Notes under the pieces: model-generated | Seen by the model: the letters and a program-made list of their open reading frames with translations, nothing else | The model's database searches: none | What the model was told of the DNA's origin: nothing | Program-made: the position numbers and the translations under genes | Assembly: GCF_016026235.1 (NCBI RefSeq) | Contig: NZ_CP065613.1 | From: Escherichia coli | GTDB taxonomy: Bacteria; Pseudomonadota; Gammaproteobacteria; Enterobacterales; Enterobacteriaceae | Reading direction: 5' to 3' (one strand) | DNA length: 64,000 nucleotides | Shown here: positions 1-64,000 of the stretch, one piece after another | Position numbering within the stretch: the stretch's first letter is position 1 | How the letters are laid out: every line of letters begins with the position of its first letter

Positions 1-2105
1 AACCGGAAATCACCGTGCCGGTAGTCACCGACGCGCAAAAGGGCATTATCATTCATTACGTCCCAGCGCTGCCGCGTAAAGTTCTGCGCGTTGAGTTTCG
101 CATCGATAACAACTCAGCGAAGTTCCGCAGTAAAACGGATGAATTGATTACCTATCTGATTGGTAATCGCAGCCCAGGTACACTTTCTGACTGGCTGCAA
201 AAGCAGGGATTAGTTGAGGGCATTAGCGCCAACTCCGATCCTATCGTCAACGGCAACAGCGGTGTATTAGCGATCTCTGCGTCTTTAACCGATAAAGGTC
301 TGGCGAATCGCGATCAGGTTGTGGCGGCCATTTTTAGCTACCTCAATCTGTTACGTGAAAAAGGGATCGATAAACAATACTTCGATGAACTGGCGAATGT
401 GCTGGATATCGACTTCCGTTATCCGTCAATCACCCGTGATATGGATTACGTCGAATGGCTGGCAGATACCATGATTCGCGTTCCTGTTGAGCATACGCTG
501 GATGCAGTCAATATTGCCGATCGGTACGATGCTAAAGCAGTAAAAGAACGTCTTGCGATGATGACGCCGCAGAATGCGCGTATTTGGTATATCAGCCCGA
601 AAGAGCCGCACAACAAAACGGCTTACTTTGTCGATGCGCCGTATCAGGTCGATAAAATCAGCGAACAAACTTTCGCTGACTGGCAGCAAAAAGCTGCCAA
701 TATTGCGCTCTCCTTACCGGAGCTTAACCCCTATATTCCTGACGATTTCTCGCTGATTAAGTCAGAGAAGAAATATGACCATCCAGAGCTGATTGTTGAT
801 GAGTCGAATCTGCGCGTGGTGTATGCGCCAAGCCGTTATTTTTCCAGCGAACCCAAAGCTGATGTCAGCCTGATTTTGCGTAATCCGAAAGCCATGGACA
901 GCGCCCGCAATCAGGTGATGTTTGCGCTCAATGATTATCTCGCAGGGCTGGCGCTTGATCAGTTAAGCAACCAGGCGTCGGTTGGTGGCATAAGTTTTTC
1001 CACCAACGCTAACAACGGCCTTATGGTTAATGCCAATGGTTACACCCAGCGCCTGCCGCAGCTGTTCCAGGCATTGCTCGAGGGGTACTTTAGCTATACC
1101 GCTACGGAAGATCAGCTTGAGCAGGCGAAGTCCTGGTATAACCAGATGATGGATTCCGCAGAAAAGGGCAAAGCGTTCGAGCAGGCGATTATGCCCGCGC
1201 AGATGCTCTCCCTGGTACCTTACTTCTCGCGAGATGAACGGCGCAAAATTTTGCCCTCCATTACGTTGAAAGAGGTGCTGGCCTATCGCGACGCCTTAAA
1301 ATCAGGGGCTCGACCAGAGTTTATGGTTATCGGCAACATGACCGAGGACCAGGCAACAACGCTGGCACGCGATGTGCAAAAACAGTTGGGCGCTGATGGT
1401 TCAGAGTGGTGTCGAAACAAAGATGTAGTGGTCGATAAAAAACAATCCGTCATCTTTGAAAAAGCCGGTAACAGCACCGACTCCGCACTGGCAGCGGTAT
1501 TTGTACCGACTGGCTACGATGAATACACCAGCTCAGCCTATAGCTCTCTGTTGGGGCAGATCGTACAGCCGTGGTTCTACAATCAGTTGCGTACCGAAGA
1601 ACAATTGGGCTATGCCGTATTTGCGTTTCCAATGAGCGTGGGGCGTCAGTGGGGCATGGGCTTCCTTTTGCAAAGCAATGATAAACAGCCTTCATTCTTG
1701 TGGGAGCGTTACAAGGCGTTTTTCCCAACCGCAGAGGCAAAATTGCGAGCGATGAAGCCAGATGAGTTTGCGCAAATCCAGCAGGCGGTAATTACCCAGA
1801 TGCTGCAGGCACCGCAAACGCTCGGCGAAGAAGCATCGAAGTTAAGTAAAGATTTCGATCGCGGCAATATGCGCTTCGATTCGCGTGATAAAATCGTGGC
1901 CCAGATAAAACTGCTGACGCCGCAAAAACTTGCTGATTTCTTCCATCAGGCGGTGGTCGAGCCGCAAGGCATGGCTATTCTGTCGCAGATTTCCGGCAGC
2001 CAGAACGGGAAAGCCGAATATGTGCATCCTGAAGGCTGGAAAGTGTGGGAGAACGTCAGCGCGTTGCAGCAAACAATGCCCCTGATGAGTGAAAAGAATG
2101 AGTGA
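1..2105 (+). CDS. ptrA: Protease III (pitrilysin), 5'-truncated by window start
   Basis: ORF open to the window start; translation ends ...[22 protein letters not shown] as recalled for PtrA; stop overlaps the recB start by 8 bp. Confidence 0.9.
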   Translation, partial: PEITVPVVTDAQKGIIIHYVPALPRKVLRVEFRIDNNSAKFRSKTDELITYLIGNRSPGTLSDWLQKQGLVEGISANSDPIVNGNSGVLAISASLTDKGLANRDQVVAAIFSYLNLLREKGIDKQYFDELANVLDIDFRYPSITRDMDYVEWLADTMIRVPVEHTLDAVNIADRYDAKAVKERLAMMTPQNARIWYISPKEPHNKTAYFVDAPYQVDKISEQTFADWQQKAANIALSLPELNPYIPDDFSLIKSEKKYDHPELIVDESNLRVVYAPSRYFSSEPKADVSLILRNPKAMDSARNQVMFALNDYLAGLALDQLSNQASVGGISFSTNANNGLMVNANGYTQRLPQLFQALLEGYFSYTATEDQLEQAKSWYNQMMDSAEKGKAFEQAIMPAQMLSLVPYFSRDERRKILPSITLKEVLAYRDALKSGARPEFMVIGNMTEDQATTLARDVQKQLGADGSEWCRNKDVVVDKKQSVIFEKAGNSTDSALAAVFVPTGYDEYTSSAYSSLLGQIVQPWFYNQLRTEEQLGYAVFAFPMSVGRQWGMGFLLQSNDKQPSFLWERYKAFFPTAEAKLRAMKPDEFAQIQQAVITQMLQAPQTLGEEASKLSKDFDRGNMRFDSRDKIVAQIKLLTPQKLADFFHQAVVEPQGMAILSQISGSQNGKAEYVHPEGWKVWENVSALQQTMPLMSEKNE

Positions 2106-5100
2106 TGTCGCCGAGACACTAGATCCTTTGCGCTTGCCCTTACAGGGCGAGCGCCTGATTGAAGCCTCTGCCGGCACAGGCAAAACCTTTACGATTGCGG
2201 CGCTCTATTTGCGCCTGTTACTTGGACTAGGCGGTTCCGCCGCCTTTCCCCGCCCGCTGACCGTTGAAGAACTGCTGGTGGTCACCTTTACCGAGGCTGC
2301 CACGGCAGAATTGCGCGGTCGTATCCGTAGCAATATCCACGAGTTGCGCATCGCCTGTCTGCGTGAAACCACCGACAATCCACTGTACGAACGCCTGCTG
2401 GAAGAGATCGACGATAAAGCGCAAGCCGCGCAGTGGTTGTTGTTAGCCGAACGGCAGATGGATGAAGCGGCAGTCTTTACTATTCACGGCTTTTGCCAGC
2501 GCATGCTCAACCTGAATGCCTTTGAATCCGGCATGCTGTTTGAGCAGCAGCTGATTGAAGATGAGTCTCTGCTACGTTACCAGGCCTGCGCCGATTTCTG
2601 GCGTCGCCACTGCTACCCGCTGCCGCGTGAAATAGCCCAGGTCGTCTTTGAAACCTGGAAAGGGCCGCAGGCGTTGCTGCGCGATATTAATCGTTATCTG
2701 CAAGGCGAAGCGCCGGTTATCAAAGCACCGCCGCCCGATGATGAAACGCTGGCTTCCCGCCACGCGCAAATTGTGGCGCGTATTGCTACGGTAAAACAGC
2801 AGTGGCGCGACGCAGTGGGTGAACTGGATGCGCTGATCGAATCTTCTGGTATTGACCGACGCAAGTTTAACCGTAGCAATCAGGCTAAATGGATCGACAA
2901 GATCAGCGCCTGGGCAGAAGAAGAGACCAACAGTTATCAGTTGCCGGAGTCGCTGGAAAAATTCTCCCAGCGTTTCTTAGAAGATCGCACGAAGGCCGGG
3001 GGGGAAACCCCGCGACATCCACTGTTTGAGGCGATCGATCAACTGCTTGCAGAACCATTGTCGATCCGCGATCTGGTGATCACCCGCGCATTGGCTGAGA
3101 TCCGCGAAACAGTAGCGCGTGAAAAACGCCGCCGTGGCGAATTGGGTTTTGATGACATGTTAAGTCGGCTCGATTCCGCGCTGTGTAGCGAAAGCGGTGA
3201 GGTGTTGGCAGCGGCGATCCGTACGCGATTCCCGGTGGCAATGATCGATGAATTTCAGGATACCGACCCCCAGCAGTACCGAATTTTTCGCCGTATCTGG
3301 CACCATCAGCCGGAAACCGCATTGTTGCTAATTGGCGACCCGAAGCAGGCCATATATGCATTCCGGGGTGCGGATATCTTCACTTATATGAAGGCGCGTA
3401 GCGAAGTTCACGCCCACTACACTTTAGACACCAACTGGCGTTCCGCACCAGGAATGGTGAACAGCGTGAACAAGCTTTTCAGCCAGACTGATGACGCGTT
3501 CATGTTTCGCGAAATACCGTTTATTCCAGTGAAATCAGCCGGGAAAAATCAGGCGTTACGTTTTGTATTTAAAGGTGAAACGCAGCCTGCGATGAAAATG
3601 TGGCTGATGGAAGGCGAAAGCTGCGGCGTTGGCGATTATCAAAGTACCATGGCGCAGGTATGTGCTGCGCAAATCCGCGACTGGCTACAAGCCGGACAGC
3701 GAGGCGAAGCGTTGCTGATGAACGGCGACGACGCGCGTCCGGTGCGTGCTTCGGACATCAGCGTGCTGGTGCGCAGCCGCCAGGAGGCCGCCCAGGTGCG
3801 CGATGCCTTAACGTTGCTGGAAATCCCTTCCGTTTACCTTTCGAACCGCGACAGTGTTTTTGAAACTCTGGAAGCGCAGGAAATGCTTTGGTTGTTGCAG
3901 GCGGTGATGACGCCCGAACGTGAGAACACCCTGCGTAGTGTGCTGGCAACGTCAATGATGGGGCTGAACGCGCTGGATATCGAAACGCTGAATAATGACG
4001 AACATGCGTGGGACGCGGTGGTCGAAGAGTTCGATGGTTATCGGCAAATTTGGCGCAAACGTGGCGTTATGCCGATGCTGCGGGCGCTGATGTCGGCGCG
4101 TAACATTGCAGAAAACTTGCTGGCAACGGCAGGCGGTGAGCGGCGTCTTACCGATATCTTGCATATCAGCGAACTGCTACAAGAAGCCGGAACGCAGCTG
4201 GAAAGTGAACATGCCCTGGTACGCTGGTTATCGCAACATATCCTCGAGCCAGACAGTAATGCCTCCAGCCAACAAATGCGCCTCGAAAGTGATAAACATC
4301 TGGTGCAGATTGTCACGATCCATAAATCGAAAGGGCTGGAATATCCGCTTGTCTGGTTGCCATTTATTACCAATTTCCGCGTCCAGGATCAGGCGTTTTA
4401 TCACGATCGCCACTCGTTTGAGGCTGTTCTGGATCTTAACGCTGCGCCAGAAAGTGTCGATCTCGCGGAGGCCGAACGTCTGGCGGAAGATCTGCGTTTG
4501 CTTTACGTGGCGCTGACGCGTTCGGTTTGGCATTGCAGTCTCGGCGTTGCACCGCTGGTGCGCCGTCGTGGCGATAAAAAAGGTGACACCGACGTCCACC
4601 AAAGTGCGCTCGGGCGTTTGCTGCAAAAAGGGGAACCGCAAGATGCGGCAGGGCTTCGCACCTGTATTGAAGCGTTATGCGATGATGATATTGCCTGGCA
4701 AACGGCACAAACTGGTGATAACCAGCCCTGGCAGGTTAATGATGTTTTAACTGCAGAACTGAATGCGAGGACGCTACAACGATTGCCCGGCGATAACTGG
4801 CGTGTCACCAGCTACTCCGGTTTGCAGCAGCGTGGTCACGGTATCGCTCAGGATCTGATGCCACGGCTGGATGTTGATGCCGCAGGCGTGGTCAGCGTCG
4901 TTGAAGAACCGACGTTAACACCGCATCAATTCCCGCGCGGTGCGTCACCGGGGACATTCTTGCACAGTTTGTTTGAAGACCTCGATTTTACCCAGCCGGT
5001 TGACCCGAACTGGGTGCGGGAAAAACTGGAACTCGGCGGCTTTGAATCGCAGTGGGAACCGGTATTGACCGAGTGGATCACGTCTGTCCTCCAGGCACCT

Positions 5101-5640
5101 CTCAATGAAACCGGCGTAAGCCTGAGTCAACTTTCCGCCCGCAATAAACAGGTGGAGATGGAGTTTTATCTGCCGATTAGTGAACCGCTTATCGCCAGTC
5201 AGCTTGATACGTTAATCCGCCAGTTTGACCCGCTATCCGCTGGCTGCCCGCCGCTGGAGTTCATGCAGGTACGCGGCATGTTAAAAGGCTTTATCGACCT
5301 TGTGTTCCGCCACGAAGGGCGTTATTACCTGCTCGACTATAAATCCAACTGGTTGGGTGAAGACAGTTCGGCTTACACCCAACAGGCTATGGCAGCGGCG
5401 ATGCAGGCACACCGCTATGATCTGCAATATCAGCTTTATACCCTGGCGCTGCACCGTTATCTGCGCCATCGCATTGCTGATTACGACTATGAGCGCCACT
5501 TTGGCGGCGTTATTTATCTATTCCTGCGTGGTGTTGATAAAGAACATCCGCAACAAGGGATTTACACAACCCGCCCCAACGCCGAGTTGATTGACCTGAT
5601 GGATGAGATGTTTGCCGGTATGATCCTGGAGGAGGCGTAA
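2098..5640 (+). CDS. recB: RecBCD exonuclease V beta subunit (helicase/nuclease)
   Basis: 1180 codons from ATG 2098 ([32 protein letters not shown], Walker A); the track ORF starts 9 nt upstream at a GTG. Confidence 0.95.
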
Positions 5641-7466
5641 TGAAATTGCAAAAGCAATTACTGGAAGCTGTGGAGCACAAACAGCTACGCCCGCTGGATG
5701 TGCAATTTGCCCTGACCGTGGCGGGAGATGAACATCCTGCCGTCACCATCGCGGCGGCACTGTTAAGTCATGATGCCGGAGAGGGACACGTTTGTTTGCC
5801 GCTTTCACGACTGGAAAATAACGAGGCGTCGCATCCGCTGTTGGCGACCTGTGTCAGTGAAATCGGTGAGCTACAAAATTGGGAAGAATGCTTGTTGGCT
5901 TCTCAAGCGGTCAGCAGGGGAGATGAACCCACGCCGATGATCCTCTGTGGCGATCGTCTTTATTTGAATCGCATGTGGTGTAACGAGCGGACGGTAGCGC
6001 GCTTCTTCAATGAGGTGAATCATGCCATCGAGGTTGATGAAGCTCTATTGGCGCAAACCCTGGACAAACTTTTTCCAGTAAGCGATGAAATTAACTGGCA
6101 AAAAGTTGCAGCGGCAGTGGCGCTGACGCGGCGGATCTCGGTGATTTCCGGCGGCCCTGGCACCGGTAAAACGACCACCGTAGCGAAGTTGCTGGCAGCG
6201 TTAATTCAAATGGCCGACGGCGAACGCTGCCGTATCCGTCTGGCTGCACCAACGGGTAAAGCTGCCGCGCGCTTAACCGAATCTCTCGGCAAGGCTTTGC
6301 GACAGTTACCGCTGACCGATGAACAAAAGAAACGCATTCCGGAAGATGCCAGCACTTTGCACCGATTGCTGGGCGCGCAGCCGGGTAGCCAGCGTTTACG
6401 TCATCATGCCGGTAACCCGCTGCATCTTGATGTGCTGGTGGTAGATGAAGCGTCAATGATCGATCTGCCTATGATGTCGAGACTGATCGACGCCTTGCCA
6501 GATCATGCGCGAGTGATCTTTCTCGGCGATCGTGATCAACTGGCCTCGGTTGAGGCTGGGGCTGTGCTGGGCGATATCTGCGCTTATGCCAACGCGGGCT
6601 TTACCGCCGAGCGTGCCAGGCAGCTAAGCCGCCTGACGGGGACTCACGTTCCGGCAGGAACTGGCACAGAAGCGGCATCTTTGCGCGACAGTCTCTGCCT
6701 GCTGCAAAAAAGCTATCGTTTCGGCAGCGATTCTGGCATTGGTCAGTTAGCTGCGGCGATCAACCGTGGTGATAAAACGGCAGTGAAAACCGTTTTTCAG
6801 CAGGATTTTACTGATATCGAAAAACGACTTTTACAGAGCGGCGAAGATTATATTGCGATGCTTGAGGAAGCTCTTGCGGGTTACGGACGTTATCTGGATC
6901 TGCTGCAAGCGCGTGCCGAGCCGGATTTAATCATTCAGGCGTTCAATGAGTACCAGCTTTTGTGCGCCCTGCGGGAAGGGCCGTTTGGCGTGGCTGGACT
7001 GAATGAGCGAATTGAGCAGTTTATGCAACAGAAGCGCAAAATTCATCGTCATCCGCACTCTCGTTGGTACGAAGGTCGACCAGTGATGATTGCCCGTAAT
7101 GACAGCGCGCTTGGGTTGTTTAATGGCGATATCGGTATTGCGCTGGATCGCGGGCAGGGGACGCGCGTCTGGTTTGCGATGCCGGACGGCAATATTAAGT
7201 CTGTGCAACCGAGTCGCTTGCCAGAGCACGAAACTACGTGGGCGATGACGGTACATAAATCGCAGGGATCGGAGTTCGACCATGCGGCGTTGATTTTACC
7301 GAGCCAACGCACGCCGGTAGTAACGCGAGAGCTGGTATACACCGCGGTGACCCGCGCGCGTCGCCGTCTGTCGCTGTATGCCGATGAGCGTATATTAAGT
7401 GCGGCAATCGCCACTCGTACTGAGCGGCGCAGTGGTCTGGCGGCGTTGTTTAGTTCGCGGGAATAA
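5640..7466 (+). CDS. recD: RecBCD exonuclease V alpha subunit
   Basis: 608 aa; start overlaps the recB stop (ATGA junction); Walker [10 protein letters not shown]. Confidence 0.95.
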
Positions 7467-7474
7467 ACGTAATT

Positions 7475-7516
7475 GCCGGATGCGACGCACGAGTGTTACG
7501 CCTGCCGCATCCGGCG
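7475..7516. repeat. REP-type palindromic element (recD-argA intergenic)
   Basis: Inverted arms gccggatgcg ... cgcatccggc, typical enterobacterial REP. Confidence 0.6.
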
Positions 7517-7527
7517 ATTTTCATCGC

Positions 7528-8859
7528 TTACCCTAAATCCGCCATCAACACTTTGGATTTACGCTGGTAGTTGTACAACTGCTTTTTGCTCTCGGGCAGT
7601 AAATCAATATCCACCGGGGTAAATCCACGTTCCTGGAACCAGTGAATACTGCGCGTGGTCAGCACAAACAATTTGCTTAAGCCGCTCTGCTTCGCCTGAG
7701 CGGCAATGCGTTCCAGCAGAACCTCGCCCCGTGATGAACTGCGGTAATCCGGGTGAACAGCCACACAGGCCATTTCCCCAATCTTCTCTTCCGGGAACGG
7801 ATAGAGCGCGGCGCAGGCAATAGTCGTGTTATCGCGCTGAATAATAGTGAATTTATCGATTTCCATCTCCAGCTGCTCGCGAGAACGGCGTACCAGAATA
7901 CCTTGCTGCTCCAGTGGGCGAATCAACTCCAGAATACCGCCAATATCGTTGATTGTTGCGCGACGAATCTGCTCGGCGCTTTCCATCACAATCTGCGTAC
8001 CGATACCGTCGCGTGAGAACAACTCTTGCAACAGCGCGCCATCTTCCTGATAACTGATTAAATGACAGCGACGCACGCCGCTGCGGCAGGCTTTCACTGC
8101 GCCACGCAAAAAGCGCACCGTACCGGAGTTGTAATCGCCTTTCTCTTCCTGGGCTTCTACCCGCGATTGCGCTTCGTTAGGGAAAAGTTCGGAGACAATA
8201 TCACCGTCGTCATTAGTGACGCCCTGGGAAGAGCAAAAACCAATCATCTTTTCAGCTTTCAGTTTGATGGCCAGTTGAGTAGCAATCTCTTCCGAGGTCA
8301 GATTAAAGCTCTCGCCAGTGACTGAAACAGCGACCGGCCCCATTAGCACTATTGCACTGCTGTCCAGTTGACGATGGATCGCGTCTTCATCAATCCGCCG
8401 GATACGCCCGCTATGGCAGTAATCCACGCCGTCATCGACGCCCAGCGGCTGGGCAATAATAAAATTGCCACTGACGACGTTGATATGCGCGCCCTGTAGC
8501 GGCGTGTTATTGAGACTCATCGACAGGCGAGCAGTAATATCCAGTTGCAATGTTCCCGCAGCCTGCTTCACCAGTTCCAGTGTTTTGGCGTCGGTCACAC
8601 GTATATTCTTGTGATACAGCGGTTCGTGGTGATGCGCAGCCAGATTTGCGTCGATCTGCGGACGTGCGCCATAGACCACCACCAGACGGATGCCGAGGCT
8701 GTGCAACAACCCGATATCATTAACGATACTGGAGAAATTCTCATGCTCAATGGCTTCACCGCCGAGCATGATGACAAACGTTTTTCCCCGGTGGGTATTG
8801 ATATAGGGAACCGAATGGCGGAATCCCTCGACCAGCTCGGTTTTACGTTCCTTTACCAC
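7528..8859 (-). CDS. argA: N-acetylglutamate synthase
   Basis: 443 aa from GTG at 8859-8857 (reverse complement reads GTG GTA AAG = [14 protein letters not shown]...); the track ORF extends 22 aa further upstream. Confidence 0.9.
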
Positions 8860-9090
8860 GGCACACCTCTTTGCATGATTATTCGAAATTATTGTATTTT
8901 TATTCTGTTTTTTCGCAGGGTGCAAGTGTAAATTTTATGCGAGAGCGACTTTTTTATCAGTAATGCCGTGAATATAAAAAGAATGTTTACCGTTTATTAG
9001 ATGACAGATTATGCGTCTTTCGCTAAAGTTTCCGATCAAATTAGTCGTTTACTTGTTACACAGCTTAGATTTCTTTTGCTCGGGAGAGGC

Positions 9091-10344
9091 ATGTCAGGAT
9101 CCAACACTGCAATCAGCCGTCGTCGTTTACTGCAAGGCGCGGGTGCCATGTGGCTATTGAGCGTAAGTCAGGTCAGTCTGGCTGCGGTCAGCCAGGTCGT
9201 GGCGGTGCGCGTCTGGCCTGCGTCCAGCTACACCCGCGTGACGGTAGAATCAAATCGTCAGCTGAAATATAAGCAGTTCGCGTTGAGTAACCCGGAACGC
9301 GTGGTGGTGGATATCGAAGATGTAAACCTGAACTCGGTACTCAAGGGGATGGCGGCACAAATTCGTGCAGACGACCCGTTCATCAAGTCGGCGCGCGTCG
9401 GGCAATTTGACCCGCAAACCGTACGGATGGTTTTTGAATTAAAGCAAAACGTAAAACCGCAGCTGTTTGCCCTTGCGCCGGTCGCCGGGTTTAAAGAGCG
9501 TCTGGTGATGGACCTCTATCCGGCCAATGCACAGGATATGCAGGACCCGCTGCTGGCGCTGCTGGAGGATTACAACAAAGGCGACCTCGAAAAGCAGGTG
9601 CCACCAGCGCAAAGTGGTCCACAACCAGGTAAAGCAGGGCGCGATCGTCCGATTGTCATTATGCTTGACCCTGGCCACGGTGGCGAAGACTCCGGTGCGG
9701 TGGGGAAATACAAAACGCGCGAAAAAGACGTGGTATTGCAAATAGCTCGCCGTCTGCGCTCTCTGATCGAGAAAGAGGGCAATATGAAGGTGTACATGAC
9801 GCGCAATGAAGACATCTTCATTCCGTTGCAAGTGCGCGTTGCAAAAGCCCAGAAACAGCGTGCTGACCTGTTTGTCTCTATCCATGCCGACGCCTTTACC
9901 AGTCGTCAGCCGAGCGGTTCCTCTGTGTTTGCGCTCTCAACCAAAGGTGCAACCAGTACTGCGGCAAAATATCTGGCACAAACCCAGAACGCCTCGGACT
10001 TGATTGGTGGCGTGAGCAAAAGCGGTGACCGCTATGTCGACCACACCATGTTCGATATGGTGCAGTCGCTGACCATTGCCGACAGCCTGAAGTTTGGTAA
10101 AGCGGTACTGAATAAGCTCGGTAAAATCAACAAGCTGCATAAAAATCAAGTTGAACAGGCCGGGTTTGCCGTACTAAAGGCACCAGATATTCCCTCCATT
10201 CTGGTCGAAACGGCGTTTATCAGTAACGTTGAGGAAGAGCGTAAACTGAAAACGGCGACCTTCCAGCAGGAAGTTGCAGAGTCTATTCTTGCAGGGATTA
10301 AAGCGTATTTTGCCGATGGAGCGACGCTGGCGAGAAGGGGATGA
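9091..10344 (+). CDS. amiC: N-acetylmuramoyl-L-alanine amidase AmiC (Tat signal peptide)
   Basis: 417 aa from ATG 9091 ([23 protein letters not shown], twin-arginine motif); the track ORF starts 30 aa upstream. Confidence 0.9.
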
Positions 10345-10375
10345 TAAAAAGGCGCTGAATGGCGCTTTTTTATAG
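10345..10375. terminator. Putative bidirectional rho-independent terminator (amiC / tRNA cluster)
   Basis: aaaaaGGCGCtgaatGGCGCtttttt: GCGC stem with flanking A and T tracts, immediately after the amiC stop. Confidence 0.45.
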
Positions 10376-10417
10376 GAGACCAGAAACAAAAAAACACCTG
10401 CTAGGGTGTTCAATAAT

Positions 10418-10494
<77 letters not shown>

Positions 10495-10518
10495 TCACCG
10501 TACTGCTTTTACTTCATC

Positions 10519-10605
<87 letters not shown>

Positions 10606-10638
10606 TCACCGTACTGCTTTACTTCATCAAATTTTAAT

Positions 10639-10715
<77 letters not shown>

Positions 10716-10923
10716 TCCGTGGATGCGCACTATACTCCGCTCGCGTTTTCATGCAACCTTTTTTTTACCCCGATCACGGATCTGGCATGATTTTGAACAA
10801 AAACAAATCACTAAAGCCTATTTTTTGTGCAAAATTTGCGTCAGGGAGAGGCTGCTCATTTCATTAAACGCGGTGGTTTGTTATCTTCGTTGCGCCTTAT
10901 TTTTTAACCTGAAGAAGAGAACA

Positions 10924-12021
10924 ATGAAAGGACGTTGGGTAAAGTACCTTCTTATGGGCACGGTTGTGGCAATGCTTGCCGCCTGCTCTTCCAAACCAAC
11001 CGATCGCGGACAGCAATATAAAGACGGGAAATTTACCCAGCCTTTCTCTCTGGTGAACCAGCCAGATGCCGTTGGCGCGCCGATTAACGCCGGTGATTTT
11101 GCCGAGCAAATTAACCATATCCGTAATTCATCACCGCGTCTGTATGGCAACCAGAGTAATGTTTATAACGCGGTGCAAGAGTGGCTGCGCGCAGGCGGTG
11201 ATACCCGCAATATGCGCCAGTTCGGCATTGATGCCTGGCAGATGGAAGGTGCCGACAATTATGGTAACGTGCAGTTTACAGGCTATTACACGCCGGTAAT
11301 TCAGGCGCGCCATACCCGCCAGGGCGAGTTCCAGTATCCGATTTACCGTATGCCGCCAAAACGTGGTCGTCTGCCGTCTCGTGCGGAGATCTACGCGGGG
11401 GCATTGAGCGATAAATACATCCTCGCTTACAGCAACTCTCTGATGGATAATTTCATTATGGATGTGCAGGGTAGTGGGTATATCGACTTTGGTGATGGCA
11501 GTCCGCTTAACTTTTTCAGCTATGCAGGGAAAAACGGTCATGCCTATCGCAGCATTGGTAAGGTGCTGATCGACCGTGGCGAAGTGAAAAAAGAAGATAT
11601 GTCGATGCAGGCGATTCGTCACTGGGGCGAAACACACAGTGAAGCCGAGGTTCGCGAGCTGCTGGAACAGAACCCGTCTTTCGTTTTCTTTAAACCGCAA
11701 TCTTTTGCACCGGTGAAAGGGGCAAGTGCGGTGCCGCTGGTTGGCCGTGCTTCTGTTGCCTCTGATCGTTCAATTATTCCGCCAGGTACAACCTTGCTGG
11801 CAGAAGTGCCGCTGCTGGATAATAACGGCAAATTTAACGGTCAGTATGAACTGCGTCTGATGGTGGCACTGGATGTCGGTGGCGCAATCAAAGGCCAACA
11901 CTTCGATATCTATCAAGGGATCGGGCCGGAAGCCGGACACCGCGCAGGTTGGTACAACCACTATGGACGTGTCTGGGTGCTGAAAACGGCTCCGGGCGCA
12001 GGTAACGTCTTTAGCGGCTGA
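10924..12021 (+). CDS. mltA: Membrane-bound lytic murein transglycosylase A (lipoprotein)
   Basis: 365 aa from ATG 10924 (MKGRWVKYLLMGTVVAMLAACSS lipobox); the track ORF 10642.. is an upstream extension running through the tRNA genes. Confidence 0.9.
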   Translation: MKGRWVKYLLMGTVVAMLAACSSKPTDRGQQYKDGKFTQPFSLVNQPDAVGAPINAGDFAEQINHIRNSSPRLYGNQSNVYNAVQEWLRAGGDTRNMRQFGIDAWQMEGADNYGNVQFTGYYTPVIQARHTRQGEFQYPIYRMPPKRGRLPSRAEIYAGALSDKYILAYSNSLMDNFIMDVQGSGYIDFGDGSPLNFFSYAGKNGHAYRSIGKVLIDRGEVKKEDMSMQAIRHWGETHSEAEVRELLEQNPSFVFFKPQSFAPVKGASAVPLVGRASVASDRSIIPPGTTLLAEVPLLDNNGKFNGQYELRLMVALDVGGAIKGQHFDIYQGIGPEAGHRAGWYNHYGRVWVLKTAPGAGNVFSG

Positions 12022-12107
12022 TGTGATATTCTGTATGCCGTTTTTACGGATATGACAGGGTGAGGGATAACCTCACATCCTGATTATTGACTAAGTGCGC
12101 GTTGTTC

Positions 12108-12212
12108 ATGCCGGATGCGGCGTGAACGCCTTATCCAGCCTACAAATCATGCAAATCCAAAATATTGCAGGAGTTATGTAGGCCTGATAAGCGTAGCGCA
12201 TCAGGCATTTAT
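12108..12212. repeat. BIME-like pair of REP palindromes (mltA-tcdA intergenic)
   Basis: tgccggatgcggcgtgaacgccttatccagcctaca and tgtaggcctgataagcgtagcgcatcaggca in opposite orientation. Confidence 0.6.
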
Positions 12213-12259
12213 GCGTTTAGGGTGAGGGATAACCTCGCCCTTTTTAATTCTGAGGTGCT

Positions 12260-13066
12260 ATGTCTGTGGTAATTAGTGATGCATGGCGTCAGCGTTTTGG
12301 TGGCACAGCGCGTCTGTATGGTGAAAAAGCGTTGCAACTGTTTGCTGACGCGCATATTTGTGTGGTCGGTATTGGCGGTGTCGGTTCCTGGGCGGCGGAA
12401 GCGCTGGCGCGCACGGGGATTGGCGCAATCACGCTTATCGATATGGATGATGTGTGCGTCACCAATACCAATCGGCAAATTCATGCCCTGCGCGATAACG
12501 TTGGGCTGGCAAAAGCGGAAGTTATGGCGGAGCGTATTCGCCAGATTAACCCGGAGTGCCGTGTAACGGTGGTGGATGATTTCGTGACGCCGGATAACGT
12601 AGCGCAGTATATGAGCGTGGGTTATTCGTACGTGATTGATGCCATTGATAGTGTACGGCCCAAAGCGGCGCTGATTGCTTATTGTCGGCGCAATAAAATC
12701 CCACTGGTCACAACCGGTGGCGCGGGTGGGCAAATTGACCCGACGCAGATTCAGGTTACCGATCTGGCGAAAACGATTCAGGACCCGCTGGCGGCGAAGT
12801 TGCGTGAGCGCCTGAAAAGCGATTTTGGCGTAGTGAAAAACAGTAAAGGTAAGCTCGGCGTGGATTGCGTGTTCTCTACCGAAGCATTGGTGTATCCGCA
12901 GTCAGATGGTACGGTTTGTGCGATGAAAGCCACGGCGGAAGGGCCAAAGCGGATGGATTGTGCATCTGGATTTGGCGCGGCAACGATGGTGACCGCCACC
13001 TTTGGTTTTGTTGCGGTTTCTCATGCGCTGAAGAAGATGATGGCGAAAGCGGCGCGTCAGGGGTAA
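12260..13066 (+). CDS. tcdA: tRNA threonylcarbamoyladenosine dehydratase (ThiF/MoeB-like)
   Basis: 268 aa; GIGGVGSW nucleotide-binding motif; matches recalled TcdA/CsdL. Confidence 0.9.
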   Translation: MSVVISDAWRQRFGGTARLYGEKALQLFADAHICVVGIGGVGSWAAEALARTGIGAITLIDMDDVCVTNTNRQIHALRDNVGLAKAEVMAERIRQINPECRVTVVDDFVTPDNVAQYMSVGYSYVIDAIDSVRPKAALIAYCRRNKIPLVTTGGAGGQIDPTQIQVTDLAKTIQDPLAAKLRERLKSDFGVVKNSKGKLGVDCVFSTEALVYPQSDGTVCAMKATAEGPKRMDCASGFGAATMVTATFGFVAVSHALKKMMAKAARQG

Positions 13067-13071
13067 ACAAT

Positions 13072-13106
13072 CAGGTCGGATGCGACGCAAACGTCTTATC
13101 CGACCC
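13072..13106. repeat. REP element
   Basis: aggtcggatgcgacgcaaacgtcttatccgacc palindrome. Confidence 0.55.
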
Positions 13107-13116
13107 GGTTCTGTGC

Positions 13117-13560
13117 TTAAACCTGCTTCGTCGCAGCGATAATCGCCTCGCTTAACGCATTTAACCCCTGGCTGCGTGAGGCGCTAAGTTGCGCACGCAA
13201 TCCCAGCTCATCAAACAATGCCAGCGGCGACTGTGCCTGCAATTCGGCGGCGGTTTTCCCCTCAACGGCAGTCAACAGCACCGCCAGCAGGCCGCGCACT
13301 ATACGTCCTTCGCTGTCGCCAAAGAAGTGCATTTTACCGTTTTCAGCCACGGTATATCCCAGCCAGACGCGGTTTTCGCATCCGGCAATCTCTTTAGCCT
13401 GCGCTTTTAACTCGTCTGGCAAAGCCGGAAGCTGTTTCCCCAGCATGATCAACTGGCGATATTTATCTTCCCATTGCGTCAACGGTGCGAAGGTATTGCG
13501 TAACGTTTCTGCGGTTACGGTTGTGCCGAACGGATGTCCGGCGAATTGCGGGTTTGTCAT
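13117..13560 (-). CDS. csdE: Sulfur acceptor protein CsdE (SufE-like)
   Basis: 147 aa; matches recalled CsdE; start overlaps the csdA stop. Confidence 0.9.
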
Positions 13561-14765
13561 TAATCCACCAATAATTCCAGCGCGCGGTCAACGGCATTCA
13601 CCAGCGCATCCACATCACTCTTTGTATTATATGGCGCAAAAGAGGCGCGCAGTGTGCCGGTTACGCCTAATTCTGCCAGTAGCGGCTGAGCGCAATGTTG
13701 CCCGGCCCGCAAGGCAATACCGTACTCCGCCAGCAGCGTCACCATATCGCTGTGATGAACGCCAGCAAAATCAAAGGCCAGCTGGCTGGAATCCTGACAG
13801 CGGAATGAACGGAAGCCTGGACGTTTCGCCAGCGCATCTTCCGCCAGTGTTGCTAAACTACGGCTCCAGCTTTCGGCCTGGTTGATATCGTAATCTGCCA
13901 GCCATTCCAGCGCCGCGCTTAATCCTATGACACCAGCCACATTTGGCGTTCCTGCTTCCAGTTTCCACGGCGCAGATTGAGTCGTGAATCCGTCAAAACT
14001 CACTTCGTGAATCATTTTGCCGCCACCCAGCCAGGGCGACATCGCTTCCAGCAGTTCTGATTTGCCATACAGCACGCCGATACCCGTCGGGCCATACAGT
14101 TTGTGACCAGAGAAAGCATAGAAATCGATATCCAGTTGCTGAACATCCGCGGGGAAATGCACCGCCCCCTGAGCACCATCAACCATCACCACCATCCCGG
14201 CTGAATGAGCAAAGGTAATCGCTCGCGCCAGATCCGGGCAACCGCCAGTAACGTTCGACATCTGACCCAACGCCAGAATCCGACTACGGGGAGTAATCAG
14301 TTCTGGCAACAAATCGACATCCGGCAGTCGCTGCGCATTAAGCGGCAATTTCACCACTTTGGCTCCAGTTTGTTGGGCAACCATCAGCCAGGGGACGAGG
14401 TTAGCGTGGTGTTCTGCCACGCTGACAATAATCTCATCGCCCGGTTGCAGACGCGGACGCGCATAGCATTGTGCCACCATGTTGATGGATTCAGTGGTGC
14501 CGCGCGTCCAGACGATAGTTTTATCATCCGGTGCATTCAGTAATTGCGCCACTTTCTCTCGTGCAGCTTCATAACGCGCGGTCAGGCGTTGGGCTTCGGC
14601 AAACTGGCTGCGATGGACGTTTCCGGCGCTCAGGCTGTAAAACTGTCGAGTGGCTTCAACCACGGCTTCAGGTTTAAGCGCGGTCGCGGCGCTATCGAGA
14701 TAGACGCCCGCATCCTGTAGTGCGGGAAACTGGGCGCGAAACTGCGCGGGATTAAAAACGTTCAT
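13560..14765 (-). CDS. csdA: Cysteine sulfinate desulfinase / cysteine desulfurase CsdA
   Basis: 401 aa from ATG 14765 ([16 protein letters not shown]...); PLP-fold motif [10 protein letters not shown]; the track ORF adds 12 aa upstream. Confidence 0.9.
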
Positions 14766-14956
14766 GGTACTCCTCGGCTTGATGCACCGATCGTGACGCA
14801 AAATTCACTTTGATACAAGGAGAGTGCTAACCATCAGAATTATCTGGATATCCTGGCGAAGCCGCGTAAGTAACATATGCTGAATAGTGTTAGGCGTTAA
14901 TTTTAGCCTGTTAATCAATACTATTAAGATTTATTAATCGCTTTAAGGAGAAGATG

Positions 14957-15184
14957 ATGAAAAAGACTGCCGCAATTATTTCTGCCTGTATGCTGACTTT
15001 TGCCCTGAGCGCCTGTTCCGGTTCGAACTATGTGATGCACACCAATGACGGACGTACCATCGTCTCTGACGGCAAACCACAGACTGATAACGATACCGGT
15101 ATGATTTCGTATAAAGACGCTAATGGCAACAAACAGCAGATCAACCGTACTGACGTGAAAGAGATGGTCGAACTGGATCAGTAA
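14957..15184 (+). CDS. ygdI: DUF903 lipoprotein YgdI
   Basis: 75 aa with lipobox (LSACSG); start may be 14954 or 14957. Confidence 0.8.
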
Positions 15185-15200
15185 TTCGCGATCGCAAGGT

Positions 15201-15406
15201 AAAAAAAAGCACCGCAATTAGGCGGTGCTACATTAATCACTATGGACAGACAGGGTAAATGTACAGGAAGTGAAAAAAGGTAGCTTTGCTACCATGGTCT
15301 GAATCGCAGACCAATTGCAAACACAACAACACAACATCACAACCGTAAGCCAAAAGTTCACCAGAACACGCATTCCGATAAAACTTTTCGTTCCGGCTCA
15401 GGAAGT
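15201..15406 (-). ncRNA. gcvB: GcvB small regulatory RNA
   Basis: Reverse complement begins ACTTCCTGAGCCGGAACGAAAAG, contains the GU-rich R1 region and ends in the hairpin GCACCGC..GCGGTGC plus U-run; 206 nt; divergent from gcvA. Confidence 0.9.
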
Positions 15407-15534
15407 GCCGCCACTATAGGTATTTGCTGGTAGAAGCTCAACGGACAATTTATAATGGCTCAGATTAAAAAAACTAATAGGTTACACAGTGTAATCTAAT
15501 TGTTAAATTCATTTAACATCAAAGTTTAAAAGCC

Positions 15535-16452
15535 ATGTCTAAACGATTACCACCGCTAAATGCCTTACGAGTTTTTGATGCCGCAGCACGCCATTTAAGT
15601 TTCACTCGCGCAGCAGAAGAGCTTTTTGTGACCCAGGCCGCAGTAAGTCATCAAATCAAGTCTCTTGAGGATTTTTTTGGGCTAAAACTGTTCCGCCGCC
15701 GTAATCGTTCACTCCTGCTGACCGAGGAAGGGCAAAGCTATTTCCTCGATATCAAAGAGATATTTTCGCAATTAACCGAAGCGACGCGTAAACTCCAGGC
15801 CCGTAGCGCCAAGGGGGCGTTGACGGTCAGTTTACTCCCCAGTTTCGCCATTCATTGGTTGGTTCCGCGACTTTCCAGCTTTAATTCAGCTTATCCGGGA
15901 ATTGACGTTCGAATCCAGGCGGTTGATCGTCAGGAAGATAAGCTGGCGGATGATGTTGATGTGGCGATATTTTATGGTCGGGGCAACTGGCCGGGGCTAC
16001 GGGTGGAAAAACTGTACGCCGAATATTTATTGCCGGTGTGTTCGCCGCTACTGCTGACAGGCGAAAAACCCTTGAAGACCCCGGAAGATCTGGCTAAACA
16101 TACGTTATTACATGATGCGTCACGCCGTGACTGGCAGACATATACCCGACAGTTGGGGTTAAATCATATCAACGTTCAGCAAGGGCCAATTTTTAGTCAT
16201 AGCGCCATGGTGCTGCAAGCGGCTATTCACGGGCAGGGAGTGGCGCTGGCAAATAACGTGATGGCGCAATCTGAAATCGAGGCCGGACGTCTTGTTTGCC
16301 CGTTTAATGATGTTCTGGTCAGTAAAAACGCTTTTTATCTGGTTTGTCATGACAGCCAGGCAGAACTGGGTAAAATAGCCGCCTTTCGCCAATGGATCCT
16401 GGCGAAAGCCGCTGCTGAACAAGAAAAATTCCGCTTTCGTTATGAACAATAA
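15535..16452 (+). CDS. gcvA: Glycine cleavage system transcriptional activator (LysR family)
   Basis: 305 aa; N-terminal HTH (LNALRVFDAAARHLSFTRAAEELFVTQAAVSHQIKSLE). Confidence 0.95.
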   Translation: MSKRLPPLNALRVFDAAARHLSFTRAAEELFVTQAAVSHQIKSLEDFFGLKLFRRRNRSLLLTEEGQSYFLDIKEIFSQLTEATRKLQARSAKGALTVSLLPSFAIHWLVPRLSSFNSAYPGIDVRIQAVDRQEDKLADDVDVAIFYGRGNWPGLRVEKLYAEYLLPVCSPLLLTGEKPLKTPEDLAKHTLLHDASRRDWQTYTRQLGLNHINVQQGPIFSHSAMVLQAAIHGQGVALANNVMAQSEIEAGRLVCPFNDVLVSKNAFYLVCHDSQAELGKIAAFRQWILAKAAAEQEKFRFRYEQ

Positions 16453-16470
16453 TTTACGTAGGGTACGACC

Positions 16471-16866
16471 ATGACCAGCCGTTTTATGCTGATTTTCGCC
16501 GCCATTAGCGGCTTCATTTTTGTGGCTCTGGGCGCTTTTGGCGCGCATGTGTTAAGTAAAACCATGGGGGCCGTTGAGATGGGCTGGATCCAGACCGGCC
16601 TCGAATACCAGGCGTTTCATACGCTGGCGATCTTAGGTCTGGCGGTGGCAATGCAGCGTCGCATCAGTATCTGGTTTTACTGGAGTAGCGTTTTCCTCGC
16701 GTTAGGCACGGTGTTGTTCAGCGGCAGCCTTTATTGCCTGGCGCTGTCCCATCTGCGTTTGTGGGCGTTTGTCACTCCGGTTGGCGGCGTGAGCTTCCTC
16801 GCGGGCTGGGCGTTAATGTTAGTTGGTGCTATCCGTTTAAAGCGCAAGGGCGTAAGTCATGAATAA
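16471..16866 (+). CDS. ygdD: DUF423 inner-membrane protein YgdD
   Basis: 131 aa, hydrophobic helices; conserved position upstream of rlmM. Confidence 0.8.
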
Positions 16867-17959
16867 GGTTGTATTGCTGTGCCGTCCGGGCTTTGAAAAA
16901 GAGTGCGCCGCAGAAATTACCGATAAAGCCGGCCAGCGGGAAATTTTCGGTTTTGCCCGCGTGAAAGAGAATGCGGGTTATGTCATTTATGAATGTTATC
17001 AACCTGATGATGGCGATAAGTTAATCCGTGAGCTGCCGTTCAGTTCATTAATTTTTGCCCGCCAGTGGTTTGTGGTGGGGGAACTCCTGCAGCATTTGCC
17101 GCCAGAAGATCGTATTACCCCCATTGTCGGCATGTTACAGGGCGTAGTAGAGAAGGGCGGTGAACTGCGTGTTGAAGTTGCCGATACCAACGAAAGCAAA
17201 GAGTTACTGAAATTCTGCCGTAAATTTACTGTTCCGCTACGCGCTGCCTTGCGCGATGCCGGGGTGCTGGCGAACTATGAAACGCCGAAGCGTCCGGTTG
17301 TGCATGTATTCTTTATTGCACCAGGCTGCTGCTATACCGGTTACTCATACAGCAACAATAATTCGCCGTTCTATATGGGCATTCCGCGCCTGAAATTTCC
17401 GGCAGATGCGCCGAGTCGTTCCACGCTCAAACTGGAAGAGGCATTTCATGTGTTTATTCCTGCGGATGAGTGGGATGAACGCCTGGCGAACGGGATGTGG
17501 GCGGTGGATTTAGGCGCTTGCCCTGGCGGCTGGACCTACCAACTGGTGAAGCGCAACATGTGGGTTTATTCCGTCGACAACGGCCCGATGGCGCAAAGTC
17601 TGATGGATACCGGACAGGTGACGTGGCTGCGGGAAGACGGTTTCAAATTCCGTCCGACGCGCAGCAATATCTCCTGGATGGTATGCGATATGGTTGAAAA
17701 ACCGGCGAAAGTTGCGGCATTGATGGCGCAGTGGCTGGTTAATGGCTGGTGCCGTGAAACCATTTTCAACCTCAAACTGCCGATGAAAAAACGCTACGAA
17801 GAAGTGTCACACAATCTGGCGTATATTCAGGCACAGCTTGATGAACATGGCATAAATGCTCAGATTCAGGCGCGGCAGTTGTATCACGATCGCGAAGAAG
17901 TGACGGTGCACGTCCGCCGCATCTGGGCTGCGGTGGGTGGTCGTCGCGACGAGCGATAA
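16859..17959 (+). CDS. rlmM: 23S rRNA 2'-O-ribose C2498 methyltransferase
   Basis: 366 aa; matches recalled RlmM (YgdE); overlaps the ygdD stop. Confidence 0.9.
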
Positions 17960-18002
17960 CAGGCAAGGCCGGGGCGTCGTCTCCGGCCTGCTACCCTTTC
18001 CG

Positions 18003-18734
18003 TCAGGCTGTTACCAAAGAAGTTGCAACCTGGCGCTCATCAGAAATAATGTGCGTTACCTCATCCAGATGCCCGATGCGGGCTTCCCCTGAACGATTAA
18101 ATTTACTTTTATCAATCAATAACAACGATTGCGCGGCACGTTTTAATAGCATCGATTTGTAATCAGCGTTGATCGCATTGGAGTCCCACAGTGCGCCGCT
18201 GCTATCGATCCCTTCACAAGAAAAAATAAACAGATCGATTTCCAGCGATTTAAGTTGGGAAATCAGCGAGGGATTGACGTAACAGCCATATTTGCGCTCA
18301 AGTGTGCCGCCGGAACTGATCAGTTGAATGCGTTCGCGTTTACCGAGTTCATGGCAAATCGGATGGCTATTGGTGAAGACCTGAATGTTGATGTCAGGCA
18401 ACTGGCGTGCCAGATACCAGCAAGTTGAACTGGCGTCTAAGGCTATCACCATCCCTTCTTCAATCCACGCGAGCGCCTCGCGCGCGATATCTGCTTTATG
18501 CGCATAATGGCTTTTCAGCCTGATGTGAAAGGGAGCGCCACTGTCTTGATTTTGACGGTGGATATATTTAGCGCGTCCATGATTGCGCAGAATTTTACCC
18601 TGCGTCTGTAATTCATTGAGATCGCGACGAATGGTTTCTTTACTGACCTTTAGCTGTTCAGAGAGAGCTTCCGTGGTCAGGCTGGTATGGTTCAGCAGCA
18701 GGTCGACTATCGCTTGCTGGCGTGCCGCTTTCAT
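18003..18734 (-). CDS. fucR: L-fucose operon activator (DeoR family)
   Basis: 243 aa from ATG 18734 (MKAARQQAIVDLL...); the track ORF adds 3 aa. Confidence 0.9.
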   Translation of the reverse strand: MKAARQQAIVDLLLNHTSLTTEALSEQLKVSKETIRRDLNELQTQGKILRNHGRAKYIHRQNQDSGAPFHIRLKSHYAHKADIAREALAWIEEGMVIALDASSTCWYLARQLPDINIQVFTNSHPICHELGKRERIQLISSGGTLERKYGCYVNPSLISQLKSLEIDLFIFSCEGIDSSGALWDSNAINADYKSMLLKRAAQSLLLIDKSKFNRSGEARIGHLDEVTHIISDERQVATSLVTA

Positions 18735-18791
18735 ATTTTTCACCCCATCATTCGATAACCGCCCGCGTCATGCGGGCGTACCGGTATGAGA

Positions 18792-19214
18792 TTACGGTGT
18801 TACCCCTTTTTTTAAAAGAATATTCCCGTACTTCGCTCGTTCGCCTGTGATAACGATCGCAAAGGCTTTTTGCGCCCGTTCATAAAACGCAAAACGATTG
18901 ATGCGGATGATGTCAGGACACGGGGCTTGTAGTGAAAGCGCATTACGGTAACGTCGTTCTACTTCAGGATCGAGAGTGTCACCTTCTACCGCCGCCATCA
19001 TCACCAGCGGCGGTGCATAACTGTCCAGTTCAAATAACGGGATAATCGCCTGGAGCAAGTCGCTCACCAACAGGCCATCAGCGCGGATCACCTGCGGTCC
19101 CATCGAATGGGCGGGAAAGTGAGCATCGGAAAAAATAATTTCATCTCCATGTCCCATCTCTGCCAGCACTTTCAATAGTTCGGGAGAAATTAACGGCGAA
19201 ATTGTTTTCAGCAT
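18792..19214 (-). CDS. fucU: L-fucose mutarotase
   Basis: 140 aa; matches recalled FucU. Confidence 0.9.
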
Positions 19215-19215
19215 T

Positions 19216-20664
19216 TCACACTTCCTCTATAAATTCAGGTTCAGTTTGCGGGTAGAAATAACGGTACTGATAATGAATCTGTGCGCGGGCTTCTTCCGGG
19301 CTGTTAAATTCCCCTACGCCATACCAACCGAACAGCGCAGCTCCTGCGACGGTCGTTTCGGCGTCGTCGAGAACTTTTACCGGAATATCAAGCATATTGG
19401 CTTTAATCTGATTCCACAATGTGTTGCGACTTCCTCCACCGACTAACAATAATTCAGAGGCCTTAAAGTGCCCGATTTTTTCCAGCATCTGTAGATTGCG
19501 CTGTAATTGCGCAGTTAACCCTTCCAGCGCCGCGCGATAGAAATGCCCCCGCGTGGTATTAAGCGTCACTCCTTGCCAGCCAGCGTTCTGACACGACAAT
19601 AAATCACACTGCATTTTTACGCCATCCGCGCCAGGCGCGATCAGACGAGCTTCTTCAATCAACATTTGCCAGGGTGTTTCAGCCGTCCAGAACAGTTTTC
19701 TCACCCATTCCAGCACGCCGGATGCCAGCCATTGCATACCTGGGTTATACAACCCTGCCTGGCTATCCAGTTCGCAGGTGGAACCGGCGTACTGACTTAA
19801 CAGCGAAGTATCAACCTGGGCGCTACGGACCATTAAAATTTCCCATGTACCGGAAGAGAGCACGGGTTCATTTTGGTCGGCACCAGCGCCAAAAAGGGCG
19901 AACTGGGTATCGTGACCTGCGGAAATCACCGGTATGCCAACGGGTAAGCCGAGCATTGCTGCGGCGCTGTTCTGTAGCGTACCAATCTGTTCACCCGCTT
20001 CCACCAGACGAGGGAAGAGTCGGCGTGGAATACCGGTGGCTTGTAAAATTTGCGGACTGAAATCGCGTTGCTGGATATCCAGCATCTGGCTGGTTCCGGC
20101 CATCGTGATATCAGTAGTGAATTCGCCGGTTAAACGGTGGTTAATCAGCGACGAAATAAAGAGCCAGGCGTGCGCGCGTTCCAGCAGTTGTGGATGATTT
20201 TCTTTCAACCACACCAACTTATATAACGTATTGAAACTAAAGGCTCCGACGCCAGAAATAGCCTGCAACCGCTGTGCGGAGATCAACTGTTCAATATTGT
20301 CCATAACCGCTGCTGTTCGCGGACATTTCCAGCTAATGATCGGATAGAGCAGATTGCCTTGCTTATCTACCAGAGCGCCATCCACACCAAAGGTGGTGAC
20401 GGCGATACCGCGGATGTGGCATTCAGTCAGTTCACTATTGATTTGCCGACAGCAATCAGCAAAGCGTTGCAAAATGGCGTCTAAAGACCACTGGTGCCAG
20501 GTGTTGTTTTCCATCGCGATATCGCTGGCATTAGGCGTTGAGGCGCGGGCAACAATTTTTCCCTGCCGATTAACCGCGATGGCCCTGACATTGGTCGCGC
20601 CACAGTCGAGTACCAGGATAACTTCTTGTTTCATAATCGCTCCTGCAATATAGCCGGATAACAT
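19216..20664 (-). CDS. fucK: L-fuculokinase
   Basis: FGGY kinase; ORF 482 aa from 20664, alternative start [15 protein letters not shown] at 20634 (472 aa). Confidence 0.9.
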
Positions 20665-20742
20665 TGCTTATCCGGCTAACCACTCTTGCTTGTTCAGGCC
20701 CGGTAGCCGGAGCGACCGGGCATCACATCAGGGAGTAATGTA

Positions 20743-22518
20743 TTAACGCTTGTACAACGGACCGTAGTTCTGGCAAGCGCGGTAATCCTGGCCTTCAATA
20801 TCCATGCCGTGCGCAGCCCAGGCAGAAGGACGATACACTTTGGTCTCTTCAACGTTGTGCATACATACCGGGATACGCAGCATGGAGGCGAGAGTGATAA
20901 AGTCAGCGCCAACGTGGCCGATGGTCAGAACCCCATGGTTAGCGCCCCAGTTCGCCATTACCGAGTACACATCCGTAAACGGCCCTTTACCGGTGAGGCG
21001 CGGTGCAAACCAGGTGGTTGGCCAGGTTGAGTTGGTGCGTTTGTTGAGGATGTCATGCACATCCTTCGGCAATTCCACGCTCCAGCCTTCCGCGATTTGC
21101 AGTACCGGTCCCAGGCCTTTGATGATGTTGACACGAGTCATGGTGAACGGGACGCCGCCTTCGGTAAGGAAGCGGGAAGAGTAACCGCCGCCACGGAAGT
21201 ATTCGTGGATCGCCGGGCACCATTCGGTAGCGGCGAGGCAAGCGTCAGCCTCTTGCTGAGAGATTTCCCAGTGCGGCTTCATCGTCGGGTTACCTTCGCT
21301 GTCGCGTTGTTTACAGGAACCGTCCAGCGCAGCAGAACCTGAGTTGATCAAATGGATGATGCCGTGTTCTGCCAGTCCATCGAGTTTATGCCCCGTTACA
21401 CGCTCAATTGCTTCTGGTGACCAGTAGGTACGCACATCGGCAAATACCTGAGCGGTGCCGGTGAGCTGGTGACCCATTAGCATTGCCACGCCGTTAAGAC
21501 TGTCGTTTTCGGTCGCCACGACAAAGGGTTCGCGCACGCCATTCCAGTCAAATGAACTGTTGAGGATCGCTTCGGCGGTGTCACCATTGGGATATTGATC
21601 GGTCCAGTGACGTTGCCCCTGGAAGCCCGCAGCGATGGCGTTGTAGCCAAGTGATTCTTCCACGCGACCAATATCGGCCAGTTTGCTGTTGCCTTGCATC
21701 ATGTCGCGGATACACATCGCCATCAGTAAACTTTCGCGCAGAACTGCGCGACTTTGCTCGGCATTACGTTGATACTGTTTGTTATTTTCATCTTCGCCAT
21801 AGCGGAAGTTTTTATCAGCCCAGGCCAGTGCCATTTCCAGTTCGGCTTCGTCGTAAATCTTCTGATCGATACGGCGACGCAGTTCGGTCATATCCACCGC
21901 CTGGACTTTCATTCCCAGCCAGGATTCAAAGAAGTTGTGATCAACAATAGAACCGGCGATACCCATCGAAACGCCGCCCAGCGACAGATAGCTTTTACCT
22001 TTCATGCTGGCGACGGCCAAACCGGCGCGGGCAAAGCGCAGCAGTTTTTCTTCAACATCGGCAGGAATCGATGTGTCATCGGCATCCTGAACGTCATGAC
22101 CGTAAATGGAGAATGCTGGGATGCCTTTCTGGCTGTGAGCTGCCAGAGCCGCTGCCAGGTAAACAGCGCCGGGACGTTCAGTGCCGTTAAAGCCCCAAAT
22201 GGCTTTCGGGCGGGTTGGATCCATGTCGATGGTTTCACTGCCATAGCACCAGCAAGGCGTTACCGTAATGGTGAGGCCTACATTCTGACTGCTGAATTTT
22301 TCTTCGCAAGCAGCGGCTTCAGCCATACCCGCGATACAGGTATCGGAAATGACACACTCGACGGCAGCTCCGCAGGCATGGCGCAGTTTCTCGGTCAGCA
22401 GTGCGGCCGTAGCTTTCGCCATATTCATTGTTTGTTCTTCAAGCGACTCACGAACACCCATGCGACGACCGTCAATAACCGGGCGGATACCAATTTTCGG
22501 TAAGCTGATTTTTTTCAT
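20743..22518 (-). CDS. fucI: L-fucose isomerase
   Basis: 591 aa; matches recalled FucI. Confidence 0.95.
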
Positions 22519-22550
22519 TACAGATTCCTCACTTTATTCGGAAAATATGT

Positions 22551-23867
22551 TCAGTTAGTTGCCGTTTGAGAACGGAAACGGGCAAAGATAAAGATGACCG
22601 CGAAGCAGAGTGCGGGGATCAGTTCAGCAGTGGGGATGTTGCCCGCCGCGTCACTGACAAAACCCATGACCGGAGTGACAATACCGCCGCCAATGATGGT
22701 CATAACGATGAAGGACGAACCGTATTTGGTGTCCTGGCCGAGATTCTTAATGCCCAGCGAGAAGATTGTTGGGTACTGAATCGACATAAAGGCGCTGCAT
22801 AAAGTCAGGGCTATTAAGCCCACATGACCGCCAGCGAAGGCTGAGATCAGGCACAGTGCCATAGCGATTAATGCGTAGGCGGCCAGGACTTTGTGTGGTG
22901 CGAAGCGACTGATGAGCCAGGTACCGGTGAAACGACCAATAAAGAAGCACACCATGGTTCCGGTTAAATAGTTAGCGGCAAAGCCTGCAGTCATACCTGG
23001 AATTTCTTCTACAGCGTAGCGAATCAAATAGCTCCAGCAGGCCGTTTGTGCGCCAACGTAGCAGAATTGCGCTAATACTGCCCAGCGCCAGTGGCGAATA
23101 CGCGCCAGGCGAGAAAGCGATGCGGAGAACGATCCTTGTTTGGCGTCACTGTGATTATCACTCTGCAATGCCGGGAATTTCGTCAGCATGATCAGCAGGG
23201 CGACCAGTAACACGATAGCCACGATGATCATATAAGGTGTCTGTACCGATAATACCAGGCTGTGTTTATACGCACTCAATTGCTCTGGAGACATTTTATC
23301 GAGAACGTCTTGCGATTGATGTGGCACGTTAGACAAAATAAGACTTTGCCCAAAGACAACCGCGATAATTGCGCCAAACGAGTTAAATGTTTGCGCAAGA
23401 TTTAAGCGGAAGTGACCACTGCTTTCCGGCCCTAATACCGTAACAAAAGGGTTTGCGGCAGTTTCCAGACAACCTAATCCGGCTGCAATAATAAATAGGC
23501 CAACTAAAAATAAGGTGTAGTTCATTATTTCTGCAGCGGGCCAGAATAATGCAGCGCCCAAGGCATATAAAAATAATCCGGTAATAATCCCTGCTTTATA
23601 ACTGAGTTTTTTCATCAATATCCCAGCAGGGATTGGGATAATGAAATAACCAAAGTAAAAGGCCGATTGGATCAGGCCAGCCTGGAAATTTGTCAGCGTA
23701 AAAGCCTGCTGGAATTGAGGTAATAAAATGTCGTTAAGGTTATTGGCTACCGCCCAAAGAAAAAACAGTGAGCACAGCAGCGCGAATGGAATAATGTAAC
23801 TTCTGCTTTGCCCTGCATCTTTATCTACCGCACGGTAACTCTGCGTTTGTATTGATGTGTTTCCCAT
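22551..23867 (-). CDS. fucP: L-fucose:H+ symporter (MFS)
   Basis: 438 aa, multi-helix membrane protein in the conserved fucPIKUR order. Confidence 0.95.
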   Translation of the reverse strand: MGNTSIQTQSYRAVDKDAGQSRSYIIPFALLCSLFFLWAVANNLNDILLPQFQQAFTLTNFQAGLIQSAFYFGYFIIPIPAGILMKKLSYKAGIITGLFLYALGAALFWPAAEIMNYTLFLVGLFIIAAGLGCLETAANPFVTVLGPESSGHFRLNLAQTFNSFGAIIAVVFGQSLILSNVPHQSQDVLDKMSPEQLSAYKHSLVLSVQTPYMIIVAIVLLVALLIMLTKFPALQSDNHSDAKQGSFSASLSRLARIRHWRWAVLAQFCYVGAQTACWSYLIRYAVEEIPGMTAGFAANYLTGTMVCFFIGRFTGTWLISRFAPHKVLAAYALIAMALCLISAFAGGHVGLIALTLCSAFMSIQYPTIFSLGIKNLGQDTKYGSSFIVMTIIGGGIVTPVMGFVSDAAGNIPTAELIPALCFAVIFIFARFRSQTATN

Positions 23868-24413
23868 AGCATCCTCTTAGGTTCAGAAGCTTAAGCACGT
23901 AATCGGTTATGTTTTCAAAAGTGCAAAACCAGCGAGTTCGGGCTTCATATCAGTGAATATTTGCCTGTCTGAAATGAACTCATGGATTCATTTTCAAATA
24001 AAAAACGCTCTGTAATATGACGGCGGTCACACTTATTAGCTGGAAGGTGACTTTATGTGACTACCATCACTTTAATAATCGAAATTTCATGCCCGTTTCA
24101 GAAAATAAATCATAAAAAACACAAACCAGATGACCGTATTAATTGTTTATGCCGAAAACGGGCATTCCTGGCTTGAGTGAATAGAAAAATGACCGTTTTG
24201 ATAAATATTTTTAAGAGCGGTCATTTTTAATGGGGTTATAAAAAGAGAACTTGCAGTTATTTACTGTGATTAGTTGAACCAGGTCACAAAATATAAGCTT
24301 GTGAATTTCTTTCTGGTTAATCAGGAAGAAGATGGTGGGTAATTAAACGGCTAATTCAATAGTGTGAAAGGAACAACATTATTGCCCTGTTTTGAATCAG
24401 AGAGAGGTAGCTA
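23868..24413. promoter_or_regulatory. Divergent fucPIKUR / fucAO control region
   Basis: 546 bp AT-rich intergenic region between divergent operons; contains the inverted repeat AAAATGACCG ... CGGTCATTTT (about 24187-24229) and a related half-site near 24130. Confidence 0.6.
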
Positions 24414-25061
24414 ATGGAACGAAATAAACTTGCTCGTCAGATTATTGACACTTGCCTGGAAATGACCCGCCTGGGACTGAACCAGGGGACAGCGGGGAAC
24501 GTCAGTGTACGTTATCAGGATGGGATGCTGATTACGCCTACAGGCATTCCATATGAAAAACTGACGGAGTCGCATATTGTCTTTATTGATGGCAACGGTA
24601 AACATGAGGAAGGAAAGCTCCCCTCAAGCGAATGGCGTTTCCATATGGCGGCCTATCAAAGCAGACCGGATGCCAACGCGGTTGTTCACAATCATGCCGT
24701 TCATTGCACGGCAGTTTCCATTCTTAACCGATCGATCCCCGCTATTCACTACATGATTGCGGCGGCTGGCGGTAATTCTATTCCTTGCGCGCCTTATGCG
24801 ACCTTTGGAACACGTGAACTTTCTGAACATGTTGCGCAGGCTCTCAAAAATCGTAAGGCAACTTTGTTACAACATCATGGGCTTATCGCTTGTGAGGTGA
24901 ATCTGGAAAAAGCGTTATGGCTGGCGCATGAAGTTGAAGTGCTGGCGCAACTTTACCTGACGACCCTGGCGATTACGGACCCGGTGCCAGTGCTGAGCGA
25001 TGAAGAGATTGCCGTAGTGCTGGAGAAATTCAAAACCTATGGGTTACGAATTGAAGAGTAA
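24414..25061 (+). CDS. fucA: L-fuculose-1-phosphate aldolase
   Basis: 215 aa; class II aldolase; matches recalled FucA. Confidence 0.95.
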   Translation: MERNKLARQIIDTCLEMTRLGLNQGTAGNVSVRYQDGMLITPTGIPYEKLTESHIVFIDGNGKHEEGKLPSSEWRFHMAAYQSRPDANAVVHNHAVHCTAVSILNRSIPAIHYMIAAAGGNSIPCAPYATFGTRELSEHVAQALKNRKATLLQHHGLIACEVNLEKALWLAHEVEVLAQLYLTTLAITDPVPVLSDEEIAVVLEKFKTYGLRIEE

Positions 25062-25085
25062 TTTCGTAAAGCAACAAGGAGAAGG

Positions 25086-38714: not shown

Positions 38715-40055
38715 ATGAGTTCTCAATTTACGACGCCTGTTGTTACTGAAATGCAGGTCATCCCAGTGGCGGGTCATGACAGTATGCTGATGAATCTGAG
38801 TGGTGCACACGCACCGTTCTTTACGCGTAATATTGTGATTATCAAAGATAATTCTGGTCACACTGGCGTAGGGGAAATTCCCGGCGGCGAGAAAATCCGT
38901 AAAACGCTGGAAGATGCGATTCCGCTGGTGGTAGGTAAAACGCTGGGTGAATACAAAAACGTTCTGACGCTGGTGCGTAATACTTTTGCCGATCGTGATG
39001 CTGGTGGGCGCGGTTTGCAGACATTTGATTTGCGTACCACTATTCATGTAGTTACCGGGATAGAAGCGGCAATGCTGGATCTGCTGGGGCAGCATCTGGG
39101 GGTAAACGTGGCATCGCTGCTGGGCGATGGTCAACAGCGTAGCGAAGTCGAAATGCTCGGTTATCTGTTCTTCGTCGGTAATCGCAAAGCCACACCGCTG
39201 CCGTATCAAAGCCAGCCGGATGACTCATGCGACTGGTATCGCCTGCGTCATGAAGAAGCGATGACGCCGGATGCGGTGGTGCGCCTGGCGGAAGCGGCGT
39301 ATGAAAAATATGGCTTCAACGATTTCAAACTGAAAGGCGGTGTACTGGCCGGGGAAGAAGAGGCCGAGTCTATTGTGGCACTGGCGCAACGCTTCCCGCA
39401 GGCGCGTATTACGCTCGATCCTAACGGTGCCTGGTCGCTGAACGAAGCGATTAAAATTGGTAAATACCTGAAAGGGTCGCTGGCTTATGCAGAAGATCCG
39501 TGTGGTGCGGAGCAAGGTTTCTCCGGGCGTGAAGTGATGGCAGAGTTCCGTCGCGCAACTGGCCTGCCGACCGCAACCAATATGATCGCCACCGACTGGC
39601 GGCAGATAGGCCATACGCTCTCCCTGCAATCCGTTGATATCCCGCTGGCGGATCCGCATTTCTGGACGATGCAAGGTTCGGTACGTGTGGCGCAAATGTG
39701 CCATGAATTTGGCCTGACCTGGGGTTCACACTCAAACAACCACTTCGATATTTCCCTGGCGATGTTTACCCATGTTGCCGCCGCTGCACTGGGTAAAATC
39801 ACCGCGATTGATACGCACTGGATTTGGCAGGAAGGCAATCAGCGCTTGACCAAAGAACCGTTTGAGATCAAAGGCGGTCTGGTTCAGGTGCCGGAAAAAC
39901 CGGGGCTGGGTGTAGAAATCGATATGGATCAAGTGATGAAAGCCCATGAGCTGTATCAGAAACACGGGCTTGGCGCGCGTGACGATGCGATGGGAATGCA
40001 GTATCTGATTCCTGGCTGGACGTTCGATAACAAGCGCCCGTGCATGGTGCGTTAA
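38715..40055 (+). CDS. gudD: Glucarate dehydratase
   Basis: 446 aa from ATG 38715 ([25 protein letters not shown]); enolase-superfamily; the track ORF adds 8 aa. Confidence 0.95.
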
Positions 40056-40178
40056 GACAGAAAACCAAAACCGGCTCTATCTGGAGCCGGCTTGAGACTG
40101 ATGCTAAACGCAAAATAGCCTGTTGTGCTATGTATCAGGTCTACATCATTTTTTAATTCATTGAATTTAATTGGTTTT

Positions 40179-40218
40179 GTAGGCCGGATAAGGCGTTAAC
40201 GCCGCATCCGGCATAAAC
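40179..40218. repeat. REP element
   Basis: gtaggccggataaggcgttaacgccgcatccggcataaac in the gudD-barA convergent intergenic region. Confidence 0.55.
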
Positions 40219-40286
40219 ACAGGCACTTTGTCACCAATCTGAAACCAGCGTCATAAAAAGCCGATTGCTACTCGACAAGACGTCCG

Positions 40287-43043
40287 TTACCCGAGAATTT
40301 TGCTGGCTTCGCGCGCTACATTATCCATCTCGTCCAACAGTTCCAGCAGCTCCGGCTCCAAATCTTCTTCTTTAGTACCGCTACGTAGCTGTTGTTCGAT
40401 CAGTTGGCAGAGATTCTTCATACGCGGCACACCGCTATAGCCGCAACTGCCATGCAGTTTATGAATCAAATCAACCAGGCCTTCCGGGTTTTCTCCAACC
40501 AGCTGTTCCTCAACTTTGTTGCGAACTTCAGGCAGGAAATCGAGTAACATTTGCAGCATATCGCGCGCTAAATCGGTTTTTCCTGCTGCCTGGCGTAGTG
40601 CCAGTTGCCAGTCGAGGGTCGCATTCGGGTTCACCACAATTTCGTTGACTTCGGGCGTCACGACGCGAGAGGAAATACCGCTGCCAGGCTTGTAGCGCAA
40701 CAACAAATTATGCAATCGCTCTTCTTCAATCGGTTTCGCCAGATAATCGCTCATCCCTGCGCCAAGCAGCTTCTCTTTTTGCCCGGCCATTGCATGCGCC
40801 GTTACCGCGATAACCGGCGTTTGTTGCTGATGGGGGAGCTGGTGGATGAGCTCGCAGGCCCGAATGCCATCCATGTCAGGCATTTGAATATCCATTAAGA
40901 TCAAATCGAACGGCATCTGTTTCGCCCGTTCAACCGCCTGATGCCCGCTATCGCAAAGTTCCACATGTTGCACCATATCTTCCAGCAATGCGCCGATAAG
41001 TTTCAGGTTAGCGGGGTTGTCATCAACTGCCATGACTGTCATTGCCAGCTTGCTTTCATCGGTTACAGGCAAAAGCGTGTTTTGTTTGTGATGACAAAAT
41101 TCCGTCAGGGCAGGCAACAGGCGCGTAGGTGTTAATGGTTTCAGCAGACACGCGCCGATACCATCTTGCTTGAGTTTTTCTGCATTGACTTGTGCATGGC
41201 AAGGAAGTGCCAGCATCAGGAAATCGGTCATCGATACCGCTTTCGCTAATCGCTCATGTTGCATTGTTAGCGGCTCGCGGAAGGTCACCGCGATGCCTAA
41301 CAACATCATGTCGTAATGCGCGGGAGGCAGCGCGGAGAACGTTGGGCTATAAACCACTTCCAGCGGCGTTTCACTTAAAATATCCAGCGTGCATTGCGCT
41401 GCTGCGGAGTTTGGTTCGACATAGGCCAGGCGCTTACCGGCGAGGCACTGGGTGGATGGCCCTTCGATAATAATGTTCGGGTTCAGATCGAGATTAATGT
41501 GGAACCAGAAAGTTGAACCGCGATTCGGCTGGCTATGGAACGAAATATCGCCGCCCATTTCATTAACCAGTTTTTGTGTAATCACCAGCCCCAGACCGGT
41601 GCCACCATGACGGCGGGAAATACTGGCATCAGCCTGTCGGAAGGCCTGGAATAAGCGCGATTGATCGCGTTCAGGAATACCAATGCCGGTATCCCGAATC
41701 TGCACTTCAATCTGCACTTTGGTATTACTCAGCGCACGTTTTTCTACCAGAATATCAATGTTGCCATTCTCGGTGAATTTAATTGCATTCCCCACCAGGT
41801 TAGTGATGATTTGCTGTAATCGCAGTGGGTCGCCGATCACGTTATCAGGCACGTCGCTTTTAATATTGAGCGTCAGTTCCAACCCTTTATCGTGAGAAGA
41901 ATGTGCCAGCAGAGTAACGACTTCATCCAGCGTGCTGCGTAGTGGGAATGGAATACTTTCCAGAATCAGCTTACCTGCTTCCAGTTTCGAGAAGTCGAGA
42001 ACATCATTAATAATTGCCAGCAAATTATTTGCCGAACGTTCAATCGTATTCAGGTGATCGCGCTGCGTTGGTGTTAATTCTGTTTTCAGCGTCAGGCGGG
42101 TAAAGCCAATAACACCATTCAGTGGTGTACGCAGTTCGTGTGACATATTTGCCAGAAACTCGGATTTAATACGCGCCGCTTCCTGGGCGCGCTTTTTCGC
42201 CAGATCTAACTCAACGTTCTGAATTTCCATCTGCTCCAGCGTTTCACGCAGATCGGACGTCGCCTGGTCGATATTGTGCTGCATCTCTTCGTGATAAGCA
42301 GCCAGCGACATTGCCATCGAGTTGATACCGTTTTTCAGCATATCCAGCTCGCCGAGCATAAATCCTTCCACCCGGCTGTCGAGTTGCCCGCGACGGATGC
42401 GGTCGACGGTATTCACCATGTTGCGAATCGGACCGGTTACATCGCGCATTAAGCGCCAGCCAAAAATAAGCGCAATACCGATACAAAACAGCATCATCAC
42501 GCTGGAAATAAAGATCTCTTTATATTGCTGCAAGCGAACCGATTTAAGATCCAGCTCAAGCGCAATATATCCCAACATATTTTGACTATTTTTGGCATCG
42601 CTACTGGGCGATTCGTCGGGGGAGTAACTCTCAGAAATAATCGGCGTGCGGAGGATCATAATATCGCCGTCACGAGTGACAGTGAGCTGGCGAGGAAACG
42701 GCACGTTGCTGCCGAGCTGCATTGATGAGGGATCAAGATGAAAATTGGAGGTGACAAAGAGTCGGTTATTTTCATCATAAACCGAAATCGCGCGAACAAT
42801 ATCGGAATGGCGACGATGCAGTACGCTTATTAACTGACCGATAGATTCGCGATTTTGCAGGCTCATGCCATATTCAGTAGAAACTGCAAGCGGCTCAATA
42901 ATGCTGGCACCGGCATCTTCCAGTTGACGCTGCAAGTCGTTATAGCGATGCACGACGAAAAAGATACTCAGCAATAAACCAATAAGGACGGTCGGTGCCA
43001 GGATCAGAATCATCATGCGTGCGCGCAGGCTGTAGTTGGTCAT
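40287..43043 (-). CDS. barA: Hybrid sensor histidine kinase BarA
   Basis: 918 aa; HisKA (SHELRTPLN), receiver and HPt regions; matches recalled BarA. Confidence 0.95.
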
Positions 43044-43099
43044 GGAGTTCCGTTATGGGACAATTAAGGTCACACTGTTAAATTGAGAAAGTCTCGCCA

Positions 43100-44401
43100 A
43101 TGGCGCAATTCTACTCTGCAAAACGACGCACGACGACGCGTCAGATCATAACCGTTTCAGTCAACGACCTCGACTCTTTTGGTCAGGGCGTGGCGCGACA
43201 TAACGGCAAAACGTTATTTATCCCCGGATTATTGCCGCAGGAAAACGCGGAAGTTGCTGTTACTGAAGATAAAAAACAGTATGCCCGCGCTAAAGTCGTA
43301 CGCCGGTTAAGCGATAGCCCGGAACGCGAAACACCACGCTGTCCTCATTTTGGCGTATGCGGCGGCTGTCAGCAACAACACGCCAGCGTGGATTTACAGC
43401 AGCGAAGCAAAAGTGCGGCACTCGCCCGATTAATGAAACACGATGTCTCTGAAGTGATCGCCGATGTTCCCTGGGGCTATCGCCGCCGCGCGCGTTTAAG
43501 TCTGAACTACTTACCGAAAACACAGCAACTTCAGATGGGGTTTCGCAAAGCGGGCTCCAGTGACATTGTCGACGTTAAACAATGCCCCATTTTAGTGCCC
43601 CAACTTGAAGCATTGCTGCCCAAAGTCAGGGCATGCCTGGGCAGCTTACAAGCTATACGCCATCTTGGTCATGTTGAACTGGTACAGGCAACCAGCGGCA
43701 CGCTGATGATTTTGCGCCATACCGCACCGCTAAGTTCGGCAGATCGCGAAAAACTGGAACGCTTTTCGCATTCTGAAGGCCTGGATCTGTATCTCGCCCC
43801 CGATAGTGAGATACTCGAAACCGTCTCTGGTGAGATGCCCTGGTATGACTCAAACGGGTTGCGCTTAACTTTTAGCCCGCGCGATTTTATTCAGGTCAAT
43901 GCGGGTGTGAACCAAAAAATGGTAGCGCGTGCGTTGGAATGGCTGGATGTGCAACCTGAAGATCGCGTACTGGATCTGTTCTGCGGTATGGGCAACTTTA
44001 CACTGCCATTGGCGAAACAAGCAGCCAGTGTGGTCGGTGTAGAAGGTGTTCCGGCGCTGGTGGAAAAAGGCCAGCAGAATGCGCGTCTTAATGGTTTACA
44101 GAATGTGACGTTTTATCACGAAAATCTTGAAGAAGATGTCACAAAGCAGCCGTGGGCGAAAAACGGCTTCGATAAAGTGTTGCTGGACCCGGCGCGAGCA
44201 GGTGCCGCAGGTGTTATGCAGCAAATTATAAAACTGGAACCTATTCGTATAGTTTATGTATCCTGTAACCCTGCAACGCTGGCTCGGGATAGCGAAGCGT
44301 TATTAAAAGCAGGATATACCATTGCGCGACTGGCGATGCTGGATATGTTCCCACACACGGGACATCTGGAATCGATGGTACTTTTCTCGCGCGTTAAATA
44401 G
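43100..44401 (+). CDS. rlmD: 23S rRNA (uracil1939-C5)-methyltransferase
   Basis: 433 aa; Fe-S cysteines [10 protein letters not shown]; matches recalled RlmD/RumA. Confidence 0.9.
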
Positions 44402-44448
44402 TTACGATTTGCCGATTTCGGCAGGTCTGGTCCCTAAAGGAGAGGACA

Positions 44449-46683
44449 ATGGTTGCGGTAAGAAGTGCACATATCAATAAGGCTGGTGAATTTGATCCGG
44501 AAAAATGGATCGCAAGTCTGGGTATTACCAGCCAGAAGTCGTGTGAGTGCTTAGCCGAAACCTGGGCGTATTGTCTGCAACAGACGCAGGGGCATCCGGA
44601 TGCCAGTCTGTTATTGTGGCGTGGTGTTGAGATGGTGGAGATCCTCTCGACATTAAGTATGGACATTGACACGCTGCGGGCGGCGCTGCTGTTCCCTCTG
44701 GCTGATGCCAACGTAGTCAGCGAAGATGTGCTGCGTGAGAGCGTCGGTAAGTCGGTCGTTAACCTTATTCACGGCGTGCGTGATATGGCGGCGATCCGCC
44801 AGCTGAAAGCGACGCACACTGATTCTGTTTCCTCCGAACAGGTCGATAACGTTCGCCGGATGTTATTGGCGATGGTCGATGATTTTCGCTGCGTGGTCAT
44901 CAAACTGGCGGAGCGTATTGCTCATCTGCGCGAAGTAAAAGATGCGCCGGAAGATGAACGCGTACTGGCGGCAAAAGAGTGCACCAATATCTACGCGCCG
45001 TTGGCGAACCGTCTTGGGATTGGGCAACTGAAATGGGAGCTGGAAGATTACTGCTTCCGTTATCTCCACCCGACCGAATACAAACGCATCGCAAAACTGC
45101 TGCATGAACGCCGTCTCGACCGCGAACACTATATCGAAGAGTTTGTCGGCCATCTGCGCGCTGAGATGAAAGCTGAAGGCGTTAAAGCTGAAGTGTATGG
45201 TCGTCCGAAACACATCTACAGCATCTGGCGTAAAATGCAGAAAAAGAACCTCGCCTTTGATGAGCTGTTTGATGTGCGTGCGGTACGTATTGTCGCCGAG
45301 CGTTTACAGGATTGCTATGCCGCACTGGGGATAGTGCACACTCACTATCGCCACCTGCCGGATGAGTTTGACGATTATGTCGCTAACCCGAAACCAAACG
45401 GTTATCAGTCTATTCATACCGTGGTTCTGGGGCCAGGTGGCAAAACCGTTGAGATCCAAATCCGCACCAAACAGATGCATGAAGATGCAGAGTTGGGTGT
45501 TGCTGCGCACTGGAAATATAAAGAGGGCGCGGCAGCTGGCGGCGCACGTTCGGGACATGAAGACCGGATTGCCTGGCTGCGTAAACTGATTGCGTGGCAG
45601 GAAGAGATGGCTGATTCCGGCGAAATGCTCGACGAAGTACGCAGCCAGGTCTTTGACGACCGGGTGTATGTCTTTACGCCGAAAGGTGATGTCGTTGATT
45701 TGCCTGCGGGATCAACGCCGCTGGACTTCGCTTACCACATCCACAGTGATGTCGGACACCGCTGCATCGGGGCAAAAATTGGCGGGCGCATTGTGCCGTT
45801 CACCTACCAGCTGCAGATGGGCGACCAGATTGAAATTATCACCCAGAAACAGCCGAACCCCAGCCGTGACTGGTTAAACCCAAACCTCGGTTACGTCACA
45901 ACCAGCCGTGGGCGTTCGAAAATTCACGCCTGGTTCCGTAAACAGGACCGTGACAAAAACATTCTGGCTGGGCGGCAAATCCTTGACGACGAGCTGGAAC
46001 ATCTGGGGATCAGCCTGAAAGAAGCAGAAAAACATCTGCTGCCGCGTTACAACTTTAATGATGTCGACGAGTTGCTGGCGGCGATTGGTGGCGGGGATAT
46101 CCGTCTCAATCAGATGGTGAACTTCCTGCAATCGCAATTTAATAAGCCGAGTGCCGAAGAGCAGGACGCCGCCGCGCTGAAGCAACTTCAGCAAAAAAGC
46201 TACACGCCGCAAAACCGCAGTAAAGATAACGGTCGCGTGGTAGTCGAAGGTGTTGGCAACCTGATGCACCACATCGCGCGCTGCTGCCAGCCGATTCCTG
46301 GAGATGAGATTGTCGGCTTCATTACCCAGGGGCGCGGTATTTCAGTACACCGCGCCGATTGCGAACAACTGGCGGAACTGCGCTCCCATGCGCCAGAACG
46401 CATTGTTGACGCGGTATGGGGTGAGAGCTACTCCGCCGGATATTCGCTGGTGGTCCGCGTGGTGGCTAATGATCGTAGTGGGTTGTTACGTGATATCACG
46501 ACCATTCTCGCCAACGAGAAGGTGAACGTGCTTGGCGTTGCCAGCCGTAGCGACACCAAACAGCAACTGGCAACCATCGACATGACCATTGAGATTTACA
46601 ACCTGCAGGTGCTGGGCCGCGTGCTGGGTAAACTCAACCAGGTGCCGGATGTTATCGACGCGCGTCGGTTGCACGGGAGTTAG
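44449..46683 (+). CDS. relA: GTP pyrophosphokinase (ppGpp synthetase I)
   Basis: 744 aa; matches recalled RelA. Confidence 0.95.
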   Translation: MVAVRSAHINKAGEFDPEKWIASLGITSQKSCECLAETWAYCLQQTQGHPDASLLLWRGVEMVEILSTLSMDIDTLRAALLFPLADANVVSEDVLRESVGKSVVNLIHGVRDMAAIRQLKATHTDSVSSEQVDNVRRMLLAMVDDFRCVVIKLAERIAHLREVKDAPEDERVLAAKECTNIYAPLANRLGIGQLKWELEDYCFRYLHPTEYKRIAKLLHERRLDREHYIEEFVGHLRAEMKAEGVKAEVYGRPKHIYSIWRKMQKKNLAFDELFDVRAVRIVAERLQDCYAALGIVHTHYRHLPDEFDDYVANPKPNGYQSIHTVVLGPGGKTVEIQIRTKQMHEDAELGVAAHWKYKEGAAAGGARSGHEDRIAWLRKLIAWQEEMADSGEMLDEVRSQVFDDRVYVFTPKGDVVDLPAGSTPLDFAYHIHSDVGHRCIGAKIGGRIVPFTYQLQMGDQIEIITQKQPNPSRDWLNPNLGYVTTSRGRSKIHAWFRKQDRDKNILAGRQILDDELEHLGISLKEAEKHLLPRYNFNDVDELLAAIGGGDIRLNQMVNFLQSQFNKPSAEEQDAAALKQLQQKSYTPQNRSKDNGRVVVEGVGNLMHHIARCCQPIPGDEIVGFITQGRGISVHRADCEQLAELRSHAPERIVDAVWGESYSAGYSLVVRVVANDRSGLLRDITTILANEKVNVLGVASRSDTKQQLATIDMTIEIYNLQVLGRVLGKLNQVPDVIDARRLHGS

Positions 46684-46697
46684 GCAGAAATTTGCTC

Positions 46698-46745
46698 GTA
46701 TCTACAATGTAGATTGATATATACTGTATCTACATATGATAGCGG
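46698..46745. promoter_or_regulatory. mazEF promoter/operator with palindromic sequence
   Basis: atctacaatgtagat and tatctacatat palindromic blocks just upstream of mazE, consistent with the described MazE/MazF autoregulatory operator. Confidence 0.5.
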
Positions 46746-46760
46746 TTTGAGGAAAGGGTT

Positions 46761-47009
46761 ATGATCCACAGTAGCGTAAAGCGTTGGGGAAATTCACCGG
46801 CGGTGCGGATCCCGGCTACGTTAATGCAGGCGCTCAATCTGAATATTGATGATGAAGTGAAGATTGACCTGGTGGATGGCAAATTAATTATTGAGCCAGT
46901 GCGTAAAGAGCCCGTATTTACGCTTGCTGAACTGGTCAACGACATCACGCCGGAAAACCTCCACGAGAATATCGACTGGGGAGAGCCGAAAGATAAGGAA
47001 GTCTGGTAA
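46761..47009 (+). CDS. mazE: Antitoxin MazE
   Basis: 82 aa; matches recalled MazE. Confidence 0.95.
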
Positions 47010-47344
47010 TGGTAAGCCGATACGTACCCGATATGGGCGATCTGATTTGGGTTGATTTTGACCCGACAAAAGGTAGCGAGCAAGCTGGACATCGTCCAGC
47101 TGTTGTCCTGAGTCCTTTCATGTACAACAACAAAACAGGTATGTGTCTGTGTGTTCCTTGTACAACGCAATCAAAAGGATATCCGTTCGAAGTTGTTTTA
47201 TCCGGTCAGGAACGTGATGGCGTAGCGTTAGCTGATCAGGTAAAAAGTATCGCCTGGCGGGCAAGAGGAGCAACGAAGAAAGGAACAGTTGCCCCAGAGG
47301 AATTACAACTCATTAAAGCCAAAATTAACGTACTGATTGGGTAG
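47009..47344 (+). CDS. mazF: mRNA interferase toxin MazF
   Basis: 111 aa; start overlaps the mazE stop; matches recalled MazF. Confidence 0.95.
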   Translation: MVSRYVPDMGDLIWVDFDPTKGSEQAGHRPAVVLSPFMYNNKTGMCLCVPCTTQSKGYPFEVVLSGQERDGVALADQVKSIAWRARGATKKGTVAPEELQLIKAKINVLIG

Positions 47345-47414
47345 TGTTACTAACTCACTTCTATTCTGGTCACAGGTTTCCACCTGACAGACCCGCAATT
47401 TTCAGGACAATTCA

Positions 47415-48206
47415 ATGAATCAAATCGACCGTTTGCTCACTATTATGCAGCGCCTGCGCGATCCGGAAAACGGCTGCCCGTGGGATAAAGAGCAGACATT
47501 TGCCACCATTGCGCCTTACACCCTTGAAGAAACCTACGAAGTGCTGGACGCCATCGCCCGTGAAGATTTTGACGATCTTCGCGGTGAACTGGGCGATCTG
47601 CTATTCCAGGTGGTGTTTTACGCGCAAATGGCTCAGGAAGAAGGGCGCTTTGACTTTAATGATATTTGCGCTGCTATTAGCGATAAATTAGAGCGTCGCC
47701 ATCCGCATGTTTTTGCTGATAGTTCTGCCGAAAACAGTAGTGAAGTGCTTGCCCGTTGGGAGCAAATCAAAACCGAAGAGCGCGCGCAGAAAGCGCAGCA
47801 TTCGGCGCTGGACGATATTCCTCGTAGTTTACCGGCTTTAATGCGGGCGCAAAAAATCCAGAAACGTTGCGCCAACGTTGGCTTCGACTGGACGACGCTT
47901 GGCCCGGTGGTTGATAAAGTCTACGAAGAGATCGACGAGGTGATGTACGAGGCGCGGCAGGCTGTTGTCGACCAGGCTAAACTGGAGGAGGAAATGGGGG
48001 ACCTGCTGTTTGCCACGGTTAATCTGGCTCGCCATTTAGGGACGAAAGCAGAAATCGCATTGCAAAAAGCGAACGAAAAATTCGAGCGTCGTTTTCGCGA
48101 AGTGGAGCGTATTGTTGCCGCGCGTGGACTGGAAATGACAGGTGTTGACCTCGAAACAATGGAAGAAGTCTGGCAACAGGTAAAACGGCAGGAAATTGAT
48201 CTCTAA
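47415..48206 (+). CDS. mazG: Nucleoside triphosphate pyrophosphohydrolase MazG
   Basis: 263 aa; matches recalled MazG. Confidence 0.9.
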   Translation: MNQIDRLLTIMQRLRDPENGCPWDKEQTFATIAPYTLEETYEVLDAIAREDFDDLRGELGDLLFQVVFYAQMAQEEGRFDFNDICAAISDKLERRHPHVFADSSAENSSEVLARWEQIKTEERAQKAQHSALDDIPRSLPALMRAQKIQKRCANVGFDWTTLGPVVDKVYEEIDEVMYEARQAVVDQAKLEEEMGDLLFATVNLARHLGTKAEIALQKANEKFERRFREVERIVAARGLEMTGVDLETMEEVWQQVKRQEIDL

Positions 48207-48418
48207 GGGAATTACGCGGTCAAGCGCCATTTGTGTCATTTTTTAAATGACAAGCGCTTGATTTGCGTCAAAAACATTTACCCCAAAGGGGCTATTTTCT
48301 CACTCCTGATTTCAATAGTGCGCTGGCGAAGAGGAGGGATAATGAAAGTTTGTGGCACAGGTCATGTTCGGGTATACTGCTTTCCCGTCCTGGTTATTCC
48401 ATCGTCTTTTCAACCTAA

Positions 48419-50071
<1,653 letters not shown>

Positions 50072-50143
50072 GTAAAAAAGTTAGAACGGCAACGCGTACC
50101 CTGGGTACGCGTTGTTTGTCTGGAGTTTCAGTTTAACTAGTGA

Positions 50144-51457
<1,314 letters not shown>

Positions 51458-51475
51458 GACTGACTTTATCTGATT

Positions 51476-51508
51476 TAAAAATGCCAGCCTCCGGGCTGGC
51501 ATTTTTTA
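51476..51508. terminator. Rho-independent terminator (bidirectional) after eno
   Basis: aaaaaTGCCAGCCtccgGGCTGGCAtttttta: 8-bp GC-rich stem flanked by A and T runs. Confidence 0.8.
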
Positions 51509-51516
51509 TGGTTGAG

Positions 51517-52410
51517 TTACCAGCGGCCGGATGCGCCGCCACCTCCAGAAGAACCGCCACCGCCGCTAAATCCGCCGCCACTTGAGCCTCCACCGGAAGA
51601 GGATGAAGAAGAACCTTTTCTTGAAGCTCTTTCTTTACTGAGTTTTTTGTATTTGGCGCGTAGCTTTTTATTGACGATAAGCCAAAAAATAACCAGTGGT
51701 ACGATCGCAAAAGGCGTTAACATACCGCAGGCAACGATTAAATTGGTCCATGGTCCTGGCTCGGCAACATAGAGGAATACCATCCCGTAAATGGCGCCAG
51801 TGAGAGTGATCTAGGGTAAATTCGACGGATCGGTAAAAACAATAAAATATGAAAGTACCGCCAGCAATATAATTACAGCAAGCGATAATGGAATAGGGGG
51901 ATTGATACTGTAATAATCCCCCCTGTCTTCCGGTAATTCACCATTTAACAGAAGCGCGCCGATATTTTCGCTTGCCAGTGTTAATCCACCCATCAGGTCA
52001 TCACTTTTGAAGGCAGGGATCAATATATCCCTGATAATCTTCGCCGCTTGCAGGTCGGTAACCACCCCTTCCAGCCCGTAGCCAACCTCAATACGAACAG
52101 CATGATCCTCCTAGGCAACCAGAAGTAAAATACCATCGTTTCTCTGCTTATCTCCCAGTTTCCAGCTATCAAAAACCCTTGTAGCATATTGTTCAATGGA
52201 ATCGTCTCCGGTGGACGGCACTACTAATACAGCGACCTGCGCCCGTGTTTTATGTGTAATATCCTGCAGTTGCTGTGTCAGTGATTGTTGTTCAGAAGTG
52301 CTTAACGTACCAGTAATATCGGTCACCTGTTGGCGCAGTTCCGGCACAGCAATTTGCTGGGCAAGCCCAGGAAGGCACCACAAAGTGAATAGAATAAAGA
52401 TTAAGCGCAT
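51517..52410 (-). pseudogene. ygcG: TPM-domain protein (YgcG-like paralog 3) with two in-frame amber stops
   Basis: One continuous frame (signal peptide MRLIFILFTLWCLPGLA, TPM domain, TM region, Gly/Ser-rich tail ...GGGGSSGGGGASGRW) is broken by TAG at 52111-52113 and 51811-51813 (plus strand CTA); the first aligns to a conserved Trp in the paralogs (LLLVAWQDH). Confidence 0.7.
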
Positions 52411-52415
52411 TACGA

Positions 52416-53564
52416 TCACCAACGGCCGGATGAACCGCCGCCTCCTGAAGAACCGCCACCACCGCGGAAAGAATTTCTCGACGAAGAGCGAGAATGAGCA
52501 TTACGATTCCCCGTTTTCCTGTTGCTTTTTTCTCCTGACCCCAGCTTAAGATTGCCAGTAAATTTGGCCACAATGATCAGCAGAACGATGCCAGCAATGG
52601 TTATTGGGCCGATAAAATGATCAATTAACCCAATAATTGTTGAGATGAATGCAATATCTTTATTACTGGCGAACACCAGGCACCATCCCACAATAATTAT
52701 CAGCATCACGACAAACAATGAATTTCGTCCTGATTCACGAACCTGCGGAGTCTTCTTTTGTTTTTTCACTTTAGCGTTTTTATTTTTTGGGGGCAGCATC
52801 ATAGGAAATACGCGGCACATATTAAAAACTACCGCGAGACGCTGCTTGCAGGTTGTTGCTAACAATAAACTAAAACAAACGACCGATACCCGCCGAATGA
52901 TGACATCGTCCTGAAAGGAGAAAAACCAGACCATAGGGGTAATCATCGATATCATCCATATGCCACGCCGTGGGCGGCTGGCAAATCGCCAGAGGACAAC
53001 GATGGCAACGATCATCAGCAGTGTCCAGGCAAGACATGGCAGCGAACGTTGCGGATTAGCAAACAGATGATTGGCTAAAGCATCCAAAGGGCTAAGGTTC
53101 GCTTTGATATGGGTAAACTGTGCGATGCTTTCAATTCCGCCCGTTAATCCAGCAAAGAGATTGTTTTTTTCGAATTCTGGCTGCATATGGTAACGAACAA
53201 TTTGCGCAGCTTGTTCCGGCGGCAACATCTCTTCCAGTCCATGTCCAATCTTCATTGACGCCAGCCCTTCCGGCCAAACGACGAGAATTAAGATACCTTC
53301 GCCATATCGCTTCTCTCCAACGGGTTTCCAGTGATATACCCCGTAGCTCTGCGAGGCTGCAAGTTTAATGTTTTTGCCCCCTGTTGTCGGCGTAACCAAC
53401 ACGGCCACCTGGAAGTGGTTTTGCTGCTCGAGAGTCTGTAATTGTTGATTTAAAGCACTTTGTTCTTCTGTCGTTAATGTCCCGGTTAAGTCAGTCACTG
53501 AAGGCAATCGTTCAGCGAATACCTGAAAACCGCATAGCATCAGAAGTAAGAGAAAAATACGCAT
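52416..53564 (-). CDS. TPM-domain membrane protein (paralog 2), Gly/Ser-rich C-terminus
   Basis: 382 aa; signal peptide, TPM-like N-terminal domain, several hydrophobic segments, tail ...RGGGGSSGGGGSSGRW. Confidence 0.75.
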   Translation of the reverse strand: MRIFLLLLMLCGFQVFAERLPSVTDLTGTLTTEEQSALNQQLQTLEQQNHFQVAVLVTPTTGGKNIKLAASQSYGVYHWKPVGEKRYGEGILILVVWPEGLASMKIGHGLEEMLPPEQAAQIVRYHMQPEFEKNNLFAGLTGGIESIAQFTHIKANLSPLDALANHLFANPQRSLPCLAWTLLMIVAIVVLWRFASRPRRGIWMISMITPMVWFFSFQDDVIIRRVSVVCFSLLLATTCKQRLAVVFNMCRVFPMMLPPKNKNAKVKKQKKTPQVRESGRNSLFVVMLIIIVGWCLVFASNKDIAFISTIIGLIDHFIGPITIAGIVLLIIVAKFTGNLKLGSGEKSNRKTGNRNAHSRSSSRNSFRGGGGSSGGGGSSGRW

Positions 53565-53578
53565 ATCAATTCCTTTTG

Positions 53579-54472
53579 TTACCAGCGCCCGGAAGCGCCA
53601 CCGCCACCAGATGAACCGCCACCACCGCTAAAATTGTCATTGTCGAATGAAGAGGATGACGATGATGAATAGTGGGAGGAAGAATTGCTTCTTGTATGGC
53701 GTGATGGCTGGTTGGCATCACGCATCGAATCTCGAACCTTTTTGCCGAAGGGGGTAAAAGCGATGGCAACTGCCAGGAACGGTGTGGCGAAGCAGAGTAA
53801 TGTTGCGAGTACTCCCCAGCTTCCGCTGAAACCTGCTATAGGTAAAACAAAGGCCAGTACAATAGCTGCGAAACAAATTACTCCCAGCGTTTTGATATAT
53901 CCTCTGGCAGAAATAAACGTCAGTACTATCGCCCAGACTAACAAAGCCCACCAACCGCTAAAGGGTAAAGGGTGATCGGTCGGTGTTATCGTTGCTAAAT
54001 TATTCCCCGTCAGACGACTTTCAAGATCGCTGATCCCCTTTTGTAAACCGACAGCAAGATCGCCCTTTTTAAACGCTGGAATAATACTGTTGCGTATAAT
54101 TTGCCCGGACTGCGCATCCGTAATAATACCTTCCAGTCCGTAACCAATTTCAATACGCACGGTATGATCCTGCCAGGCGACTAACAGTAGAACGCCATCA
54201 TCGCGGTCTTTATCACCCGGTTTCCAGCTATCGAATACCCGCGTTGCGTACTGCTCGATGCTTTCATCGCCTGTTGTTTCAACCACTAACACGACCAACT
54301 GTGCGTGGTTTTTTTGCGTCAGGGCTTTGATCTGGTTGGTCAGGGTGTTTACTTCGCTATTTGTTAATGTGCCGGTTAAGTCATTCACATACCTGGGTGA
54401 TTCAGGTACTGGAATTTGTGTGGCAAACACAGATGAACAGAAGAAAGCCATAAGGAAGATAAAATTTCGCAT
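53579..54472 (-). CDS. TPM-domain membrane protein (paralog 1), Gly/Ser-rich C-terminus
   Basis: 297 aa from ATG 54472 (MRNFIFLMAFFCSSVFA signal peptide; GGGGAAG-type SD upstream); tail ...SGGGGSSGGGGASGRW. Confidence 0.75.
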   Translation of the reverse strand: MRNFIFLMAFFCSSVFATQIPVPESPRYVNDLTGTLTNSEVNTLTNQIKALTQKNHAQLVVLVVETTGDESIEQYATRVFDSWKPGDKDRDDGVLLLVAWQDHTVRIEIGYGLEGIITDAQSGQIIRNSIIPAFKKGDLAVGLQKGISDLESRLTGNNLATITPTDHPLPFSGWWALLVWAIVLTFISARGYIKTLGVICFAAIVLAFVLPIAGFSGSWGVLATLLCFATPFLAVAIAFTPFGKKVRDSMRDANQPSRHTRSNSSSHYSSSSSSSFDNDNFSGGGGSSGGGGASGRW

Positions 54473-54485
54473 AGAACTTCCCCGC

Positions 54486-55088
54486 TTAATGAGCACTAGC
54501 ATTCTGGCTAAAATCTATTGTTGGTGCTTTACTCACAGCGGCGACATCATCCGGCAAATAATTTTTCTTTGGTGTGTAATCCATGACCTTTGCGGTTAAC
54601 ACAGCGGGGAATTTGCGGATAGTGACATTATATTGTTCAATGGCTTTAATATATCTTCCTCGCGCAACGGCAATCCGATTTTCACTTCCTTCAAGCTGTA
54701 CCATTAAATTTTGATAGAGTTCCTGAGATTTTAACTCAGGGTAACGCTCACTAATTATCGTTAACTGACCGAGAGTGCGAGTCACCTGCGCTTGAGCCTG
54801 TTGCCAGGCTTGTAATTTTTGTTCATCTCCCGGAGTTTGCTGAAGATCGCTACTGGCGCGATTAGCCTGGCTACGAGCCAATGTTACGGCTTCCAGTACA
54901 TCTCGTTCATGGCTGGAATAACCTTTAATACTGGCGACAAGATTAGGAATAAGATAGGCGCGACGTTGATATTGATTCAATACCTCAGACCAGGAGGCGT
55001 TAACCTGCTCATCATAGGTTTGAATATCGTTATATCCACAGCCTGATAAATTGAAAATAAATATAATTACGATGAATATTCTGAGCAT
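54486..55088 (-). CDS. lemA: LemA-family membrane protein
   Basis: 200 aa; N-terminal hydrophobic segment with lipobox-like LSGCG; LemA-like body; first gene of an operon with the TPM genes. Confidence 0.75.
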   Translation of the reverse strand: MLRIFIVIIFIFNLSGCGYNDIQTYDEQVNASWSEVLNQYQRRAYLIPNLVASIKGYSSHERDVLEAVTLARSQANRASSDLQQTPGDEQKLQAWQQAQAQVTRTLGQLTIISERYPELKSQELYQNLMVQLEGSENRIAVARGRYIKAIEQYNVTIRKFPAVLTAKVMDYTPKKNYLPDDVAAVSKAPTIDFSQNASAH

Positions 55089-55260
55089 GTTTAAATCCCT
55101 TTTAATTAATTCCTTAAAACATAATACTCTGCTTCATTTTATTCTTTATGATCTAATCCACTTTTTGCCATAAACCTGCCTGTAACAGAATGTTAATAAG
55201 ACATGATTGTTGTGGCAGGATCTGCAATAATTAACAATTATCCACTTCACAGAGAATGCT

Positions 55261-55932
55261 ATGCAGTACCCGATTAACGAGATGTTCCAGACCCTGCAAG
55301 GTGAGGGTTACTTTACCGGCGTCCCCGCCATTTTTATTCGTTTACAGGGATGCCCGGTTGGCTGTGCCTGGTGCGACACCAAACACACCTGGGAAAAGCT
55401 TGAGGATCGGGAAGTCTCCCTTTTCAGCATTCTGGCGAAGACCAAAGAGAGTGATAAGTGGGGGGCGGCGAGCAGTGAAGACTTGCTGGCTGTCATTGGT
55501 CGCCAGGGATATACCGCGCGGCATGTGGTGATTACGGGTGGTGAGCCTTGCATTCATGATTTGCTGCCACTGACTGACCTGCTCGAAAAGAACGGTTTTA
55601 GCTGCCAGATCGAAACCAGTGGTACTCATGAAGTACGCTGTACACCGAATACCTGGGTTACCGTATCGCCAAAGCTGAACATGCGCGGCGGCTATGAAGT
55701 GTTGTCACAGGCACTGGAGCGAGCCAACGAAATCAAGCATCCAGTGGGACGCGTACGTGATATTGAAGCACTGGATGAACTTTTGGCGACGCTGACCGAT
55801 GATAAACCGCGAGTCATTGCACTGCAGCCGATTAGCCAAAAGGATGATGCCACACGTTTGTGCATTGAAACCTGCATTGCGCGTAATTGGCGTTTGTCGA
55901 TGCAAACCCATAAATATTTAAATATTGCCTGA
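55261..55932 (+). CDS. queE: 7-carboxy-7-deazaguanine synthase (radical SAM)
   Basis: 223 aa; cysteine motif CPVGCAWCDT; matches recalled QueE/YgcF. Confidence 0.9.
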   Translation: MQYPINEMFQTLQGEGYFTGVPAIFIRLQGCPVGCAWCDTKHTWEKLEDREVSLFSILAKTKESDKWGAASSEDLLAVIGRQGYTARHVVITGGEPCIHDLLPLTDLLEKNGFSCQIETSGTHEVRCTPNTWVTVSPKLNMRGGYEVLSQALERANEIKHPVGRVRDIEALDELLATLTDDKPRVIALQPISQKDDATRLCIETCIARNWRLSMQTHKYLNIA

Positions 55933-56059
55933 TTAAACATTTATAAGCGTTATAAATGGGGGGAACCTGTAAAGACTTCTACTCATTTATATTCTTTGTC
56001 GCCTCTGAAAAAGCTCCATTTTGCCCATCCTGGACTAATCATTATCATTCTCTACAAAT

Positions 56060-56270
56060 TCTGTGGCGTTAATTTTTTGTTGGAGTGAAAATTATTGCGG
56101 TAAAGTTTGGTAGATTTTAGTTTGTATAGAATTATTTTAAATATTTACCTTTTTAATCAATGAGTTAAGTGCTCTTTAACATAATGGATGTGTTGTTTGT
56201 GTGATACTGTAAAGTTGGTAGATTGTGACTGGCTTAAAAAATCATTAATTAATAATAGGTTATGTTTAGA
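56060..56270 (+). promoter_or_regulatory. CRISPR leader (AT-rich) of the type I-E array
   Basis: AT-rich sequence ending ...CTGGCTTAAAAAATCATTAATTAATAATAGGTTATGTTTAGA immediately before repeat 1, as in E. coli I-E leaders. Confidence 0.7.
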
Positions 56271-56523
56271 GAGTTCCCCGCGCCAGCGGGGATAAACCGA
56301 TGACAAAAATTTGCAGGTGCTGGCAGAGGCCGAGTTCCCCGCGCCAGCGGGGATAAACCGTCAGGTGGGATGGTCAGCGCGAAACACACGCCGAGTTCCC
56401 CGCGCCAGCGGGGATAAACCGAGCGCGCAGTTATCAGCCGCGACAACATGAAAGAGTTCCCCGCGCCAGCGGGGATAAACCGCTCATATACGTTACAGCG
56501 TCGGAAATGGAGGCGAGTTCCCC

Positions 56524-57815
56524 TGAGGAATCCCCAGAAAACAAGACAGGCATAGTGAGATGTGATCTAATTGATTGTGCTAACAATTTCAAGGAGATCA
56601 CCACTATGCCTGCACGTTCATTATGCCAAAATTTCCTTAACAACATACTGGCCCCTTTGCATCTTTACCGTCAAAAATCACTGATTGACGCAACTAATGC
56701 TGTAATAAATGGCGCTTCCCTCACACTTACCAGTATCGGGCGTCATTTAACCGGTACGGCATCAGTTAAAAACAAAATAAAGCGGGTGGATCGACTGTTG
56801 GGGAATCGACATTTGCAAAATGAGGTTTCCACCATTTTTCAGCGAATTACCCAAAAGATTACGCGGGGAATGTCTCGTGTTGTGATACTCATTGACTGGA
56901 GTGCTTATCATGCCTCTCGTTTTCAGCTTTTGCGGGCAAGCCTGGCATGTGACGGGCGTTCTTTACCGTTGATGAGTTGTGTCGTTCCATCATCACAGAC
57001 AGCGAATGCAGATGTACATGAGCGTTTTCTGGAATCGCTTGCTGAGTGCTTTTCCCCCGGGACTGATGTCATTGTTATTACAGATGCCGGTTTTCAGGGG
57101 CGATGGTTCCAACAGCTCCGCTCCCGTGGCTGGACCTATATTTGCCGGGTACTGGGCAATCATTATTACAATGTTGGTAATGGCTGGGAAAAGGTGTCGG
57201 ACTCAGGCACAAAAGCATCAACGACAGCAATTTATTTAGGTGAAGGCCTGCTGGGTCGAGATAAAAATGCACAACATGAAGGGCATTTTTATCTTTATAA
57301 AAGTAAGCCTAAAGGTCGTAGATTTAAACGCTCGAAGGAAAGAGCAACCAGACCATCGGTGACGGCTAAAGCTCGTACTGCCGGGAAATCACCATGGTTT
57401 ATTTTCACAAACAGTACTGAGTTCTCGCCAAAACAGGTAATGAAATTATACAGCCGTAGAATGCAAATTGAGCAAAATTTCAGGGATGAAAAAAATCCTC
57501 GCTGGGGATTTGGACTACGGTTTGGTGCCAGTCATTCATCCGGGCGGGTCACGGTATTGAGTCTGATCGCAACATTAGCCAGTATCATTATGTGGTTAAG
57601 CGGTTTCAGCCTGGAAAACAAAGGGATACATCATAAATATCAGGCAAATACAGTGAAGCACAGGCGAGTCATCTCGTTATTAAAACTGGCGGAGAATGTG
57701 ATTCGACATTCTCCACTCATACTAAACACACTGTCACTTGACGCAGGGCTGAAAGTTCTACAGCAACGGTATACCAATATGATAATGGTTTACTAAATTT
57801 TCTGGGGATCCCTCA
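56524..57815 (+). mobile_element. IS4-family (IS10-like) insertion sequence, copy 1, inside a CRISPR repeat
   Basis: ~1.29 kb; imperfect terminal inverted repeats CTGAGG(A/G)ATCCCCAGAAAA; flanked by a direct duplication of 10-12 bp of repeat sequence (GCGAGTTCCCC); one transposase ORF. Confidence 0.85.
56606..57796 (+). CDS. IS4-family DDE transposase (IS10-like)
   Basis: 396 aa from ATG 56606 (AAGGAG SD); shares recalled IS10 transposase motifs (KRVDRLLGNRHL, LIDWS, ITDAGF, YSRRMQIEQNFRD, YQANTV); the track ORF start at 56507 is read-through from spacer 4. Confidence 0.8.
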   Translation: MPARSLCQNFLNNILAPLHLYRQKSLIDATNAVINGASLTLTSIGRHLTGTASVKNKIKRVDRLLGNRHLQNEVSTIFQRITQKITRGMSRVVILIDWSAYHASRFQLLRASLACDGRSLPLMSCVVPSSQTANADVHERFLESLAECFSPGTDVIVITDAGFQGRWFQQLRSRGWTYICRVLGNHYYNVGNGWEKVSDSGTKASTTAIYLGEGLLGRDKNAQHEGHFYLYKSKPKGRRFKRSKERATRPSVTAKARTAGKSPWFIFTNSTEFSPKQVMKLYSRRMQIEQNFRDEKNPRWGFGLRFGASHSSGRVTVLSLIATLASIIMWLSGFSLENKGIHHKYQANTVKHRRVISLLKLAENVIRHSPLILNTLSLDAGLKVLQQRYTNMIMVY

Positions 57816-58316
57816 GGCGAGTTCCCCGCGCCAGCGGGGATAAACCACCATATAACCCGTTATCTCTTTCTCAAGTTTTTATATTAGCAGTACTTGTAAT
57901 AAGCAACATATCCACGTAACACCTCATGTTCAAAATAGTTCTCCATGCCAGAGAAGTTCACAATTATCGATACAAAAAATTAAGTTTAATCAAAGTATTA
58001 TTTGTATGATTCTTAAATCATTAAGAAATTTTAATATATTATTTTTTTAATATTAATTAATGCCTGTTAATTTTTGCTTAAGTATAACAGTGTATTTTTT
58101 AAGCTTGTTATTCATTGATTAAGTAATAAATCTGGAAGTTTGTCTTTGTTTTGAGGCTAATGAGTGGTTTTACATAACCGCCTCTATACGCTGTTGATGA
58201 ATAGTTCTTATGAATAAAGATATTCAGTTCATACTTTAAGTGAAAATTGATAAAGTGCGATTCGTATTGTCTTTTATTCTAAAGACATCGAGTGTAGTTA
58301 ATATTCCTTGTAAAAA

Positions 58317-58376
58317 CAGGGATAAACCGAACTAGTTAAAGTTTTTATTATGTTCCCCGCGTCAGCGGGGATAACC
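58317..58376 (+). repeat. Degenerate CRISPR repeat remnant
   Basis: cagggataaaccg, then ~22 bp, then GTTCCCCGCGTCAGCGGGGATAACC (diverged from the canonical repeat), preceded by ~450 bp of AT-rich sequence. Confidence 0.55.
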
Positions 58377-58423
58377 ATTCAGGTATGTTCAGGCCGGGCT
58401 GTTTCCCGCCCGGCCTTCCTCAC

Positions 58424-59902
58424 TTACGCATTCGACCAGCTCTGGATCGAATCCGCATTCCCCAATTCCCCATGCATCACTTCATACGATTTTTTCAGGA
58501 TCACATCAGTATGTTTGGTTAGGTCTTTGAAAATGCCTTTATTCATCGCGTCGTAGCGTTTGGCATTGCTCTCAACAGGCATAAAGATATCTTTCACGCG
58601 AACCATTTTGTCGACAGCCGTTGCGTAATCCGGGTATAGCCCCAGACCTACCGCCGTATTGATCGCTGCCCCCAGACTTGCACAACCGTTAATGGCGTTA
58701 CGGCGTGCCGGAAGGTTGAACACGTCGGCAAAAATTTGCATAAACAGATCGCTGTTCGAACCGCCGCCAGTAATGATCACATGCTTTGCAAAGTGATTCA
58801 TTTCATTACACATATTGTCGTAATTGTTCTTCAGCGTCAGCGCCACGCTTTCCAGTATCGAACGATATATCCATGCGTAATCCATGCTGGAATCAAAGCC
58901 GATCATAATCCCGCGTTTGTACGGTTCCCACGGATTGGTCAGCCAGTCCAGCACCGTCATCAGCCCATTACAGCCAGGTGGCACACTAGAGGCTTTCTTG
59001 TTGAGTAAATCTTCCGGTGAAAGATCCTGAGCCCTGGCATCCTGAATTAACGACTCGCCTAGCATGTCGCGCAGCCAGCTCACCGTCCACATGCCTTTGC
59101 GAATACCGTAACCTTCATACAGCAATGTTTGCGGAATAGAAGACATAATCGGCCAGTACGCCACCGGATCTTTCGGCAGTGCTTTGCCGTTCATCATCAA
59201 TGCGATGTAAGTGCCAAGAGAAATTACCGCAGTTTCATCATCCAGTAATCCGGCCCCCAGAGCTTCTACCGGTTTATCACTGGTGGTACAAACAACCGGC
59301 AGTCCTGCCGGGAAATGTGTCGCCAGTGCGGCTTGTGGTGTGATATGTCCGAGGACGGTGCCAGGCATTTGCACATCAAACAGCATATGACGGGGGATAT
59401 TAAACTTCTCCATTACCGCAGCATCTTCGCTCCATGCCCAGCTCTTATAATCCACCGGCCACTGACCAAAATAGTTGGCGATATTGTCTTTAAACTCGCC
59501 GGTTAAGCGATGCGTCAGATAACCCGAAAAAGAGGTGACATAGGCCACGTCAGGATTAGTGTGTTCGTAGGGACGCGTTACGCGTGCATCCTGCCAGCTA
59601 ATCAATGGCGCAGCTGGCGTGCCATCGGCTTTCAATAACGCACGGCAGCAACGGATGGATCCCAGACCAATACCGACAATATCTTCTTTATTCCCGGCAA
59701 ACTGACTCATCAAATCGTGACCGGCAAAACATAATGATGCCCATAAATCGTCGTCAGGATGTTCTGCGGTATCGGCATCTGGCGTGTGCATCGGCTGCAA
59801 TAAGCCTTTACCTTCGCAAACCACATTACCTTCCAGATCGTACATCACCACTTTTGTGCTCTGACTTCCGCCATCAATCCCTATGATGTATTTTTTCGAC
59901 AT
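58424..59902 (-). CDS. ygcE: FGGY-family sugar kinase YgcE
   Basis: 492 aa; MSKKYIIGIDGGSQSTKVVMYDLEG...; glycerol/xylulose-kinase-like. Confidence 0.85.
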   Translation of the reverse strand: MSKKYIIGIDGGSQSTKVVMYDLEGNVVCEGKGLLQPMHTPDADTAEHPDDDLWASLCFAGHDLMSQFAGNKEDIVGIGLGSIRCCRALLKADGTPAAPLISWQDARVTRPYEHTNPDVAYVTSFSGYLTHRLTGEFKDNIANYFGQWPVDYKSWAWSEDAAVMEKFNIPRHMLFDVQMPGTVLGHITPQAALATHFPAGLPVVCTTSDKPVEALGAGLLDDETAVISLGTYIALMMNGKALPKDPVAYWPIMSSIPQTLLYEGYGIRKGMWTVSWLRDMLGESLIQDARAQDLSPEDLLNKKASSVPPGCNGLMTVLDWLTNPWEPYKRGIMIGFDSSMDYAWIYRSILESVALTLKNNYDNMCNEMNHFAKHVIITGGGSNSDLFMQIFADVFNLPARRNAINGCASLGAAINTAVGLGLYPDYATAVDKMVRVKDIFMPVESNAKRYDAMNKGIFKDLTKHTDVILKKSYEVMHGELGNADSIQSWSNA

Positions 59903-59928
59903 GATTTTTCTCCTGTAATTTTCCTGGC

Positions 59929-61983
59929 TTACTTGCTGCTAGCTATTGCGGGGGCGCTATCAGCAGTACGAATTTTTTGGAACAGCAAAAAGGTAAAGAC
60001 GATCACCATGCCGAGCGCCGCCATGCCCATCAGCCACATATTGCGGTAGGCTTCTGCTGCGGGCAGGGTGTCTTGCCAGTGGCCGATAATTGGGTAAACG
60101 AAGACATCCGGCAGGAATCCTATCACCGAACAAATACCTACCGTGGTGCCCATAATGTAAGACGGTGTTCTCGCTTCGCCGGGGCAGGCCCAGTACAGTC
60201 CACGTGAGGCGTAGCAGGTGAATCCCAGCAGTAAAATCAGGCCAATCCCCATTGCGACCGATTGCGGGTTAGAGTTGGTAACAAGCAGGGCAGTCAGTGC
60301 CAGCAGGCCGATGATGGAAAGGATTTGGATCACGCGGGTAGGGGATTTCACTTTGCTGTAGGTGGTGATTATGCCGCCAAGTGGGCCGCACAGCGCGCGG
60401 AATATTTTGTTGATCACAATCCCCATGTAGCTCGCCGCCACCAGCGACATGCCGTACATTTCGGTCAGATAGTTGGTGGAGGTAATGACTCCAACTTATT
60501 GATAGTGTTTTATGTTCAGATAATGCCCGATGACTTTGTCATGCAGCTCCACCGATTTTGAGAACGACAGCGACTTCCGTCCCAGCCGTGCCAGGTGCTG
60601 CCTCAGATTCAGGTTATGCCGCTCAATTCGCTGCGTATATCGCTTGCTGATTACGTGCAGCTTTCCCTTCAGGCGGGATTCATACAGCGGCCAGCCATCC
60701 GTCATCCATATCACCACGTCAAAGGGTGACAGCAGGCTCATAAGACGCCCCAGCGTCGCCATAGTGCGTTCACCGAATACGTGCGCAACAACCGTCTTCC
60801 GGAGACTGTCATACGCGTAAAACAGCCAGCGCTGGCGCGATTTAGCCCCGACATAGCCCCACTGTTCGTCCATTTCCGCGCAGACGATGACGTCACTGCC
60901 CGGCTGTATGCGCGAGGTTACCGACTGCGGCCTGAGTTTTTTAAGTGACGTAAAATCGTGTTGAGGCCAACGCCCATAATGCGGGCAGTTGCCCGGCATC
61001 CAACGCCATTCATGGCCATATCAATGATTTTCTGGTGCGTACCGGGTTGAGAAGCGGTGTAAGTGAACTGCAGTTGCCATGTTTTACGGCAGTGAGAGCA
61101 GAGATAGCGCTGATGTCCGGCGGTGCTTTTGCCGTTACGCACCACCCCGTCAGTAGCTGAACAGGAGGGACAGCTGATAGAAACAGAAGCCACTGGAGCA
61201 CCTCAAAAACACCATCATACACTAAATCAGTAAGTTGGCAGCATCACCGTTGGTGGAGTAACTCAGAATGGCGTAGATGGTGAAGACACCAAAAATCACC
61301 ATGCTGCAATACCAGGTGGTGCTGATGCGCAAAACGGCCAGGATGTCGCTAAGCTGGAATGATTGTTTTTCTTCGTTATTGGCACTGCGCAGGTTGTTGT
61401 TATCGCTAACAAAAAACCAGCACAGAATCCCCAACAAGATGTAAACCACACTATAGATGATAATGACCGTTTTCAGGCTGGTGCTGTCATCCGGTGCAAA
61501 GCGAGAAAAAACCCACATGGTAAACACTGCCAGCGACATTACACCGACGCCGCGCAGCCCTTCCATCCAGCCCATAATTTTCCCTTGCTCGCTATGATCG
61601 CCAAGCAACGAGGCGGCTTTAATCGACACCGACCACAGCATTAAAATCGTCGTTATCGCAAATGCGACCTGAATACAGAGCATTACCCACAGCGGTGGAT
61701 ACGTTGCCATTAACAGACCCAGTAATCCGGTAATGATCATCGCGGAAGTAATCATTTTGCGATGTGAGAATTTATCGGCAATAACGCCGCTGGGGGCATA
61801 AAGAATAATAGCTGCAATACCAAAGGTACTCATTATTAAACCTATCTCGGTATTGCTGAATCCCATAAATTTCGCCATGGGAATTTGATAAATATAACGT
61901 AAATAAGCCAGGTCGAAACTAACGCCGCCGCTAAAACTAATTATCGCGAGGGTTATCCAACGGCGATATGAGTTGTGTTGCAT
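59929..61983 (-). pseudogene. yqcE: MFS transporter YqcE-like, disrupted by IS1
   Basis: N-terminal part 61249-61983 and C-terminal part 59929-60480 are in the same reading frame across a 768-bp IS1 plus 9-bp duplication; together ~425 aa. Confidence 0.8.
60481..61248 (-). mobile_element. IS1: IS1 insertion sequence (insA 60918-61193, insB 60496-60999)
   Basis: 768 bp; ends GGTAATGACTCCAACTTATTGAT (plus strand) and reverse complement of GGTGATGCTGCCAACTTACTGAT; InsA ([23 protein letters not shown]...) and InsB ORFs; 9-bp target duplication GTTGGTGGA at 60472-60480 and 61249-61257. Confidence 0.95.
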
Positions 61984-62234
61984 ATCGTATTCCCATTTGT
62001 AATAGACAAAAAAAAGAGAAAAGTAAGCCGCCCTTTCAGGTGGATTACTTTTCTCAGGTCTCTAGTAATTGAAATAATAAATAACATGGAAAGCAGAGGT
62101 GTTGTGTGAGAGTAATCACGCTTCTGCTTTTTAAAACTATTTGATAATGCGAATATCACACTGTGATTACGATCACATTAGCAGTTATGTCCTTATGCTA
62201 AAAATTATCTCCAGTTACCAGAGATAATGAGAAA

Positions 62235-62278
62235 GGTAACTTCCCTCTCGCGGGGGAAGTTACCTTTCTTTTTTTTTT
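62235..62278 (+). terminator. Hairpin plus T-tract in the ygcW 5' region (terminator- or attenuator-like)
   Basis: GGTAACTTCCCtctcgcGGGGAAGTTACC (11-bp perfect arms) followed by tttcttttttttttt, ending ~25 bp before the ygcW ATG. Confidence 0.5.
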
Positions 62279-62302
62279 GCCTTACGGAAATTGGAGCTAA
62301 CT

Positions 62303-63088
62303 ATGTCAATCGAATCTCTCAATGCGTTCTCAATGGATTTTTTCTCCCTGAAAGGTAAAACCGCAATTGTTACCGGCGGGAATAGCGGTTTAGGCCAGGC
62401 ATTTGCCATGGCGTTGGCCAAAGCAGGCGCAAATGTCTTTATTCCAAGTTTTGTCAAAGATAACGGCGAAACAAAGGAAATGATTGAAAATCAGGGTGTT
62501 GAGGTGGACTTCATGCAGGTGGATATCACCGCAGAAGGCGCGCCGCAGAAGATTATCGCTGCCTGCTGTGAGCGTTTCGGTACAGTTGATATTCTGGTTA
62601 ACAATGCCGGTATTTGTAAGCTGAATAAGGTGCTGGACTTCGGTCGTGCCGACTGGGATCCAATGATTGATGTGAACCTGACCGCCGCATTCGAGTTAAG
62701 CTACGAAGCGGCAAAAATTATGATCCCGCAGAAAAGCGGTAAAATCATTAATATCTGTTCATTGTTCTCTTACTTAGGTGGACAATGGTCACCTGCATAT
62801 TCTGCCACTAAACATGCTCTTGCCGGATTCACCAAAGCTTATTGTGATGAACTAGGTCAATATAATATTCAGGTAAATGGTATTGCCCCTGGCTATTATG
62901 CAACAGATATTACGCTGGCGACACGCAGTAATCCAGAAACCAATCAGCGCGTTCTTGATCATATTCCAGCAAACCGTTGGGGCGATACTCAGGATTTAAT
63001 GGGCGCTGCCGTATTCCTCGCAAGTCAGGCATCGAATTATGTCAACGGGCATTTATTAGTGGTCGATGGCGGTTATTTAGTGCGCTAA
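62303..63088 (+). CDS. ygcW: Short-chain dehydrogenase/reductase YgcW
   Basis: 261 aa from ATG 62303 (GGAG SD); TGGNSGLGQA Rossmann motif and YSATK catalytic motif. Confidence 0.85.
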   Translation: MSIESLNAFSMDFFSLKGKTAIVTGGNSGLGQAFAMALAKAGANVFIPSFVKDNGETKEMIENQGVEVDFMQVDITAEGAPQKIIAACCERFGTVDILVNNAGICKLNKVLDFGRADWDPMIDVNLTAAFELSYEAAKIMIPQKSGKIINICSLFSYLGGQWSPAYSATKHALAGFTKAYCDELGQYNIQVNGIAPGYYATDITLATRSNPETNQRVLDHIPANRWGDTQDLMGAAVFLASQASNYVNGHLLVVDGGYLVR

Positions 63089-63157
63089 TCCATAACGGTG
63101 GTTTCTGTTTTCTCTTATTAATGATTATTCCATTTTTATTATCAGGAAGGAATTACT

Positions 63158-64000: not shown

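Follow-up and report, generated by a model that had tools for sequence, protein, structure and literature searches.

The window analyzed here is a 64-kb stretch of Escherichia coli DNA in which mltA, encoding murein transglycosylase A, is followed on the same strand by tcdA. The spacer between the two genes holds two copies of a GC-rich hairpin, with a repetitive unit between them. The features of the locus are as follows:

10924-12021, + strand: mltA coding sequence (murein transglycosylase A), an open reading frame with its stop codon, TGA, at 12019-12021
12057-12081, + strand: left hairpin copy, AGGGTGAGGGATAACCTCAC-AT-CCT, which includes the exact 18-mer at 12057-12074 and is without a T-tract
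12082-12218, + strand: BIME-1 (RIP/RIB-type) unit of 137 bp, placed by alignment to consensus positions 3-140 of the 153-bp family unit
12082-12109, + strand: outer motif at the left end of the unit, GATTATTGACTAAGTGCGCGTTGTTCAT, conserved in other copies and containing the left terminal inverted repeat
12110-12143, + strand: Y-type REP palindrome GCCGGATGCGGCGTGAACGCCTTATCCAGCCTAC, inverted and ending in CTAC, recognized from its sequence, from alignment with other units and from a sub-threshold match to naRNA4 (REP)
12144-12177, + strand: central L linker of 34 bp, which bears an IHF site in the BIME-1 family, recognized from the family motif and Rfam
12178-12207, + strand: Z1-type REP palindrome GTAGGCCTGATAAGCGTAGCGCATCAGGCA, starting with GTAG, recognized from its sequence, its inverted repeat and alignment with other units
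12208-12218, + strand: right outer motif, truncated to TTTATGCGTTT, the family-terminal GCCATCAGTCTCA being absent here
12219-12246, + strand: right hairpin copy, an intrinsic-terminator-like site of mltA, with the stem-loop AGGGTGAGG-GATAA-CCTCGCCCT at 12219-12241 followed by TTTTTA
12260-13066, + strand: tcdA coding sequence, assigned from the open reading frame, the annotation and TcdA homologues with a Pfam ThiF domain

The mltA coding sequence is 1098 nt long in the RefSeq annotation of identical or near-identical loci. The ribosome-binding site of tcdA (GAGG, 12252-12255) lies 7 nt past the T-tract of the right hairpin. A consensus scan found no tcdA promoter inside the insert, and the small open reading frames in the spacer (21-36 aa) fall inside REP sequence.

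Within the window the 18-mer AGGGTGAGGGATAACCTC has exactly two occurrences, both on the + strand, at 12057-12074 and 12219-12236. About 0.02 matches are expected by chance in a window of this size, and two matches were found in none of 100 shuffles. A sequence-only reading of the same DNA had located the first copy correctly and put the second at 12229-12246, 10 bases off. It had also described ~154 bp with two REPs between the repeats; the two REPs are there, in convergent orientation, in an enclosed segment of 144 bp (162 bp from start to start of the 18-mer copies). The full repeat is longer than 18 nt. Each copy is a complete 23-nt hairpin, AGGGTGAGG-GATAA-CCTC(A/G)CCCT, to which the left copy adds a 2-nt AT bulge. 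In the right copy, a terminator scan identified a 9-bp stem with six G-C pairs followed by TTTTTAATT, and the hairpin folds with −17.2 kcal/mol. The left copy folds with its bulge (CCTCAC-AT-CCT) at −14.7 kcal/mol (z = −3.9), and the BIME-1 unit occupies the place where its T-tract would stand. With a GC-rich stem-loop and a T-tract 3′ of the gene, the right copy is the predicted intrinsic terminator of mltA. The 18-bp repeats are two copies of this terminator hairpin, the whole 23-nt stem-loop being duplicated.

The earlier reading had recognized that its case would fall if the 18-mer belonged to a longer repeat consensus present identically in all strains. We searched for further copies in 5,425 E. 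coli genomes (8,030 places) and found the mltA hairpin once or twice per genome and never more often, so it is locus-specific and not part of a dispersed repeat. No longer dispersed consensus came to light, and the 18-mer is not arranged identically in all strains.

Judged by its sequence, the segment between the hairpins is a BIME-1: it has convergent Y and Z1 REPs, a 34-bp linker and an extragenic position as a single unit at a gene 3′ end. BIME-1 elements consist of a Y REP, an L linker with an IHF site and a Z1 REP, and IHF binds the linker (PMC3333891). Such binding is predicted at 12144-12177, where the linker has two mismatches to the family motif GCAAATTCAATATATTGCAG. BLAST homology of the window to ~55 BIME-1 copies at other loci or in other species begins and ends exactly at 12082 and 12218. 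Compared with the 153-bp family unit, the unit at mltA-tcdA is 2 nt short at its beginning and 13 nt short at its end. Rfam model ES036 (CssrF), a 43-nt transcript-like motif, matches 12143-12185 with 46.5 bits (gathering score 37.6). Since this match to the BIME-1 linker exceeds the gathering score, the CssrF sRNA model appears to describe the central part of a dispersed repeat; it covers the linker and the adjoining REP feet and says nothing on the mobile unit or its flanks. The Y REP has a below-threshold match to naRNA4, which is derived from REP325. Three further REP-like palindromes, all single REPs, are present in the window at 7475-7516, 26256-26286 and 40183-40213. None of these three has significant flanking direct repeats (scores of 5.5-7, at the level of the null described below).

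We compared the mltA-tcdA region among strains. The full 501-bp query, representing the long allele, is matched in 2,751 of 5,426 complete E. coli genomes. For the remaining genomes the match spans 338-339 bp, and the allele is exactly 162 bp shorter. A query specific to the short allele retrieved it as a contiguous sequence with one hairpin, in several SNP classes, from at least 2,271 E. coli genomes. It is found in B2 (ST131, Nissle) and in B1 serotypes (O111:H8, O104:H4). By alignment, it is a clean empty site in which one hairpin, at the position of the left copy of the long allele, is followed by its T-tract, with no BIME-1. The spacer is thus a presence/absence polymorphism, as expected from the insertion or duplication of a repetitive-element cassette that the sequence-only reading had proposed: a precise, 162-bp-shorter empty site with a single hairpin exists in about half of E. 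coli, and Salmonella also has a single hairpin. Presence/absence polymorphism of BIME-1 among isolates is known (PMC1187871, citing Bachellier 1997). Taken alone, the mltA-tcdA locus is a common and unremarkable BIME-1 insertion polymorphism; the interest lies in the hairpin-duplication signature of the whole family.

Salmonella, Citrobacter and Pseudescherichia served as outgroups at this locus; mltA-tcdA was absent from all E. albertii contigs in the comparison. In Salmonella enterica the spacer has no BIME-1 and a single orthologous hairpin, GGGGTGAGGAATAACCTCGCC, whose TTTTTTT tract directly precedes the tcdA ribosome-binding site; for this reason we consider the long form derived and the single hairpin ancestral. 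In Citrobacter the REP pair is a different one and the terminator is unrelated, with no duplication; the spacer of Pseudescherichia is 41 bp long. As a separate observation, REP-type palindromes of other kinds have independently entered the mltA-tcdA spacer in other genera, with hairpin duplication in none. These comprise a REP-like palindrome upstream of the conserved hairpin in Salmonella enterica (L142 1395-1450), the Citrobacter pair, which has a short linker (L145 468-545), and a Z-type REP directly upstream of tcdA in a relative with a 97%-identical TcdA (L144 1-35, a short contig without the left flank).

The left flank of the BIME-1 insert, seemingly non-REP, matches other places in E. 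coli genomes: downstream of mngB, between yqjF and yqjG, downstream of mscK and downstream of tkt. At each of these four places a 153-bp unit lies between two copies of a different, locus-specific GC-rich hairpin. We also scanned species-representative genomes with a linker motif (an AT-rich 17-mer), which gives many chance matches in unrelated taxa. Among the matches listed are units in Escherichia albertii, Pseudocitrobacter faecalis, a Pseudocitrobacter metagenome-assembled genome (MAG) and another E. coli.

We assessed the flanks of the 28 full-length units from E. coli, E. albertii and Pseudocitrobacter against a null of mismatched flank pairs (mean score 5.4, 99th percentile 9.5). Direct repeats that abut the unit and score above the 99th percentile, with values up to 24, were found for 17 of the 28, where ~0.3 would be expected; the other 11 have no significant flanking repeat. 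In the 17 clear cases the repeats are 16-26 nt long (median 22), locus-specific and 82-100% identical between copies. Most of these repeats correspond to one hairpin with at most one unpaired base per end, and in most cases the joints lie within 0-1 nt of the unit. Differences between the copies are about four times commoner in loops (17.7%) than in stems (4.2%; p = 2e-4). That the repeat is the mltA terminator hairpin, and that the same signature flanks BIME-1 genome-wide and across genera, had gone unrecognized in the earlier reading.

The termini of the unit, AGATTGCTGACAAA and AGACTGATGACAAA, are imperfect terminal inverted repeats with 12 of 14 matches between the consensus ends, and the terminal positions, which read CAGATTG... 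and ...AGTCTCA, are 80-99% conserved in 27 units. Units truncated at one end keep the hairpin only on the intact side. Among the loci compared, none of eight non-BIME-1 REP clusters has flank repeats. The units lie between convergent genes in 22 of 38 cases and in a divergent region in one, by crude open reading frame calling; the same crude calling gave no bias in orientation relative to transcription (7 vs 8 co-directional cases).

The orthologous loci of Pseudocitrobacter faecalis (L075) and the Pseudocitrobacter MAG (L105) hold a full-length unit with only a 7-8-bp, non-hairpin repeat, ATGCTAT(C). This insertion adjoins the end of an open reading frame and is an exception to the rule of hairpin targets. 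Near-consensus enterobacterial BIME-1 units are also present in sequences labelled as a Bacteroides MAG (L054) and as Desulfosporosinus sp. OT (L067), and these units are probably contaminating or mis-binned Enterobacteriaceae DNA.

Insertion with duplication of a hairpin predicts that single-hairpin empty sites exist at other loci. This prediction was tested with constructed queries. At both loci tested, yqjF-yqjG and downstream of tkt, the constructed empty site exists as a contiguous allele. Nearly all genomes are empty at yqjF-yqjG and the filled allele, 178 bp longer (153+25), is rare. Downstream of tkt, the single-unit allele is 174-175 bp longer than the empty one (153+22). This second locus occurs in three states: strain B2C is empty with one hairpin, strain 3385 has one unit between two hairpins, and strain 3059 has two near-identical units (3 differences) with three copies of the hairpin AAGGGCCGCGAAAGCGGCCCTT (L147 60-440; compare L010 and L149). 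The three states indicate local amplification of a module made of the unit plus a hairpin. A longer array is found in Escherichia albertii NBRC 107761 (L029 1230-1950), with four variant units in tandem and five copies of the hairpin AACCGACGCTTTTGGCGTCGGTT at a period of ~178 bp. Its units have the ends CAGAGTGCTGACAA... and ...GTCTGCAATATCA, the last hairpin copy is degenerate, and the layout of repeat, insert and repeat resembles a CRISPR array.

Taken over the family, these data show a defined unit inserted at terminator hairpins, with joints at both hairpin feet and the entire hairpin duplicated. We put the probability at roughly 80% that BIME-1 inserted at the mltA terminator hairpin and duplicated it, as one instance of a family-wide integration signature at terminator hairpins. 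On this account, the ancestral mltA-tcdA spacer would have had one terminator hairpin just upstream of the tcdA ribosome-binding site. Insertion of BIME-1 would have left a complete hairpin on either side, the upstream copy losing the T-tract and the downstream copy keeping it and still reading as a terminator. The long allele may have arisen once and then spread by recombination among E. coli lineages, and such spread would account for both alleles being near 50%. The mltA junctions count against the insertion reading in that they are not pristine: the unit lacks 2 nt at its left end and 13 nt at its right end, and a 2-nt bulge interrupts the left hairpin.

Because the duplicated segment is always a whole self-complementary hairpin, 16-26 nt long, the spacing of the joints seems to be set by the target structure and not by a fixed stagger. 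This leads to a more specific proposal, which we hold tentatively and at clearly less than even odds: BIME-1 would be a structure-targeted element that makes two strand transfers at the feet of extruded terminator hairpins, so that the duplication is the whole hairpin, whatever its length. The terminator palindrome would be extruded as a hairpin or cruciform. The two target strands would be broken at hairpin feet that lie across the palindrome from each other, most easily so in the extruded state. Each strand would be attached to one unit end, and the hairpin would be copied on both sides as the gaps are filled. Bending of the linker by IHF may bring the unit ends together. Once in place, the flanking hairpin repeats would allow unequal exchange, giving arrays of alternating hairpins and units and, in principle, precise loss. 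Joints at the 3′ feet and joints at the 5′ feet give the same product, and for that reason the chemistry cannot be deduced from sequence.

The likely catalyst would be the REP-associated Y1/HUH nuclease TnpA_REP (RAYT). This enzyme, which requires GTAG in the REP, cuts single-stranded DNA near the REP at C|T, forming a 5′-phosphotyrosine (PMC3333891). Its gene, yafM, lies outside the window. Both 3′ ends of the consensus unit read TC|T, which is weak evidence for TnpA_REP because C|T is a frequent dinucleotide. The RAYT step is a conjecture, since Y1 transposition as known from IS200/IS605 proceeds on single strands and leaves the target unduplicated (PMC3333891).

The main mechanistic rival, which we regard as unlikely, is copy-choice at stalled hairpins. 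A replicating strand would stall after the hairpin, switch to a BIME-1 at another terminator and copy it, and return upstream of the hairpin to copy that a second time. Hairpin-unit-hairpin is the expected product of such copy-choice, hairpins are known sites of stalling and switching, and donor units are themselves flanked by similar GC-rich stems with T-rich feet that could supply microhomology. Some differences between hairpin copies are also typical of quasi-palindrome switching. At one E. albertii locus (L026) the copies are identical but for an inverted central loop (CAGTAAACTG vs CAGTTTACTG), and an asymmetric T/G mismatch in the stem stays in direct orientation; at a second locus (L022) the copies differ by a compensatory change from C-G to T-A. 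The loop inversion and the stem-correcting change suggest quasi-palindrome template-switch mutations or selection on the stems. However, the unit ends are sharply conserved and carry terminal inverted repeats, which indicates that the ends are recognized rather than that switch points vary. At most of the loci only 0-1 nt separates the unit from its joints, and microhomology between the unrelated hairpins is minimal.

It is likewise unlikely, in our view, that the polymorphism reflects excision, that is, that the two-hairpin long form is ancestral in E. coli and gave rise to short alleles, perhaps more than once, when the repeats recombined or slipped and the BIME-1 was precisely removed. Direct repeats of 18-23 nt can support deletion, and the arrays make clear that they support unequal exchange. 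Bachellier is said to have termed the absence of BIME-1 ‘excisions’ in 1997, which speaks for this view. This view would nevertheless still need a prior duplication of the hairpin around the unit, the single hairpin of Salmonella argues against a long ancestor, and the yqjF-yqjG site is nearly universally empty and rarely filled.

Haplotypes over 2.9 kb in 11 strains, which form a recombination mosaic, bear on both sides of this question. A single left-spacer haplotype is common to the four long alleles, those of the window, O157:H7, a K-12-like strain and EC11, whereas short alleles have at least five, a contrast that also favors the cassette insertion envisaged by the sequence-only reading. 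The short alleles, more diverse in haplotype, include the most divergent E. coli lineage sampled, 2013C-4282 (~5% divergent). Short and long alleles do occur in closely related backgrounds, as in EC11 (long) and O111:H8 (short), which differ by 19 SNPs over 2.9 kb. The two hairpin copies at mltA-tcdA differ at two positions, and either variant is also present among short alleles. In the B2 short allele, the left flank has exactly the haplotype of the long alleles and the hairpin has the variant of their left copy, so reversion could lie behind some of the short alleles. For RIVM_C039227 and strain 4973, a recent repeat-mediated deletion of a long allele was considered as the source of the short allele and found no support: their left-flank SNPs differ from all long alleles, and that of RIVM_C039227, the candidate revertant, is absent from every one of them. 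The 11-strain haplotypes provided no clean case of secondary BIME-1 loss at mltA-tcdA.

A chance repeat, or an unrelated local duplication of the terminator with a BIME inserting later between the copies, has nothing for it beyond bare possibility and is in effect already refuted by the small number of matches expected in the window, by the recurrence of the architecture with different hairpins and exact abutment at at least 17 independent loci, and by empty sites with exactly one hairpin and no two-hairpin, unit-less intermediate seen among them.

We compared the inserted unit with known systems. The mltA-tcdA unit has the same REP composition, order and orientation as the BIME-1, RIP and RIB elements (Gilson 1991; Bachellier 1994; Oppenheim 1993; Boccard and Prentki 1993), and shares with them the 34-bp linker and the occurrence as a single copy at a gene 3′ end. 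The accessible descriptions of those elements give no terminal inverted repeats, 153-bp unit ends or flanking target duplication. The mltA-tcdA unit, a copy shortened by 2 nt and 13 nt at its ends, is bracketed by a duplicated terminator hairpin. With REPINs and their RAYTs (Bertels and Rainey 2011; Nunvar 2010; Ton-Hoang 2012), BIME-1 shares the inverted REP doublet and non-autonomous mobile behavior. It is likewise extragenic, vertically persistent and locally amplifiable. C|T, a frequent dinucleotide that is also the cleavage motif of TnpA_REP, stands at both of its 3′ ends. REPINs are assumed to move by an IS200/IS605-type single-strand mechanism, from which no target-site duplication results (PMC3333891, PMC2817692), whereas a duplication of 16-26 nt is the rule in well-preserved BIME-1 copies.

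Bacterial MITEs such as Correia, ERIC/IRU and RUP are, like BIME-1, short, non-coding and able to fold, and have terminal inverted repeats. BIME-1 also resembles them in its flanking direct repeats and its filled and empty alleles, with a target duplication and a precise empty site. MITE duplications have a fixed, short length of 2-10 bp that is set by a DDE transposase, whereas that of BIME-1 measures 16-26 nt, varying with the targeted hairpin and equal to it in length. According to one review, REPs ‘do not display MITE signatures’ (PMC3184786). To judge by the accessible literature, the combination of MITE-like anatomy with a variable-length, structure-defined target duplication of a host terminator is new. 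The accessible REP, BIME and REPIN literature, which does not extend to the primary papers of the 1990s, makes no mention of terminator or hairpin duplication around BIME-1, and an earlier description there is possible.

Other elements also target intrinsic terminators. Group IIC introns and other terminator-targeting elements resemble BIME-1 in this choice, which spares genes. Group IIC introns insert just downstream of a terminator stem-loop without duplicating it, and encode a reverse transcriptase and a ribozyme. CRISPR integration offers an analogy only: the arrays at tkt and in E. albertii resemble its repeat-insert-repeat products. There, Cas1-Cas2 with IHF makes staggered joints at the borders of a palindromic repeat, on IHF-bent DNA in E. 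coli, and repair duplicates the repeat, so that arrays result. Its insert is a captured 33-bp fragment and that of BIME-1 a fixed 153-bp element; there are no cas genes at the BIME-1 loci, and each BIME-1 target is a different terminator. We know of no evidence that links Cas1 to BIMEs. The geometry proposed for structure-targeted insertion does parallel the duplication of the CRISPR repeat, and we know of no HUH/Y1 transposase or MITE for which such hairpin-foot geometry has been described.

How REPs and BIMEs spread has, to our knowledge, been an open question since the 1980s, and we know of no transposition event that has been reconstituted. The prevailing model, in which RAYT acts in the manner of IS200/IS605 on single strands, predicts no target duplication. 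The footprint reported here is an unexpected clue to the movement of these elements. Its components (terminator targets, joints at the hairpin feet and whole-hairpin duplication) give assays, both in vitro and in vivo, a concrete and testable target and product. The footprint also shows how arrays of hairpins and units grow and offers a simple way to tell filled from empty BIME-1 sites in pan-genomes. Insertion beside genes would preserve termination because one intact terminator copy remains downstream. If targeting by structure is true, it would imply a two-strand, hairpin-foot-specific reaction carried out by TnpA_REP or another enzyme on a unit that IHF may have folded. The accumulation of REPs and BIMEs at gene 3′ ends with terminators left intact would then also be explained.

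At mltA-tcdA, the indel lengthens the 3′ UTR of mltA by 162 nt, containing a hairpin and two REPs, directly upstream of the tcdA ribosome-binding site in about half of the strains. This could affect mltA mRNA stability and read-through into tcdA. The mltA hairpin itself varies at a T·G wobble position of the stem (CCTCGCCC), a state common to Salmonella too. A perfect T-A pair (CCTCACCC) replaces the wobble in the B2 short allele, in the O111 and O104 short alleles, in the left copy of the long alleles and in the right copy of EC11. These changes from T·G to T-A, in several apparently independent contexts, look like recurrent perfecting of the palindrome.

Follow-up and report, generated by a model that had tools for sequence, protein, structure and literature searches.

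Which gene lies between ygdI and gcvA in this Escherichia coli sequence, and does the hairpin at its end serve one transcript or two? The window, i.e. the whole stretch of 64,000 nucleotides that was analysed, was scanned for RNA families, and the locus was searched for terminators and promoters and compared with its counterparts in E. coli K-12 and in other enterobacterial genera. We consider it practically certain that positions 15201-15406 of the minus strand represent the E. coli gcvB gene, which encodes a GcvA-controlled, Hfq-dependent and untranslated small RNA (sRNA) repressing transport and biosynthesis mRNAs, and that its terminator t2 also marks the end of the ygdI mRNA. The finding is correct but ordinary, gcvB being an already known textbook gene. 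Identity, anatomy, conservation and synteny of the locus, as well as the complementarity of region R1 to the dppA and oppA leaders, were computed here; its control, Hfq dependence, repressing activity and 3' ends are taken from the literature.

Rfam scan of the whole window returned a single match to GcvB (RF00022), placed exactly at 15201-15406 on the minus strand, at 199 bits (gathering score 42; E = 1.1e-46). The match was not cut off and covered positions 1-204 of the 204 positions of the model. The same 206 of 206 bases form the ncRNA gene gcvB of K-12 MG1655 (b4443, 2942696-2942901), and a chance resemblance to GcvB was rejected on the grounds of this complete identity and of the E-value. 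The window is reversed relative to K-12 MG1655, K-12 coordinates being equal to 2958102 minus the window coordinate. The RNA starts (+1) at 15406 and ends at 15201, and nucleotide n of GcvB therefore corresponds to the window position 15407 - n. The assignment of +1 is confirmed by the motif CUGUC, which falls on nt 154-158, in agreement with the numbering published for the mutR3 construct (PMC3536696). The location of a gcvB sRNA at these coordinates, its length of 206 nt and its divergent orientation with respect to gcvA, as given in the preliminary description, are thereby confirmed by the Rfam match, the K-12 annotation and the position of gcvA, correspondingly. Coordinates of all features are collected in Table 1.

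Table 1. Features of the gcvB locus and its surroundings; positions are those of the 64-kb window, RNA positions are counted from the gcvB +1.
Feature	RNA nt	Window position	Strand	Sequence	Basis
gcvB gene, 206-nt GcvB sRNA		15201..15406	-		Rfam RF00022 and K-12 b4443 identity
Stem-loop 1	7-61	15346..15400	-		Minimum-energy and centroid folds, Rfam consensus pairs
R1, G/U-rich single-stranded seed	63-92	15315..15344	-	GGUUGUGAUGUUGUGUUGUUGUGUUUGCAA	Composition and centroid fold
Stem-loop 2	94-112	15295..15313	-		Fold
Internal terminator t1	114-134	15273..15293	-		Terminator scan
R2 conserved region	135-150	15257..15272	-	CACUUCCUGUACAUUU	Sequence; upper-case in Rfam consensus; PMC9299463
R3 pairing region	148-174	15233..15259	-		Defined in PMC3536696
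Terminator t2	178-206	15201..15229	-		Terminator scan
gcvB promoter, sigma-70-like		15413..15441	-		Consensus scan; ends 7 nt before +1
Conserved upstream block, gcvB -32 to -72		15438..15478	-		Near-invariant columns, 14 genera
gcvA, LysR-type regulator, 305 aa		15535..16452	+		ORF; RefSeq annotation
ygdI, 75 aa, DUF903 lipoprotein gene		14957..15184	+		ORF; K-12 annotation
csdA, beyond ygdI		13560-14765	-		ORF list / K-12 annotation

The gene is a constant component of the species. All but one of 5426 complete E. coli genomes contained its 1.8-kb neighbourhood, and the 206-nt sequence was at least 99% identical in 5389 of the 5425 matching ones. In records annotated with PGAP in RefSeq the gcvB RNA is mostly unannotated (feature column "none"); the curated K-12 record annotates it. 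In three of the 5425 genomes, no gcvB match extended over 80% or more of the gene. In E. coli OkiPb01677 (NZ_AP042483.1), the match to gcvB is split between two sites, of which the first accounts for nt 1-125 only; this suggests that the gene is interrupted there, e.g. by an insertion.

For the comparison across genera, one genome per species was scanned for the exact R2 motif, which gave 120 loci. From these, 15 loci, each of a different enterobacterial genus, were taken for comparison together with two loci of other phyla, and the 16 aligned sequences were those of E. coli and the 15 other enterobacterial genera. Full-length GcvB was identified in all 15 enterobacterial loci with 137-190 bits; by Rfam scan it was absent in the two loci from other phyla, which are chance matches to the R2 motif and serve as controls. 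In all 14 other loci with enough flanking sequence, gcvA was adjacent and divergent, at the distance of 102-297 nt. R1, R2, R3, the stem of t2 and the promoter block were nearly invariant, and the two variable hairpins maintained their pairing. The invariance of R2 in this alignment was forced, the loci having been selected with the R2 motif; nt 151-170 of R3 (ACCCUGUCUGUCCAUAGUGA), situated outside the selection motif, were likewise invariant in the 16 sequences.

The ATG of gcvA is located 128 nt from the gcvB +1. The predicted gcvB promoter comprises the -35 hexamer TTGAGC (15441..15436), a 17-bp spacer and the -10 hexamer TATAGT (15418..15413), and it is identical to that of K-12 out to -80. 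Across 14 genera, the -35 TTGA (with G or T as the fifth base) and the -10 TATAGT were invariant. The near-invariant block further upstream contains ATTAG-T7-AATC, with CTAAT read on the plus strand at 15474-15478, and the sequence beyond it, further from gcvB, was not conserved in these genera. This block is likely the site of the activator GcvA common to the divergent gcvA and gcvB promoters, since the conservation pattern fits a shared activator site and the location of the GcvA region known from the literature: the GcvA binding region has been placed in the gcvA-gcvB control region (PMC1557403, Fig. 1 legend). The gcvA-gcvB intergenic region differs from that of K-12 by three single bases, at window positions 15487, 15493 and 15530 (gcvB -81, -87 and -124), which fall just outside of the conserved promoter and activator block.

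The elements of the RNA follow the order stem-loop 1, R1, stem-loop 2, t1, R2, R3 and t2. The whole molecule was predicted to fold with -62.1 kcal/mol, against -47.1 ± 4.1 kcal/mol for its dinucleotide shuffles (z = -3.6), and it folded better than 200 of 200 shuffles. In stem-loop 1 the basal stem was conserved, and the pairing of the apex hairpin was kept with different sequences in other genera. The hairpin of stem-loop 2 was retained in all 16 sequences with compensatory changes, from U-A to C-G in Serratia silvae and Morganella and from G-C to A-U in Moellerella. RNAalifold run on the plain MAFFT alignment revealed only the base of stem-loop 1, t1 and t2, together with two helices of invariant pairs that are absent from the Rfam model (covariation -0.49). 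The apex of stem-loop 1 and stem-loop 2 were misaligned, and single-sequence folding recovered both hairpins, each at an unchanged position.

Two terminator-like sites, t1 and t2, were scored on the gcvB strand. The former consists of the hairpin GGUAGCAAAGCUACC at nt 114-128 (15293..15279), followed by six U residues at nt 129-134. Termination at t1 is described to give an RNA of about 130 nt and that at t2 the 206-nt RNA, with older fusion data placing about 90% of gcvB transcript ends at t1 (PMC1557403); the 3' end at t1 is absent from the Term-seq lists of Adams et al. 2021 (PMC7815308). In one growth condition, those data show a 3' end inside GcvB, at nt 68 (window 15339 on the minus strand; K-12 2942763(+)), where R1 starts; it may be a cleavage product. 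Downstream of t1, the octamer ACUUCCUG inside R2 duplicates the first 8 nt of GcvB.

R1 is the GU-rich target-binding region already pointed out in the preliminary description, and its composition and complementarity bear that description out. Nucleotides 63-92 are 90% G/U, as are nt 59-89, and a pure G/U run of 19 nt occupies nt 71-89 (window 15318-15336); G/T or A/C runs of at least 20 nt were found nowhere in the 64-kb window. R1 was mostly unpaired in the centroid fold, and its core GUUGUGAUGUUGUGUUUGCAA was conserved in all 16 sequences. It has been named the main seed of GcvB, with a minority of targets, including cycA, gdhA and phoP, served by R2 and R3 (PMC9299463, PMC3536696). Against the K-12 dppA leader, R1 gave a duplex of -27.1 kcal/mol at positions -44 to -11 (AACAACAAACAUCACAAUU), just upstream of the Shine-Dalgarno sequence, where 14 of 300 dinucleotide shuffles were as good (mean -21.4 ± 3.0 kcal/mol). 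The corresponding duplex with the K-12 oppA leader had -23.1 kcal/mol and extended from -10 to +15 across the start codon, with 8 of 300 shuffles as good (mean -17.7 ± 2.5 kcal/mol). Since the shuffles preserve the C/A richness of the targets, this control is conservative and the significance of the results modest. Only R1-only runs were used; duplex prediction with full-length GcvB ignores intramolecular structure and was set aside. R1 is complementary to the C/A-rich initiation regions of dppA and oppA, which is a statement on complementarity, the regulation of both being known from the literature.

At the other end of the molecule, the stem of t2, AGCACCGC/GCGGUGCU (15229..15208), comprises 8 bp with six G-C pairs and a loop of 6 nt. 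It is followed by an eight-U run at nt 199-206, the first U of which (15208) doubles as the last base of the stem. The preliminary description had credited gcvB with a terminator hairpin of its own, and this stem with its U run is that hairpin. Seven central pairs were invariant in the 16 sequences and the outermost pair varied. The U-tailed 3' end is expected to bind Hfq; co-immunoprecipitation with Hfq enriched GcvB 33-fold in Salmonella (PMC2515195). The dominant gcvB 3' end in Term-seq maps to K-12 2942894(+), i.e. window 15208 or nt 199, rather than to nt 206 (PMC7815308), and this position at the first U of the tail may reflect a mapping or trimming effect.

The same hairpin had also been described as placed to terminate the convergent ygdI, a claim of which the position stood and the canonical terminator did not. 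Between the stop codon of ygdI and the 3' end of gcvB there is a distance of 16 nt, and the t2 hairpin, which begins 24 nt past the stop codon, is the only terminator-like hairpin in the gap. The primary 3' end of ygdI maps to K-12 2942870(-), i.e. window 15232, 3 nt past the t2 stem (PMC7815308, supplementary file 1, two sheets). The hairpin is about equally stable in both directions, with -13.8 kcal/mol as read on the gcvB strand and -14.4 kcal/mol as read on the ygdI strand. Past it, the plus strand reads ACAUUAAUC (also given as ACAUUAAU), without a U-tract, and t2 is therefore not a canonical intrinsic terminator on the ygdI strand. In accordance with this, the terminator scan found no terminator-like site on the plus strand in 14700-15700 and scored t2 on the minus strand only. 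As regards bidirectional terminators, t2 lacks the arrangement of an A-tract before and a U-tract after one hairpin that defines a bidirectional intrinsic terminator; published Term-seq does map a 3' end of either strand to this hairpin. The ygdI 3' end at 15232, at a hairpin without a U-tract on its own strand, could result from termination or from exonuclease trimming back to the hairpin. No specific account of gcvB and ygdI sharing a bidirectional terminator emerged from a search of the literature.

With these ends, the ygdI mRNA is antisense to the final 32 nt of gcvB (15201-15232), and one may ask if the overlap is regulatory, i.e. whether convergent transcription or an RNA duplex couples ygdI expression to the level or stability of GcvB. 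The perfect complementarity of the ygdI 3' untranslated region to these 32 nt and the overlap of the mapped 3' ends speak for it. Moreover, published data place a strong, bicyclomycin-sensitive region of Rho-dependent termination opposite ygdI on the gcvB strand, at K-12 2943134(+) or window 14968 on the minus strand (PMC7815308, supplementary file 2), so that some transcripts are likely to run through t2 into antisense ygdI and to be stopped there by Rho. Nevertheless, pairing between the two RNAs is disfavoured by the stable hairpin into which each of the overlapping parts is folded, ygdI does not occupy the position downstream of gcvB in most genera, and the deletion of ygdI did not reproduce the acid-resistance phenotype of gcvB (PMC2676305). 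We consider this reading improbable, and give the same low credence to a functional overlap in which ygdI transcription is linked to the termination efficiency or stability of GcvB; if true, the link would act via polymerase collision at a hairpin with a one-sided U-tract or via an RNA duplex.

Even less probable is that t2 evolved primarily as the terminator of the protein-coding ygdI and is borrowed by GcvB. The ygdI 3' end just past the hairpin does have a high Term-seq score, and no other terminator-like hairpin follows this gene; nonetheless, the U-tract is present on the gcvB strand only. Furthermore, the hairpin was conserved in all 15 other genera, with ygdI in convergent orientation downstream of gcvB in five of them and missing from there in ten; in Yersinia and Hafnia, ygdI is 159 and 73 nt away, respectively. 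Since t2 was kept in 15 genera and the convergent ygdI in only five, the hairpin is primarily that of GcvB, its use by ygdI being, as judged from conservation, secondary and lineage-limited. As for the reading of the locus as a small-protein gene, with GcvB as an mRNA or a dual-function RNA, its probability is negligible and it was rejected, as the longest sense ORF (46 aa, ATG start, 15233-15373 on the minus strand, from RNA nt 34) is not conserved as a coding sequence. Besides E. coli, this ORF was present only in Citrobacter (46 aa) and Cedecea (44 aa); Raoultella has a truncated form of 29 aa, and the remaining 12 sequences lack it despite conserved RNA sequence and structure. Its ATG, moreover, is inside the helix of stem-loop 1.

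As the gene of a regulatory RNA, gcvB is best explained as follows. It is transcribed leftward, on the minus strand, from the sigma-70 promoter, with a GcvA-bound control region common to the divergent gcvA. According to the literature, GcvA activates gcvB when glycine is available, and GcvA together with GcvR represses it (PMC1557403). The intrinsic terminator t2 ends transcription and yields the 206-nt, Hfq-dependent RNA, which is untranslated, as stated for gcvB RNAs (PMC1557403). Many mRNAs of amino-acid and peptide transport and biosynthesis, among them dppA, oppA, livJ, cycA, gdhA and phoP, have C/A-rich stretches at or close to their ribosome-binding sites; single-stranded R1, and for some targets R2 and R3, base-pairs with these stretches and thereby blocks translation. 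The convergent ygdI mRNA also ends at the t2 hairpin.

Apart from GcvB, the window contains other RNAs. A full-length CsrB sRNA (Rfam RF00018, 378.5 bits) is located at 33587-33946 on the plus strand and has its customary series of GGA hairpins as well as a terminator; the Serratia and Edwardsiella loci also contain CsrB, at a distance of several kb from gcvB. Three tandem tRNA genes at 10421-10715 on the minus strand correspond to the K-12 initiator tRNA-Met cluster metZ-metW-metV, and the related locus of Proteus alimentorum has eleven tandem tRNA copies with roughly 100-nt spacing. An Rfam match to the sRNA ES036 (CssrF) was recorded at 12143-12185 on the plus strand with 46.5 bits (gathering score 37.6); it is situated between mltA and tcdA and flanked by two REP-like palindromes. 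It is followed by a terminator-like hairpin at about 12221-12250, and an 'orphan' 3' end of the Term-seq data, K-12 2945855(-) or window 12247, coincides with this hairpin.

As gcvB of this strain is identical to the K-12 reference, it adds no new biology. What the locus does illustrate is that a known sRNA, with its exact ends and strand context, is recognisable from the raw sequence alone, as was done in the preliminary description.

Compared with known systems, the closest is gcvB of K-12 MG1655, which has, besides the identical 206 nt, the same neighbours, with gcvA divergent, ygdI convergent and csdA beyond. GcvB of Salmonella, Yersinia and other Enterobacterales shares the architecture described above together with the divergent gcvA and the same R1 core, R2 and R3, and its published functions are the same (PMC9299463, PMC1557403). 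Within this group, R1 of E. coli, Citrobacter, Raoultella and Cedecea is 7-8 nt longer and has an extra GU repeat in comparison with the group from Yersinia to Proteus. Among other sRNAs, RybB and DapZ are Hfq-dependent multi-target molecules with a single-stranded seed and a 3' end formed by an intrinsic terminator, and the seed of DapZ resembles R1 of GcvB. They have in common with GcvB that the seed pairs in the vicinity of ribosome-binding sites and that Hfq binds to a terminator with a U-tail, whereas GcvB belongs to a different family, is longer and possesses three pairing regions, an internal terminator and control by GcvA and GcvR.

Follow-up and report, generated by a model that had tools for sequence, protein, structure and literature searches.

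The window analyzed here, that is, the whole stretch of 64,000 nucleotides of Escherichia coli DNA, carries the L-fucose regulon of this species, in which fucPIKUR is read leftward and fucAO rightward. Both fucU and fucR lie to the left of fucK, fucI and fucP, and the genes used as landmarks are the following.

18003-18734, minus strand: fucR, a DeoR-family regulator and the presumed binder of the boxes described below (from the annotation of an identical locus)
19216-20664, minus strand: fucK
20743-22518, minus strand: fucI
22551-23867, minus strand: fucP
24414-25061, plus strand: fucA
25086-26237, plus strand: fucO

The product of fucR contains the Pfam domains HTH_DeoR (6.6e-23) and DeoRC (1.6e-45); a phmmer comparison of FucR with the PDB sequences returned no match, and hence no solved structure detectable by sequence. 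The divergent control region between fucP and fucA spans 546 bp (23868-24413), is found in 5024 of the 5426 complete E. coli genomes and displays 99% identity with that of K-12 MG1655, from which it differs by 9 substitutions.

Induction of the regulon has been shown by others to depend on FucR and CRP. The start of fucAO was placed by 5'RACE 63 nt 5' of the fucA ATG (PMC11011485), which corresponds to the C at position 24351 of the window, and the CRP sites validated at fucAO are OCrp2 and OCrp3 (PMC11011485). Mapped onto the window, the published elements are these.

24013-24034: OCrp0, CRP site serving the leftward fucPIK promoter, with 1 mismatch to the CRP core (PMC11011485, PMC11894529)
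24053-24074: OCrp1, CRP site serving the leftward fucPIK promoter, with 1 mismatch to the CRP core (PMC11011485, PMC11894529)
24270-24291, plus strand: OCrp2, CRP site essential for PfucAO (PMC11011485), with 2 mismatches to TGTGA-N6-TCACA
24341-24346, plus strand: -10 element of PfucAO, AATTAA (PMC11011485)
24360-24381: OCrp3 (PMC11011485)

A scan of the intergenic region for consensus promoters found nothing, an outcome to be expected for activator-dependent promoters. At positions 24040-24043 the window reads CTGG where K-12 has CTAG, the sequence which is the target of IS5 in propanediol-positive mutants (PMC11894529); that insertion hotspot is altered in this strain. Elsewhere in the window, a perfect CRP core palindrome, TGTGATTACGATCACA, lies at 62162-62177 and a second site with 1 mismatch at 62105-62120, both within the divergent intergenic region between a yqcE-like ORF (61222-61983, minus strand) and an ORF at 62291-63088 (plus strand), which may be the SDR-type gene annotated in matching records.

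The inverted repeat and its probable FucR boxes

The sequence AAAATGACCG at 24186-24195 (plus strand) recurs as its exact inverted copy, CGGTCATTTT, at 24218-24227, and the 10-mer has no perfect match in the 64-kb window other than these two arms. The repeat sits in the fucPIK/fucAO control region, upstream of the FucR-dependent promoter and with fucR nearby. A preliminary description of this DNA had reported such a repeat with arms about 21 bp apart; the repeat is as described, while the gap between the 10-nt arms has to be corrected to 22 bp (24196-24217). The perfect arms extend to 11 nt (24185-24195 and 24218-24228), and 24185-24228 forms an imperfect palindrome with 25-nt arms that are 84% complementary. 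When the 546-bp region was shuffled preserving dinucleotides, 10 of 1000 shuffles contained a perfect inverted repeat with arms of 11 nt or more and a gap of 3 to 40.

The heptamer ATGACCG occurs again at 24130-24136, in agreement with the related half-site that the same description had placed near 24130. Counting both strands, the hexamer TGMCCG/CGGKCA is present six times in the 546-bp region (shuffle mean 0.18, maximum 2), the sixth copy falling within the CRP site OCrp0. The arrangement TGMCCG-N22-CGGKCA, allowing up to 1 mismatch, is found exactly twice in 64 kb, at 24131-24164 and at 24190-24223.

The recognition sequence of FucR was taken from PMC11011485, which quotes the consensus that Baumgart et al. 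2021 obtained in a high-throughput in vitro binding assay and gives it as G(A)C(T)C(G)A(C)A(G)A(TC)A(T)CGGT(G)CAT(A)T(CG); expressed in IUPAC letters this is RYSMRHWCGGKCAWB, with the core CGG[T/G]CA. Independently of the window, a 16-nt position weight matrix (PWM) was trained on the orthologous boxes of non-Escherichia genomes only (consensus AAAATGACCGTTTTAA, 16.9 bits), and 29 Enterobacteriaceae fucP-fucA intergenic regions were aligned with MAFFT, conservation being expressed as the fraction of the majority base. The alignment contains five islands of conservation, which coincide with five boxes, A to E, whose cores lie at 24089(+), 24130(+), 24159(-), 24189(+) and 24218(-) and which share the consensus AAATGMCCGTTTT. 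The majority-base fractions of the islands are 0.97, 0.91, 0.95, 0.94 and 0.83, respectively, and the linkers C-D and E-OCrp2 have fractions of 0.46-0.48. Together with an additional element, A', and the spacer of the repeat, the boxes are as follows.

24089-24098, plus strand: box A, ATGCCCGTTT, adjoining the fucPIK-side CRP sites; conservation 0.97
24114-24125: element A', AAAAAACACAAA here and in Escherichia, AAAACCCACAG in most genera; conservation 0.85
24130-24139, plus strand: box B, ATGACCGTAT, left arm of a second, candidate dyad; PWM score 17.3 bits
24152-24166, minus strand: box C, the published OFucR2 and right arm of the second, candidate dyad; PWM score 19.0 bits
24186-24198, plus strand: box D, AAAATGACCGTTT, left arm of the repeat and predicted FucR box; core TGACCG at 24190-24195
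24196-24217: spacer between the core hexamers of D and E, 22 bp, AT-rich and weakly conserved (0.68)
24211-24227, minus strand: box E, right arm of the repeat, containing OFucR3 (TTAAGAGCGGTCATT, 24211-24225); core CGGTCA at 24218-24223

The left arm agrees with the published consensus at all 15 of 15 positions (24188-24202, minus strand, ATCAAAACGGTCATT) and is one of three zero-mismatch matches in the 64 kb. It is also the best match to the PWM in the whole window, reaching 22.2 bits when the maximum of 20 shuffles was 18.2, and its conservation of 0.94 was obtained over 26 rows representing more than 12 genera. The right arm, which coincides with OFucR3, scores 16.8 bits and is conserved across genera; OFucR3 itself agrees with the published consensus at 12 of 15 positions. 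These results support the earlier proposal that the arms are operator sites for FucR.

The half-site at 24130 is box B, which differs from the published consensus by 1 mismatch (24129-24143, minus strand), as does box C (24152-24166, plus strand). OFucR2 was published as CCGAAAACGGTCATT (PMC11011485) and the window reads CGGGCATT at 24152-24166; in terms of the box, the sequence is CCGAAAACGGGCATT in the window and CGGTCATT in K-12, the difference falling at the degenerate K position. Judged by its sequence and spacing, the 24130 half-site thus appears to belong, as the left arm, to a second dyad built in the same way, with OFucR2 as its right arm. The 3' flank of box B (24137-24148, ATTTAATTtAT) has a conservation of 0.86 across genera, above that of the other spacers.

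Box A (ATGCCCGTTT) forms a 10/10 inverted repeat with AAACGGGCAT at 24156-24165. A' occupies the position where a dyad partner of box A would be expected, exactly 22 bp beyond its core on the 3' side. In A', CCCACA replaces CGGKCA and CGG is missing; this element may be a variant FucR half-site or the site of another factor.

Candidates outside the control region were set aside. Five ATGACCG heptamers in the coding sequence of fucI and fucP (21885-22830) score from -2 to 5 bits and vary at synonymous sites, so this cluster is a coding or chance effect and is not operator-like. Isolated PWM matches at 61460-61475 (20.2 bits), 63252-63267 (14.6), 63040-63055 (12.8) and 19465-19480 (16.0) are all within ORFs (the yqcE-like MFS gene, neighbouring ORFs and fucK), have no dyad partner and are probably due to chance.

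Conservation and spacing of the boxes across Enterobacterales

We collected 80 fucA loci, taking one genome per species, of which 46 have fucP divergently upstream. In the intergenic regions of these 46, PWM matches of at least 11 bits occur at 8.37/kb, as compared with 0.054/kb in flanking DNA. Hafnia, Yersinia, Photorhabdus, Rahnella and Edwardsiella, all outside the training set, have three to five boxes each. The computations show a match to the FucR motif in both the left arm and the 24130 box, and conservation of all the boxes across genera.

The boxes follow the orientation pattern ++-+- in 34 loci, and the distances between them were compared in this set. The gap between the cores of B and C is 22 bp in 33 loci and 23 bp in the remaining one, that between D and E is 22 bp in 26 loci and 23 bp in 8, and A and B are 35 or 36 bp apart in 34/34, while the C-D gap varies from 18 to 43 bp. 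Spacing within the dyads is therefore invariant (22/23 bp) and the linker between the dyads is variable; the fixed B-C and D-E gaps identify the converging pairs TGMCCG-N22-CGGKCA as the fixed units. Indels are essentially absent between the fucP promoter and box C, a stretch that includes OCrp0, OCrp1, A and B. On the other side, every one of the 29 aligned sequences has 59 or 60 bp between the core of box E and the TCACA of OCrp2, separated by a linker that is not conserved (0.48). By these fixed and variable distances, the region divides into two modules, one on the fucPIK side and one on the fucAO side (D/E-OCrp2-promoter), with the variable linker between them.

Loci having fucAO but no divergent fucP were also informative. 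Serratia sp. DD3 (L061 2811-2844) retains one complete dyad, TGCCCG-N22-CGGGCA, located ~160-190 bp upstream of fucA. No FucR box was found within 700 bp in the fucA-fucO pairs without upstream fucP of Citrobacter spp. (loci L033, L035, L037, L039, L040, L045, L048, L057-L059 and L064) and of Escherichia whittamii (locus L027). FucA identity in these boxless pairs is 82-87%; they are presumably under other regulation, and the fucAO-only Citrobacter loci constitute a natural negative control.

Function of the repeat at the fucAO promoter

Two FucR sites, OFucR2 and OFucR3, have been validated experimentally (Zhang et al. 2024, PMC11011485). Mutation of OFucR3 reduced fucose-induced PfucAO activity more than 50-fold and mutation of OFucR2 cost ~30% of the induction, basal activity being unaltered in both cases (PMC11011485). 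According to the model proposed in that work, effector-bound FucR aids the occupancy of OCrp2 by CRP, which then recruits RNA polymerase. A later article counts four FucR operators, the putative OR0 and OR1 for fucPIK, and OR2 and OR3 for fucAO (Zhang et al. 2025, PMC11894529), although the text of the article does not give the sequences of OR0 and OR1. The words "inverted", "palindrome" and "dimer" do not occur in PMC11011485 or PMC11894529, and neither the left arm (24186-24198) nor the dyad geometry is named in their text. Among the papers examined, none reports an EMSA or footprint with FucR for either arm, nor a point mutation in the left arm or in box B; for direct binding they offer the high-throughput assay cited in PMC11011485.

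The truncations reported in PMC11011485 can be placed on the box map. PAO.V5 (-270), which lacks A and B, has full PfucAO activity (PMC11011485). PAO.V6 begins at -206 (primer AAATATTTTTAAGAGCGGTCATT, Supplementary Table S2, PMC11011485), a start that falls in the D-E spacer, so that boxes A to D are gone and the right arm is kept; it retains ~70% of the induced activity (PMC11011485), a loss no greater than that caused by mutating OFucR2 alone. V7 (-166), lacking E, is nearly inactive (PMC11011485). Since PAO.V6 keeps ~70% without the left arm, this arm is dispensable for most of the activation in that reporter, which was placed at the lac locus and assayed under full induction.

Taken together, we consider it highly probable that the inverted repeat serves fucAO as its promoter-proximal FucR operator, made up of two converging boxes. 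The boxes are roughly 10-13 bp long and the center of the D-E dyad lies at about -144.5 from the fucAO start. In the mechanism we propose, FucR loaded with fuculose-1-phosphate would occupy the boxes, each being contacted by one wHTH of an oligomeric, DeoR-type FucR; FucR at the right arm, held at a fixed 59-60 bp upstream of OCrp2, would help CRP-cAMP to bind, and CRP at OCrp2 would then recruit RNA polymerase. The left arm would be bound by FucR jointly with the right arm and may contribute affinity or cooperativity, or have a role at fucPIK. The fixed D-E spacing and the retention of both arms in a fucAO-only locus suggest that selection maintains the left arm along with the right one, probably for affinity or cooperativity when FucR or the inducer is limiting.

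A different account of the arms is that the right one alone works at fucAO and the left one is an independent FucR box for fucPIK, which we regard as rather unlikely. If so, the look of an inverted repeat would be a by-product of two opposed sets of single boxes: A, B and D share one orientation relative to fucP, and C and E share theirs relative to fucA, as the ++-+- pattern of the 34 loci would have it; the activity held by the -206 truncation agrees with it, as does the division of the operators in PMC11894529, where fucPIK and fucAO receive two each, those of fucPIK being putative. The distances are harder to reconcile with opposed single boxes, since the D-E gap is fixed at 22/23 bp, whereas D stands at distances from boxes A-C, and so from the fucPIK promoter, that differ by as much as 25 bp, and, there being no indels from the fucP promoter to box C, the variable linker parts D from the fucPIK module to which it would have to belong. 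Moreover, the fucAO locus without a divergent fucP keeps both arms. Opposed sets of single boxes are thus a possible explanation that fits the spacing data poorly. Counting against the dyad, in turn, the core centers of D and E are 28 bp apart, which is a non-integral number of helical turns.

That the repeat acts as a nucleic-acid structure, be it a cruciform, a transcript hairpin or a terminator, has a negligible probability in our estimation. The single-stranded DNA of 24180-24233 does fold at -10 kcal/mol with a z-score of -5.3, a result which is trivial for any inverted repeat; the variable core position agrees between the arms in just 16 of 29 species for D/E and 13 of 29 for B/C, with no covariation, and box A is the same box in unpaired form. 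Furthermore, since both the fucAO start (24351) and the fucPIK-side CRP sites have the repeat upstream of them, the native promoters do not transcribe it. With no terminator-like site and no Rfam family near threshold, the hairpin or terminator was rejected. It is also very unlikely that the boxes are sites of another factor, whether CRP, SrsR or some nucleoid protein that binds the AT-rich spacer, and resemble the FucR motif by coincidence. The spacer and its flanks are indeed AT-rich, and published work calls the locus transcriptionally repressed; however, the conserved positions are those of the GC-containing TGMCCG core and not of the AT-rich spacer, and the published SrsR site is in the fucP 5'UTR. 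As for CRP, the four published sites all lie away from the repeat, and a search of 24072-24264 for TGTGA-N6-TCACA with up to 3 mismatches gave no match, excluding the repeat as a CRP site and leaving the earlier proposal of FucR operators uncontradicted. In addition, mutation of the right-arm core abolishes the fucose-specific induction and leaves the basal, CRP-dependent activity unchanged.

Going one step further than the operator itself, the spacing can be read to mean that FucR recognizes wide-spaced dyads, TGMCCG-N22-CGGKCA, and not isolated 15-mers, and that the region is organized in two rigid nucleoprotein modules separated by a linker of variable length, a proposal to which we give an even chance. 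The first module would comprise the fucP promoter, OCrp0, OCrp1, A/A' and B/C, and the second D/E, OCrp2 and the fucA promoter. Were this correct, the left arm would count as a fifth true FucR box, matching better than any other and previously undescribed, which could load the right arm cooperatively at low inducer or bridge to the B/C dyad, coupling the divergent promoters.

Comparison with described FucR sites and other DeoR-family regulators

In its essentials the feature is already known, since the right arm is the published OFucR3, and the locus, the regulator and the core CGG[T/G]CA are identical to those of the work on OFucR2 and OFucR3 (OR2 and OR3). What differs is the arrangement: those papers treat single 15-mers on one strand and count four operators, whereas we find converging pairs, and five conserved boxes plus a variant sixth. 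The motif of Baumgart et al. 2021, in the form in which it is quoted, is the reverse complement of the orthologue-derived box AAAATGACCGTTTTAA and describes a single box, being silent on pairing and on the 22-bp spacing. The dyad geometry and a fifth, consensus-perfect box are therefore a modest new detail. The invariant 22-bp spacer, the fifth box and the variable linker could refine the current model, which limits FucR to helping CRP bind; our understanding of fucose regulation is unchanged by the dyad detail, which opens no long-standing question. The FucR operators of a textbook sugar regulon were, nevertheless, located correctly from the sequence alone.

Several copies of a short asymmetric box, in either orientation, lie within this one control region, and a comparable arrangement is known for FruR, a DeoR-family regulator of Bacillota whose operators repeat the 10-bp TGAWWGWTTT four to eight times, in both orientations (PMC11906611). 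Like FucR, FruR combines HTH_DeoR and DeoRC and has a sugar phosphate as effector (PMC11906611). The boxes of both regulators are short, asymmetric, multi-copy and found in both orientations; TGMCCGTTTT shares the frame TGA..G.TTT with TGAWWGWTTT, the central positions being CC in FucR and WW in FruR. By analogy, FucR would behave as a typical multi-box DeoR-family regulator. The two systems differ in that FruR boxes are packed over the core promoter, whereas FucR boxes are 130-260 bp upstream of the start, are arranged in pairs with a 22-bp spacer and would act through CRP.

Closer at hand, E. coli DeoR and GlpR are DeoR-family proteins which also combine several operators per control region, CRP and oligomeric binding; both are repressors, and their operators are compact palindromes of 16-20 bp. 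FucR, in contrast, is an activator, and its half-sites stand 28 bp apart from center to center.

Follow-up and report, generated by a model that had tools for sequence, protein, structure and literature searches.

The window, by which we mean the whole 64,000-nucleotide stretch of Escherichia coli DNA analysed here, carries a toxin–antitoxin gene pair next to relA, in a region in which several other genes are broken. This raises the question of whether the pair is an ordinary, complete mazEF module with its own operator, and whether its intactness in such surroundings reveals anything about the forces that act on it.

Identity and layout of the gene pair

The antitoxin gene, mazE, lies at 46761-47009 on the + strand and encodes a protein of 82 amino acids, whose N-terminal part is a DNA-binding domain of the AbrB/SpoVT swapped-hairpin type and whose disordered C-terminal tail binds MazF. 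The toxin gene, mazF, which encodes an ACA-specific endoribonuclease of 111 amino acids from the MazF/PemK family (CcdB/MazF fold), follows on the same strand at 47009-47344. Both the sequence and the list of open reading frames place the antitoxin first in a bicistronic arrangement with overlapping frames. The overlap amounts to a single base within the TAATG at 47007-47011, where the TAA of mazE (47007-47009) shares its last letter with the ATG of mazF (47009-47011); the overlapping stop and start described in the initial annotation are thus real. Two Shine-Dalgarno-like elements can be read from the + strand, GAGGA at 46749-46753, 7 nt 5' of the mazE ATG, and AAGGAAG at 46995-47001, 7 nt 5' of the mazF ATG. 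The second of these is embedded in the 3' end of mazE, a position that would allow translational coupling of mazF.

The pair had been described as an intact type II mazEF module, for which an alignment with the K-12 genes was the suggested check and a frameshift or stop the suggested counter-evidence. The description proved correct at every level at which it was compared. The two genes correspond to b2783 (mazE) and b2782 (mazF) of K-12 MG1655 with 100% nucleotide identity each, the alignment with that strain contains no frameshift or stop in either of them, and mazE, mazF and the spacer between mazF and mazG are all exact substrings of the K-12 sequence. The encoded proteins are identical to those of known structures (82/82 residues of MazE to PDB 1mvf_D, and 111/111 residues of MazF to PDB 3nfc_A). 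They also match the expected families, both in Pfam (PF04014, MazE_antitoxin, with 52.9 bits for MazE, and PF02452, PemK_toxin, with 84.8 bits for MazF) and among the NCBIfam equivalogs, where MazE scores 196.2 bits against NF007312 (cutoff 113) and MazF 227.4 bits against NF007386 (cutoff 120). As read from the sequence, MazF retains its catalytic residues E24, R29 and T52. MazE likewise retains K7, R8, W9, N11 and R16, the residues that contact DNA (PMC4333400), and a count of ACA sites gave two in mazE and nine in mazF, matching the numbers of Nikolic et al. 2018 (PMC5888573).

Comparison with known systems leads to the same assignment. The mazEF locus of E. coli K-12 (chpAI/chpAK; b2783/b2782) has the same genes, one-base overlap, c-a-b operator sites, relA and mazG flanks, ACA counts and antisense RNA interval; it differs from the window by an A/C substitution at 46686, outside the operator, and by synonymous-level differences in relA and mazG. 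The chpBIK system (ChpS/ChpB) and the plasmid systems pemIK and parD kis-kid belong to the same Pfam families (MazE_antitoxin and PemK_toxin) and share the antitoxin-first order, and the toxins ChpB, PemK and Kid are, like MazF, sequence-specific endoribonucleases. These are distant paralogues only: the NCBIfam models for ChpS and ChpB score 34.6 and 55.2 bits on the window pair, short of their cutoffs of 101 and 129, and the E value for Kid is 7.6e-09 as against 1.9e-73 for MazF. None of the sequence evidence runs contrary to the canonical reading, and the locus is almost certainly the canonical chromosomal mazEF (chpA) type II toxin–antitoxin module in its relA-mazE-mazF-mazG arrangement. 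It is accordingly a locus already known, and the reference example of its kind; mazEF was the first chromosomal toxin–antitoxin system to be described.

An intact pair among broken genes

On its 5' side the pair is preceded by relA (44449..46683, + strand), which encodes a GTP pyrophosphokinase of 744 amino acids with the Pfam domains HD_4, RelA_SpoT, TGS and ACT. The gene ends at 46683 and is separated from mazE by 77 nt, in agreement with the original placement of mazEF just downstream of relA. On the other side, a spacer of 70 nt leads to mazG (47415..48206, + strand; 263 amino acids, Pfam PF03819), which encodes an NTP pyrophosphohydrolase. RelA and MazG are both 100% identical to their K-12 counterparts. 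Within relA, the segment 44895-45189 contains a cluster of approximately 25 synonymous-type mismatches to K-12 within 300 bp, and the next 3 kb are nearly K-12-identical; the cluster looks like the boundary of a recombination patch, across which the RelA protein has nonetheless stayed 100% identical.

Much of the window is in similarly good order. Positions 1-51598 are collinear with K-12 at 98.9% identity and with five single-base indels only, the 55 K-12 proteins mapped onto the window show nearly all genes to be full-length, and the genes around mazEF (barA, rlmD, relA, mazG, pyrG, eno) are undamaged, with products 99-100% identical to the K-12 proteins. Four genes of about 58 are broken (gudX, a TPM-domain gene, yqcE and ygcU), all of them at least 4 kb from mazEF. 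The initial annotation had spoken of a region in which several other genes are decaying, and this holds for the window as a whole but not for the immediate neighbours of mazEF, which are intact.

The lesions themselves are of several kinds. The glucarate dehydratase-related gene gudX (37355-38694) has suffered a 1-nt deletion, relative to K-12, in a CCC run at 38536-38538, which leaves residues 1-395 and 396-446 in different frames; judged by its sequence it is a probable pseudogene, and the adjoining gudD and gudP are intact. The first TPM-domain gene (51517-52419, - strand) has two in-frame stops when compared with an intact orthologue. An IS1 copy at 60484-61250, with InsA and InsB open reading frames and a terminal inverted repeat GGTAATGACTCCAACTTATTGATAGTG from 60484, splits yqcE at about residue 243-245, and an IS4-like ISEc60 copy at 63602-64000, which runs off the window, truncates ygcU after residue 148. 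The other ISEc60 copy (~56505-57827) is located beside a small CRISPR array (56271-56523), so that the window holds at least three IS copies. The element, annotated as ISEc60 in E. coli records, is a rare one for the species (165-267 of 5426 genomes) but multi-copy in a few EIEC-type strains. This part of the window is also unusual in its gene content: at 51517-55088 the K-12 genes ygcG/yqcG are replaced by lemA and three TPM-domain genes, as in some other E. coli (for example ETEC6335), and any single complete RefSeq E. coli genome covers at most 81% of positions 51000-64000. Taken with the IS1 and ISEc60 copies and the pseudogenes, this limited coverage hints at a source of the Shigella or EIEC type. 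The RecB protein encoded in the window has exact matches in two NCBI assemblies (GCA_000805835.1 and GCA_031665325.1), and the yqcE::IS1 junction had no match in a collection with one genome per species.

The mazEF locus itself is widespread, though by no means universal. Of 5426 complete E. coli genomes, 5425 match an 851-bp stretch around it (46600-47450) in its flanks, and many show 100% identity to it. In 4415 of these genomes, as in K-12, the pair is annotated as mazE/mazF in the order relA-mazEF-mazG. In the other group of about 1010 of the 5425 (~19%; EC958 is an example) the flanks alone match, mazEF is absent and relA is directly followed by mazG. To place the boundaries we used an end-anchored comparison with EC958, which replaced a MAFFT alignment whose gap placement against that genome was misleading. 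The mazEF-specific segment so defined is 697 bp long (46684..47380, + strand): homology to EC958 breaks off immediately past the relA stop codon and starts again 34 nt upstream of the ATG of mazG.

In the empty allele of EC958, 61 unrelated base pairs take the place of 46684-47380 and fold into a strong hairpin (z = -4.9). This segment (685-745 of the EC958 segment compared) consists of a hairpin with a 12-bp stem followed by a second stem, and may represent an ancestral relA terminator or attenuator that was replaced by the cassette. Empty sites of this kind are found in phylogroup-B2-type E. coli such as EC958 and UTI89, which have the same flanks and the same 34 nt before mazG but carry the 61-bp hairpin segment instead of mazEF (PMC7167474). 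Both the presence/absence polymorphism of mazEF and its interpretation as an insertion into a relA-mazG operon have already been published (PMC7167474).

With these data in hand, we considered whether mazEF is kept intact by selection, for addiction or phage defence, in an otherwise decaying Shigella/EIEC-like genome. The four inactivated genes and the IS copies in the window would fit such a view, as would the complete lack of substitutions in mazEF relative to K-12, compared with 0.85% over positions 38700-51500 of the window. The low divergence is, however, a regional feature, as only 2 mismatches occur in the 3 kb of 48500-51500, and the lesions are too sparse to make the survival of two short genes informative. 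Approximately six disruptive events in 64 kb correspond to ~0.05 expected in 585 bp, and the pair would thus be intact by chance with a probability of ~95%. Because an intact pair is expected at this lesion density, its intactness says nothing on selection, and the contrast with the decaying surroundings, which had been considered noteworthy, is without weight: to find 585 bp intact beside a few broken genes is what the null hypothesis predicts, and not a sign of selection. The cassette is, moreover, dispensable, since it is missing from about 1010 of the 5425 E. coli genomes. All in all, we consider maintenance by selection unlikely.

Operator and transcription of the locus

The spacer between relA and mazE contains the palindromic operator that had been postulated, and here a comparison of motifs gives a precise answer. 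The c, a, b and cab oligonucleotides used by Zorzini et al. 2015 in their MazE-binding measurements (PMC4333400) all match the window exactly. The mazEF operator/promoter region, or 'cab' fragment, extends over 46695..46744 (+ strand) and comprises three sites for MazE dimers: c (46698-46716), whose first base is also where the feature had initially been taken to begin, a (46714-46727), which contains ATATAT, and b (46719-46737). The region is rich in symmetrical elements, namely the inverted repeats ATCTACA/TGTAGAT (46700-46706 and 46708-46714) and ATGTAGAT/ATCTACAT (46707-46714 and 46728-46735) and the palindromes ATATAT (46717-46722) and CATATG (46733-46738). The arms ATCTACA, TGTAGAT and ATCTACAT together form an alternating palindrome, in which the middle arm pairs with either of the outer two.

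This symmetry exceeds what the base composition of neighbouring letters would produce, as the 77-nt spacer has three 7-mer inverted-repeat pairs, whereas 5000 dinucleotide shuffles averaged 0.22 and reached three or more in 1.4% of cases. The operator is also conserved. When six E. coli lineages were aligned (the window, K-12 and O157:H7, together with three strains that are more divergent), the 45 nt from 46696 to 46740 were invariant and six variable sites were spread over the 32 nt that make up the rest of the spacer; by our own calculation, the chance of six random sites all missing the 45-nt core is ~0.004. A scan for promoter consensus sequences returned weak 9-of-12 candidates only, TAGGCA-16-TACAAT at 46681-46708 and ATGATA-18-TATGAT at 46736-46765, the latter overlapping the start codon.

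The only difference from K-12 in the locus is found at 46686, 3 nt past the end of relA and 9 nt before the operator fragment begins, where the window has A and K-12, O157:H7 and the three other lineages have C; several STEC isolates with a 100% match to the 851-bp stretch carry the same A. It is conceivable that this substitution upstream of the operator, or changes elsewhere (for example in proteases), has left the genes intact but silent or non-functional in the source strain. The variant nevertheless falls in none of the mapped MazE sites, no change affects the coding sequences, the ribosome-binding sites or the operator, and the same 851-bp allele is present at 100% identity in many E. 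coli isolates, all of which makes a silent locus highly improbable.

The notion that the palindromes form a relA transcription terminator or some other RNA-level structure, and not a protein-binding operator, is scarcely credible: inverted repeats directly after a stop codon do occupy the usual place of a terminator, and E. coli genomes without mazEF do have a strong hairpin there, but the a/b arms are 1 nt apart, which leaves no room for an RNA loop, the b/c stem, 8 bp long and AT-rich, has no T-run after it, the same sequence binds MazE in vitro (PMC4333400), no terminator-like site was found on the + strand between 46400 and 47500, and the RNA of the spacer is no more stably folded than its shuffles (z = 0.18). 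The last two results in particular argue for palindromes that serve as binding sites at the level of DNA, as expected of a mazEF operator.

The RNA of the mazF-mazG spacer is not unusually stable either (fold z = -0.10). Because terminators are absent on both sides, read-through from relA into mazEF and onwards into mazG is possible, and mazEF can presumably also be transcribed in this way. Co-transcription of relA-mazEFG has been reported (PMC7167474), and the absence of terminators and stable folds from the spacers is consistent with it.

Transcription from the opposite strand is likely to involve the antisense RNA aMEF (K-12 b4844), which we mapped to 46650..47049 (- strand) by collinearity with K-12 ameF (2911051-2911450). 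At this mapped position, aMEF starts in codon 14 of mazF, covers mazE and the operator in antisense orientation and reaches into the 3' end of relA, and its interval differs from K-12 solely at 46686. A search of 46000-48000 against Rfam families at E <= 1 gave no match, and aMEF is without an Rfam family. It has been reported to stimulate the expression of mazEF (PMC8749433).

Predicted regulation and significance

Since the sequence is identical to that of the studied locus, we infer that the published mechanism applies here and that the module is active in the source strain. The mazEF promoter would be repressed by MazE dimers bound to the operator, which MazE-MazF complexes would bind more tightly, and a high MazF:MazE ratio would relieve the repression. 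This agrees with the published behaviour of the system, in which MazE dimers occupy three sites and MazF boosts their binding as long as the ratio is moderate but relieves it once the ratio is high (PMC4333400, PMC5888573). MazE would be labile, as a substrate for degradation by Lon and ClpAP, and MazF stable; degradation of MazE by Lon and Clp proteases has been reported (PMC8749433). Upon a fall in MazE synthesis, free MazF dimers would then cut single-stranded RNA at ACA, the targets including their own mRNA with its nine sites in mazF and two in mazE, and translation and growth would come to a halt. The antisense RNA that starts inside mazF would modulate expression on top of this circuit. 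Cleavage at ACA by MazF, neutralisation by MazE and the proteolytic lability of MazE are expected to hold for the products of the window, as these properties were measured on identical proteins (PMC5888573, PMC4333400).

What the module does for the cell is disputed in the literature, where the proposals range from stress response and growth arrest to programmed death, exclusion of phage P1, or a selfish inserted cassette. The confirmation is of use for annotation, as it anchors the window as the relA-mazEFG-pyrG-eno region of E. coli/Shigella. It is decidedly unlikely that the K-12-identical mazEF is actively maintained, through addiction or phage defence and not by chance, in an IS-laden and gene-decaying genome of the Shigella/EIEC type; if this were true, the integrity of mazEF across Shigella lineages would constitute a natural test of selection on chromosomal toxin–antitoxin systems.

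Follow-up and report, generated by a model that had tools for sequence, protein, structure and literature searches.

LemA and TPM (YgcG) proteins are among the commonest bacterial envelope families without a mechanism. The usual operon in other Proteobacteria and in Leptospira consists of lemA, a gene for a tail-bearing TPM protein (TPM-A) and a gene for a small TPM protein without a signal peptide (TPM-B). The LemA profile found 80 loci; in 63 of them lemA adjoins a tail-bearing TPM-A gene, which lies downstream in nearly all cases, and 57 TPM-B genes are present in these loci. The pairing of LemA with TPM was also found in Klebsiella, Pseudomonas, Brenneria and metagenomic relatives. The proteins BA41 and BA42 of Bizionia argentinensis are probably TPM-A and TPM-B, judging from their names and chain lengths. 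A search for relatives of the PG0361 sequence, carried out to cover Bacteroidota operons, returned only 15 matches, with no taxonomy given.

Several members of both families have been described in other settings. The TPM protein YdjH of Bacillus subtilis is the membrane anchor of a cytoplasmic PspA/YdjI complex (PMC8581546; 10.1101/2020.09.24.301986). The LemA-family protein MamQ is required for the formation of the magnetosome membrane (PMC4902198), and the LemA-like gene 604 of JCVI-syn3 and the adjacent lipoprotein gene 605 are needed for the normal morphology of the minimal cell (10.1101/2020.10.07.326892). TPM-type proteins are also found in the thylakoid lumen (TLP18.3/Psb32/LMTP1) and, as the TPM-like subunits CcoZ and MSMEG_4692, in respiratory complexes.

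The locus described here lies between eno and queE in a 64,000-nucleotide stretch of DNA (the window) from a Shigella dysenteriae type 1-like genome. Compared with the canonical lemA, TPM-A, TPM-B operon (COG1704 and COG1512), it has three TPM-A genes and lacks the TPM-B of about 165 aa, and in its second TPM protein the TPM domain is degenerate and the membrane region enlarged. A six-frame HMM search of the window revealed no further TPM reading frame, including a small TPM-B. A lemA–TPM operon per se is ordinary and widespread; the peculiarity of Escherichia is the presence of three tail-bearing paralogs and no TPM-B. [quoted passage not shown] The tail of YdjH ends in ...GAGAVF (primer sequence in PMC8581546), in contrast to GASGRW in the window. 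MamQ and the gene 604 product are, like window LemA, membrane-anchored helical proteins of the LemA family, and these two are genetically tied to membrane shaping. However, assignment of window LemA as MamQ was rejected (NCBIfam equivalog NF040966, 87.2 bits against a curated cut-off of 250 bits), and no magnetosome context is present. Likewise, the TPM proteins scored 31–32 bits against the Psb32 equivalog NF047379 (curated cut-off 160 bits), which led to the rejection of this assignment, and the window has neither a photosystem nor a link to an oxidase operon.

Organization of the eno–queE locus

The locus occupies positions 51,517–55,088 on the minus strand and is an operon of four genes encoding a LemA lipoprotein and three old YgcG/TPM-A paralogs. 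The features are as follows.

55,089–55,260, no strand assigned: divergent queE–lemA intergenic region, presumed operon promoter and 5′ region
54,486–55,088, minus strand: lemA, 200 aa, LemA family, lipobox LSGC with Cys17
53,579–54,472, minus strand: TPM1, intact, 297 aa from MRNF (the reading frame reaches 54,502)
53,582–53,632, minus strand: tail-coding stretch of TPM1, 17 C-terminal codons
52,416–53,564, minus strand: TPM2, intact, 382 aa
52,419–52,469, minus strand: tail-coding stretch of TPM2, counterpart of the 17 codons of TPM1
51,517–52,422, minus strand: TPM3, pseudogene in one frame of about 296–300 codons, tail-coding end intact
51,520–51,570, minus strand: tail-coding stretch of TPM3, counterpart of the 17 codons of TPM1
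51,477–51,506, no strand assigned: GC-rich hairpin GCCAGCC-cgga-GGCTGGC with T and A runs on either side, in the gap where eno and TPM3 converge

The genes are separated by gaps of 13–14 nt or overlap by 4 nt; lemA lies directly upstream of TPM1 on the same strand, with a gap of 13 nt. Promoter- and terminator-like sites inside the operon were no more frequent in the consensus scan than in shuffled sequence. The same scan found no promoter-like site in the queE–lemA intergenic region, and over the whole scanned interval such sites did not exceed their frequency in shuffles. The corresponding upstream region of K-12 is bound by phosphorylated PhoP and by sigma-S RNA polymerase (PMC4974570; PMC4447067). 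A PhoP-box-like site at 55,171–55,187 has two mismatches and is no more than a lead, as 23 such sites were found against 15 expected, which is about chance. The hairpin is likely a bidirectional terminator. It is conserved in K-12-type genomes and was read from the sequence directly, being absent from the list produced by the consensus scan. An Rfam scan of positions 50,000–58,500 gave no match.

The original prediction of lemA followed by three same-strand TPM genes held for gene order, coordinates and families, but not for the integrity of the third gene, whose pseudogene status it had overlooked. LemA matches Pfam PF04011 (3.5e-46) over all 149 model positions and the Thermotoga maritima LemA TM0961 (PDB 2ETD, 1.4e-30); like the latter, it has a membrane anchor at the N-terminus and then a helical bundle. 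The lipobox, with G16 and C17, is invariant in LemA alignment A1. The conserved motif RRADLIPNL reads RRAYLIPNL in the window (D45Y). Residue 45 is aspartate in 14 of the 15 sequences of A1, where the sole tyrosine is that of the window, in 29 of the 30 sequences of alignment A2 and in T. maritima LemA. Membership in the LemA family stands despite this substitution, which may impair function.

The TPM domain family PF04536 is matched by TPM1 (4e-40), TPM2 (1.1e-21) and the repaired TPM3 protein (3.8e-38), and the TPM proteins conform to the alpha/beta sandwich fold of the domain. As had been proposed, each frame encodes an N-terminal signal-like hydrophobic segment, a TPM domain, later hydrophobic helices and a Gly/Ser tail. 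In TPM1 the signal peptide and TPM domain are followed by about three transmembrane helices, and a Ser-rich linker leads to the tail FSGGGGSSGGGGASGRW. In many genomes RefSeq flags this gene as "incomplete; missing C-terminus"; the translated reading frame is intact in six of seven sampled genomes, so the flag is an annotation artefact and a common truncation of TPM1 can be dismissed. In TPM2 the TPM domain, again behind a signal peptide, is degenerate; the membrane region is enlarged, with multiple helices and a Lys-rich loop, and the protein ends with the tail FRGGGGSSGGGGSSGRW. Of the 32 conserved TPM-A positions TPM2 retains only 17, and the invariant G115 and D119 are gone. Its Klebsiella ortholog has kept the membrane part and the tail, and its TPM domain is absent.

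The frames end in ...GGGGSSGGGGASGRW (TPM1 and TPM3) and ...GGGGSSGGGGSSGRW (TPM2), and the predicted tail form GGGGSSGGGG(A/S)SGRW is present in all three. The motif [FW]SGGGGx[FS]GGGGASGxW shows almost no variation among 65 TPM-A proteins from the 80 loci, and all three window paralogs carry it. The tail is conserved from Escherichia to Leptospira and also occurs in distant single-helix TPM proteins. It is preceded by three hydrophobic helices and a Lys/Arg cluster and is predicted to lie on the cytoplasmic side of the membrane, with the TPM domain on the periplasmic side.

TPM3 is interrupted by two in-frame TAG codons at 52,111–52,113 (W100*) and 51,811–51,813 (W200*), both of which are TGG in the nearest genome (99.9% identical). 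The largest remaining reading frames are 103, 84 and 88 aa in length, and both window fragments still match the TPM profile. The fragments match S. dysenteriae Sd197 exactly, the 88-aa C-terminal fragment being SDY_2995. Because TPM3 is dead and LemA carries D45Y, the LemA–TPM module is probably impaired in the window strain.

Strain variation and the K-12 form

Three haplotypes occupy the eno–queE site in 5,426 complete E. coli genomes: the four-gene form (1,102 genomes), lemA with one TPM gene (340) and the K-12 form yqcG-ygcG (about 3,900). The interval is thus variable between strains, as predicted, and the four-gene arrangement is far from universal; lemA is absent from about three quarters of E. 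coli. The flanks of the haplotypes are 88–97% identical, whereas the cores share about 41% identity in protein. The statement that K-12 has only ygcG in this interval proved correct apart from the 46-aa yqcG, which is also present.

The K-12 locus occupies the same site as that of the window and has the upstream region and the 3′ end encoding the tail in common with it. It differs in that lemA has shrunk to yqcG, and TPM1 and TPM2 are absent. Positions 55,054–55,330 of the window, including the first ~35 nt of lemA, align to the K-12-type queE–yqcG region at 87.7% identity. YgcG and TPM3, which are only 41% identical, group as sisters in the tree; their architecture is the same and their tails are identical. 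Some ygcG alleles are mosaics of TPM3 residues 1–80 and YgcG residues 81–290, and a further haplotype combines lemA, TPM1 and TPM2 with such a mosaic. By these comparisons, yqcG is what remains of the 5′ end of lemA (the signal-peptide region), which explains the origin of the small K-12 protein YqcG, and ygcG is an allele of the third gene, TPM3, that has diverged and is sometimes mosaic. The K-12 form is therefore the derived, reduced state.

The idea of a recent, strain-level tandem expansion did not hold. The paralogs are only 35–43% identical, the four genes recur in unchanged order in Escherichia albertii, also without TPM-B, and comparison of the E. coli genes with their E. albertii orthologs gives dN/dS values of 0.05 to 0.27 across the operon (0.045 for lemA and 0.13–0.27 for the TPM genes). 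Recent gene conversion was rejected as well: in their 17 tail codons, TPM1 and TPM3 differ at synonymous sites only, with no amino acid changes, and the TPM2 tail additionally has two amino acid changes. The paralogs arose by an old duplication specific to the enterobacterial lineage. The operon has been inactivated recurrently, by IS1 and IS4 insertions, by a stop codon of TPM1 in F765 and by the two TPM3 stops in the window. Taken jointly, the identity of the operon and these evolutionary statements are very probable.

Possible functions of the operon

No functional study of this operon was found in the literature searched, in agreement with the original description of the locus as uncharacterised. 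A fusion of LemA with the periplasmic domain of TPM1, modelled with AF2, reached a pTM of 0.62 with the locus-paired alignment versus 0.44 with shuffled pairing, in a single pair of runs scored by pTM and pLDDT. The pLDDT of the shuffled-pairing model was equal or higher. Because the LemA helices fold differently in the two models, the difference in pTM may be partly intramolecular. The comparison hints at a contact between LemA and the TPM domain.

We propose that LemA, tethered by its lipid, would bind the TPM domains that the membrane-embedded TPM proteins expose in the periplasm. The resulting assembly would sit on the cytoplasmic membrane, facing the periplasm, and may act as a non-enzymatic scaffold or chaperone in the maintenance of the membrane or of membrane proteins under envelope stress. 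The invariant cytoplasmic tail could be a docking peptide for a cytoplasmic partner, which in canonical operons would be TPM-B; Escherichia itself lacks TPM-B. Drawn largely by analogy with the systems described above, this mechanism remains tentative, with a probability of roughly 0.35–0.4. If it is true, an intact four-gene E. coli would be a tractable system for the question raised by magnetosomes and minimal cells. In a broader version, which we consider doubtful, LemA, TPM-A and, where present, TPM-B would form a widespread trans-membrane machine. The LemA bundle would clamp TPM, and the tail would be a new docking or assembly signal. The envelope state would be coupled to membrane remodelling or division (cf. 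the shape activity of gene 604), and the triplication and mosaics would reflect selection on the partners or antagonists engaged.

Some observations run against the scaffold mechanism. The proposed tail partner TPM-B is absent from the window. The module is dispensable, because lemA is missing from about three quarters of E. coli genomes, and S. dysenteriae tolerates the loss of TPM3. The LemA lipoprotein has Gly at position +2, and the classical Lol rule would send a protein with this residue to the outer membrane. For experimental work the families offer a canonical three-gene operon with an Escherichia variant, a conserved C-terminal peptide usable for mutation or as bait, computational support for the LemA–TPM contact, three E. 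coli haplotypes, a lemA-less K-12 form and mosaic ygcG alleles.

The TPM paralogs might instead be periplasmic metal-dependent phosphatases or nucleotidases, LemA being an accessory subunit and the operon serving to hydrolyse periplasmic phospho-compounds. In vitro phosphatase or ATPase activity has been reported for BA42, BA41 and TLP18.3 (titles cited in PMC9478572), whereas structural work describes a fold without a consensus function (10.1101/2024.10.28.620569), and the in vivo roles so far are those of accessory or assembly factors. TPM2 without the invariant positions and its Klebsiella ortholog without a TPM domain both keep the membrane part and the tail, which indicates a non-catalytic core function; the enzymatic reading also leaves the invariant cytoplasmic tail unexplained, and we consider it unlikely. 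Even less probable is that the interval is a variable envelope cassette diversified by an antagonist (phage, colicin or contact-dependent toxin), the paralogs and alleles being alternative targets or decoys. Three haplotypes at one site with conserved flanks and divergent cores, the mosaic alleles and their lemA-TPM1-TPM2 haplotype, and repeated inactivation would fit such a history. However, the long-term dN/dS of each of the four genes lies well under 1, Proteobacteria and Leptospira carry the operon as a stable part of the chromosome, and the cassette itself contains no mobile-element or defence-island genes. The locus is not classed as a defence system, since no PADLOC-DB 2.0 family matched any of the four proteins at E ≤ 0.1, and the literature searched yielded no experimental link to a phage or toxin.

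That the locus in the window genome is a decaying relic without remaining function is quite conceivable, though we lean against it, and would be compatible with an ancestral role in membrane maintenance. The two nonsense codons of TPM3, the substitution at a near-invariant site of LemA, the fragments matching Sd197, and the IS4-family element and truncated CRISPR array adjoining the locus point to decay, for which the S. dysenteriae lineage is known. However, lemA, TPM1 and TPM2 remain open reading frames, and haplotypes with lemA and one TPM gene exist in E. coli, Klebsiella and Pseudomonas; the remaining window genes could therefore suffice. As the window locus is partly inactivated, it carries a lower biological weight. 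A signature of mutagenesis or editing was considered and rejected: the window and the nearest genome differ at four positions of this locus, all of them C→T, but the other 50 kb, with about 27 differences, shows a mixed spectrum and thus no clear mutational signature.

Layout and state of the locus

The interval between eno and queE is filled by four frames, all on the minus strand, listed here with the flanking genes and profile matches.

50159..51457, plus strand: eno
51477-51506: GC-rich hairpin at the end of the operon, common to it and the convergent eno (read from the sequence)
51517..52422, minus strand: frame of the third TPM paralog, TPM3 (PF04536, 3.8e-38 for the repaired protein)
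52416..53564, minus strand: TPM2 (PF04536, 1.1e-21)
53579..54472, minus strand: TPM1, with the ORF extending to 54502 (PF04536, 4e-40)
54486..55088, minus strand: lemA (PF04011, 3.5e-46)
55261..55932, plus strand: queE

The LemA and TPM profile matches are unambiguous and confirm the order and families of the original prediction, a lemA gene followed by three same-strand TPM genes, as well as the tails GGGGSSGGGG(A/S)SGRW, present at the end of all three TPM frames; the third gene is not intact. lemA and TPM1 are separated by 13 nt and TPM1 and TPM2 by 14 nt, TPM2 shares 4 nt (GTGA) with TPM3, and a consensus scan of the interval gave no more promoter- or terminator-like sites than shuffled sequence. 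Hence, lemA-TPM1-TPM2-TPM3 is a single operon.

TPM3 is one frame with in-frame TAG codons at 52111-52113 (W100*) and 51811-51813 (W200*). The closest complete “E. coli” genome, FDAARGOS_943, 99.9% identical across the region, has TGG at both sites. Only four substitutions separate the two sequences in this 3.7 kb (51812, 52112, 53732 and 54868), and in each case the window has T and the reference C (G to A on the coding strand); two of these create the amber codons. The remaining 50 kb contain about 27 differences with a mixed spectrum, which argues against a special mutational process; the four same-type changes are probably due to chance plus relaxed selection. The 88-aa C-terminal fragment of TPM3 is identical to SDY_2995 of Shigella dysenteriae Sd197, and the N-terminal 102-aa fragment is likewise on record; the window is therefore S. 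dysenteriae type 1-like and TPM3 a natural pseudogene. LemA of this lineage features Y at position 45 in the RRADLIPNL motif. Among proteobacterial LemA proteins, 14 of 15 have D at this site, as do 29 of 30 sequences in another alignment and the T. maritima protein of known crystal structure.

Haplotypes of the eno-queE interval

The haplotype survey covered 5,426 complete E. coli genomes. The gene lemA is present in 1,454 of them, and 340 combine lemA with a TPM1-like gene and an unrelated 120-aa membrane ORF; the K-12-type ygcG core is at least 80% covered in 3,929 genomes (4,290 with any match). The whole four-gene region is found (at least 80% covered) in 1,102 genomes. The interval is thus strain-variable, as had been proposed.

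On the queE side, homology between haplotypes spans the intergenic region and ends about 35 nt into lemA; on the eno side, it stops within an 82-nt tail-coding stretch. YqcG (46 aa, 2504-2644 in the K-12-type locus L004), named “cell envelope stress response protein” by NCBI, overlaps the conserved 5′ end of lemA (window 55054-55121) and shares the IIFIF signal-peptide residues (…KIIFIFSVL…). Given that the queE-side homology reaches the first nucleotides of lemA, YqcG appears to be what remained of the LemA signal peptide after a deletion of lemA-TPM1-TPM2. TPM3 and YgcG share 41% identity and are sisters in a neighbour-joining tree built from TPM domains. Mosaic ygcG alleles, identical to TPM3 in residues 1-80 and of K-12 YgcG type in residues 81-290, are common in E. 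coli, with the crossover close to the conserved IEQYATRVFD segment (proteins P0267, P0289, P0231 and P0186; compared locus L093, 1858-2730), and strain PEC403 carries lemA-TPM1-TPM2 followed by a mosaic ygcG, plus an IS4 insertion. Taken together, these observations make ygcG an allelic form of the third gene and show that the K-12 arrangement was derived by the loss of the 3′ part of lemA, TPM1 and TPM2.

RefSeq/PGAP flags TPM1 as [quoted passage not shown] in the nearest genome (L001 5402-6073) and in loci L091, L092, L093 and L003. The flagged ORF is actually unbroken to …GGGGASGRW and intact in six of the seven genomes inspected, the only real premature stop being that of strain F765 (L002). 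The apparently widespread truncation is therefore an annotation artefact, which masks an intact TPM1 in many genomes.

Paralogs, tail motif and wider distribution

TPM1, TPM3 and K-12 YgcG have a common order of signal peptide, TPM domain, three hydrophobic helices, a Lys/Arg cluster, a Ser-rich stretch and the tail, which is predicted to be cytoplasmic by the positive-inside rule. TPM2 retains 17 of the 32 positions conserved in at least 90% of TPM-A proteins, the tail-bearing YgcG type (26-28 in the other paralogs); it has lost the invariant G115 and D119, and its membrane region is enlarged, with a Lys-rich loop. In its Klebsiella sp. ortholog (L006 6534-7322, 262 aa, following lemA-TPM1), the TPM domain is gone and the signal peptide, membrane part and tail are kept: identity to TPM2 is 66% over the signal peptide and first 35 residues, after which the sequence resumes at TPM2 residue 129, and the C-terminus reads FRGGGGSSGGGGASGRW. 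This protein has no recorded Pfam or NCBIfam family.

Scanning a single genome of each species with the LemA profile gave 80 loci, which belong to Alpha-, Beta- and Gammaproteobacteria and Leptospira. At 63 of these, lemA adjoins, nearly always upstream, a TPM-A of about 280-350 aa with the same architecture, followed in most by TPM-B, a protein of about 165 aa without a signal peptide (65 TPM-A and 57 TPM-B in total). TPM-B proteins share an N-terminal R-H-L...FP and a C-terminal ...ELPDRPVVL motif (L033 7638-8135 and equivalents, 57 loci), have no NCBIfam match and form an undescribed subfamily, a candidate partner for the TPM-A tail in the cytoplasm. The C-terminus of TPM-A is remarkably uniform, its consensus being [FW]-S-G-G-G-G-x-[FS]-G-G-G-G-A-S-G-x-W-COOH, with the G, A, S and W positions each found in 58-65 of the 65 proteins; the identical ending also occurs on shorter, sequence-distant single-helix TPM proteins, likewise beside LemA genes.

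E. albertii has the same four genes, with TPM-B absent, and at the eno-queE site Klebsiella carries lemA, TPM1 and the TPM2 that lacks a TPM domain. In the tree, all enterobacterial TPM domains form one clade. The three paralogs therefore stem from old, lineage-specific duplications rather than the strain-variable tandem expansion suggested originally. The dN/dS values between E. coli and E. albertii (lemA 0.045, TPM1 0.145, TPM2 0.27, TPM3 0.13) indicate purifying selection on all four genes where intact. Across their 17 tail codons, TPM1 and TPM3 show seven synonymous differences and no amino-acid change; this rules out gene conversion as the cause of the shared motif and argues for selection on the protein.

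The window proteins are members of PF04011 and PF04536. LemA is below the MamQ equivalog cut-off (87 vs. 250 bits), the TPM proteins are below that of Psb32 (31-32 vs. 160 bits), and the genes do not belong to a Psp operon. Two defining features of the canonical lemA, TPM-A, TPM-B operon are present; the third, TPM-B, is missing. Hence, the operon is a variant of a known lemA-TPM kind of uncharacterised function, with three tail-bearing paralogs and no TPM-B.

Possible function of the LemA-TPM module

AlphaFold2 was run with mature LemA fused to the TPM1 periplasmic domain through a 30-residue linker, using 30 alignment rows, each uniting LemA and TPM-A from one locus; in the control, TPM halves were rotated among rows. 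The single paired run gave a pTM of 0.62 (mean pLDDT 72.9) and the single control run 0.44 (75.3), with LemA helices breaking differently in the two models. By our estimate, two well-folded, mutually unplaced domains of such sizes would give about 0.40; the paired value is above this, and the relative placement is therefore moderately confident and pairing-dependent, lending weak-to-moderate support to a co-evolving LemA-TPM interface.

The literature search found no study testing the function of this operon. The B. subtilis protein YdjH, with a TPM domain and a low-complexity segment, binds PspA and the flotillin-like YdjI, whose membrane foci both require it (PMC8581546); comparative work proposed a chaperone-like role of TPM in membrane-complex assembly (10.1101/2020.09.24.301986); and TLP18.3, Psb32, LMTP1 and TLP26 aid photosystem II repair or maturation (10.1101/2024.10.28.620569). 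MamQ, involved in magnetosome membrane formation, was the sole LemA member linked to a cellular process as of 2016 (PMC4902198), and normal morphology of JCVI-syn3.0 derivatives needs both the LemA-like gene 604 and its neighbour, lipoprotein gene 605 (10.1101/2020.10.07.326892). The evidence on relatives is consistent in kind. The upstream region of K-12, common to the window haplotype, is bound by PhoP~P and the sigma-S holoenzyme (PMC4974570; PMC4447067). Combined with the envelope-stress name, these data suggest that the LemA lipoprotein would bind periplasmic TPM domains and with them build a scaffold for membrane maintenance at the outer side of the cytoplasmic membrane, with the invariant tail reaching into the cytoplasm as a handle for a partner there. 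This scaffold is the best-supported model, with a probability of about 0.35-0.4.

An enzymatic role of TPM proteins is unlikely: titles cited in PMC9478572 report weak in vitro phosphatase or ATPase activities for BA42, BA41 and TLP18.3, but the TPM2 lineage retains the membrane part and tail even where the TPM domain has decayed or been lost. Slightly less probable still is a cassette diversified under phage or toxin pressure, since the deep haplotypes, mosaic alleles and repeated inactivation it would explain are set against low dN/dS, no PADLOC match and the stable presence of the operon across phyla. That the locus is a relic in this genome is plausible, if tentative, and compatible with the scaffold model. 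Expectations are not overturned by these findings. The module, though decayed in the window, offers a good entry to two very common, mechanistically uncharacterised families, and the most useful by-products are the tail motif definition, the origin of yqcG, the mosaic ygcG alleles and the pairing-dependent AlphaFold2 signal.

Beyond queE, a short CRISPR array (56263-56482) contains four type I-E-like repeats (GAGTTCCCCGCGCCAGCGGGGATAAACCG) with a 61-bp period, and an IS4-family transposase gene (56507-57796; NF033591, 360 bits) starts 24 nt past its end; the array looks truncated by this insertion. Rfam gave no match at the gathering threshold over these two segments. Elsewhere in the window, three tandem tRNA-Met (CAT) genes are located at 10418-10715 versus two in FDAARGOS_943, a copy-number difference of a 111-bp unit.

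Follow-up and report, generated by a model that had tools for sequence, protein, structure and literature searches.

The window, a 64,000-nt stretch of an Escherichia coli genome, contains pyrG and eno and, converging on eno from the opposite strand, a gene cluster in the order lemA-TPM-TPM-TPM (Table 1). The last gene of this cluster is the eno-proximal TPM-domain gene, whose start is overlapped by 4 nt by the stop of the middle TPM paralog. Translation of the minus strand from 52422 to 51517 gave a single 302-codon frame with exactly two internal stops, in agreement with the first-pass annotation of this DNA, made by a model from the letters alone, which had described one continuous frame interrupted by two TAG codons. 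Three mechanical ORFs (52111..52422, 51811..52065 and 51517..51783) all belong to this one frame, which reads ...LLLVA*EDHAVRIEVGYGLEG... around amber 1 and ...DPSNLP*ITLTG... around amber 2. The restored protein matched the Pfam TPM domain (PF04536) over residues 32-155 with E=3.8e-38, placing it in the TPM/YgcG family. An intact ortholog, WP_001362297.1 (TPM domain-containing, 300 aa), is annotated in the genome FDAARGOS_943, and the gene is also intact in the isolate Tig207. The conserved motif LLLVAWQDH is present in the LemA-proximal paralog. Residues W103 and W203 are named throughout by RefSeq protein numbering.

Table 1. Positions of the genes, amber codons and Dcm-site transitions in the window.
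Feature	Coordinates	Strand	Basis or remark
pyrG	48434-50071		
eno	50159-51457		
Eno-proximal TPM-domain gene, now a pseudogene	51517..52419	-	Ortholog of WP_001362297.1 (300 aa)
Middle TPM paralog, 382 aa, intact	52416..53564	-	ORF list and annotation of relatives
LemA-proximal TPM paralog, 297 aa by the usual annotation	53579..54472	-	Mechanical ORF reaches 54502
lemA, first gene of the cluster	54486..55088	-	PF04011
Amber 1, Trp103 TGG to TAG	52111..52113	-	T at 52112; C in FDAARGOS_943 and Tig207
Amber 2, Trp203 TGG to TAG	51811..51813	-	T at 51812; C in FDAARGOS_943 and Tig207
Former Dcm site CCAGG, now CTAGG	52111..52115	+	C to T at the inner C, 52112
Former Dcm site CCAGG, now CTAGG	51811..51815	+	C to T at the inner C, 51812
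Third lineage-specific Dcm transition, CCAGG to CTAGG	33762	+	Inside csrB

Dcm is a methyltransferase that recognizes CCWGG and methylates the inner cytosine, and 5-methylcytosine deaminates spontaneously to thymine. When the window was compared over 1021 nt with FDAARGOS_943, the closest complete genome, the two amber positions were the sole differences, and both the sister genome and the outgroup Tig207 carry CCAGG at each site, showing that the window alleles are derived. The methylated C of these sites lies on the template strand of the CC-TGG codons, and its replacement by T therefore changes TGG to TAG on the coding strand. The earlier reading of amber 1, as a TGG to TAG change that replaces a Trp conserved in the paralogs, was thus confirmed by the C found in FDAARGOS_943. 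For amber 2, which had been left open as a former TGG or CAG, the ancestral codon proved to be TGG and the CAG option fell away. The intact gene contains four Dcm sites and hence eight methylated positions; a stop can arise at two of these only (W103 and W203), and both have changed.

The plus strand reads ctag at 52111-52114 and at 51811-51814, and on the coding strand a C comes before each TAG codon, which places both within a CTAG, as had been read before directly from the sequence. This context had been listed as a curiosity. It is instead the direct product of CCAGG to CTAGG change at Dcm sites: since a C to T transition at the inner C of CCAGG yields CTAGG, the CTAG context is the footprint of such a mechanism and not a coincidence. 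The general scarcity of CTAG that had been mentioned with it was also seen, as the window contains 15 copies against ~250 expected from its base composition, which is a strong depletion. Three of the 15 are fresh products of Dcm-site transitions, and the 209 other CCWGG sites in the window were unchanged. With regard to the protein, amber 1 truncates it within the TPM domain and removes the Gly-rich tail and every hydrophobic segment of the C-terminal part, and W103* should, therefore, be sufficient by itself to inactivate it. Amber 2 falls in the C-terminal hydrophobic part, which is presumably membrane-spanning.

The occurrence of these alleles was examined in public genomes. When 5,426 complete E. 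coli genomes were searched by megablast, 782 proved to have the gene at full length. Using 61-base probes centred on each site in complete E. coli genomes that carry the gene, we found the T allele of amber 1 in 0 of 733 genomes and that of amber 2 in 0 of 771. The truncated 102-aa product was present in public protein collections, and the locus was 100% identical to the window, with both TAG codons, in contig JTCO01000003.1 and in the Logan assembly of SRR17652784; 13 more similar places were reported besides these two. JTCO01 is an Illumina MiSeq draft of the enteroinvasive E. coli (EIEC) O143:H26 strain 4608-58, phylogroup E (PMC4319576). Independent short-read assemblies thus show TAG at both positions, and their identity to the window excludes a base-calling artefact at methylated motifs. 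Matching EIEC O143:H26 4608-58, the window lineage is an O143:H26-like EIEC of phylogroup E. Shigella dysenteriae Sd197, in which the 88-aa C-terminal ORF is annotated, was considered as the identity of the window and rejected; its gene is interrupted by IS1 and its allele is different, and the shared 88-aa ORF is, therefore, incidental.

The first 55 kb of the window is ~99.94% identical to FDAARGOS_943, and SNPs in 55,138 bp were polarized with Tig207 as the outgroup. The window branch carries 20 derived SNPs, 14 of which are G:C to A:T transitions. Three of the 20 fall on the 390 Dcm target positions present in the 55,138 bp (binomial P = 3.7e-4), and the rate at Dcm positions was ~19-fold that at other G:C to A:T sites, an estimate built on only 3 Dcm SNPs among 20. 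This enrichment is statistically compatible with the 8-fold natural excess attributed to Cherry 2018, and two hits within one 900-bp gene somewhat exceed what the average Dcm rate predicts. The sister branch has one further Dcm-site transition, at 23682, and no synonymous Dcm-site changes were seen elsewhere in the 55 kb. Of the coding changes on the window branch, 8 are missense, 2 are nonsense and 5 are synonymous (10:5 for non-synonymous to synonymous), which points to purifying selection that is weak or to a very recent origin. The missense changes affect, among others, recB (2), gudD (2), ptrA, gcvA, fucR and truC (W to R).

Several other differences were observed along the window. The third Dcm-site transition changes AAGGCCAGGGA to AAGGCTAGGGA in csrB (33587-33946, plus strand; Rfam RF00018, 378 bits), and it is known from the window alone. 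In gudX (~37355-38644, plus strand), a 1-bp deletion that neither the sister genome nor the outgroup has (CCC to CC at 38535-38537) shifts the frame of the last ~50 codons of the normal reading frame. The exact 429-aa frameshifted product was found on 21 contigs, including EIEC 4608-58, and is thus a real marker of the lineage. Together with the excess of missense and nonsense changes, this frameshift fits an EIEC lineage in early gene decay. There are three tandem tRNA-Met(CAT) genes at 10418-10715, compared with two in FDAARGOS_943, and the middle copy has a G to A change at 10590. A 769-bp segment (60480-61248) is 100% identical to the queE-adjacent IS1 of FDAARGOS_943 and occupies a different location in the window. 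In the part of the window that includes 55125-57820, the CRISPR/IS region downstream of queE differs from that of FDAARGOS_943 by rearrangement and partial inversion. FDAARGOS_943 itself has an intact eno-proximal gene, a LemA-proximal TPM paralog annotated as truncated (6342-7013 of the extracted locus L001) and an IS1 between lemA and queE. The window and FDAARGOS_943 are thus damaged in different genes of the cluster, such that separate members are decaying in sister lineages.

Each amber was also found on its own in other E. coli. W103* alone is present on at least five other haplotypes (at least six contexts including the window) and W203* alone on at least four others (at least five contexts including the window); an allele of 94% identity (L019) has W203* as well. 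Alternative ambers were carried by the members of two locus pairs with identical sequence across 4.3 kb (L007 versus L023 and L025, and L006 versus L024). All of the recurrent W103* and W203* events are TAG and none is TGA, though either codon would yield the same truncated protein. At non-Dcm Trp codons, the only stop-verified nonsense alleles were W86*, present on two haplotypes, and W246*, present on one. Expressed per possible position, this amounts to ~5.5 events at the two Dcm positions versus ~0.5 at the non-Dcm Trp positions, in a survey ascertained by searching for exactly the W103* and W203* truncated products and in which the numbers are small; the ratio matches the approximately ten-fold factor of the lacI hotspots. 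Contig counts were rejected as a measure of events. Many apparent W86*, W246* and W224* truncations are genes cut by contig ends, and, therefore, only loci with a verified stop were counted. Short-tract recombination could have shifted an amber between haplotypes without a trace, given how little the 5' third of the gene varies.

Exact-match look-ups recovered the two Dcm nonsense products on 31 and 17 contigs, versus 0, 0 and 1 contigs for the Dcm missense products. We considered this excess as a sign of selection for loss of the gene and rejected it, as it was gone once haplotype backgrounds were considered: most single-amber haplotypes lie on I244V, 304-aa or 293-aa backgrounds, to which the exact-match missense look-ups are blind. 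A separate observation concerns strain 99-3311 (L047, 97.7%-identity allele group), which has Arg103 through a TGG to AGG change in an otherwise intact gene. There, CCTGG has become CCAGG, and the Dcm site is kept though the "conserved" Trp is gone.

The gene had been called ygcG-like, and alignment with ygcG from K-12 and other strains had been suggested. We found that it is not an ortholog of K-12 ygcG. K-12 YgcG is identical to the restored protein at 125 of 300 aligned residues (~42%), and only ~139 nt of the query, covering the 3' end of the gene and the spacer to eno, match K-12-type genomes at the DNA level; the slot is the same, and the DNA similarity is confined to the 3' tail and the flanks. 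As K-12 carries a different, ~42%-identical cassette, an alignment to its ygcG would mislead. The eno-queE interval (51460-55200, compared with K-12 DH1) behaves as a variable cassette, with lemA and three TPM genes in ~14% of complete genomes, and with yqcG and a single ygcG in the K-12-type version, which shares DNA with the window cassette only in the Gly-rich 3' tail and the flanks. K-12 YgcG (b2778) resembles the window protein in its position between eno and queE, and also in its signal peptide, TPM domain, hydrophobic segments and Gly-rich ...GGGGSSGGGGASGRW tail. It is different in its surroundings, since K-12 has one TPM gene and yqcG where the window has lemA and three TPM genes. The locus should, therefore, be annotated as a pseudogene of the WP_001362297.1 family, and not as two or three small ORFs or as K-12 ygcG.

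Truncations were also found in the homologs. The homologous Trp of K-12-type ygcG, W100 (GCC TGG), lies on a Dcm site, and the natural W100* loci comprise 7 TAG and 1 TGA. In the LemA-proximal paralog, the Trp codon is likewise placed as GCC-TGG, and 6 contigs encode the W100* product of that paralog. In K-12-type ygcG, truncation alleles exist at essentially every codon tested, with 152 contigs for W182* and 40 for Q136* at non-Dcm codons and 80 for W100* and 35 for Q108* at Dcm codons. These counts were considered as a replication of the Dcm effect and rejected, as clonal expansion dominates them (the 152 W182* contigs come from 3 places). Contig counts are as high at non-Dcm codons, and thus raw counts do not single out Dcm sites; the 7:1 ratio of TAG to TGA at W100 is the sole result from K-12-type ygcG that is consistent with a Dcm effect. 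The TPM/YgcG family is broadly tolerant of loss.

Among intact alleles from four divergent backgrounds, dN/dS was 0.11-0.25, indicating that constraint on the gene is the norm. At the same time, E. coli can clearly do without it. The gene is missing from ~86% of complete E. coli genomes, S. dysenteriae Sd197 has an IS1 inside it, other nonsense or disrupted alleles exist, and some of the 94%-identity alleles are frameshifted. The first-pass annotation had concluded from the two nonsense changes that selection on the gene is relaxed. Tolerance of its loss is plausible in view of the absences, the IS1 insertion and the nonsense alleles; as an inference, relaxed selection is too general for a gene with these dN/dS values, and two hotspots, of which the second was neutral when hit, explain the double hit better.

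Our results indicate that the eno-proximal TPM gene is very probably a lineage-specific and recently formed pseudogene made by two 5-methylcytosine deamination hotspots at Dcm sites. Dcm would methylate the inner C of CCWGG and the 5-methylcytosine would deaminate to T; a T:G mismatch that escaped very-short-patch repair by Vsr would then become a fixed C to T change. Deamination of the C on the template strand of the two Trp codons would thus yield W103* and W203*. One of the hotspot hits would have occurred first and been tolerated, and, since this first amber had already killed the gene, whichever amber came second would have been effectively neutral. We infer that Dcm methylates both amber sites in the window strain, that the chemical event was deamination rather than polymerase error, and that the ambers are not read through to a full-length product.

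Other explanations of the double amber were weighed against this one. A technical origin of the T alleles, whether from sequencing or base calling at methylated CCWGG or from another error of assembly, has next to no probability. Long-read sequencing is known to err systematically at methylation motifs, both differences lie exactly on such motifs, and neither allele occurs in any complete RefSeq genome; against an artefact, the MiSeq assembly of EIEC 4608-58, the independent Logan assembly and the 13 further places agree with the window, the 209 other CCWGG sites are unchanged, and the gudX frameshift that marks the same lineage is present in 21 contigs. We give equally little credence to decoding of the TAG codons by a suppressor tRNA or by programmed read-through, which would leave the gene functional. 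The frame is open downstream of each stop, yet this is expected of a young pseudogene. TAG is a normal stop codon in E. coli, the only tRNAs in the window are the three tRNA-Met genes, the stops are not conserved (0/733 and 0/771 complete genomes, with TGG in the sister strain), and the ~20 codons downstream are not needed for any known recoding signal.

Random nonsense mutation under relaxed selection, with the CTAG/Dcm context a coincidence, is decidedly unlikely. It would draw on the tolerance of the gene family to loss (W86*, W246*, the Sd197 IS1 and the frameshifted 94%-identity alleles), on the many truncation alleles of K-12-type ygcG, and on the 10 non-synonymous or nonsense changes against 5 synonymous ones in this lineage, plus its gudX frameshift. 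A coincidence would, however, require that both hits fell on the 2 Dcm positions among ~20 positions at which a transition creates a stop, for which the chance is <1% when the set is taken as 7 Trp codons x 2 plus 6 CAG codons, with other Gln and Arg codons left out. The exclusive use of TAG over TGA in the recurrent events and the enrichment of Dcm positions among the SNPs of the lineage also argue against it. Even less probable is positive selection for loss of the TPM gene, pathoadaptive or niche-adaptive, in which Dcm sites would be the easiest route to a knockout and a harmful W203* fragment was possibly silenced later by W103*. Such selection could account for the independent inactivation of the gene across 11 or more haplotype contexts and through further routes; the Sd197 gene carries an IS1, a sister paralog is truncated in FDAARGOS_943, and parts of the cluster are gone from both invasive lineages. 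However, the amber alleles are rare, lie at the tips of the tree and are absent from ~750 complete genomes (0/~750); long-term dN/dS is low; nonsense events (2, 1) are not clearly commoner than Dcm missense events (0, 0, 1) on the same background; and a hotspot factor of ~10 explains the counts without selection. A broader form of this idea, which starts from the finding that the conserved Trp codon, GCC-TGG, lies on a Dcm site in three homologs (the pseudogene, the LemA-proximal paralog and K-12 ygcG), is unlikely as well; TPM/YgcG genes would be intrinsically fragile, and their repeated inactivation by ambers, the double hit included, and by the S. dysenteriae IS1 would not be neutral but the outcome of selection, with invasive or host-restricted lineages converging on the loss of an envelope protein. 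More speculatively, a Vsr-stimulated reversion of CTAGG to CCAGG might make such an amber switch reversible.

The Dcm-site deamination that we favor can be compared with known systems. In the TPM gene, the methylated C was on the template strand and TGG became TAG, unlike at the lacI hotspots, where CAG reportedly became TAG. The lacI hotspots also come from laboratory mutant collections, whereas the two TPM ambers arose naturally, became fixed in a clinical lineage and share one gene. Otherwise the two cases are alike, as both involve G:C to A:T transitions at the second C of CCAGG that produce ambers in approximately ten-fold excess (Coulondre, Miller, Farabaugh and Gilbert 1978); the ~10-fold over-representation of lacI amber hotspots at this C is given as reported for Coulondre et al. 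1978 in PMC12606429. In natural E. coli and Salmonella, C to T change at the inner C of CCWGG was elevated 8-fold according to Cherry 2018 (J Bacteriol), as related in PMC9520237. As described there, that study provides a genome-wide estimate of rate, and the TPM pseudogene is a single gene with a functional consequence. Dcm is generally present in E. coli (Militello et al. 2012, as cited in PMC4924334); the dcm-vsr genes of this strain would lie beyond the window.

Vsr repairs T:G mismatches in CTWGG/CCWGG contexts, and its level depends on growth phase (PMC2715241). Very-short-patch repair has been proposed to be what makes CTAG scarce in E. coli (Bhagwat and McClelland 1992, as cited in PMC3035439), and the 15 CTAG and 209 CCWGG sites of the window match the effect proposed in this work and that of Lieb and Bhagwat. 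In the window lineage, repair would have failed three times. As in the gene decay of Shigella and EIEC, the window has IS elements nearby, a frameshifted gudX and many non-synonymous changes relative to synonymous ones; EIEC has been described as less decayed than Shigella (PMC4319576). We found no evidence that loss of the TPM gene is pathoadaptive within EIEC decay.

Amber mutation at Dcm hotspots is a mechanism that is already known, and a specialist would not be surprised by it; the double amber opens no new biological question and is a tidy, illustrative case. Possible lineage markers are the csrB change and, confirmed in O143:H26-like EIEC assemblies, the two ambers and the frameshift in gudX. 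In scans of enterobacterial genomes, an in-frame TAG in a CTAGG/CCTAG context should be read first as a Dcm-site transition. The TPM gene is thus a clean replication in nature of a classic finding from the laboratory, one in which the methylated cytosines that are capable of giving a stop are exactly those that changed, and in which the same changes recur in unrelated E. coli.

Follow-up and report, generated by a model that had tools for sequence, protein, structure and literature searches.

A type I-E CRISPR array of Escherichia coli ends here in a repeat that is split by an insertion sequence (IS). This raises three questions: whether the split reflects a real transposition, why this particular repeat was hit, and whether the array was inactivated by the event. 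The first-pass annotation of the window (the whole 64,000-nt stretch of DNA that was analysed) had described an IS10-like element of ~1.29 kb in the fifth repeat, and had considered that it could alter pre-crRNA processing or inactivate the array. As detailed below, a simple, real transposition of ISEc60 into the terminal repeat of CRISPR-II, within an overall neutral IS expansion, is very likely. This makes the initial observation a correct one of an ordinary event; functional importance is not supported. The new points are modest and concern the target logo of ISEc60, the way in which this logo fits the I-E repeat, and the existence of same-site insertions in opposite orientations.

The CRISPR-II array and its terminal repeat

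The host array corresponds to E. coli CRISPR-II (CRISPR2.3), located between queE/ygcF and ygcE, and comprises a leader, four spacers and five repeats. The array repeats are 29 nt long (GAGTTCCCCGCGCCAGCGGGGATAAACCG) and start at 56271, 56332, 56393 and 56454, with a period of 61 nt. The locus is organized as follows:

55261-55932, + strand: queE/ygcF, upstream of the array leader
56100-56270, + strand: AT-rich leader of CRISPR-II (CRISPR2.3), collinear with the annotated array leaders of strains S40 and FDAARGOS_943
56271-56514, + strand: four intact repeat-spacer units, with repeats at 56271-56299, 56332-56360, 56393-56421 and 56454-56482
56483-56514, + strand: spacer 4; spacers 1-4 are 32 nt each, as defined by the 61-nt spacing of the repeat family
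56515-56522, + strand: 5' stump of the terminal repeat, GAGTTCCC, without the Cas6e hairpin (from sequence and fold)
57819-57847, + strand: complete terminal repeat, ending in AAACCA, restored by the duplication; its hairpin forms, and the terminal repeat and flank of S40 are identical
58319-58378, + strand: degenerate CRISPR2.2 remnant, about 0.5 kb downstream and adjoining ygcE (from repeat families; layout as in PMC3903273)
58424-59902, - strand: ygcE, beyond the CRISPR2.2 remnant

Naming and layout of the locus (CRISPR2.3 with its leader, CRISPR2.2 remnant, type-2 repeats, ygcF side) follow earlier descriptions (PMC2886076; PMC3903273). The 29-nt repeats, the 32-nt spacers, the position between ygcF (queE) and ygcE and the leader at the ygcF side all agree with CRISPR2.3, and the placement is also backed by synteny with annotated arrays of other strains. 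An Rfam scan of 56000-58500 (E up to 1) gave no match to any CRISPR-DR family. RNA folding shows that repeat 4 forms the expected hairpin. The iap-cysH locus of the source genome lies beyond the end of the window.

Identity of the inserted element

Judged by its sequence, the inserted element is ISEc60, a member of the IS10 group of the IS4 family. The following parts can be recognized, together with a second copy:

56523-57816, + strand: complete ISEc60, 1,294 bp, 100% identical to RefSeq copies named 'IS4-like element ISEc60'
56523-56541, + strand: left inverted repeat (IRL), CTGAGGAATCCCCAGAAAA, no GATC (repeat search and sequence)
57798-57816, - strand: right inverted repeat (IRR), CTGAGGGATCCCCAGAAAA, with GATC at 57807-57810 (repeat search and sequence)
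56606-57796, + strand: intact transposase, 396 aa, identical to WP_001111632.1
63588-64000, - strand: another copy of ISEc60, opposite in orientation to copy 1 and truncated by the end of the window; target GAGAATGCCC; 413 nt with 0 mismatches to copy 1

All 1,294 nt are identical (1,294/1,294) to copies in CFSAN029787, RMDEC332/364, VL46 and FDAARGOS_943, the latter genome carrying ISEc60 in about 38 places. The name is that of the RefSeq/PGAP annotation and was attributed from 100% identity over 1,292-1,294 nt to several such copies. Other carriers of identical copies, which we take to be enteroinvasive strains, have pINV-sized plasmids of about 290 kb. The intact terminal inverted repeats reported initially are 19 bp long and match at 18 of 19 positions, IRL and IRR differing at position 7. 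The element begins with CTGAGG and ends with CCTCAG, and the left junction of the repeat stump with the IS reads GAGTTCCC-CTGAGGRATCCCC. The full transposase ORF of the first-pass annotation was also recovered, with an annotated protein start at 56606; a mechanical ORF from 56507 (429 aa) begins in spacer 4 and crosses the IS end.

The IS4 family is characterized by a Y-(2)-R-(3)-E-(6)-K signature that includes the catalytic E. In the transposase, this signature is carried by YSRRMQIEQNFRDEK, and the other catalytic motifs are LIDWS and ITDAGF. The protein matches NCBIfam NF033591 'IS4 family transposase' with 360.5 bits (cut-off 152) and Pfam DDE_Tnp_1 at 2.8e-20. The DDE profile, the YREK signature and the inverted ends with a flanking duplication concur in placing this ~1.29 kb element in the IS4 family, as first proposed. 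A PDB sequence search with the transposase returned nothing at E up to 0.01.

The likeness to IS10 deserves comment. IS10A (Tn10) belongs to the same IS4 family and its DDE and YREK motifs align with those of ISEc60, YSRRMQIEQNFRDEK standing opposite YAKRMQIEETFRDLK. The ends of the two elements share CTGA.G.ATCCCC, their first 13 nt differing at one position, and in both GATC is found only in the transposase-distal end. GATC in the 5' control region, a fold-back over the ribosome-binding site and a palindromic target are further common traits. However, the transposases are only 36% identical, over 93% of the protein, IS10 generates a 9-bp duplication (PMC2758499; PMC10359306) instead of 10 bp, and its target is NRCWNWRYN instead of GGGAWWTCCC. 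Moreover, no Rfam match to a homologue of RNA-OUT, the IS10 antisense RNA, was obtained in 56000-58500 (E up to 1). IS10 proper was rejected on the basis of the 36% amino acid identity, the 10-bp duplication and the lack of an RNA-OUT match. Thus, 'IS10-like' remains appropriate with respect to the IS10 subgroup, the IS10-type ends and the transposase identity, provided that ISEc60 is regarded as a distinct IS. The profile hits and the 36% identity to IS10A also dispose of the possibility, envisaged in the first-pass annotation, that transposase homology would be lacking. The closest differently named relative found, ISSfl1 from the Shigella flexneri pINV, shows 51.6% amino acid identity over the full length and is a distinct IS.

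The 19-nt end occurs in 97 stretches of the genome collection, mostly in related IS, found in Photorhabdus, Xenorhabdus, Serratia, Kosakonia, Pragia and Arsenophonus. In other Enterobacterales, related IS with this end are likewise inserted in short GC palindromes. A metagenome scan with the left end of ISEc60 returned only three loci. In the literature, two papers mention the element, both unrelated in subject. The element itself is already known; the insertion site alone differs.

Boundaries of the insertion and target duplication

The element is bordered by two copies of a short sequence, both delimited by comparison with other ISEc60 copies:

56513-56522, no strand: left copy of the target duplication, GCGAGTTCCC, 10 bp
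57817-57826, no strand: right copy of the target duplication, GCGAGTTCCC, 10 bp

Boundaries were calibrated with 13 further full ISEc60 copies, 12 of which have matched flanks. With C56523 and G57816 as ends, a 10-bp duplication is obtained in 12/12 paired copies, two of them extending to 11. With 56524 and 57815, the ends given by the first-pass annotation, several copies are left without any duplication. The element was therefore correctly located, its true ends being C56523 and G57816, and the duplication of 10-12 bp first described is genuine, with a length now fixed at 10 bp; 12 bp are apparent since the first base of the IS is C and its last base is G. Likewise, the fifth repeat is indeed split, after its eighth base rather than its ninth.

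The duplication can hardly be a coincidence of repeat sequence, an eventuality raised at the outset. A 10/10 match at fixed positions has a chance probability of about 1e-6. In addition, two of the ten duplicated bases (GC) belong to spacer 4, the other repeats being preceded by GA, CC, CC and AA, so that two neighbouring repeats cannot account for the duplication. Removal of the IS and of one duplicate from the window yields a normal terminal repeat followed by the downstream flank, as found intact in strain S40. Among 5,426 complete E. coli genomes, none has an empty site with the same terminal spacer, and none has the exact junction or configuration (same orientation, four spacers); only FDAARGOS_943 has ISEc60 beside CRISPR repeats.

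It should be noted that the genome contains many identical ISEc60 copies, one of which lies 5.8 kb from the first in inverted orientation, and that these could mislead an assembly or rearrange the locus. Nevertheless, an assembly artefact, or a junction produced by recombination between two IS copies, is extremely improbable. The two 10-bp copies match perfectly, each flank continues as in the normal locus, and the independent complete assembly of FDAARGOS_943 has the IS at exactly the same junctions. Moreover, a genuine recombination product, at CRISPR-I of FDAARGOS_943, shows unmatched flanks (see below). An inversion between the two inverted copies of the window was also rejected, since copy 1 retains an intact duplication on its two sides. 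The initial claim of a real transposition is upheld by the 10-bp duplication and the collinear flanks. By analogy with IS10, ISEc60 would have entered the last repeat of the chromosomal CRISPR-II (CRISPR2.3) array by a DDE-catalysed cut-and-paste reaction. A staggered cut would have spanned 10 bp, namely the last two bases of spacer 4 and the first eight of the repeat, and its repair would have duplicated GCGAGTTCCC.

The same site in FDAARGOS_943

The left 52 kb of the window are collinear with E. coli FDAARGOS_943, the closest complete genome, at 99.94%, and the identity of the flanks is 99.9%. CRISPR-II of FDAARGOS_943 contains this same array plus one additional spacer. ISEc60 is found there at the identical position, with the same duplication and in the opposite orientation, and this copy is itself split by an ISSso6-IS66-ISSso6 block. 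Array content and IS position and orientation provide a lineage marker with respect to FDAARGOS_943. The same-site, opposite-orientation pattern is also observed between RMDEC332 and RMDEC364.

These data raise the question of whether a single ancestral insertion, shared with FDAARGOS_943, was later flipped in place. The use of the same repeat with the same 10-bp duplication, within flanks 99.9% identical and in opposite orientation, would fit such a history, as would the RMDEC332/RMDEC364 pair. Tandem IS-10bp-IS dimers (L005, L110), indicating that a duplicated target is re-used, make conceivable a route in which a second, opposite insertion into the duplicated target is followed by loss of the first copy; two independent hits are the alternative. 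However, a palindromic hot spot is expected to accept both orientations, as a plasmid hairpin does, and the 1-nt offsets at that hairpin indicate independent events there. Furthermore, a crossover between the 19-bp ends would have to fall within the first 6 bp. Inversion in place by recombination between the IS ends was rejected, IRL and IRR differing at position 7 and each junction carrying the expected variant. To our knowledge, no IS10-type reaction flips an element in place. A shared insertion followed by a flip thus appears rather unlikely.

FDAARGOS_943 has neither a cas-E operon nor a CRISPR-I array, and a single ISEc60 lies between hok and iap; among complete genomes, the hok-ISEc60 junction occurs in FDAARGOS_943 only. 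The flanks of this copy are unmatched (left, GGTAAAACCC; right, TAGAATTCCC). By comparison with the intact CRISPR-I of strain 48, the right flank TAGAATTCCC consists of the final two nucleotides of a spacer and of GAATTCCC, which derives from the degenerate terminal repeat of CRISPR-I. The insertion register at CRISPR-I is the same as at CRISPR-II. On sequence grounds, the loss of CRISPR-I and cas-E in FDAARGOS_943 is the footprint of recombination between two ISEc60 copies.

Such events have precedents. Earlier work has described IS insertions in the I-E repeats of E. coli and Shigella, viewed GC-rich repeats as insertion hot spots, attributed deletions of cas-E to recombination between IS copies, and recorded sporadic IS of no consequence in CRISPR-II (PMC2886076; PMC3903273); cas loss by IS has been described as well (PMC2886076). 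In particular, IS186 and 'ISu' in CRISPR-I/II of E. coli are the same kind of insertion into GC-rich I-E repeats, and a copy near hok (cysH-distal) together with a copy in the array led to the removal of most of CRISPR-I along with the leader and cas-E, as in FDAARGOS_943 (Almendros et al., 2014; PMC3903273). The present case differs in that the element is ISEc60 and that the window shows the CRISPR-II terminal repeat. 'ISu' might correspond to ISEc60; an 82%-identical relative in strain TC24 is not at the CRISPR-I locus. The locus is one more example of IS elements eroding type I-E loci.

Target preference of ISEc60

Fifteen non-CRISPR ISEc60 targets define a palindromic consensus, GGGAWWTCCC, often then followed by CGC. 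The symmetrised counts at these 15 sites are G 28/30, G 27/30, G 24/30, A 21/30 and W 28/30, then the mirror image. The start of every I-E repeat, GAGTTCCCCGC (GAG-TTCCCCGC), is a near-perfect half-site of GGGAWWTCCC(CGC), and because spacer 4 ends in GGC, the terminal repeat is the best target of the five in the array. When the core is extended by four bases on either side (18-nt model), the observed site comes 24th among 62,266 window positions; it reaches 9.3 bits, and the remaining four repeats 3.2-6.5. The half-site TTCCCCGCG is 17th among 124,550. The core 10-mer GCGAGTTCCC scores 6.0 bits and belongs to the top 0.2% of window 10-mers. This value is lower than that of all 15 training sites (7.5-15), and GGGATAAACC, with which all repeats end on their 3' side, is unused despite a score above that of the core (9.4 bits); the target matrix, derived from few sites, is thus incomplete.

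Targets are also used repeatedly. One plasmid hairpin was taken in both orientations (five records, with 1-nt offsets), paralogous hok loci were taken in two strains, and the tandem dimers mentioned above exist. This recurrent re-use supports a strong site preference. The insertion site was probably chosen owing to the palindromic target preference of ISEc60. More speculatively, ISEc60 and its relatives may recognise a 10-16-bp palindrome, (GCG)GGGAWWTCCC(CGC), I-E arrays being recurrent landing pads where cas genes are lost by IS-IS recombination, as in FDAARGOS_943, and where the orientation of the element can change. If this tentative proposal is true, ISEc60 has an in-built bias against CRISPR-Cas. 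As far as we found, a target logo for ISEc60 has not been described; it would account for IS in CRISPR repeats, in hok terminator hairpins and in the plasmid hairpin.

Consequences for CRISPR function

In type I-E systems, the repeat hairpin is where Cas6e binds and cleaves, and each crRNA carries its spacer between an 8-nt 5' handle and a 21-nt hairpin handle. Here, spacer 4 is now followed by GAGUUCCC and IS sequence, and the predicted fold of 56454-56545 shows no repeat hairpin after it. Deprived of a downstream Cas6e hairpin, spacer 4 should not give rise to a mature crRNA. The leader, the adaptation site, repeats 1-4 and spacers 1-3 are intact, and the restored repeat after the IS folds normally and has no partner. 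With the IS placed in the terminal repeat, the effect is confined to spacer 4, the oldest one. Altered pre-crRNA processing, as suggested initially, is thus predicted for spacer 4 and does not extend to the leader, repeats 1-4 or spacers 1-3.

A selected, CRISPR-inactivating insertion would go further, with the IS blocking production or processing of the pre-crRNA, for instance so as to tolerate a targeted plasmid. Documented cases of CRISPR-Cas inactivation by IS concern cas genes (Sheng et al., 2023; PMC10359306), and the ISEc60-bearing strains do carry plasmids of ~290 kb. Nevertheless, all spacers precede the IS, four of the five repeat hairpins are intact, as is the leader, and the sister genome FDAARGOS_943 lacks the cas-E genes, leaving nothing to inactivate. 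For CRISPR-II, it was also noted that IS found there sporadically 'had no apparent impact' (PMC3903273). Selection for inactivation is therefore very unlikely, and the corresponding suggestion of the first-pass annotation is not supported. Whereas IS-mediated inactivation implies disruption of a cas gene, of the leader or of all crRNAs, none of these is seen here. In the case of Sheng et al. (2023; PMC10359306), an IS also disrupts a CRISPR-Cas locus, but a cas gene is hit; here, the last repeat is hit and one spacer, not immunity, is predicted to be lost. By analogy with FDAARGOS_943, which has lost cas-E, the array is probably an orphan in this lineage. We infer that the event reflects an essentially neutral spread of IS in an E. 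coli lineage rich in such elements.

A fold-back hairpin at the start of ISEc60

The 5' part of the element contains one more feature:

56547-56612, + strand: fold-back hairpin, with outer arms at 56547-56557 and 56602-56612 (inverted-repeat search and fold)

A promoter scan detected no sigma-70-like promoter inside 56523-56606 and no outward promoter-like site near the IS 5' end. A candidate picked out by eye (AAGACA, 17 nt, TGaTCTAAT) fails the scan rule and is not claimed. In transcripts entering from outside the IS, the outer arms and an inner stem are predicted to bury the Shine-Dalgarno sequence (56592-56596) and the AUG (56606). The predicted structure has a stability of -45 kcal/mol (z -3.9), with 0/200 shuffles as stable. 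RNA starting at 56578 is unstructured in the fold prediction. By analogy with IS10, ISEc60 may be under Dam control, and read-through from the array leader into the IS would fold back over the ribosome-binding site of the transposase. Such a fold-back would protect the element from chance activation by promoters outside it. Sixteen related IS retain the structure, and one of its pairs occurs as CG, AU and UA.

Loss of the cas-E Operon and CRISPR-I in FDAARGOS_943

FDAARGOS_943, the complete genome closest to that of the window strain, lacks both the entire cas-E operon and the array of CRISPR-I; a single ISEc60 stands in their place between hok and iap.

L007 (FDAARGOS_943 stretch) 23884-25403, corresponding to NZ_CP065615.1 4780883-4782402: ISEc60 replacing cas-E and CRISPR-I

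The left and right flanks of this copy do not match each other. Its right flank is a degenerate CRISPR-I terminal repeat, cut in the same register as that of CRISPR-II. The hok-iap ISEc60 of FDAARGOS_943 is the footprint of IS-IS recombination.

Target Sites and Orientation

The window (56523-57816) and FDAARGOS_943 (L007 5264-12112) both carry an ISEc60 in the terminal repeat of CRISPR-II, at one and the same position and flanked by an identical 10-bp duplication, but in reversed orientation. Likewise, at a CS1-fimbrial intergenic site, the copies of RMDEC332 and RMDEC364 (loci L002 and L003) are reversed relative to each other, site and 10-bp duplication being identical. These two cases of opposite orientation at one site each involve very close relatives. 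Independent hits of ISEc60 on a hot spot would fit such pairs, as would an in-place flip of the element. Direct tandem dimers of ISEc60 were found on the plasmid pCFSAN029787_01 and on the VL46 chromosome. The two units are spaced by the 10-bp duplication GGGATTTACC alone, and the second copy must therefore have inserted into the target that the first had duplicated.

The 19-nt end CTGAGGRATCCCCAGAAAA is common to several distinct IS, recovered as genome-contig matches (L009-L105) from Photorhabdus, Xenorhabdus, Serratia, Kosakonia, Pragia, Arsenophonus and other hosts. Subgroups of these IS each have their own short GC palindrome as site, for instance CCGCNNNGCG or CCCTTGAGGG. The flanks of the IS in Xenorhabdus griffiniae are themselves a repeated sequence (ttatatctccCCGC…).

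Other IS Copies in the Window

Two further insertions lie downstream of the first ISEc60:

60480-61248: IS1, 769 bp, interrupting yqcE
63588-64000, minus strand, cut off by the window end: second ISEc60, identical to the first, in the ygcU region (target GAGAATGCCC)

The second ISEc60 is located 5.8 kb downstream of the first and inverted relative to it, so that the two copies bracket ygcE-yqcE-ygcW and could invert this segment. The IS1 in yqcE is 100% identical to an IS1 found upstream of queE in FDAARGOS_943, a site where the window carries none. As IS1 sites thus differ, several recent IS moves separate the two strains.

The 5' Region of ISEc60

A conserved fold-back structure is found in this region:

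56547-56612: hairpin that covers the transposase start codon and its Shine-Dalgarno sequence

A GATC (56564-67) lies inside the conserved block TGTGATCTA, further GATC being found at the right end only. IS10 is subject to Dam control and protected from read-through. The hairpin and GATC arrangement of ISEc60 resembles the layout of IS10; the comparison with IS10A covered where GATC falls in its ends and in its 5' region.

Upstream of its annotated start, the transposase frame continues without a stop across the left inverted repeat and reaches an ATG within spacer 4 at 56507 (56507-57796), giving a mechanical ORF of 429 aa versus the annotated 396 aa. This extension is probably coincidental. 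Near the right end of the IS, a sigma-70-like consensus match (57757-57786, plus strand; TCTACA, 18 nt, GATAAT) is directed outward, to the regenerated repeat.

Other Features

58319-58378: degenerate CRISPR2.2 remnant, GGGATAAACCG … GTTCCCCGCGTCAGCGGGGATAACC, adjoining ygcE

Such a remnant beside ygcE is arranged as in many E. coli. Finally, at the tRNA-Met tandem (10527-10607) the alignment between the window and FDAARGOS_943 overlaps with itself, which suggests that the two strains differ in the number of tRNA-Met units.

What the first reader, a model, noticed from the sequence alone, without database searches (positions are those of the whole stretch)
56271..57846. Short CRISPR array with no cas genes in the window; four spacers available for target search
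The spacers are ATGACAAAAATTTGCAGGTGCTGGCAGAGGCC, TCAGGTGGGATGGTCAGCGCGAAACACACGCC, AGCGCGCAGTTATCAGCCGCGACAACATGAAA and CTCATATACGTTACAGCGTCGGAAATGGAGGC. No cas gene lies within 64 kb; in K-12 the cas operon is beyond the ygcU side, which the window does not reach. Whether this array is functional depends on cas genes elsewhere and on the IS insertion.
Basis: seen in the sequence. Interest (0 to 1): 0.45.

Follow-up and report, generated by a model that had tools for sequence, protein, structure and literature searches.

The report
Decaying E. coli CRISPR array, IS-interrupted
This is the well-known second type I-E CRISPR array of E. coli/Shigella (between queE and ygcE), here shrunk to four spacers, cut in its last repeat by an insertion sequence, and served only by a cas operon 112 kb away in which cas3 and cas7 are broken, so it is an ordinary relic of past phage immunity.

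Summary
Four exact 29-nt type I-E repeats and four 32-nt spacers follow the K-12-type CRISPR2.3 leader downstream of queE. The fifth, terminal repeat is split by a 1294-bp ISEc60 (IS4 family) with a 10-bp target duplication.

There is no cas gene in the window. I traced the source genome (GCA_900449985.1, contig UGFA01000002.1, 100% identical over 10.8 kb). It does carry a type I-E cas operon, about 112 kb from the array.

In that operon cas7 has an amber stop at codon 206 and cas3 has an 11-bp frameshift deletion, so interference should be dead.

- **Spacer 1** matches an uncultivated viral contig 32/32 with an ATG PAM.
- **Spacers 1 and 4** both match (31/32 each, same strand) an E217-like myovirus prophage in two STEC genomes. 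K-12's own spacers hit the same prophage.
- **Spacers 2 and 3** have no target.

Relatives share spacer 1 as the leader-proximal spacer and differ only by internal spacer losses, so there has been no recent acquisition. This is known biology and of low interest. One side observation stands out: ISEc60 hit this same repeat position independently, in the opposite orientation, in a related strain.

The parts
56071..56270 (+). CRISPR2.3 leader (74.5% A+T), downstream of queE (55261-55932)
   Evidence: 194/200 identical to the K-12 queE-proximal leader. The leader side sets transcription of the array on the + strand (Almendros 2014, PMC3903273).
56271..56299 (+). Repeat 1 (29 nt, canonical type I-E)
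   Evidence: hairpin -15.1 kcal/mol, z = -3.6
56300..56331 (+). Spacer 1, ATGACAAAAATTTGCAGGTGCTGGCAGAGGCC
   Evidence: 32/32 match with 5' ATG PAM in IMG/VR UViG_2831977961_000006, in the tail-tube gene (E217_Gp32 family). 31/32 with ATG PAM in the STEC384 prophage.
56332..56360 (+). Repeat 2
56361..56392 (+). Spacer 2, TCAGGTGGGATGGTCAGCGCGAAACACACGCC
   Evidence: No target found.
56393..56421 (+). Repeat 3
56422..56453 (+). Spacer 3, AGCGCGCAGTTATCAGCCGCGACAACATGAAA
   Evidence: No target found.
56454..56482 (+). Repeat 4
56483..56514 (+). Spacer 4, CTCATATACGTTACAGCGTCGGAAATGGAGGC
   Evidence: 31/32 match in the STEC384/STEC379 prophage, in a small baseplate-module gene (Pam3_gp18 / phrog_349). 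The PAM position there reads ATA.
56515..56522 (+). 5' stump of the terminal repeat (GAGTTCCC), part of the left target-site duplication GCGAGTTCCC (56513-56522)
   Evidence: The empty site is seen in relative L011, which has spacer 4 followed by an intact terminal repeat. The stump plus the IS end cannot form the repeat hairpin.
56523..57816 (+). ISEc60 (IS4 family), 1294 bp. Inverted repeats CTGAGGAATCCCCAGAAAA / CTGAGGGATCCCCAGAAAA. Transposase CDS 56606-57796 (396 aa).
   Evidence: 99.3-99.8% identical to copies annotated ISEc60 (H1-H14, H18; more distant copies H15-H17 98.6-98.8%). NCBIfam NF033591, 360 bits against a cutoff of 152. IRs match 18/19.
57817..57826 (+). Right target-site duplication GCGAGTTCCC
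57819..57847 (+). Terminal repeat (ends in A rather than G), followed by the K-12-type trailer
   Evidence: Identical terminal repeat and trailer in K-12.
58318..58377 (+). Degenerate CRISPR2.2 remnant (GGGATAAACCG ... TGTTCCCCGCGTCAGCGGGGATAACCA), next to ygcE (58424-59902, - strand)
   Evidence: K-12 has a longer version with one more repeat-like unit. CRISPR2.2/2.3 nomenclature from PMC3903273.
63588..64000 (-). Second ISEc60 copy, inserted in ygcU and cut off by the window end
   Evidence: 100% identical over 413 nt. In the source contig it joins ygcU' to a truncated ygcN, with flanks that do not match, which indicates a deletion.

Best explanation
This is the CRISPR2.3 array (CRISPR-II locus, queE/ygcF-ygcE) of an IS-rich E. 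coli/Shigella-type genome, in an advanced state of decay. It was built by a type I-E (cas-E1 variant) system. At least two of its four spacers were captured from temperate E217-like myoviruses. As designed, the leader promoter transcribes the array on the + strand. Cas6e cuts after each repeat hairpin to give 61-nt crRNAs. Cascade loaded with these crRNAs finds PAM-flanked protospacers and recruits Cas3. In this genome that chain is broken at three points. First, ISEc60 has inserted 8-9 nt into the terminal repeat, so spacer 4 has no downstream hairpin and cannot be matured normally. Second, cas7, the Cascade backbone, has an amber stop at codon 206 of 351. Third, cas3 has an 11-bp frameshift deletion. 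An ISEc60-mediated inversion has also moved the cas operon about 112 kb from the array. Shown: the anatomy, the lesions, the protospacers and the IS insertion. Inferred: there is no interference; at most, spacers 1-3 could still be processed by the apparently intact Cas6e.
For: Array, leader and trailer are homologous to the K-12 CRISPR2.3 locus. The repeat hairpin is present in intact repeats and lost at the IS junction. The IS is ISEc60 with a 10-bp TSD, and the precise empty site is seen in relative L011. The source contig is 100% identical over 10,843 bp. The cas operon lies on the same contig. By NCBIfam, Cas2e, Cas1e, Cas6e, Cas5e, Cse2 and Cse1 are full-length, Cas7 covers only profile positions 1-206 of 325, and Cas3 is split. 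The cas7 TAG is identical in five assemblies. The cas3 11-bp deletion is defined against an intact 899-aa allele in L019. Protospacers are documented. Relatives FDAARGOS_943, L011 and L012 all keep spacer 1 next to the leader and differ only by internal spacer losses. The literature reports degraded cas-E loci and sporadic IS in CRISPR-II, mostly in Shigella (PMC2886076, PMC3903273).
Against: No expression or processing data can be obtained with these tools. I saw only about 42 kb of the 4.56-Mb contig outside the window, so a second, intact I-E operon elsewhere, or on a plasmid, is not formally excluded. An amber suppressor could in principle rescue cas7, though it could not rescue the cas3 frameshift. 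The spacer 4 protospacer in the only matching prophage has ATA rather than AWG at the PAM position.
Confidence: 0.85

Rival explanations
1. The array is functional and is served in trans by an intact cas operon elsewhere in the genome.
For: A type I-E operon exists on the same contig, and six of its eight genes look intact. The leader is 97% identical to K-12. Three spacers have intact flanking repeats.
Against: cas7 carries a lineage-wide amber stop at codon 206. cas3 carries an 11-bp frameshift in the source genome. No new leader-proximal spacer appears in any relative.
Confidence: 0.04
2. The system is partly alive. Cas1-Cas2 and Cas6e are intact, so the array can still acquire spacers or yield processed crRNAs used for something other than DNA interference, such as regulation.
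For: Cas1e, Cas2e and Cas6e give full-length profile matches. Repeats 1-4 fold into the Cas6e hairpin.
Against: All four lineage members examined have the same first spacer and only internal losses. No chromosomal target of the spacers was found in 5426 E. coli genomes apart from one prophage. By established knowledge, the E. coli I-E operon is H-NS-silenced (Pul et al. 2010, cited in PMC2886076).
Confidence: 0.1
3. The array is a true orphan: all cas genes have been lost from the genome, as in the closest complete genome, FDAARGOS_943.
For: In FDAARGOS_943 the region reads cysH-hok-ISEc60-iap, with the whole cas operon and CRISPR1 deleted.
Against: The contig that is 100% identical to the window still carries cas2 through cas3 and a six-spacer CRISPR1 array.
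Confidence: 0.01

Closest known systems
E. coli K-12 CRISPR2.3 array (CRISPR-II locus, ygcE-ygcF/queE; 'CRISPR2' of Touchon & Rocha 2010)
   Same: Same chromosomal position, same leader (194/200), same terminal repeat and trailer, same 29-nt repeat with 32-nt spacers, and a CRISPR2.2 remnant about 0.5 kb downstream.
   Different: Repeats begin GAG rather than K-12's GTG. There are four lineage-specific spacers, found in only 1 of 5426 complete E. coli genomes. ISEc60 sits in the terminal repeat. The cas operon is of the other variant (hok-associated, Cas1 306 aa; 'E1' of Almendros 2014), and it is inverted away and decayed.
Degraded type I-E CRISPR-Cas loci of Shigella/EIEC (Touchon & Rocha 2010, PMC2886076; Almendros et al. 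2014, PMC3903273)
   Same: IS insertions, frameshifts and truncations in cas-E genes, short arrays, and sporadic IS elements in the CRISPR-II locus.
   Different: The specific lesions here are a cas7 amber stop, a cas3 11-bp deletion, ISEc60 in the terminal repeat, and a 127-kb ISEc60 inversion. I did not find these in the papers read. The organism label of the source assembly is not visible to me.
ISEc60 / IS4-family (IS10-like) insertion sequences
   Same: DDE transposase of 396 aa (NF033591), 19-bp terminal inverted repeats, a 10-bp target duplication, and a near-palindromic target preference (GGGAATTCCC-like).
   Different: Here it lands at the 5' edge of a CRISPR repeat. The same nucleotide position is hit in the opposite orientation in FDAARGOS_943, and the equivalent position of the CRISPR1 terminal repeat is also hit there.

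Membership tests
Type I-E CRISPR array (E. coli CRISPR2.3) | 29-nt repeat matching the consensus GAGTTCCCCGCGCCAGCGGGGATAAACCG, with a 7-bp stem hairpin | tested here: met
   There are four exact copies plus a terminal variant. MFE is -15.1 kcal/mol and 0 of 200 shuffles fold as well.
Type I-E CRISPR array (E. coli CRISPR2.3) | Regular 61-nt period with unique 32-nt spacers | tested here: met
   Spacing is 61, 61, 61, and the spacers are unrelated to one another.
Type I-E CRISPR array (E. coli CRISPR2.3) | A+T-rich leader homologous to the CRISPR2.3 leader, at the queE(ygcF)-ygcE intergenic position | tested here: met
   194/200 identity to K-12 and 74.5% A+T. queE and ygcE flank the array.
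Type I-E CRISPR array (E. coli CRISPR2.3) | Spacers derived from mobile elements, with an AWG PAM 5' of the protospacer | tested here: inconclusive
   Spacer 1 matches 32/32 and 31/32 with ATG. Spacer 4 matches 31/32 but with ATA. Spacers 2 and 3 have no target.
Type I-E CRISPR array (E. coli CRISPR2.3) | Transcription from the leader and Cas6e processing into crRNAs | not testable with these tools
   The consensus promoter scan is uninformative. RNA data are needed.
Functional type I-E CRISPR-Cas system | Complete cas3, cse1, cse2, cas7, cas5, cas6e, cas1 and cas2 in the genome | tested here: not met
   All eight genes are present on the source contig. However, cas7 has TAG at codon 206 and cas3 has an 11-bp frameshift.
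Orphan CRISPR array (no cas genes genome-wide) | Absence of cognate cas genes anywhere in the genome | tested here: not met
   The cas operon lies at record positions about 3,872,089-3,880,639 of the same contig, and the array at about 3,758,537-3,760,113.
ISEc60 (IS4 family) | At least 95% nucleotide identity to named ISEc60 copies, an IS4-type DDE transposase, terminal inverted repeats, and a target duplication | tested here: met
   99.3-99.8% identity to ISEc60-annotated copies H1-H14 and H18; more distant copies 98.6-98.8%. NF033591 at 360 bits. IRs match 18/19. 10-bp TSD GCGAGTTCCC.

The most novel reading that the evidence does not exclude
ISEc60, whose target preference is a GGGAATTCCC-like near-palindrome, may treat the 5' edge of type I-E CRISPR repeats (GAGTTCCCC) as a recurrent insertion hot spot. 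If so, it actively drives CRISPR-Cas decay in this lineage. Three observations point this way. The same nucleotide of the CRISPR2.3 terminal repeat is hit in opposite orientations in two related strains. The equivalent position of the CRISPR1 terminal repeat is hit in FDAARGOS_943. ISEc60 copies also bound the deletion (FDAARGOS_943) or the inversion (this genome) of the cas operon.
Probability: 0.35. Interest if true: 0.35.

Novelty: already known. Interest (0 to 1): 0.15.

Why it matters
It matters little beyond bookkeeping. The locus is the textbook second I-E array of E. coli, and degraded cas-E systems with IS insertions are documented in Shigella-like lineages.

There are three useful by-products. 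Second, two spacers, together with five of K-12's own spacers, point to one family of E217-like temperate myoviruses. This family is almost absent from isolate collections yet was evidently a frequent past enemy of E. coli. Third, there is a hint that one IS family repeatedly lands in I-E repeats.

Tried and rejected
- **Phage and plasmid BLAST.** I ran the four concatenated spacers against 50,697 phage records and 72,556 plasmids at E up to 10. Nothing credible came back. The recurrent plasmid hit (query 6-42, 84%) spans the artificial spacer 1/spacer 2 junction and is chance.
- **IMG/VR exact scans.** Both halves of spacers 2 and 3, and the 5' 20-mer of spacer 4, gave no hits.
- **Rfam.** The gathering-threshold scan reports no CRISPR-DR family on the array.
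- **Fusion ORF look-up.** The 429-aa ORF that starts inside spacer 4 and runs into the transposase (56507-57796) is not on record. The annotated start is 56606.
- **Source assembly in the literature.** Searching for the source assembly accession gave nothing, so I cannot give the organism label.
- **In-situ inversion.** I considered that the opposite-orientation ISEc60 in FDAARGOS_943 arose by in-situ inversion. I rejected this because homologous recombination with other copies preserves each flank-to-IS-end junction. Independent insertion is more parsimonious.
- **L014 flank.** I considered that the flank of an ISEc60 in L014 (CGGTTTATTCCCGC) was a CRISPR repeat. It lies in a coding gene and the resemblance is chance.
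- **Promoter scan.** The scan of the leader gave no more sites than shuffled sequence.
- **Target-site model.** A PWM built from eight sites ranks the CRISPR site only in the top 0.2-0.4% of window 10-mers. Target sequence alone does not make it an exceptional site.

Full report
**Observation**

The region 56271-57847 contains four exact copies of GAGTTCCCCGCGCCAGCGGGGATAAACCG at a strict 61-nt period.

Upstream lies a 74.5% A+T leader. Its last 200 nt are 194/200 identical to the leader of the K-12 array between queE (ygcF) and ygcE. Downstream, the terminal repeat (ending in A) and the trailer are also those of K-12. A degenerate CRISPR2.2-type remnant sits at 58318-57377's counterpart position, 58318-58377, just before ygcE (58424-59902, minus strand).

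The window as a whole is the gcvB-csrB-eno-queE-ygcE segment of an E. coli-type chromosome. The locus is therefore the CRISPR2.3 array of the CRISPR-II locus as defined by Almendros et al. 2014 (PMC3903273). It corresponds to 'CRISPR2' of Touchon and Rocha 2010 (PMC2886076).

**The insertion sequence**

The fifth repeat is interrupted after GAGTTCCC by a 1294-bp element at 56523-57816.

- Its 19-bp terminal inverted repeats match 18/19.
- It has a 10-bp target duplication, GCGAGTTCCC.
- It carries a 396-aa IS4-family transposase gene at 56606-57796 (NF033591, 360 bits).
- It is 99.3-99.8% identical to the best-matching copies annotated ISEc60 (H1-H14, H18), mostly in EIEC-type strains and their plasmids; more distant copies are 98.6-98.8%.

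A close relative (L011, GCA_902503985.1) has spacer 4 followed by an uninterrupted terminal repeat. That is the precise empty site.

Intact repeats fold into the Cas6e hairpin at -15.1 kcal/mol. The truncated repeat plus the IS end does not form it (-4.4 kcal/mol, no better than shuffles). Spacer 4 therefore lacks the 3' handle needed for normal crRNA maturation. This last step rests on established knowledge of Cas6e processing.

**cas genes**

No cas gene lies in the window. tblastn with the eight K-12 Cas proteins gives a best E of 0.048.

No complete E. coli genome contains the whole locus. To find the source, I used the lineage-specific YgcU'-ISEc60 fusion ORF (63158-63646) as an exact-match probe. 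This recovered contig UGFA01000002.1 of GCA_900449985.1 (4.56 Mb), which is 100% identical to window positions 53158-64000.

Beyond the window end, that contig continues as follows: the rest of ISEc60, a truncated ygcN, queD, cysJIH, hok, and then ISEc60 interrupted by IS4. There is no cas3 where K-12 has it.

Probing with Iap located the cas operon on the same contig at about 3.872-3.881 Mb. The gene order there is iap, a six-spacer CRISPR1 array, then cas2, cas1, cas6e, cas5, cas7, cse2, cse1, cas3, then ISEc60. The array in the window maps to about 3.7585-3.7601 Mb. The distance is about 112 kb, and the operon lies on the gcvB side of the window.

The hok-side IS end and the cas3-side IS end carry the same target duplication, GGGTAAAACC(C), yet lie 127 kb apart in inverted orientation. 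This is the signature of an inversion by recombination between ISEc60 copies. It is an inference from two loci; I did not read the intervening DNA.

**State of the cas operon**

- NCBIfam profiles are covered end to end by Cas2e, Cas1e, Cas6e, Cas5e, Cse2 and Cse1.
- Cas7 stops at profile position 206 of 325. The gene has an in-frame amber TAG at codon 206 of 351. The same TAG is present in four other assemblies of the lineage.
- cas3 is split into two ORFs by an 11-bp deletion (AGGGTTTGTTT) at about codon 334, relative to an intact 899-aa allele in relative L019.

Without the Cas7 backbone and Cas3, Cascade-mediated interference cannot work.

In the closest complete genome, FDAARGOS_943 (99.3% identical), the whole operon and CRISPR1 are deleted. 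ISEc60 there joins hok to the CRISPR1 terminal repeat.

**Array history**

| Genome | Spacer order | IS in terminal repeat |
|---|---|---|
| FDAARGOS_943 | S1-Sx-S2-S3-S4 | yes |
| Window | S1-S2-S3-S4 | yes |
| L011 | S1-S2-S4 | no |
| L012 | S1-Sx | no |

All four keep S1 next to the leader and differ only by internal losses. There has been no acquisition since they diverged. These spacers occur in only one of 5426 complete E. coli genomes.

**Spacer targets**

Phage isolates and plasmids give nothing credible.

Spacer 1 matches an IMG/VR contig 32/32, with ATG immediately 5' of the protospacer. The match lies in a tail-tube gene of the E217_Gp32 family.

Spacers 1 and 4 both match a prophage present only in STEC384 and STEC379. 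Each matches 31/32, on the same strand, 3.4 kb apart. The spacer 1 site is in the tail-tube gene with an ATG PAM. The spacer 4 site is in a small baseplate gene, with ATA at the PAM position.

The prophage's sheath protein is at most 43% identical to that of any isolate. This explains the empty phage BLAST.

Spacers 2 and 3 have no target.

**Seen in passing**

- Five of K-12's own spacers hit the same prophage.
- 1127 genomes carry a CRISPR spacer against the prophage's tape-measure gene, but only two genomes carry the prophage itself.
- ISEc60 target sites give the consensus GGGAATTCCC.
- In FDAARGOS_943 the CRISPR2.3 terminal repeat is hit at the same nucleotide in the opposite orientation, with the same duplication. 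This implies an independent insertion.

**Verdict**

The feature is a known kind of locus, now a relic of past immunity. Interest is low. The only mildly novel thread is a possible ISEc60 preference for I-E repeat edges.

Noticed in passing
window 56513-57826; L001 27289-34236 (FDAARGOS_943): ISEc60 sits at exactly the same nucleotide of the CRISPR2.3 terminal repeat, with the same 10-bp duplication, but in the opposite orientation in FDAARGOS_943. There it is itself broken by ISSso6 and IS66. This implies an independent insertion at a hot spot. In that strain ISEc60 also abuts the equivalent position of the CRISPR1 terminal repeat (TAGAATTCCC).
   Followed up: partly
ISEc60 flanks in L005, L006, L008, L009, L010, L014, L021: Eight non-CRISPR ISEc60 target duplications give a near-palindromic consensus, GGGAATTCCC. 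The CRISPR site GCGAGTTCCC ranks only in the top 0.2-0.4% of window 10-mers under this model.
   Followed up: partly
window 63588-64000 (- strand); L010 10431-11724: A second ISEc60 copy lies in ygcU. In the source contig its two flanks do not match (ygcU on one side, a truncated ygcN on the other). This indicates an IS-mediated deletion of ygcS through ygcO.
   Followed up: partly
window ~60486-61248: An IS1 copy is inserted in yqcE, splitting it into ORFs 59929-60459 and 61222-61983. Relatives L011 and L012 have yqcE intact.
   Followed up: partly
L010 18387 and L021 20282 (source contig, outside the window): One ISEc60 insertion between hok and cas3 now has its two ends 127 kb apart in inverted orientation, with the same target duplication GGGTAAAACC(C). 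This is an inversion of the block that contains the whole window.
   Followed up: partly
L003 (STEC384 prophage) 3724, 8313, 9774, 12369, 16921: K-12 MG1655's own spacers match this same E217-like prophage: CRISPR1 numbers 4, 5 and 11, and CRISPR2.3 numbers 1 and 4, at 28-32 of 32-33 nt. A CRISPR spacer against its tape-measure gene is present in 1127 of 5426 genomes, while only 2 genomes carry the prophage.
   Followed up: partly
L021 1-971 (source contig): rpoS is called as two ORFs (146 and 179 aa) in the source genome and is annotated as frameshifted in FDAARGOS_943. This is consistent with a reductively evolving, Shigella/EIEC-like lineage.
   Followed up: no
window 56507-57796: The reading frame of the ISEc60 transposase stays open upstream through the left inverted repeat to an ATG inside spacer 4 (429-aa ORF). 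The IS is co-oriented with array transcription, so read-through from the CRISPR leader promoter into the transposase gene is conceivable.
   Followed up: no
window 52416-55088: Between eno and queE the window has a LemA-family gene and three TPM-domain genes, where K-12 has yqcG and ygcG. This is a known variable segment shared with many E. coli.
   Followed up: no
window 10421-10715, 12143-12185, 15201-15406, 33587-33946: Rfam finds three tRNAs, the ES036 sRNA, GcvB and CsrB. These are ordinary landmarks that fix the window's position on the E. coli map.
   Followed up: no

Follow-up and report, generated by a model that had tools for sequence, protein, structure and literature searches.

A complete IS1 element of the IS1A type lies within the coding sequence of yqcE, a predicted MFS transporter gene, in the 64-kb stretch of Escherichia coli DNA analysed here (hereafter, the window). 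The yqcE::IS1 allele is a textbook simple insertion of IS1, known in kind and present in public assemblies. We consider it highly probable that the account holds as a whole, namely that an IS1A-type element transposed into yqcE and inactivated it, that the event was recent, and that it forms part of a neutral, IS-driven decay of the locus. The interrupted gene, the element and the junctions between them comprised the following features:

59929-61983, minus strand: whole interrupted yqcE ORF, from the ATG at 61983 to the stop codon at 59929-59931
61249-61983, minus strand: yqcE 5' fragment, codons 1-245, matching K-12 YqcE residues 1-245 at 99.6% amino acid identity
59929-60480, minus strand: yqcE 3' fragment, codons 243-425 plus stop, matching K-12 YqcE residues 243-425 at 97.8% amino acid identity
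60481-61248, minus strand: complete IS1, IS1A-type isoform, 768 bp, with its transposase genes in the direction of yqcE
60481-61248, as read on the plus strand: IS1 ends, starting with GGTAATGACTCCAACTTATTGAT and finishing with ATCAGTAAGTTGGCAGCATCACC (sequence re-read over 59700-62300)
61226-61248: IRL, the insA-proximal end of IS1, GGTGATGCTGCCAACTTACTGAT on the minus strand
60481-60503: IRR of IS1, GGTAATGACTCCAACTTATTGAT
60918-61193, minus strand: insA, intact, 91 aa, with zinc-ribbon and HTH domains
60496-60999, minus strand: insB (insB' frame), intact, a 167-aa ORF with the DDE catalytic domain
60936-60942, minus strand: A6C motif (AAAAAAC) for -1 programmed frameshifting, joining insA to insB'
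61241-61214, minus strand: sigma-70-like promoter match within IRL
60472-60480: left-hand copy of the 9-bp target duplication, GTTGGTGGA
61249-61257: right-hand copy of the 9-bp target duplication, GTTGGTGGA, which is yqcE codons 243-245 on the minus strand
IS1/yqcE junctions: TCAGATAGTTGGTGGA running into GGTAATGACTCC, and GCAGCATCACC running into GTTGGTGGAGTAACTC

The element is a member of the IS1 family, whose characteristics are a size of about 768 bp, imperfect terminal inverted repeats of ~23 bp that begin with GGT, and a target duplication of 9 bp or, occasionally, 8 bp. It was identical at 767/768 positions to the IS1A annotated in K-12 MG1655 (NC_000913.3, 19796-20563), with which it shares the length of 768 bp, the terminal repeats, insA/insB', the A6C site and a 9-bp target duplication. 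It differs from that copy by one base (window position 60987, synonymous in insA) and by its location, as it lies inside yqcE at a site that is unoccupied in K-12. The terminal inverted repeats delimited by a repeat finder were 23 nt long, with 18/23 (78%) of the positions complementary. The insA product was identical to that of K-12 and matched the Pfam families PF03811 (1.3e-21) and PF12759 (4.7e-31), that is, Zn_ribbon_InsA and HTH_Tnp_IS1, and the insB frame matched DDE_Tnp_IS1 (PF03400, E = 5.9e-78). Against the NCBIfam model NF033558 (transpos_IS1, cut-off 100 bits), the insB-frame ORF scored 143.7 bits and insA alone 91.3 bits, the latter under the cut-off. Simulating the -1 shift at A6C produced an InsAB' protein of 232 aa, identical to that of the K-12 IS1A. 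With intact genes, the A6C motif and an InsAB' identical to the K-12 protein, the copy therefore looks fully transposition-competent, as far as can be judged from its sequence. The sigma-70-like match within IRL is presumably the insA promoter. No second IS1 copy was found in the 64-kb window by self-comparison.

Both copies of GTTGGTGGA abut the ends of IS1, and no further plus-strand copies occur in the 64-kb window. By chance, a perfect 9-mer would match at two positions fixed beforehand with a probability of about 4^-9 = 4e-6. The duplicated bases read TCC ACC AAC, the codons for S-T-N. Formally, the repeat identity extends to 10 nt, with the first G of IS1 being the same as the base that follows the right-hand repeat; the length of the duplication was set at 9 bp on the strength of both the canonical ends of IS1 and the empty site. 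The empty site was found in E. coli FDAARGOS_943 (NZ_CP065615.1), whose intact, annotated yqcE was identical to the reconstructed gene at 1278/1278 positions and which carries the target once, in the context CATTTCGGTCAGATA-GTTGGTGGA-GTAACTCAGAATGGC. K-12 likewise has a single copy of the target at its empty site. The event was a simple insertion that duplicated 9 bp. As the reconstructed gene equals the FDAARGOS_943 yqcE and is free of any other lesion, IS1 is taken to be the inactivating event, and an evolutionarily recent one. A composite transposon or recombination between IS1 copies was ruled out, given the single IS1 in 64 kb and flanks that rebuild a perfect gene. An earlier note on this DNA had described a complete 768-bp IS1 with terminal repeats and insA/insB, flanked by a 9-bp direct repeat, and had named a missing duplication or missing terminal repeats as grounds for abandoning that description. 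Both are present: the element at 60481-61248 has 23-nt arms and two intact frames, and GTTGGTGGA occupies 60472-60480 and 61249-61257.

Joining 59929-60480 to 61258-61983 restored a 425-codon ORF of 1278 nt on the minus strand. The reconstructed gene was 97.3% identical to K-12 yqcE (b2775) at the nucleotide level, and its product was identical at 420/425 amino acids (five differences). The 425-aa protein matched Pfam MFS_1 (PF07690) over residues 22-363 with 90.3 bits (E = 1.5e-25), compared to a curated cut-off of 33.4 bits. When K-12 YqcE was aligned to the window by tblastn, residues 1-245 were placed at 61983-61249 and residues 243-425 at 60480-59932, with the three-residue overlap between the halves corresponding to the duplicated S-T-N codons. 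The order of genes was the same as in K-12: ygcE (58424-59902, minus strand), yqcE, ygcW (62303-63085, plus strand) and ygcU (63158 onward, plus strand). By sequence and position, the interrupted gene is the yqcE orthologue, a predicted MFS transporter gene. The identification of the transporter ORF as yqcE in the earlier note was thus borne out by the MFS_1 match, the ygcE-yqcE-ygcW-ygcU synteny and the alignment to the uninterrupted K-12 gene, a comparison that the note had proposed, and so was its claim that the transporter is split into N- and C-terminal fragments, since K-12 YqcE residues 1-245 and 243-425 flank IS1. In the portions available of the literature on yqcE, ygcP, ygcW and ygcU, a functional characterisation of the transporter or of the cluster was not found, and neither was yqcE in the accessible titles or abstracts of papers mentioning the gene. 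The available parts of PMC1794230 and PMC12595684 assign no substrate to YqcE, and those of PMC12595684 list yqcE as an 'extended-core' gene.

We assessed the consequences of the insertion for yqcE via the hydropathy of its product and the ORFs that remain. A crude Kyte–Doolittle scan of YqcE gave about 10-12 hydrophobic segments, with a hydrophilic central loop at approximately residues 192-221 followed by a helix at residues 222-240. The insertion point falls after codon 245, just past predicted TM7; with helix 222-240 lying beyond the central loop, a break after residue 245 would therefore leave TM1-7. The 5' ORF continues for eight codons (GDAANLLI) into IS1 up to a stop codon at 61222-61224, encoding a chimeric product of 253 aa (245 YqcE residues and eight IS-encoded residues). 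The longest internal ORF of the 3' fragment starts at the ATG at 60459 and encodes 176 aa. No promoter-like sites were predicted between IS1 and the yqcE 3' fragment or ygcE; the sites predicted on the minus strand were restricted to the region upstream of yqcE and to the IRL of IS1. The transport function of yqcE has almost certainly been lost, because a transporter of the 12-TM type is cut after TM7 and its 3' remnant has no predicted promoter.

We also considered that yqcE might not be inactivated, either because its halves are expressed apart and reassemble or because IS1 drives the 3' fragment and ygcE. It is generally known from work on LacY that the halves of a split MFS permease can complement each other if they are co-expressed on purpose. 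In the window, insB' and the yqcE 3' fragment share a reading frame, with the insB stop codon between them, and the in-frame ATG at 60459 begins the ORF of 176 aa. However, YqcE is split after TM7 rather than in the central loop, its N-terminal product ends in a foreign tail of eight residues, and the 3' fragment has no promoter-like site upstream. IS1 classically exerts strong polarity whichever way it is inserted, and its own promoter is repressed by InsA, which also speaks against expression driven by the element. We regard continued function of the split transporter as very improbable and retain its inactivation.

The gene downstream of yqcE is the following:

58424-59902, minus strand: ygcE, encoding an FGGY-family sugar kinase of 492 aa, intact, starting 26 nt past the yqcE stop codon

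Judging from this arrangement, ygcE is probably co-transcribed with yqcE and exposed to the polarity of IS1. Given the classical polarity of IS1 and the distance of 26 nt from the yqcE stop codon to the ygcE start, expression of ygcE is probably lowered.

The distribution of the insertion was estimated from the chimeric product and from the junction. The exact 253-aa product was encoded on 11 contigs; the NCBI assemblies among their sources number at least five, and the Logan runs two. Among these, a 4.56-Mb contig of GCA_900449985.1 was 100% identical to window positions 57222-64000. The further carriers were four GCA_0019073xx/0019075xx assemblies and the Logan assemblies ERR926423 and SRR3000442. 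The short-read carrier contigs stop inside IS1 or near its end, as expected at a repeated element, and two of them carry a SNP. The contiguous yqcE::IS1 junction was detected in 0/5,426 complete RefSeq E. coli genomes, including in a search with a 100-bp junction query. As the junction is shared by at least five assemblies and two runs and found in none of the 5,426 complete genomes, yqcE::IS1 is fixed in one IS-rich, Shigella/EIEC-like lineage.

These carriers bear directly on the idea that the insertion is an assembly artefact or was gained during laboratory passage of one isolate. Assemblers can misplace IS1, which is a repeated element, and IS1 also transposes in stab cultures. Nevertheless, two independent read sets and no fewer than five separate NCBI assemblies contain the same chimeric ORF, some of them with a flanking SNP, and the 9-bp duplication is perfect and the empty site in the relative FDAARGOS_943 precise. 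This explanation is effectively refuted, and we assign it a close to negligible probability. The insertion is accordingly treated below as a feature of a natural lineage.

The prevalence of yqcE itself among the complete E. coli genomes was high (5,051/5,426). In total, 27 complete-genome records spanned at least 80% of the yqcE::IS1 query. Each of the three that were inspected had IS1 elsewhere within yqcE; the span of the other records was unlike the query length, placing IS1 elsewhere nearby. DP051 carries an independent IS1 in yqcE with its own 9-bp duplication, CTCATTATT (4133-4900 of the extracted locus), and E08 carries another, with the duplication GGCGACCTG (3967-4734 of the extracted locus). 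In Ec-RL2-1X, the far side of IS1 (approximately 4473-5240 of the extracted locus) joins ygcU, with the yqcE 5' part, ygcW and the ygcU 5' part deleted; two more records share its match pattern (pattern only). Three other genomes have IS1 about 0.4 kb from the insertion site of the window. The DP051, E08 and Ec-RL2-1X cases resemble the window insertion in the element family and the gene, DP051 and E08 also in the 9-bp duplications, but their IS1 copies occupy other yqcE positions and belong to other isoforms (94.5% and 96.4% identical to the window copy), and Ec-RL2-1X differs further in its deletion reaching ygcU.

We compared these counts to a rough expectation. Approximately 74,000 places with an IS1 end were found in 5,317 genomes, about 13 per genome. 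With uniform insertion, a 1.28-kb gene in a genome of about 5 Mb would be expected to carry IS1 in about 0.3% of cases, or about 18 genomes, compared to about eight observed with IS1 in yqcE. These numbers therefore point neither to a hotspot nor to selection, and yqcE as an IS1 hotspot was ruled out on this basis.

The window as a whole is colinear with K-12 from ptrA-recBD to ygcU, with most proteins 99-100% identical, and contains three IS within 64 kb. The first of the other two is an IS4-family element of 1294 bp at 56523-57816, with a 429-aa transposase ORF at 56507-57796; we refer to it as ISEc60-like, after the PGAP label of its relatives. It entered the type I-E CRISPR array that lies between queE and ygcE, where a repeat begins, and duplicated 10 bp, GCGAGTTCCC, now found at 56513-56522 and 57817-57826. 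Four perfect repeats of the array occupy 56273-56482, and the fifth lies at 57821-57847. The ISEc60-like element is at the same CRISPR position in FDAARGOS_943, and thus, the CRISPR insertion predates yqcE::IS1. A second, inverted ISEc60-like copy starts at 63583, continues past the end of the window (64000) and truncates ygcU after codon 148. This copy was 99.3% identical to the first over the 425 bp in the window, and its full-length version showed five differences. In the 4.56-Mb contig, its transposase was called as two ORFs (238 and 118 aa), and its far side abuts ygcN at nt 804, resulting in a 5.2-kb deletion of the ygcN 3' end, ygcO, ygcP, ygcQ, ygcR, ygcS and two thirds of ygcU. These oppositely oriented copies (56523-57816 and 63583 onward) bracket the locus, but an inversion of the DNA between them was ruled out, as gene order and orientation are colinear with K-12. 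The ygc locus is not uniformly degraded, with ygcE and ygcW still intact ORFs.

Decay of the same cluster took an independent route in FDAARGOS_943, the closest complete relative. There, ygcW is truncated by a divergent IS1 (91% identical to that of the window) in the region 10046-11505 of the extracted locus, and ygcW'-ygcP is lost, with the DNA up to ygcO missing.

The ISEc60-like sequence was 100% identical on a plasmid of FDAARGOS_943 and on a 294-kb plasmid of CFSAN029787, and 99.8% identical on two S. dysenteriae plasmids. We take CFSAN029787 to be an EIEC strain and its large plasmid to be pINV. With three IS in 64 kb, the size of the 4.56-Mb contig and an ISEc60-like element found on EIEC and S. 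dysenteriae plasmids, the lineage of the window appears Shigella/EIEC-like. A density of three IS per 64 kb is typical of Shigella/EIEC and not of ordinary E. coli, and in Shigella most conserved pseudogenes are IS-interrupted, with IS1 being the dominant IS (Hawkey et al. 2020, PMC7373316). The yqcE::IS1 allele resembles the IS-pseudogenes of that study in that IS1 is the sole lesion in an otherwise perfect gene of a transport/carbohydrate locus, the neighbours of which have been removed by another IS and an adjacent deletion. The supplementary tables of PMC7373316 yielded no entry for yqcE or the ygc genes.

The recurrence of IS events in the cluster raises the alternative that yqcE and the ygc cluster are lost under pathoadaptive selection in invasive lineages of the Shigella/EIEC type, rather than by neutral decay. 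In the window lineage, IS1 in yqcE is accompanied by the ISEc60-like copy in ygcU with its 5.2-kb deletion; in FDAARGOS_943, ygcW is hit by a different IS1 variant and the accompanying deletion extends to ygcO; IS1 entered yqcE independently in DP051 and in E08, each time with a separate 9-bp duplication; and Ec-RL2-1X and two similar records show an IS1-associated deletion from yqcE, with three genomes having IS1 about 0.4 kb off. Yet the frequency of IS1 in yqcE does not exceed chance (about eight observed, about 18 expected), most of the other cases come from commensal, animal or environmental E. coli rather than invasive lineages, and yqcE is kept in 5,051/5,426 genomes. The frequency data lend no support to a convergent, selected loss of the cluster, and we find selected loss highly improbable. 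The same holds, to an equal degree, for the broader proposal that the cluster (yqcE-ygcE / ygcW-ygcU-ygcS-ygcR-ygcQ-ygcP-ygcO-ygcN) is an unrecognised target of convergent loss, an 'antivirulence' catabolic locus, in invasive Shigella/EIEC. If it were true, yqcE::IS1 would be one of several independent disruptions of the cluster. Neutral decay thus remains the preferred reading.

The region between yqcE and ygcW is intact in the window and contains the following features:

61984-62302: divergent yqcE/ygcW control region, 99% conserved across five genomes
62162-62177: CRP-type palindrome TGTGATTACGATCACA, in the control region
62233-62204, minus strand: promoter-like site for yqcE

In the portion available of PMC1794230, yqcE and ygcW are among the top-ranked sites predicted by PhyloScan. 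The ygcW leader (62085-62305, plus strand) was 99% conserved in five genomes, more than the yqcE coding DNA, and its predicted fold was unusually stable (-75.5 kcal/mol, z = -7.3). It contains terminator-like hairpins with U-runs at approximately 62092-62130 and at 62229-62270; the latter has a 19-bp stem and T10 and ends about 20 nt ahead of the ygcW ATG. In K-12, the cluster includes the gene for YgcP, a protein that carries the annotation 'putative anti-terminator regulatory protein', and for this reason the ygcW leader may be controlled by antitermination; ygcP is deleted in the window lineage. Comparison to Rfam yielded no RNA family match in the ygcW leader, and none in or beside yqcE::IS1.

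Several other differences from K-12 and a repeat were observed elsewhere in the window. Compared to K-12, gudX (glucarate dehydratase-related) has a deletion of 1 nt in a CCC run at approximately 38536-38538 (gudX nt 1183), which shifts the frame at codon 395/396. On this evidence, gudX is a probable second pseudogene in the window, one not caused by an IS. The eno-queE interval (51457-55261) is unlike that of K-12, with ygcG/yqcG replaced by other genes, and self-comparison revealed a tandem duplication with a 111-bp period at 10416-10717, which corresponds to the metZ-metW-metV initiator-tRNA triplet. The features concerned are:

54486-55088, minus strand: LemA-family gene, eno-queE interval
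53579-54502 and 52416-53564, minus strand: two TPM-domain genes, eno-queE interval
51772-52410, minus strand: ygcG-like remnant with stops, eno-queE interval
10421-10494, 10532-10605 and 10642-10715, minus strand: metZ, metW and metV tRNAs

Taken together, we propose that a transposition-competent IS1 of the IS1A type moved into the coding sequence of yqcE. In the ygc carbohydrate-type cluster of E. coli/Shigella, yqcE and ygcE probably form a transporter-kinase unit in which yqcE comes first. The DDE transposase InsAB', produced by -1 frameshifting at A6C, would have attached the ends of IS1 at a staggered cut of 9 bp in yqcE codons 243-245, and gap repair of the cut would have generated the GTTGGTGGA duplication. 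Frameshifting, staggered cutting and gap repair are established IS1 biology, of which the footprint is what was observed here. The split gene would yield a truncated product of 253 aa (TM1-7 and eight IS residues) and leave a promoterless 3' remnant. The insertion would be recent and fixed in one IS-rich Shigella/EIEC-like clone that was also losing neighbouring ygc genes, and would best be interpreted as part of the neutral, reductive decay of a catabolic locus that is dispensable.

For annotation, yqcE in this genome should be labelled as an IS1-disrupted pseudogene and ygcE marked as a gene that polarity may have silenced. Being specific to the clone, the exact junction could serve as a marker to type the lineage or to date the expansion of IS1 in this Shigella/EIEC-like clone. 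Of little importance beyond annotation, the insertion adds one more example of the IS-driven loss of transport and carbohydrate-utilisation genes.
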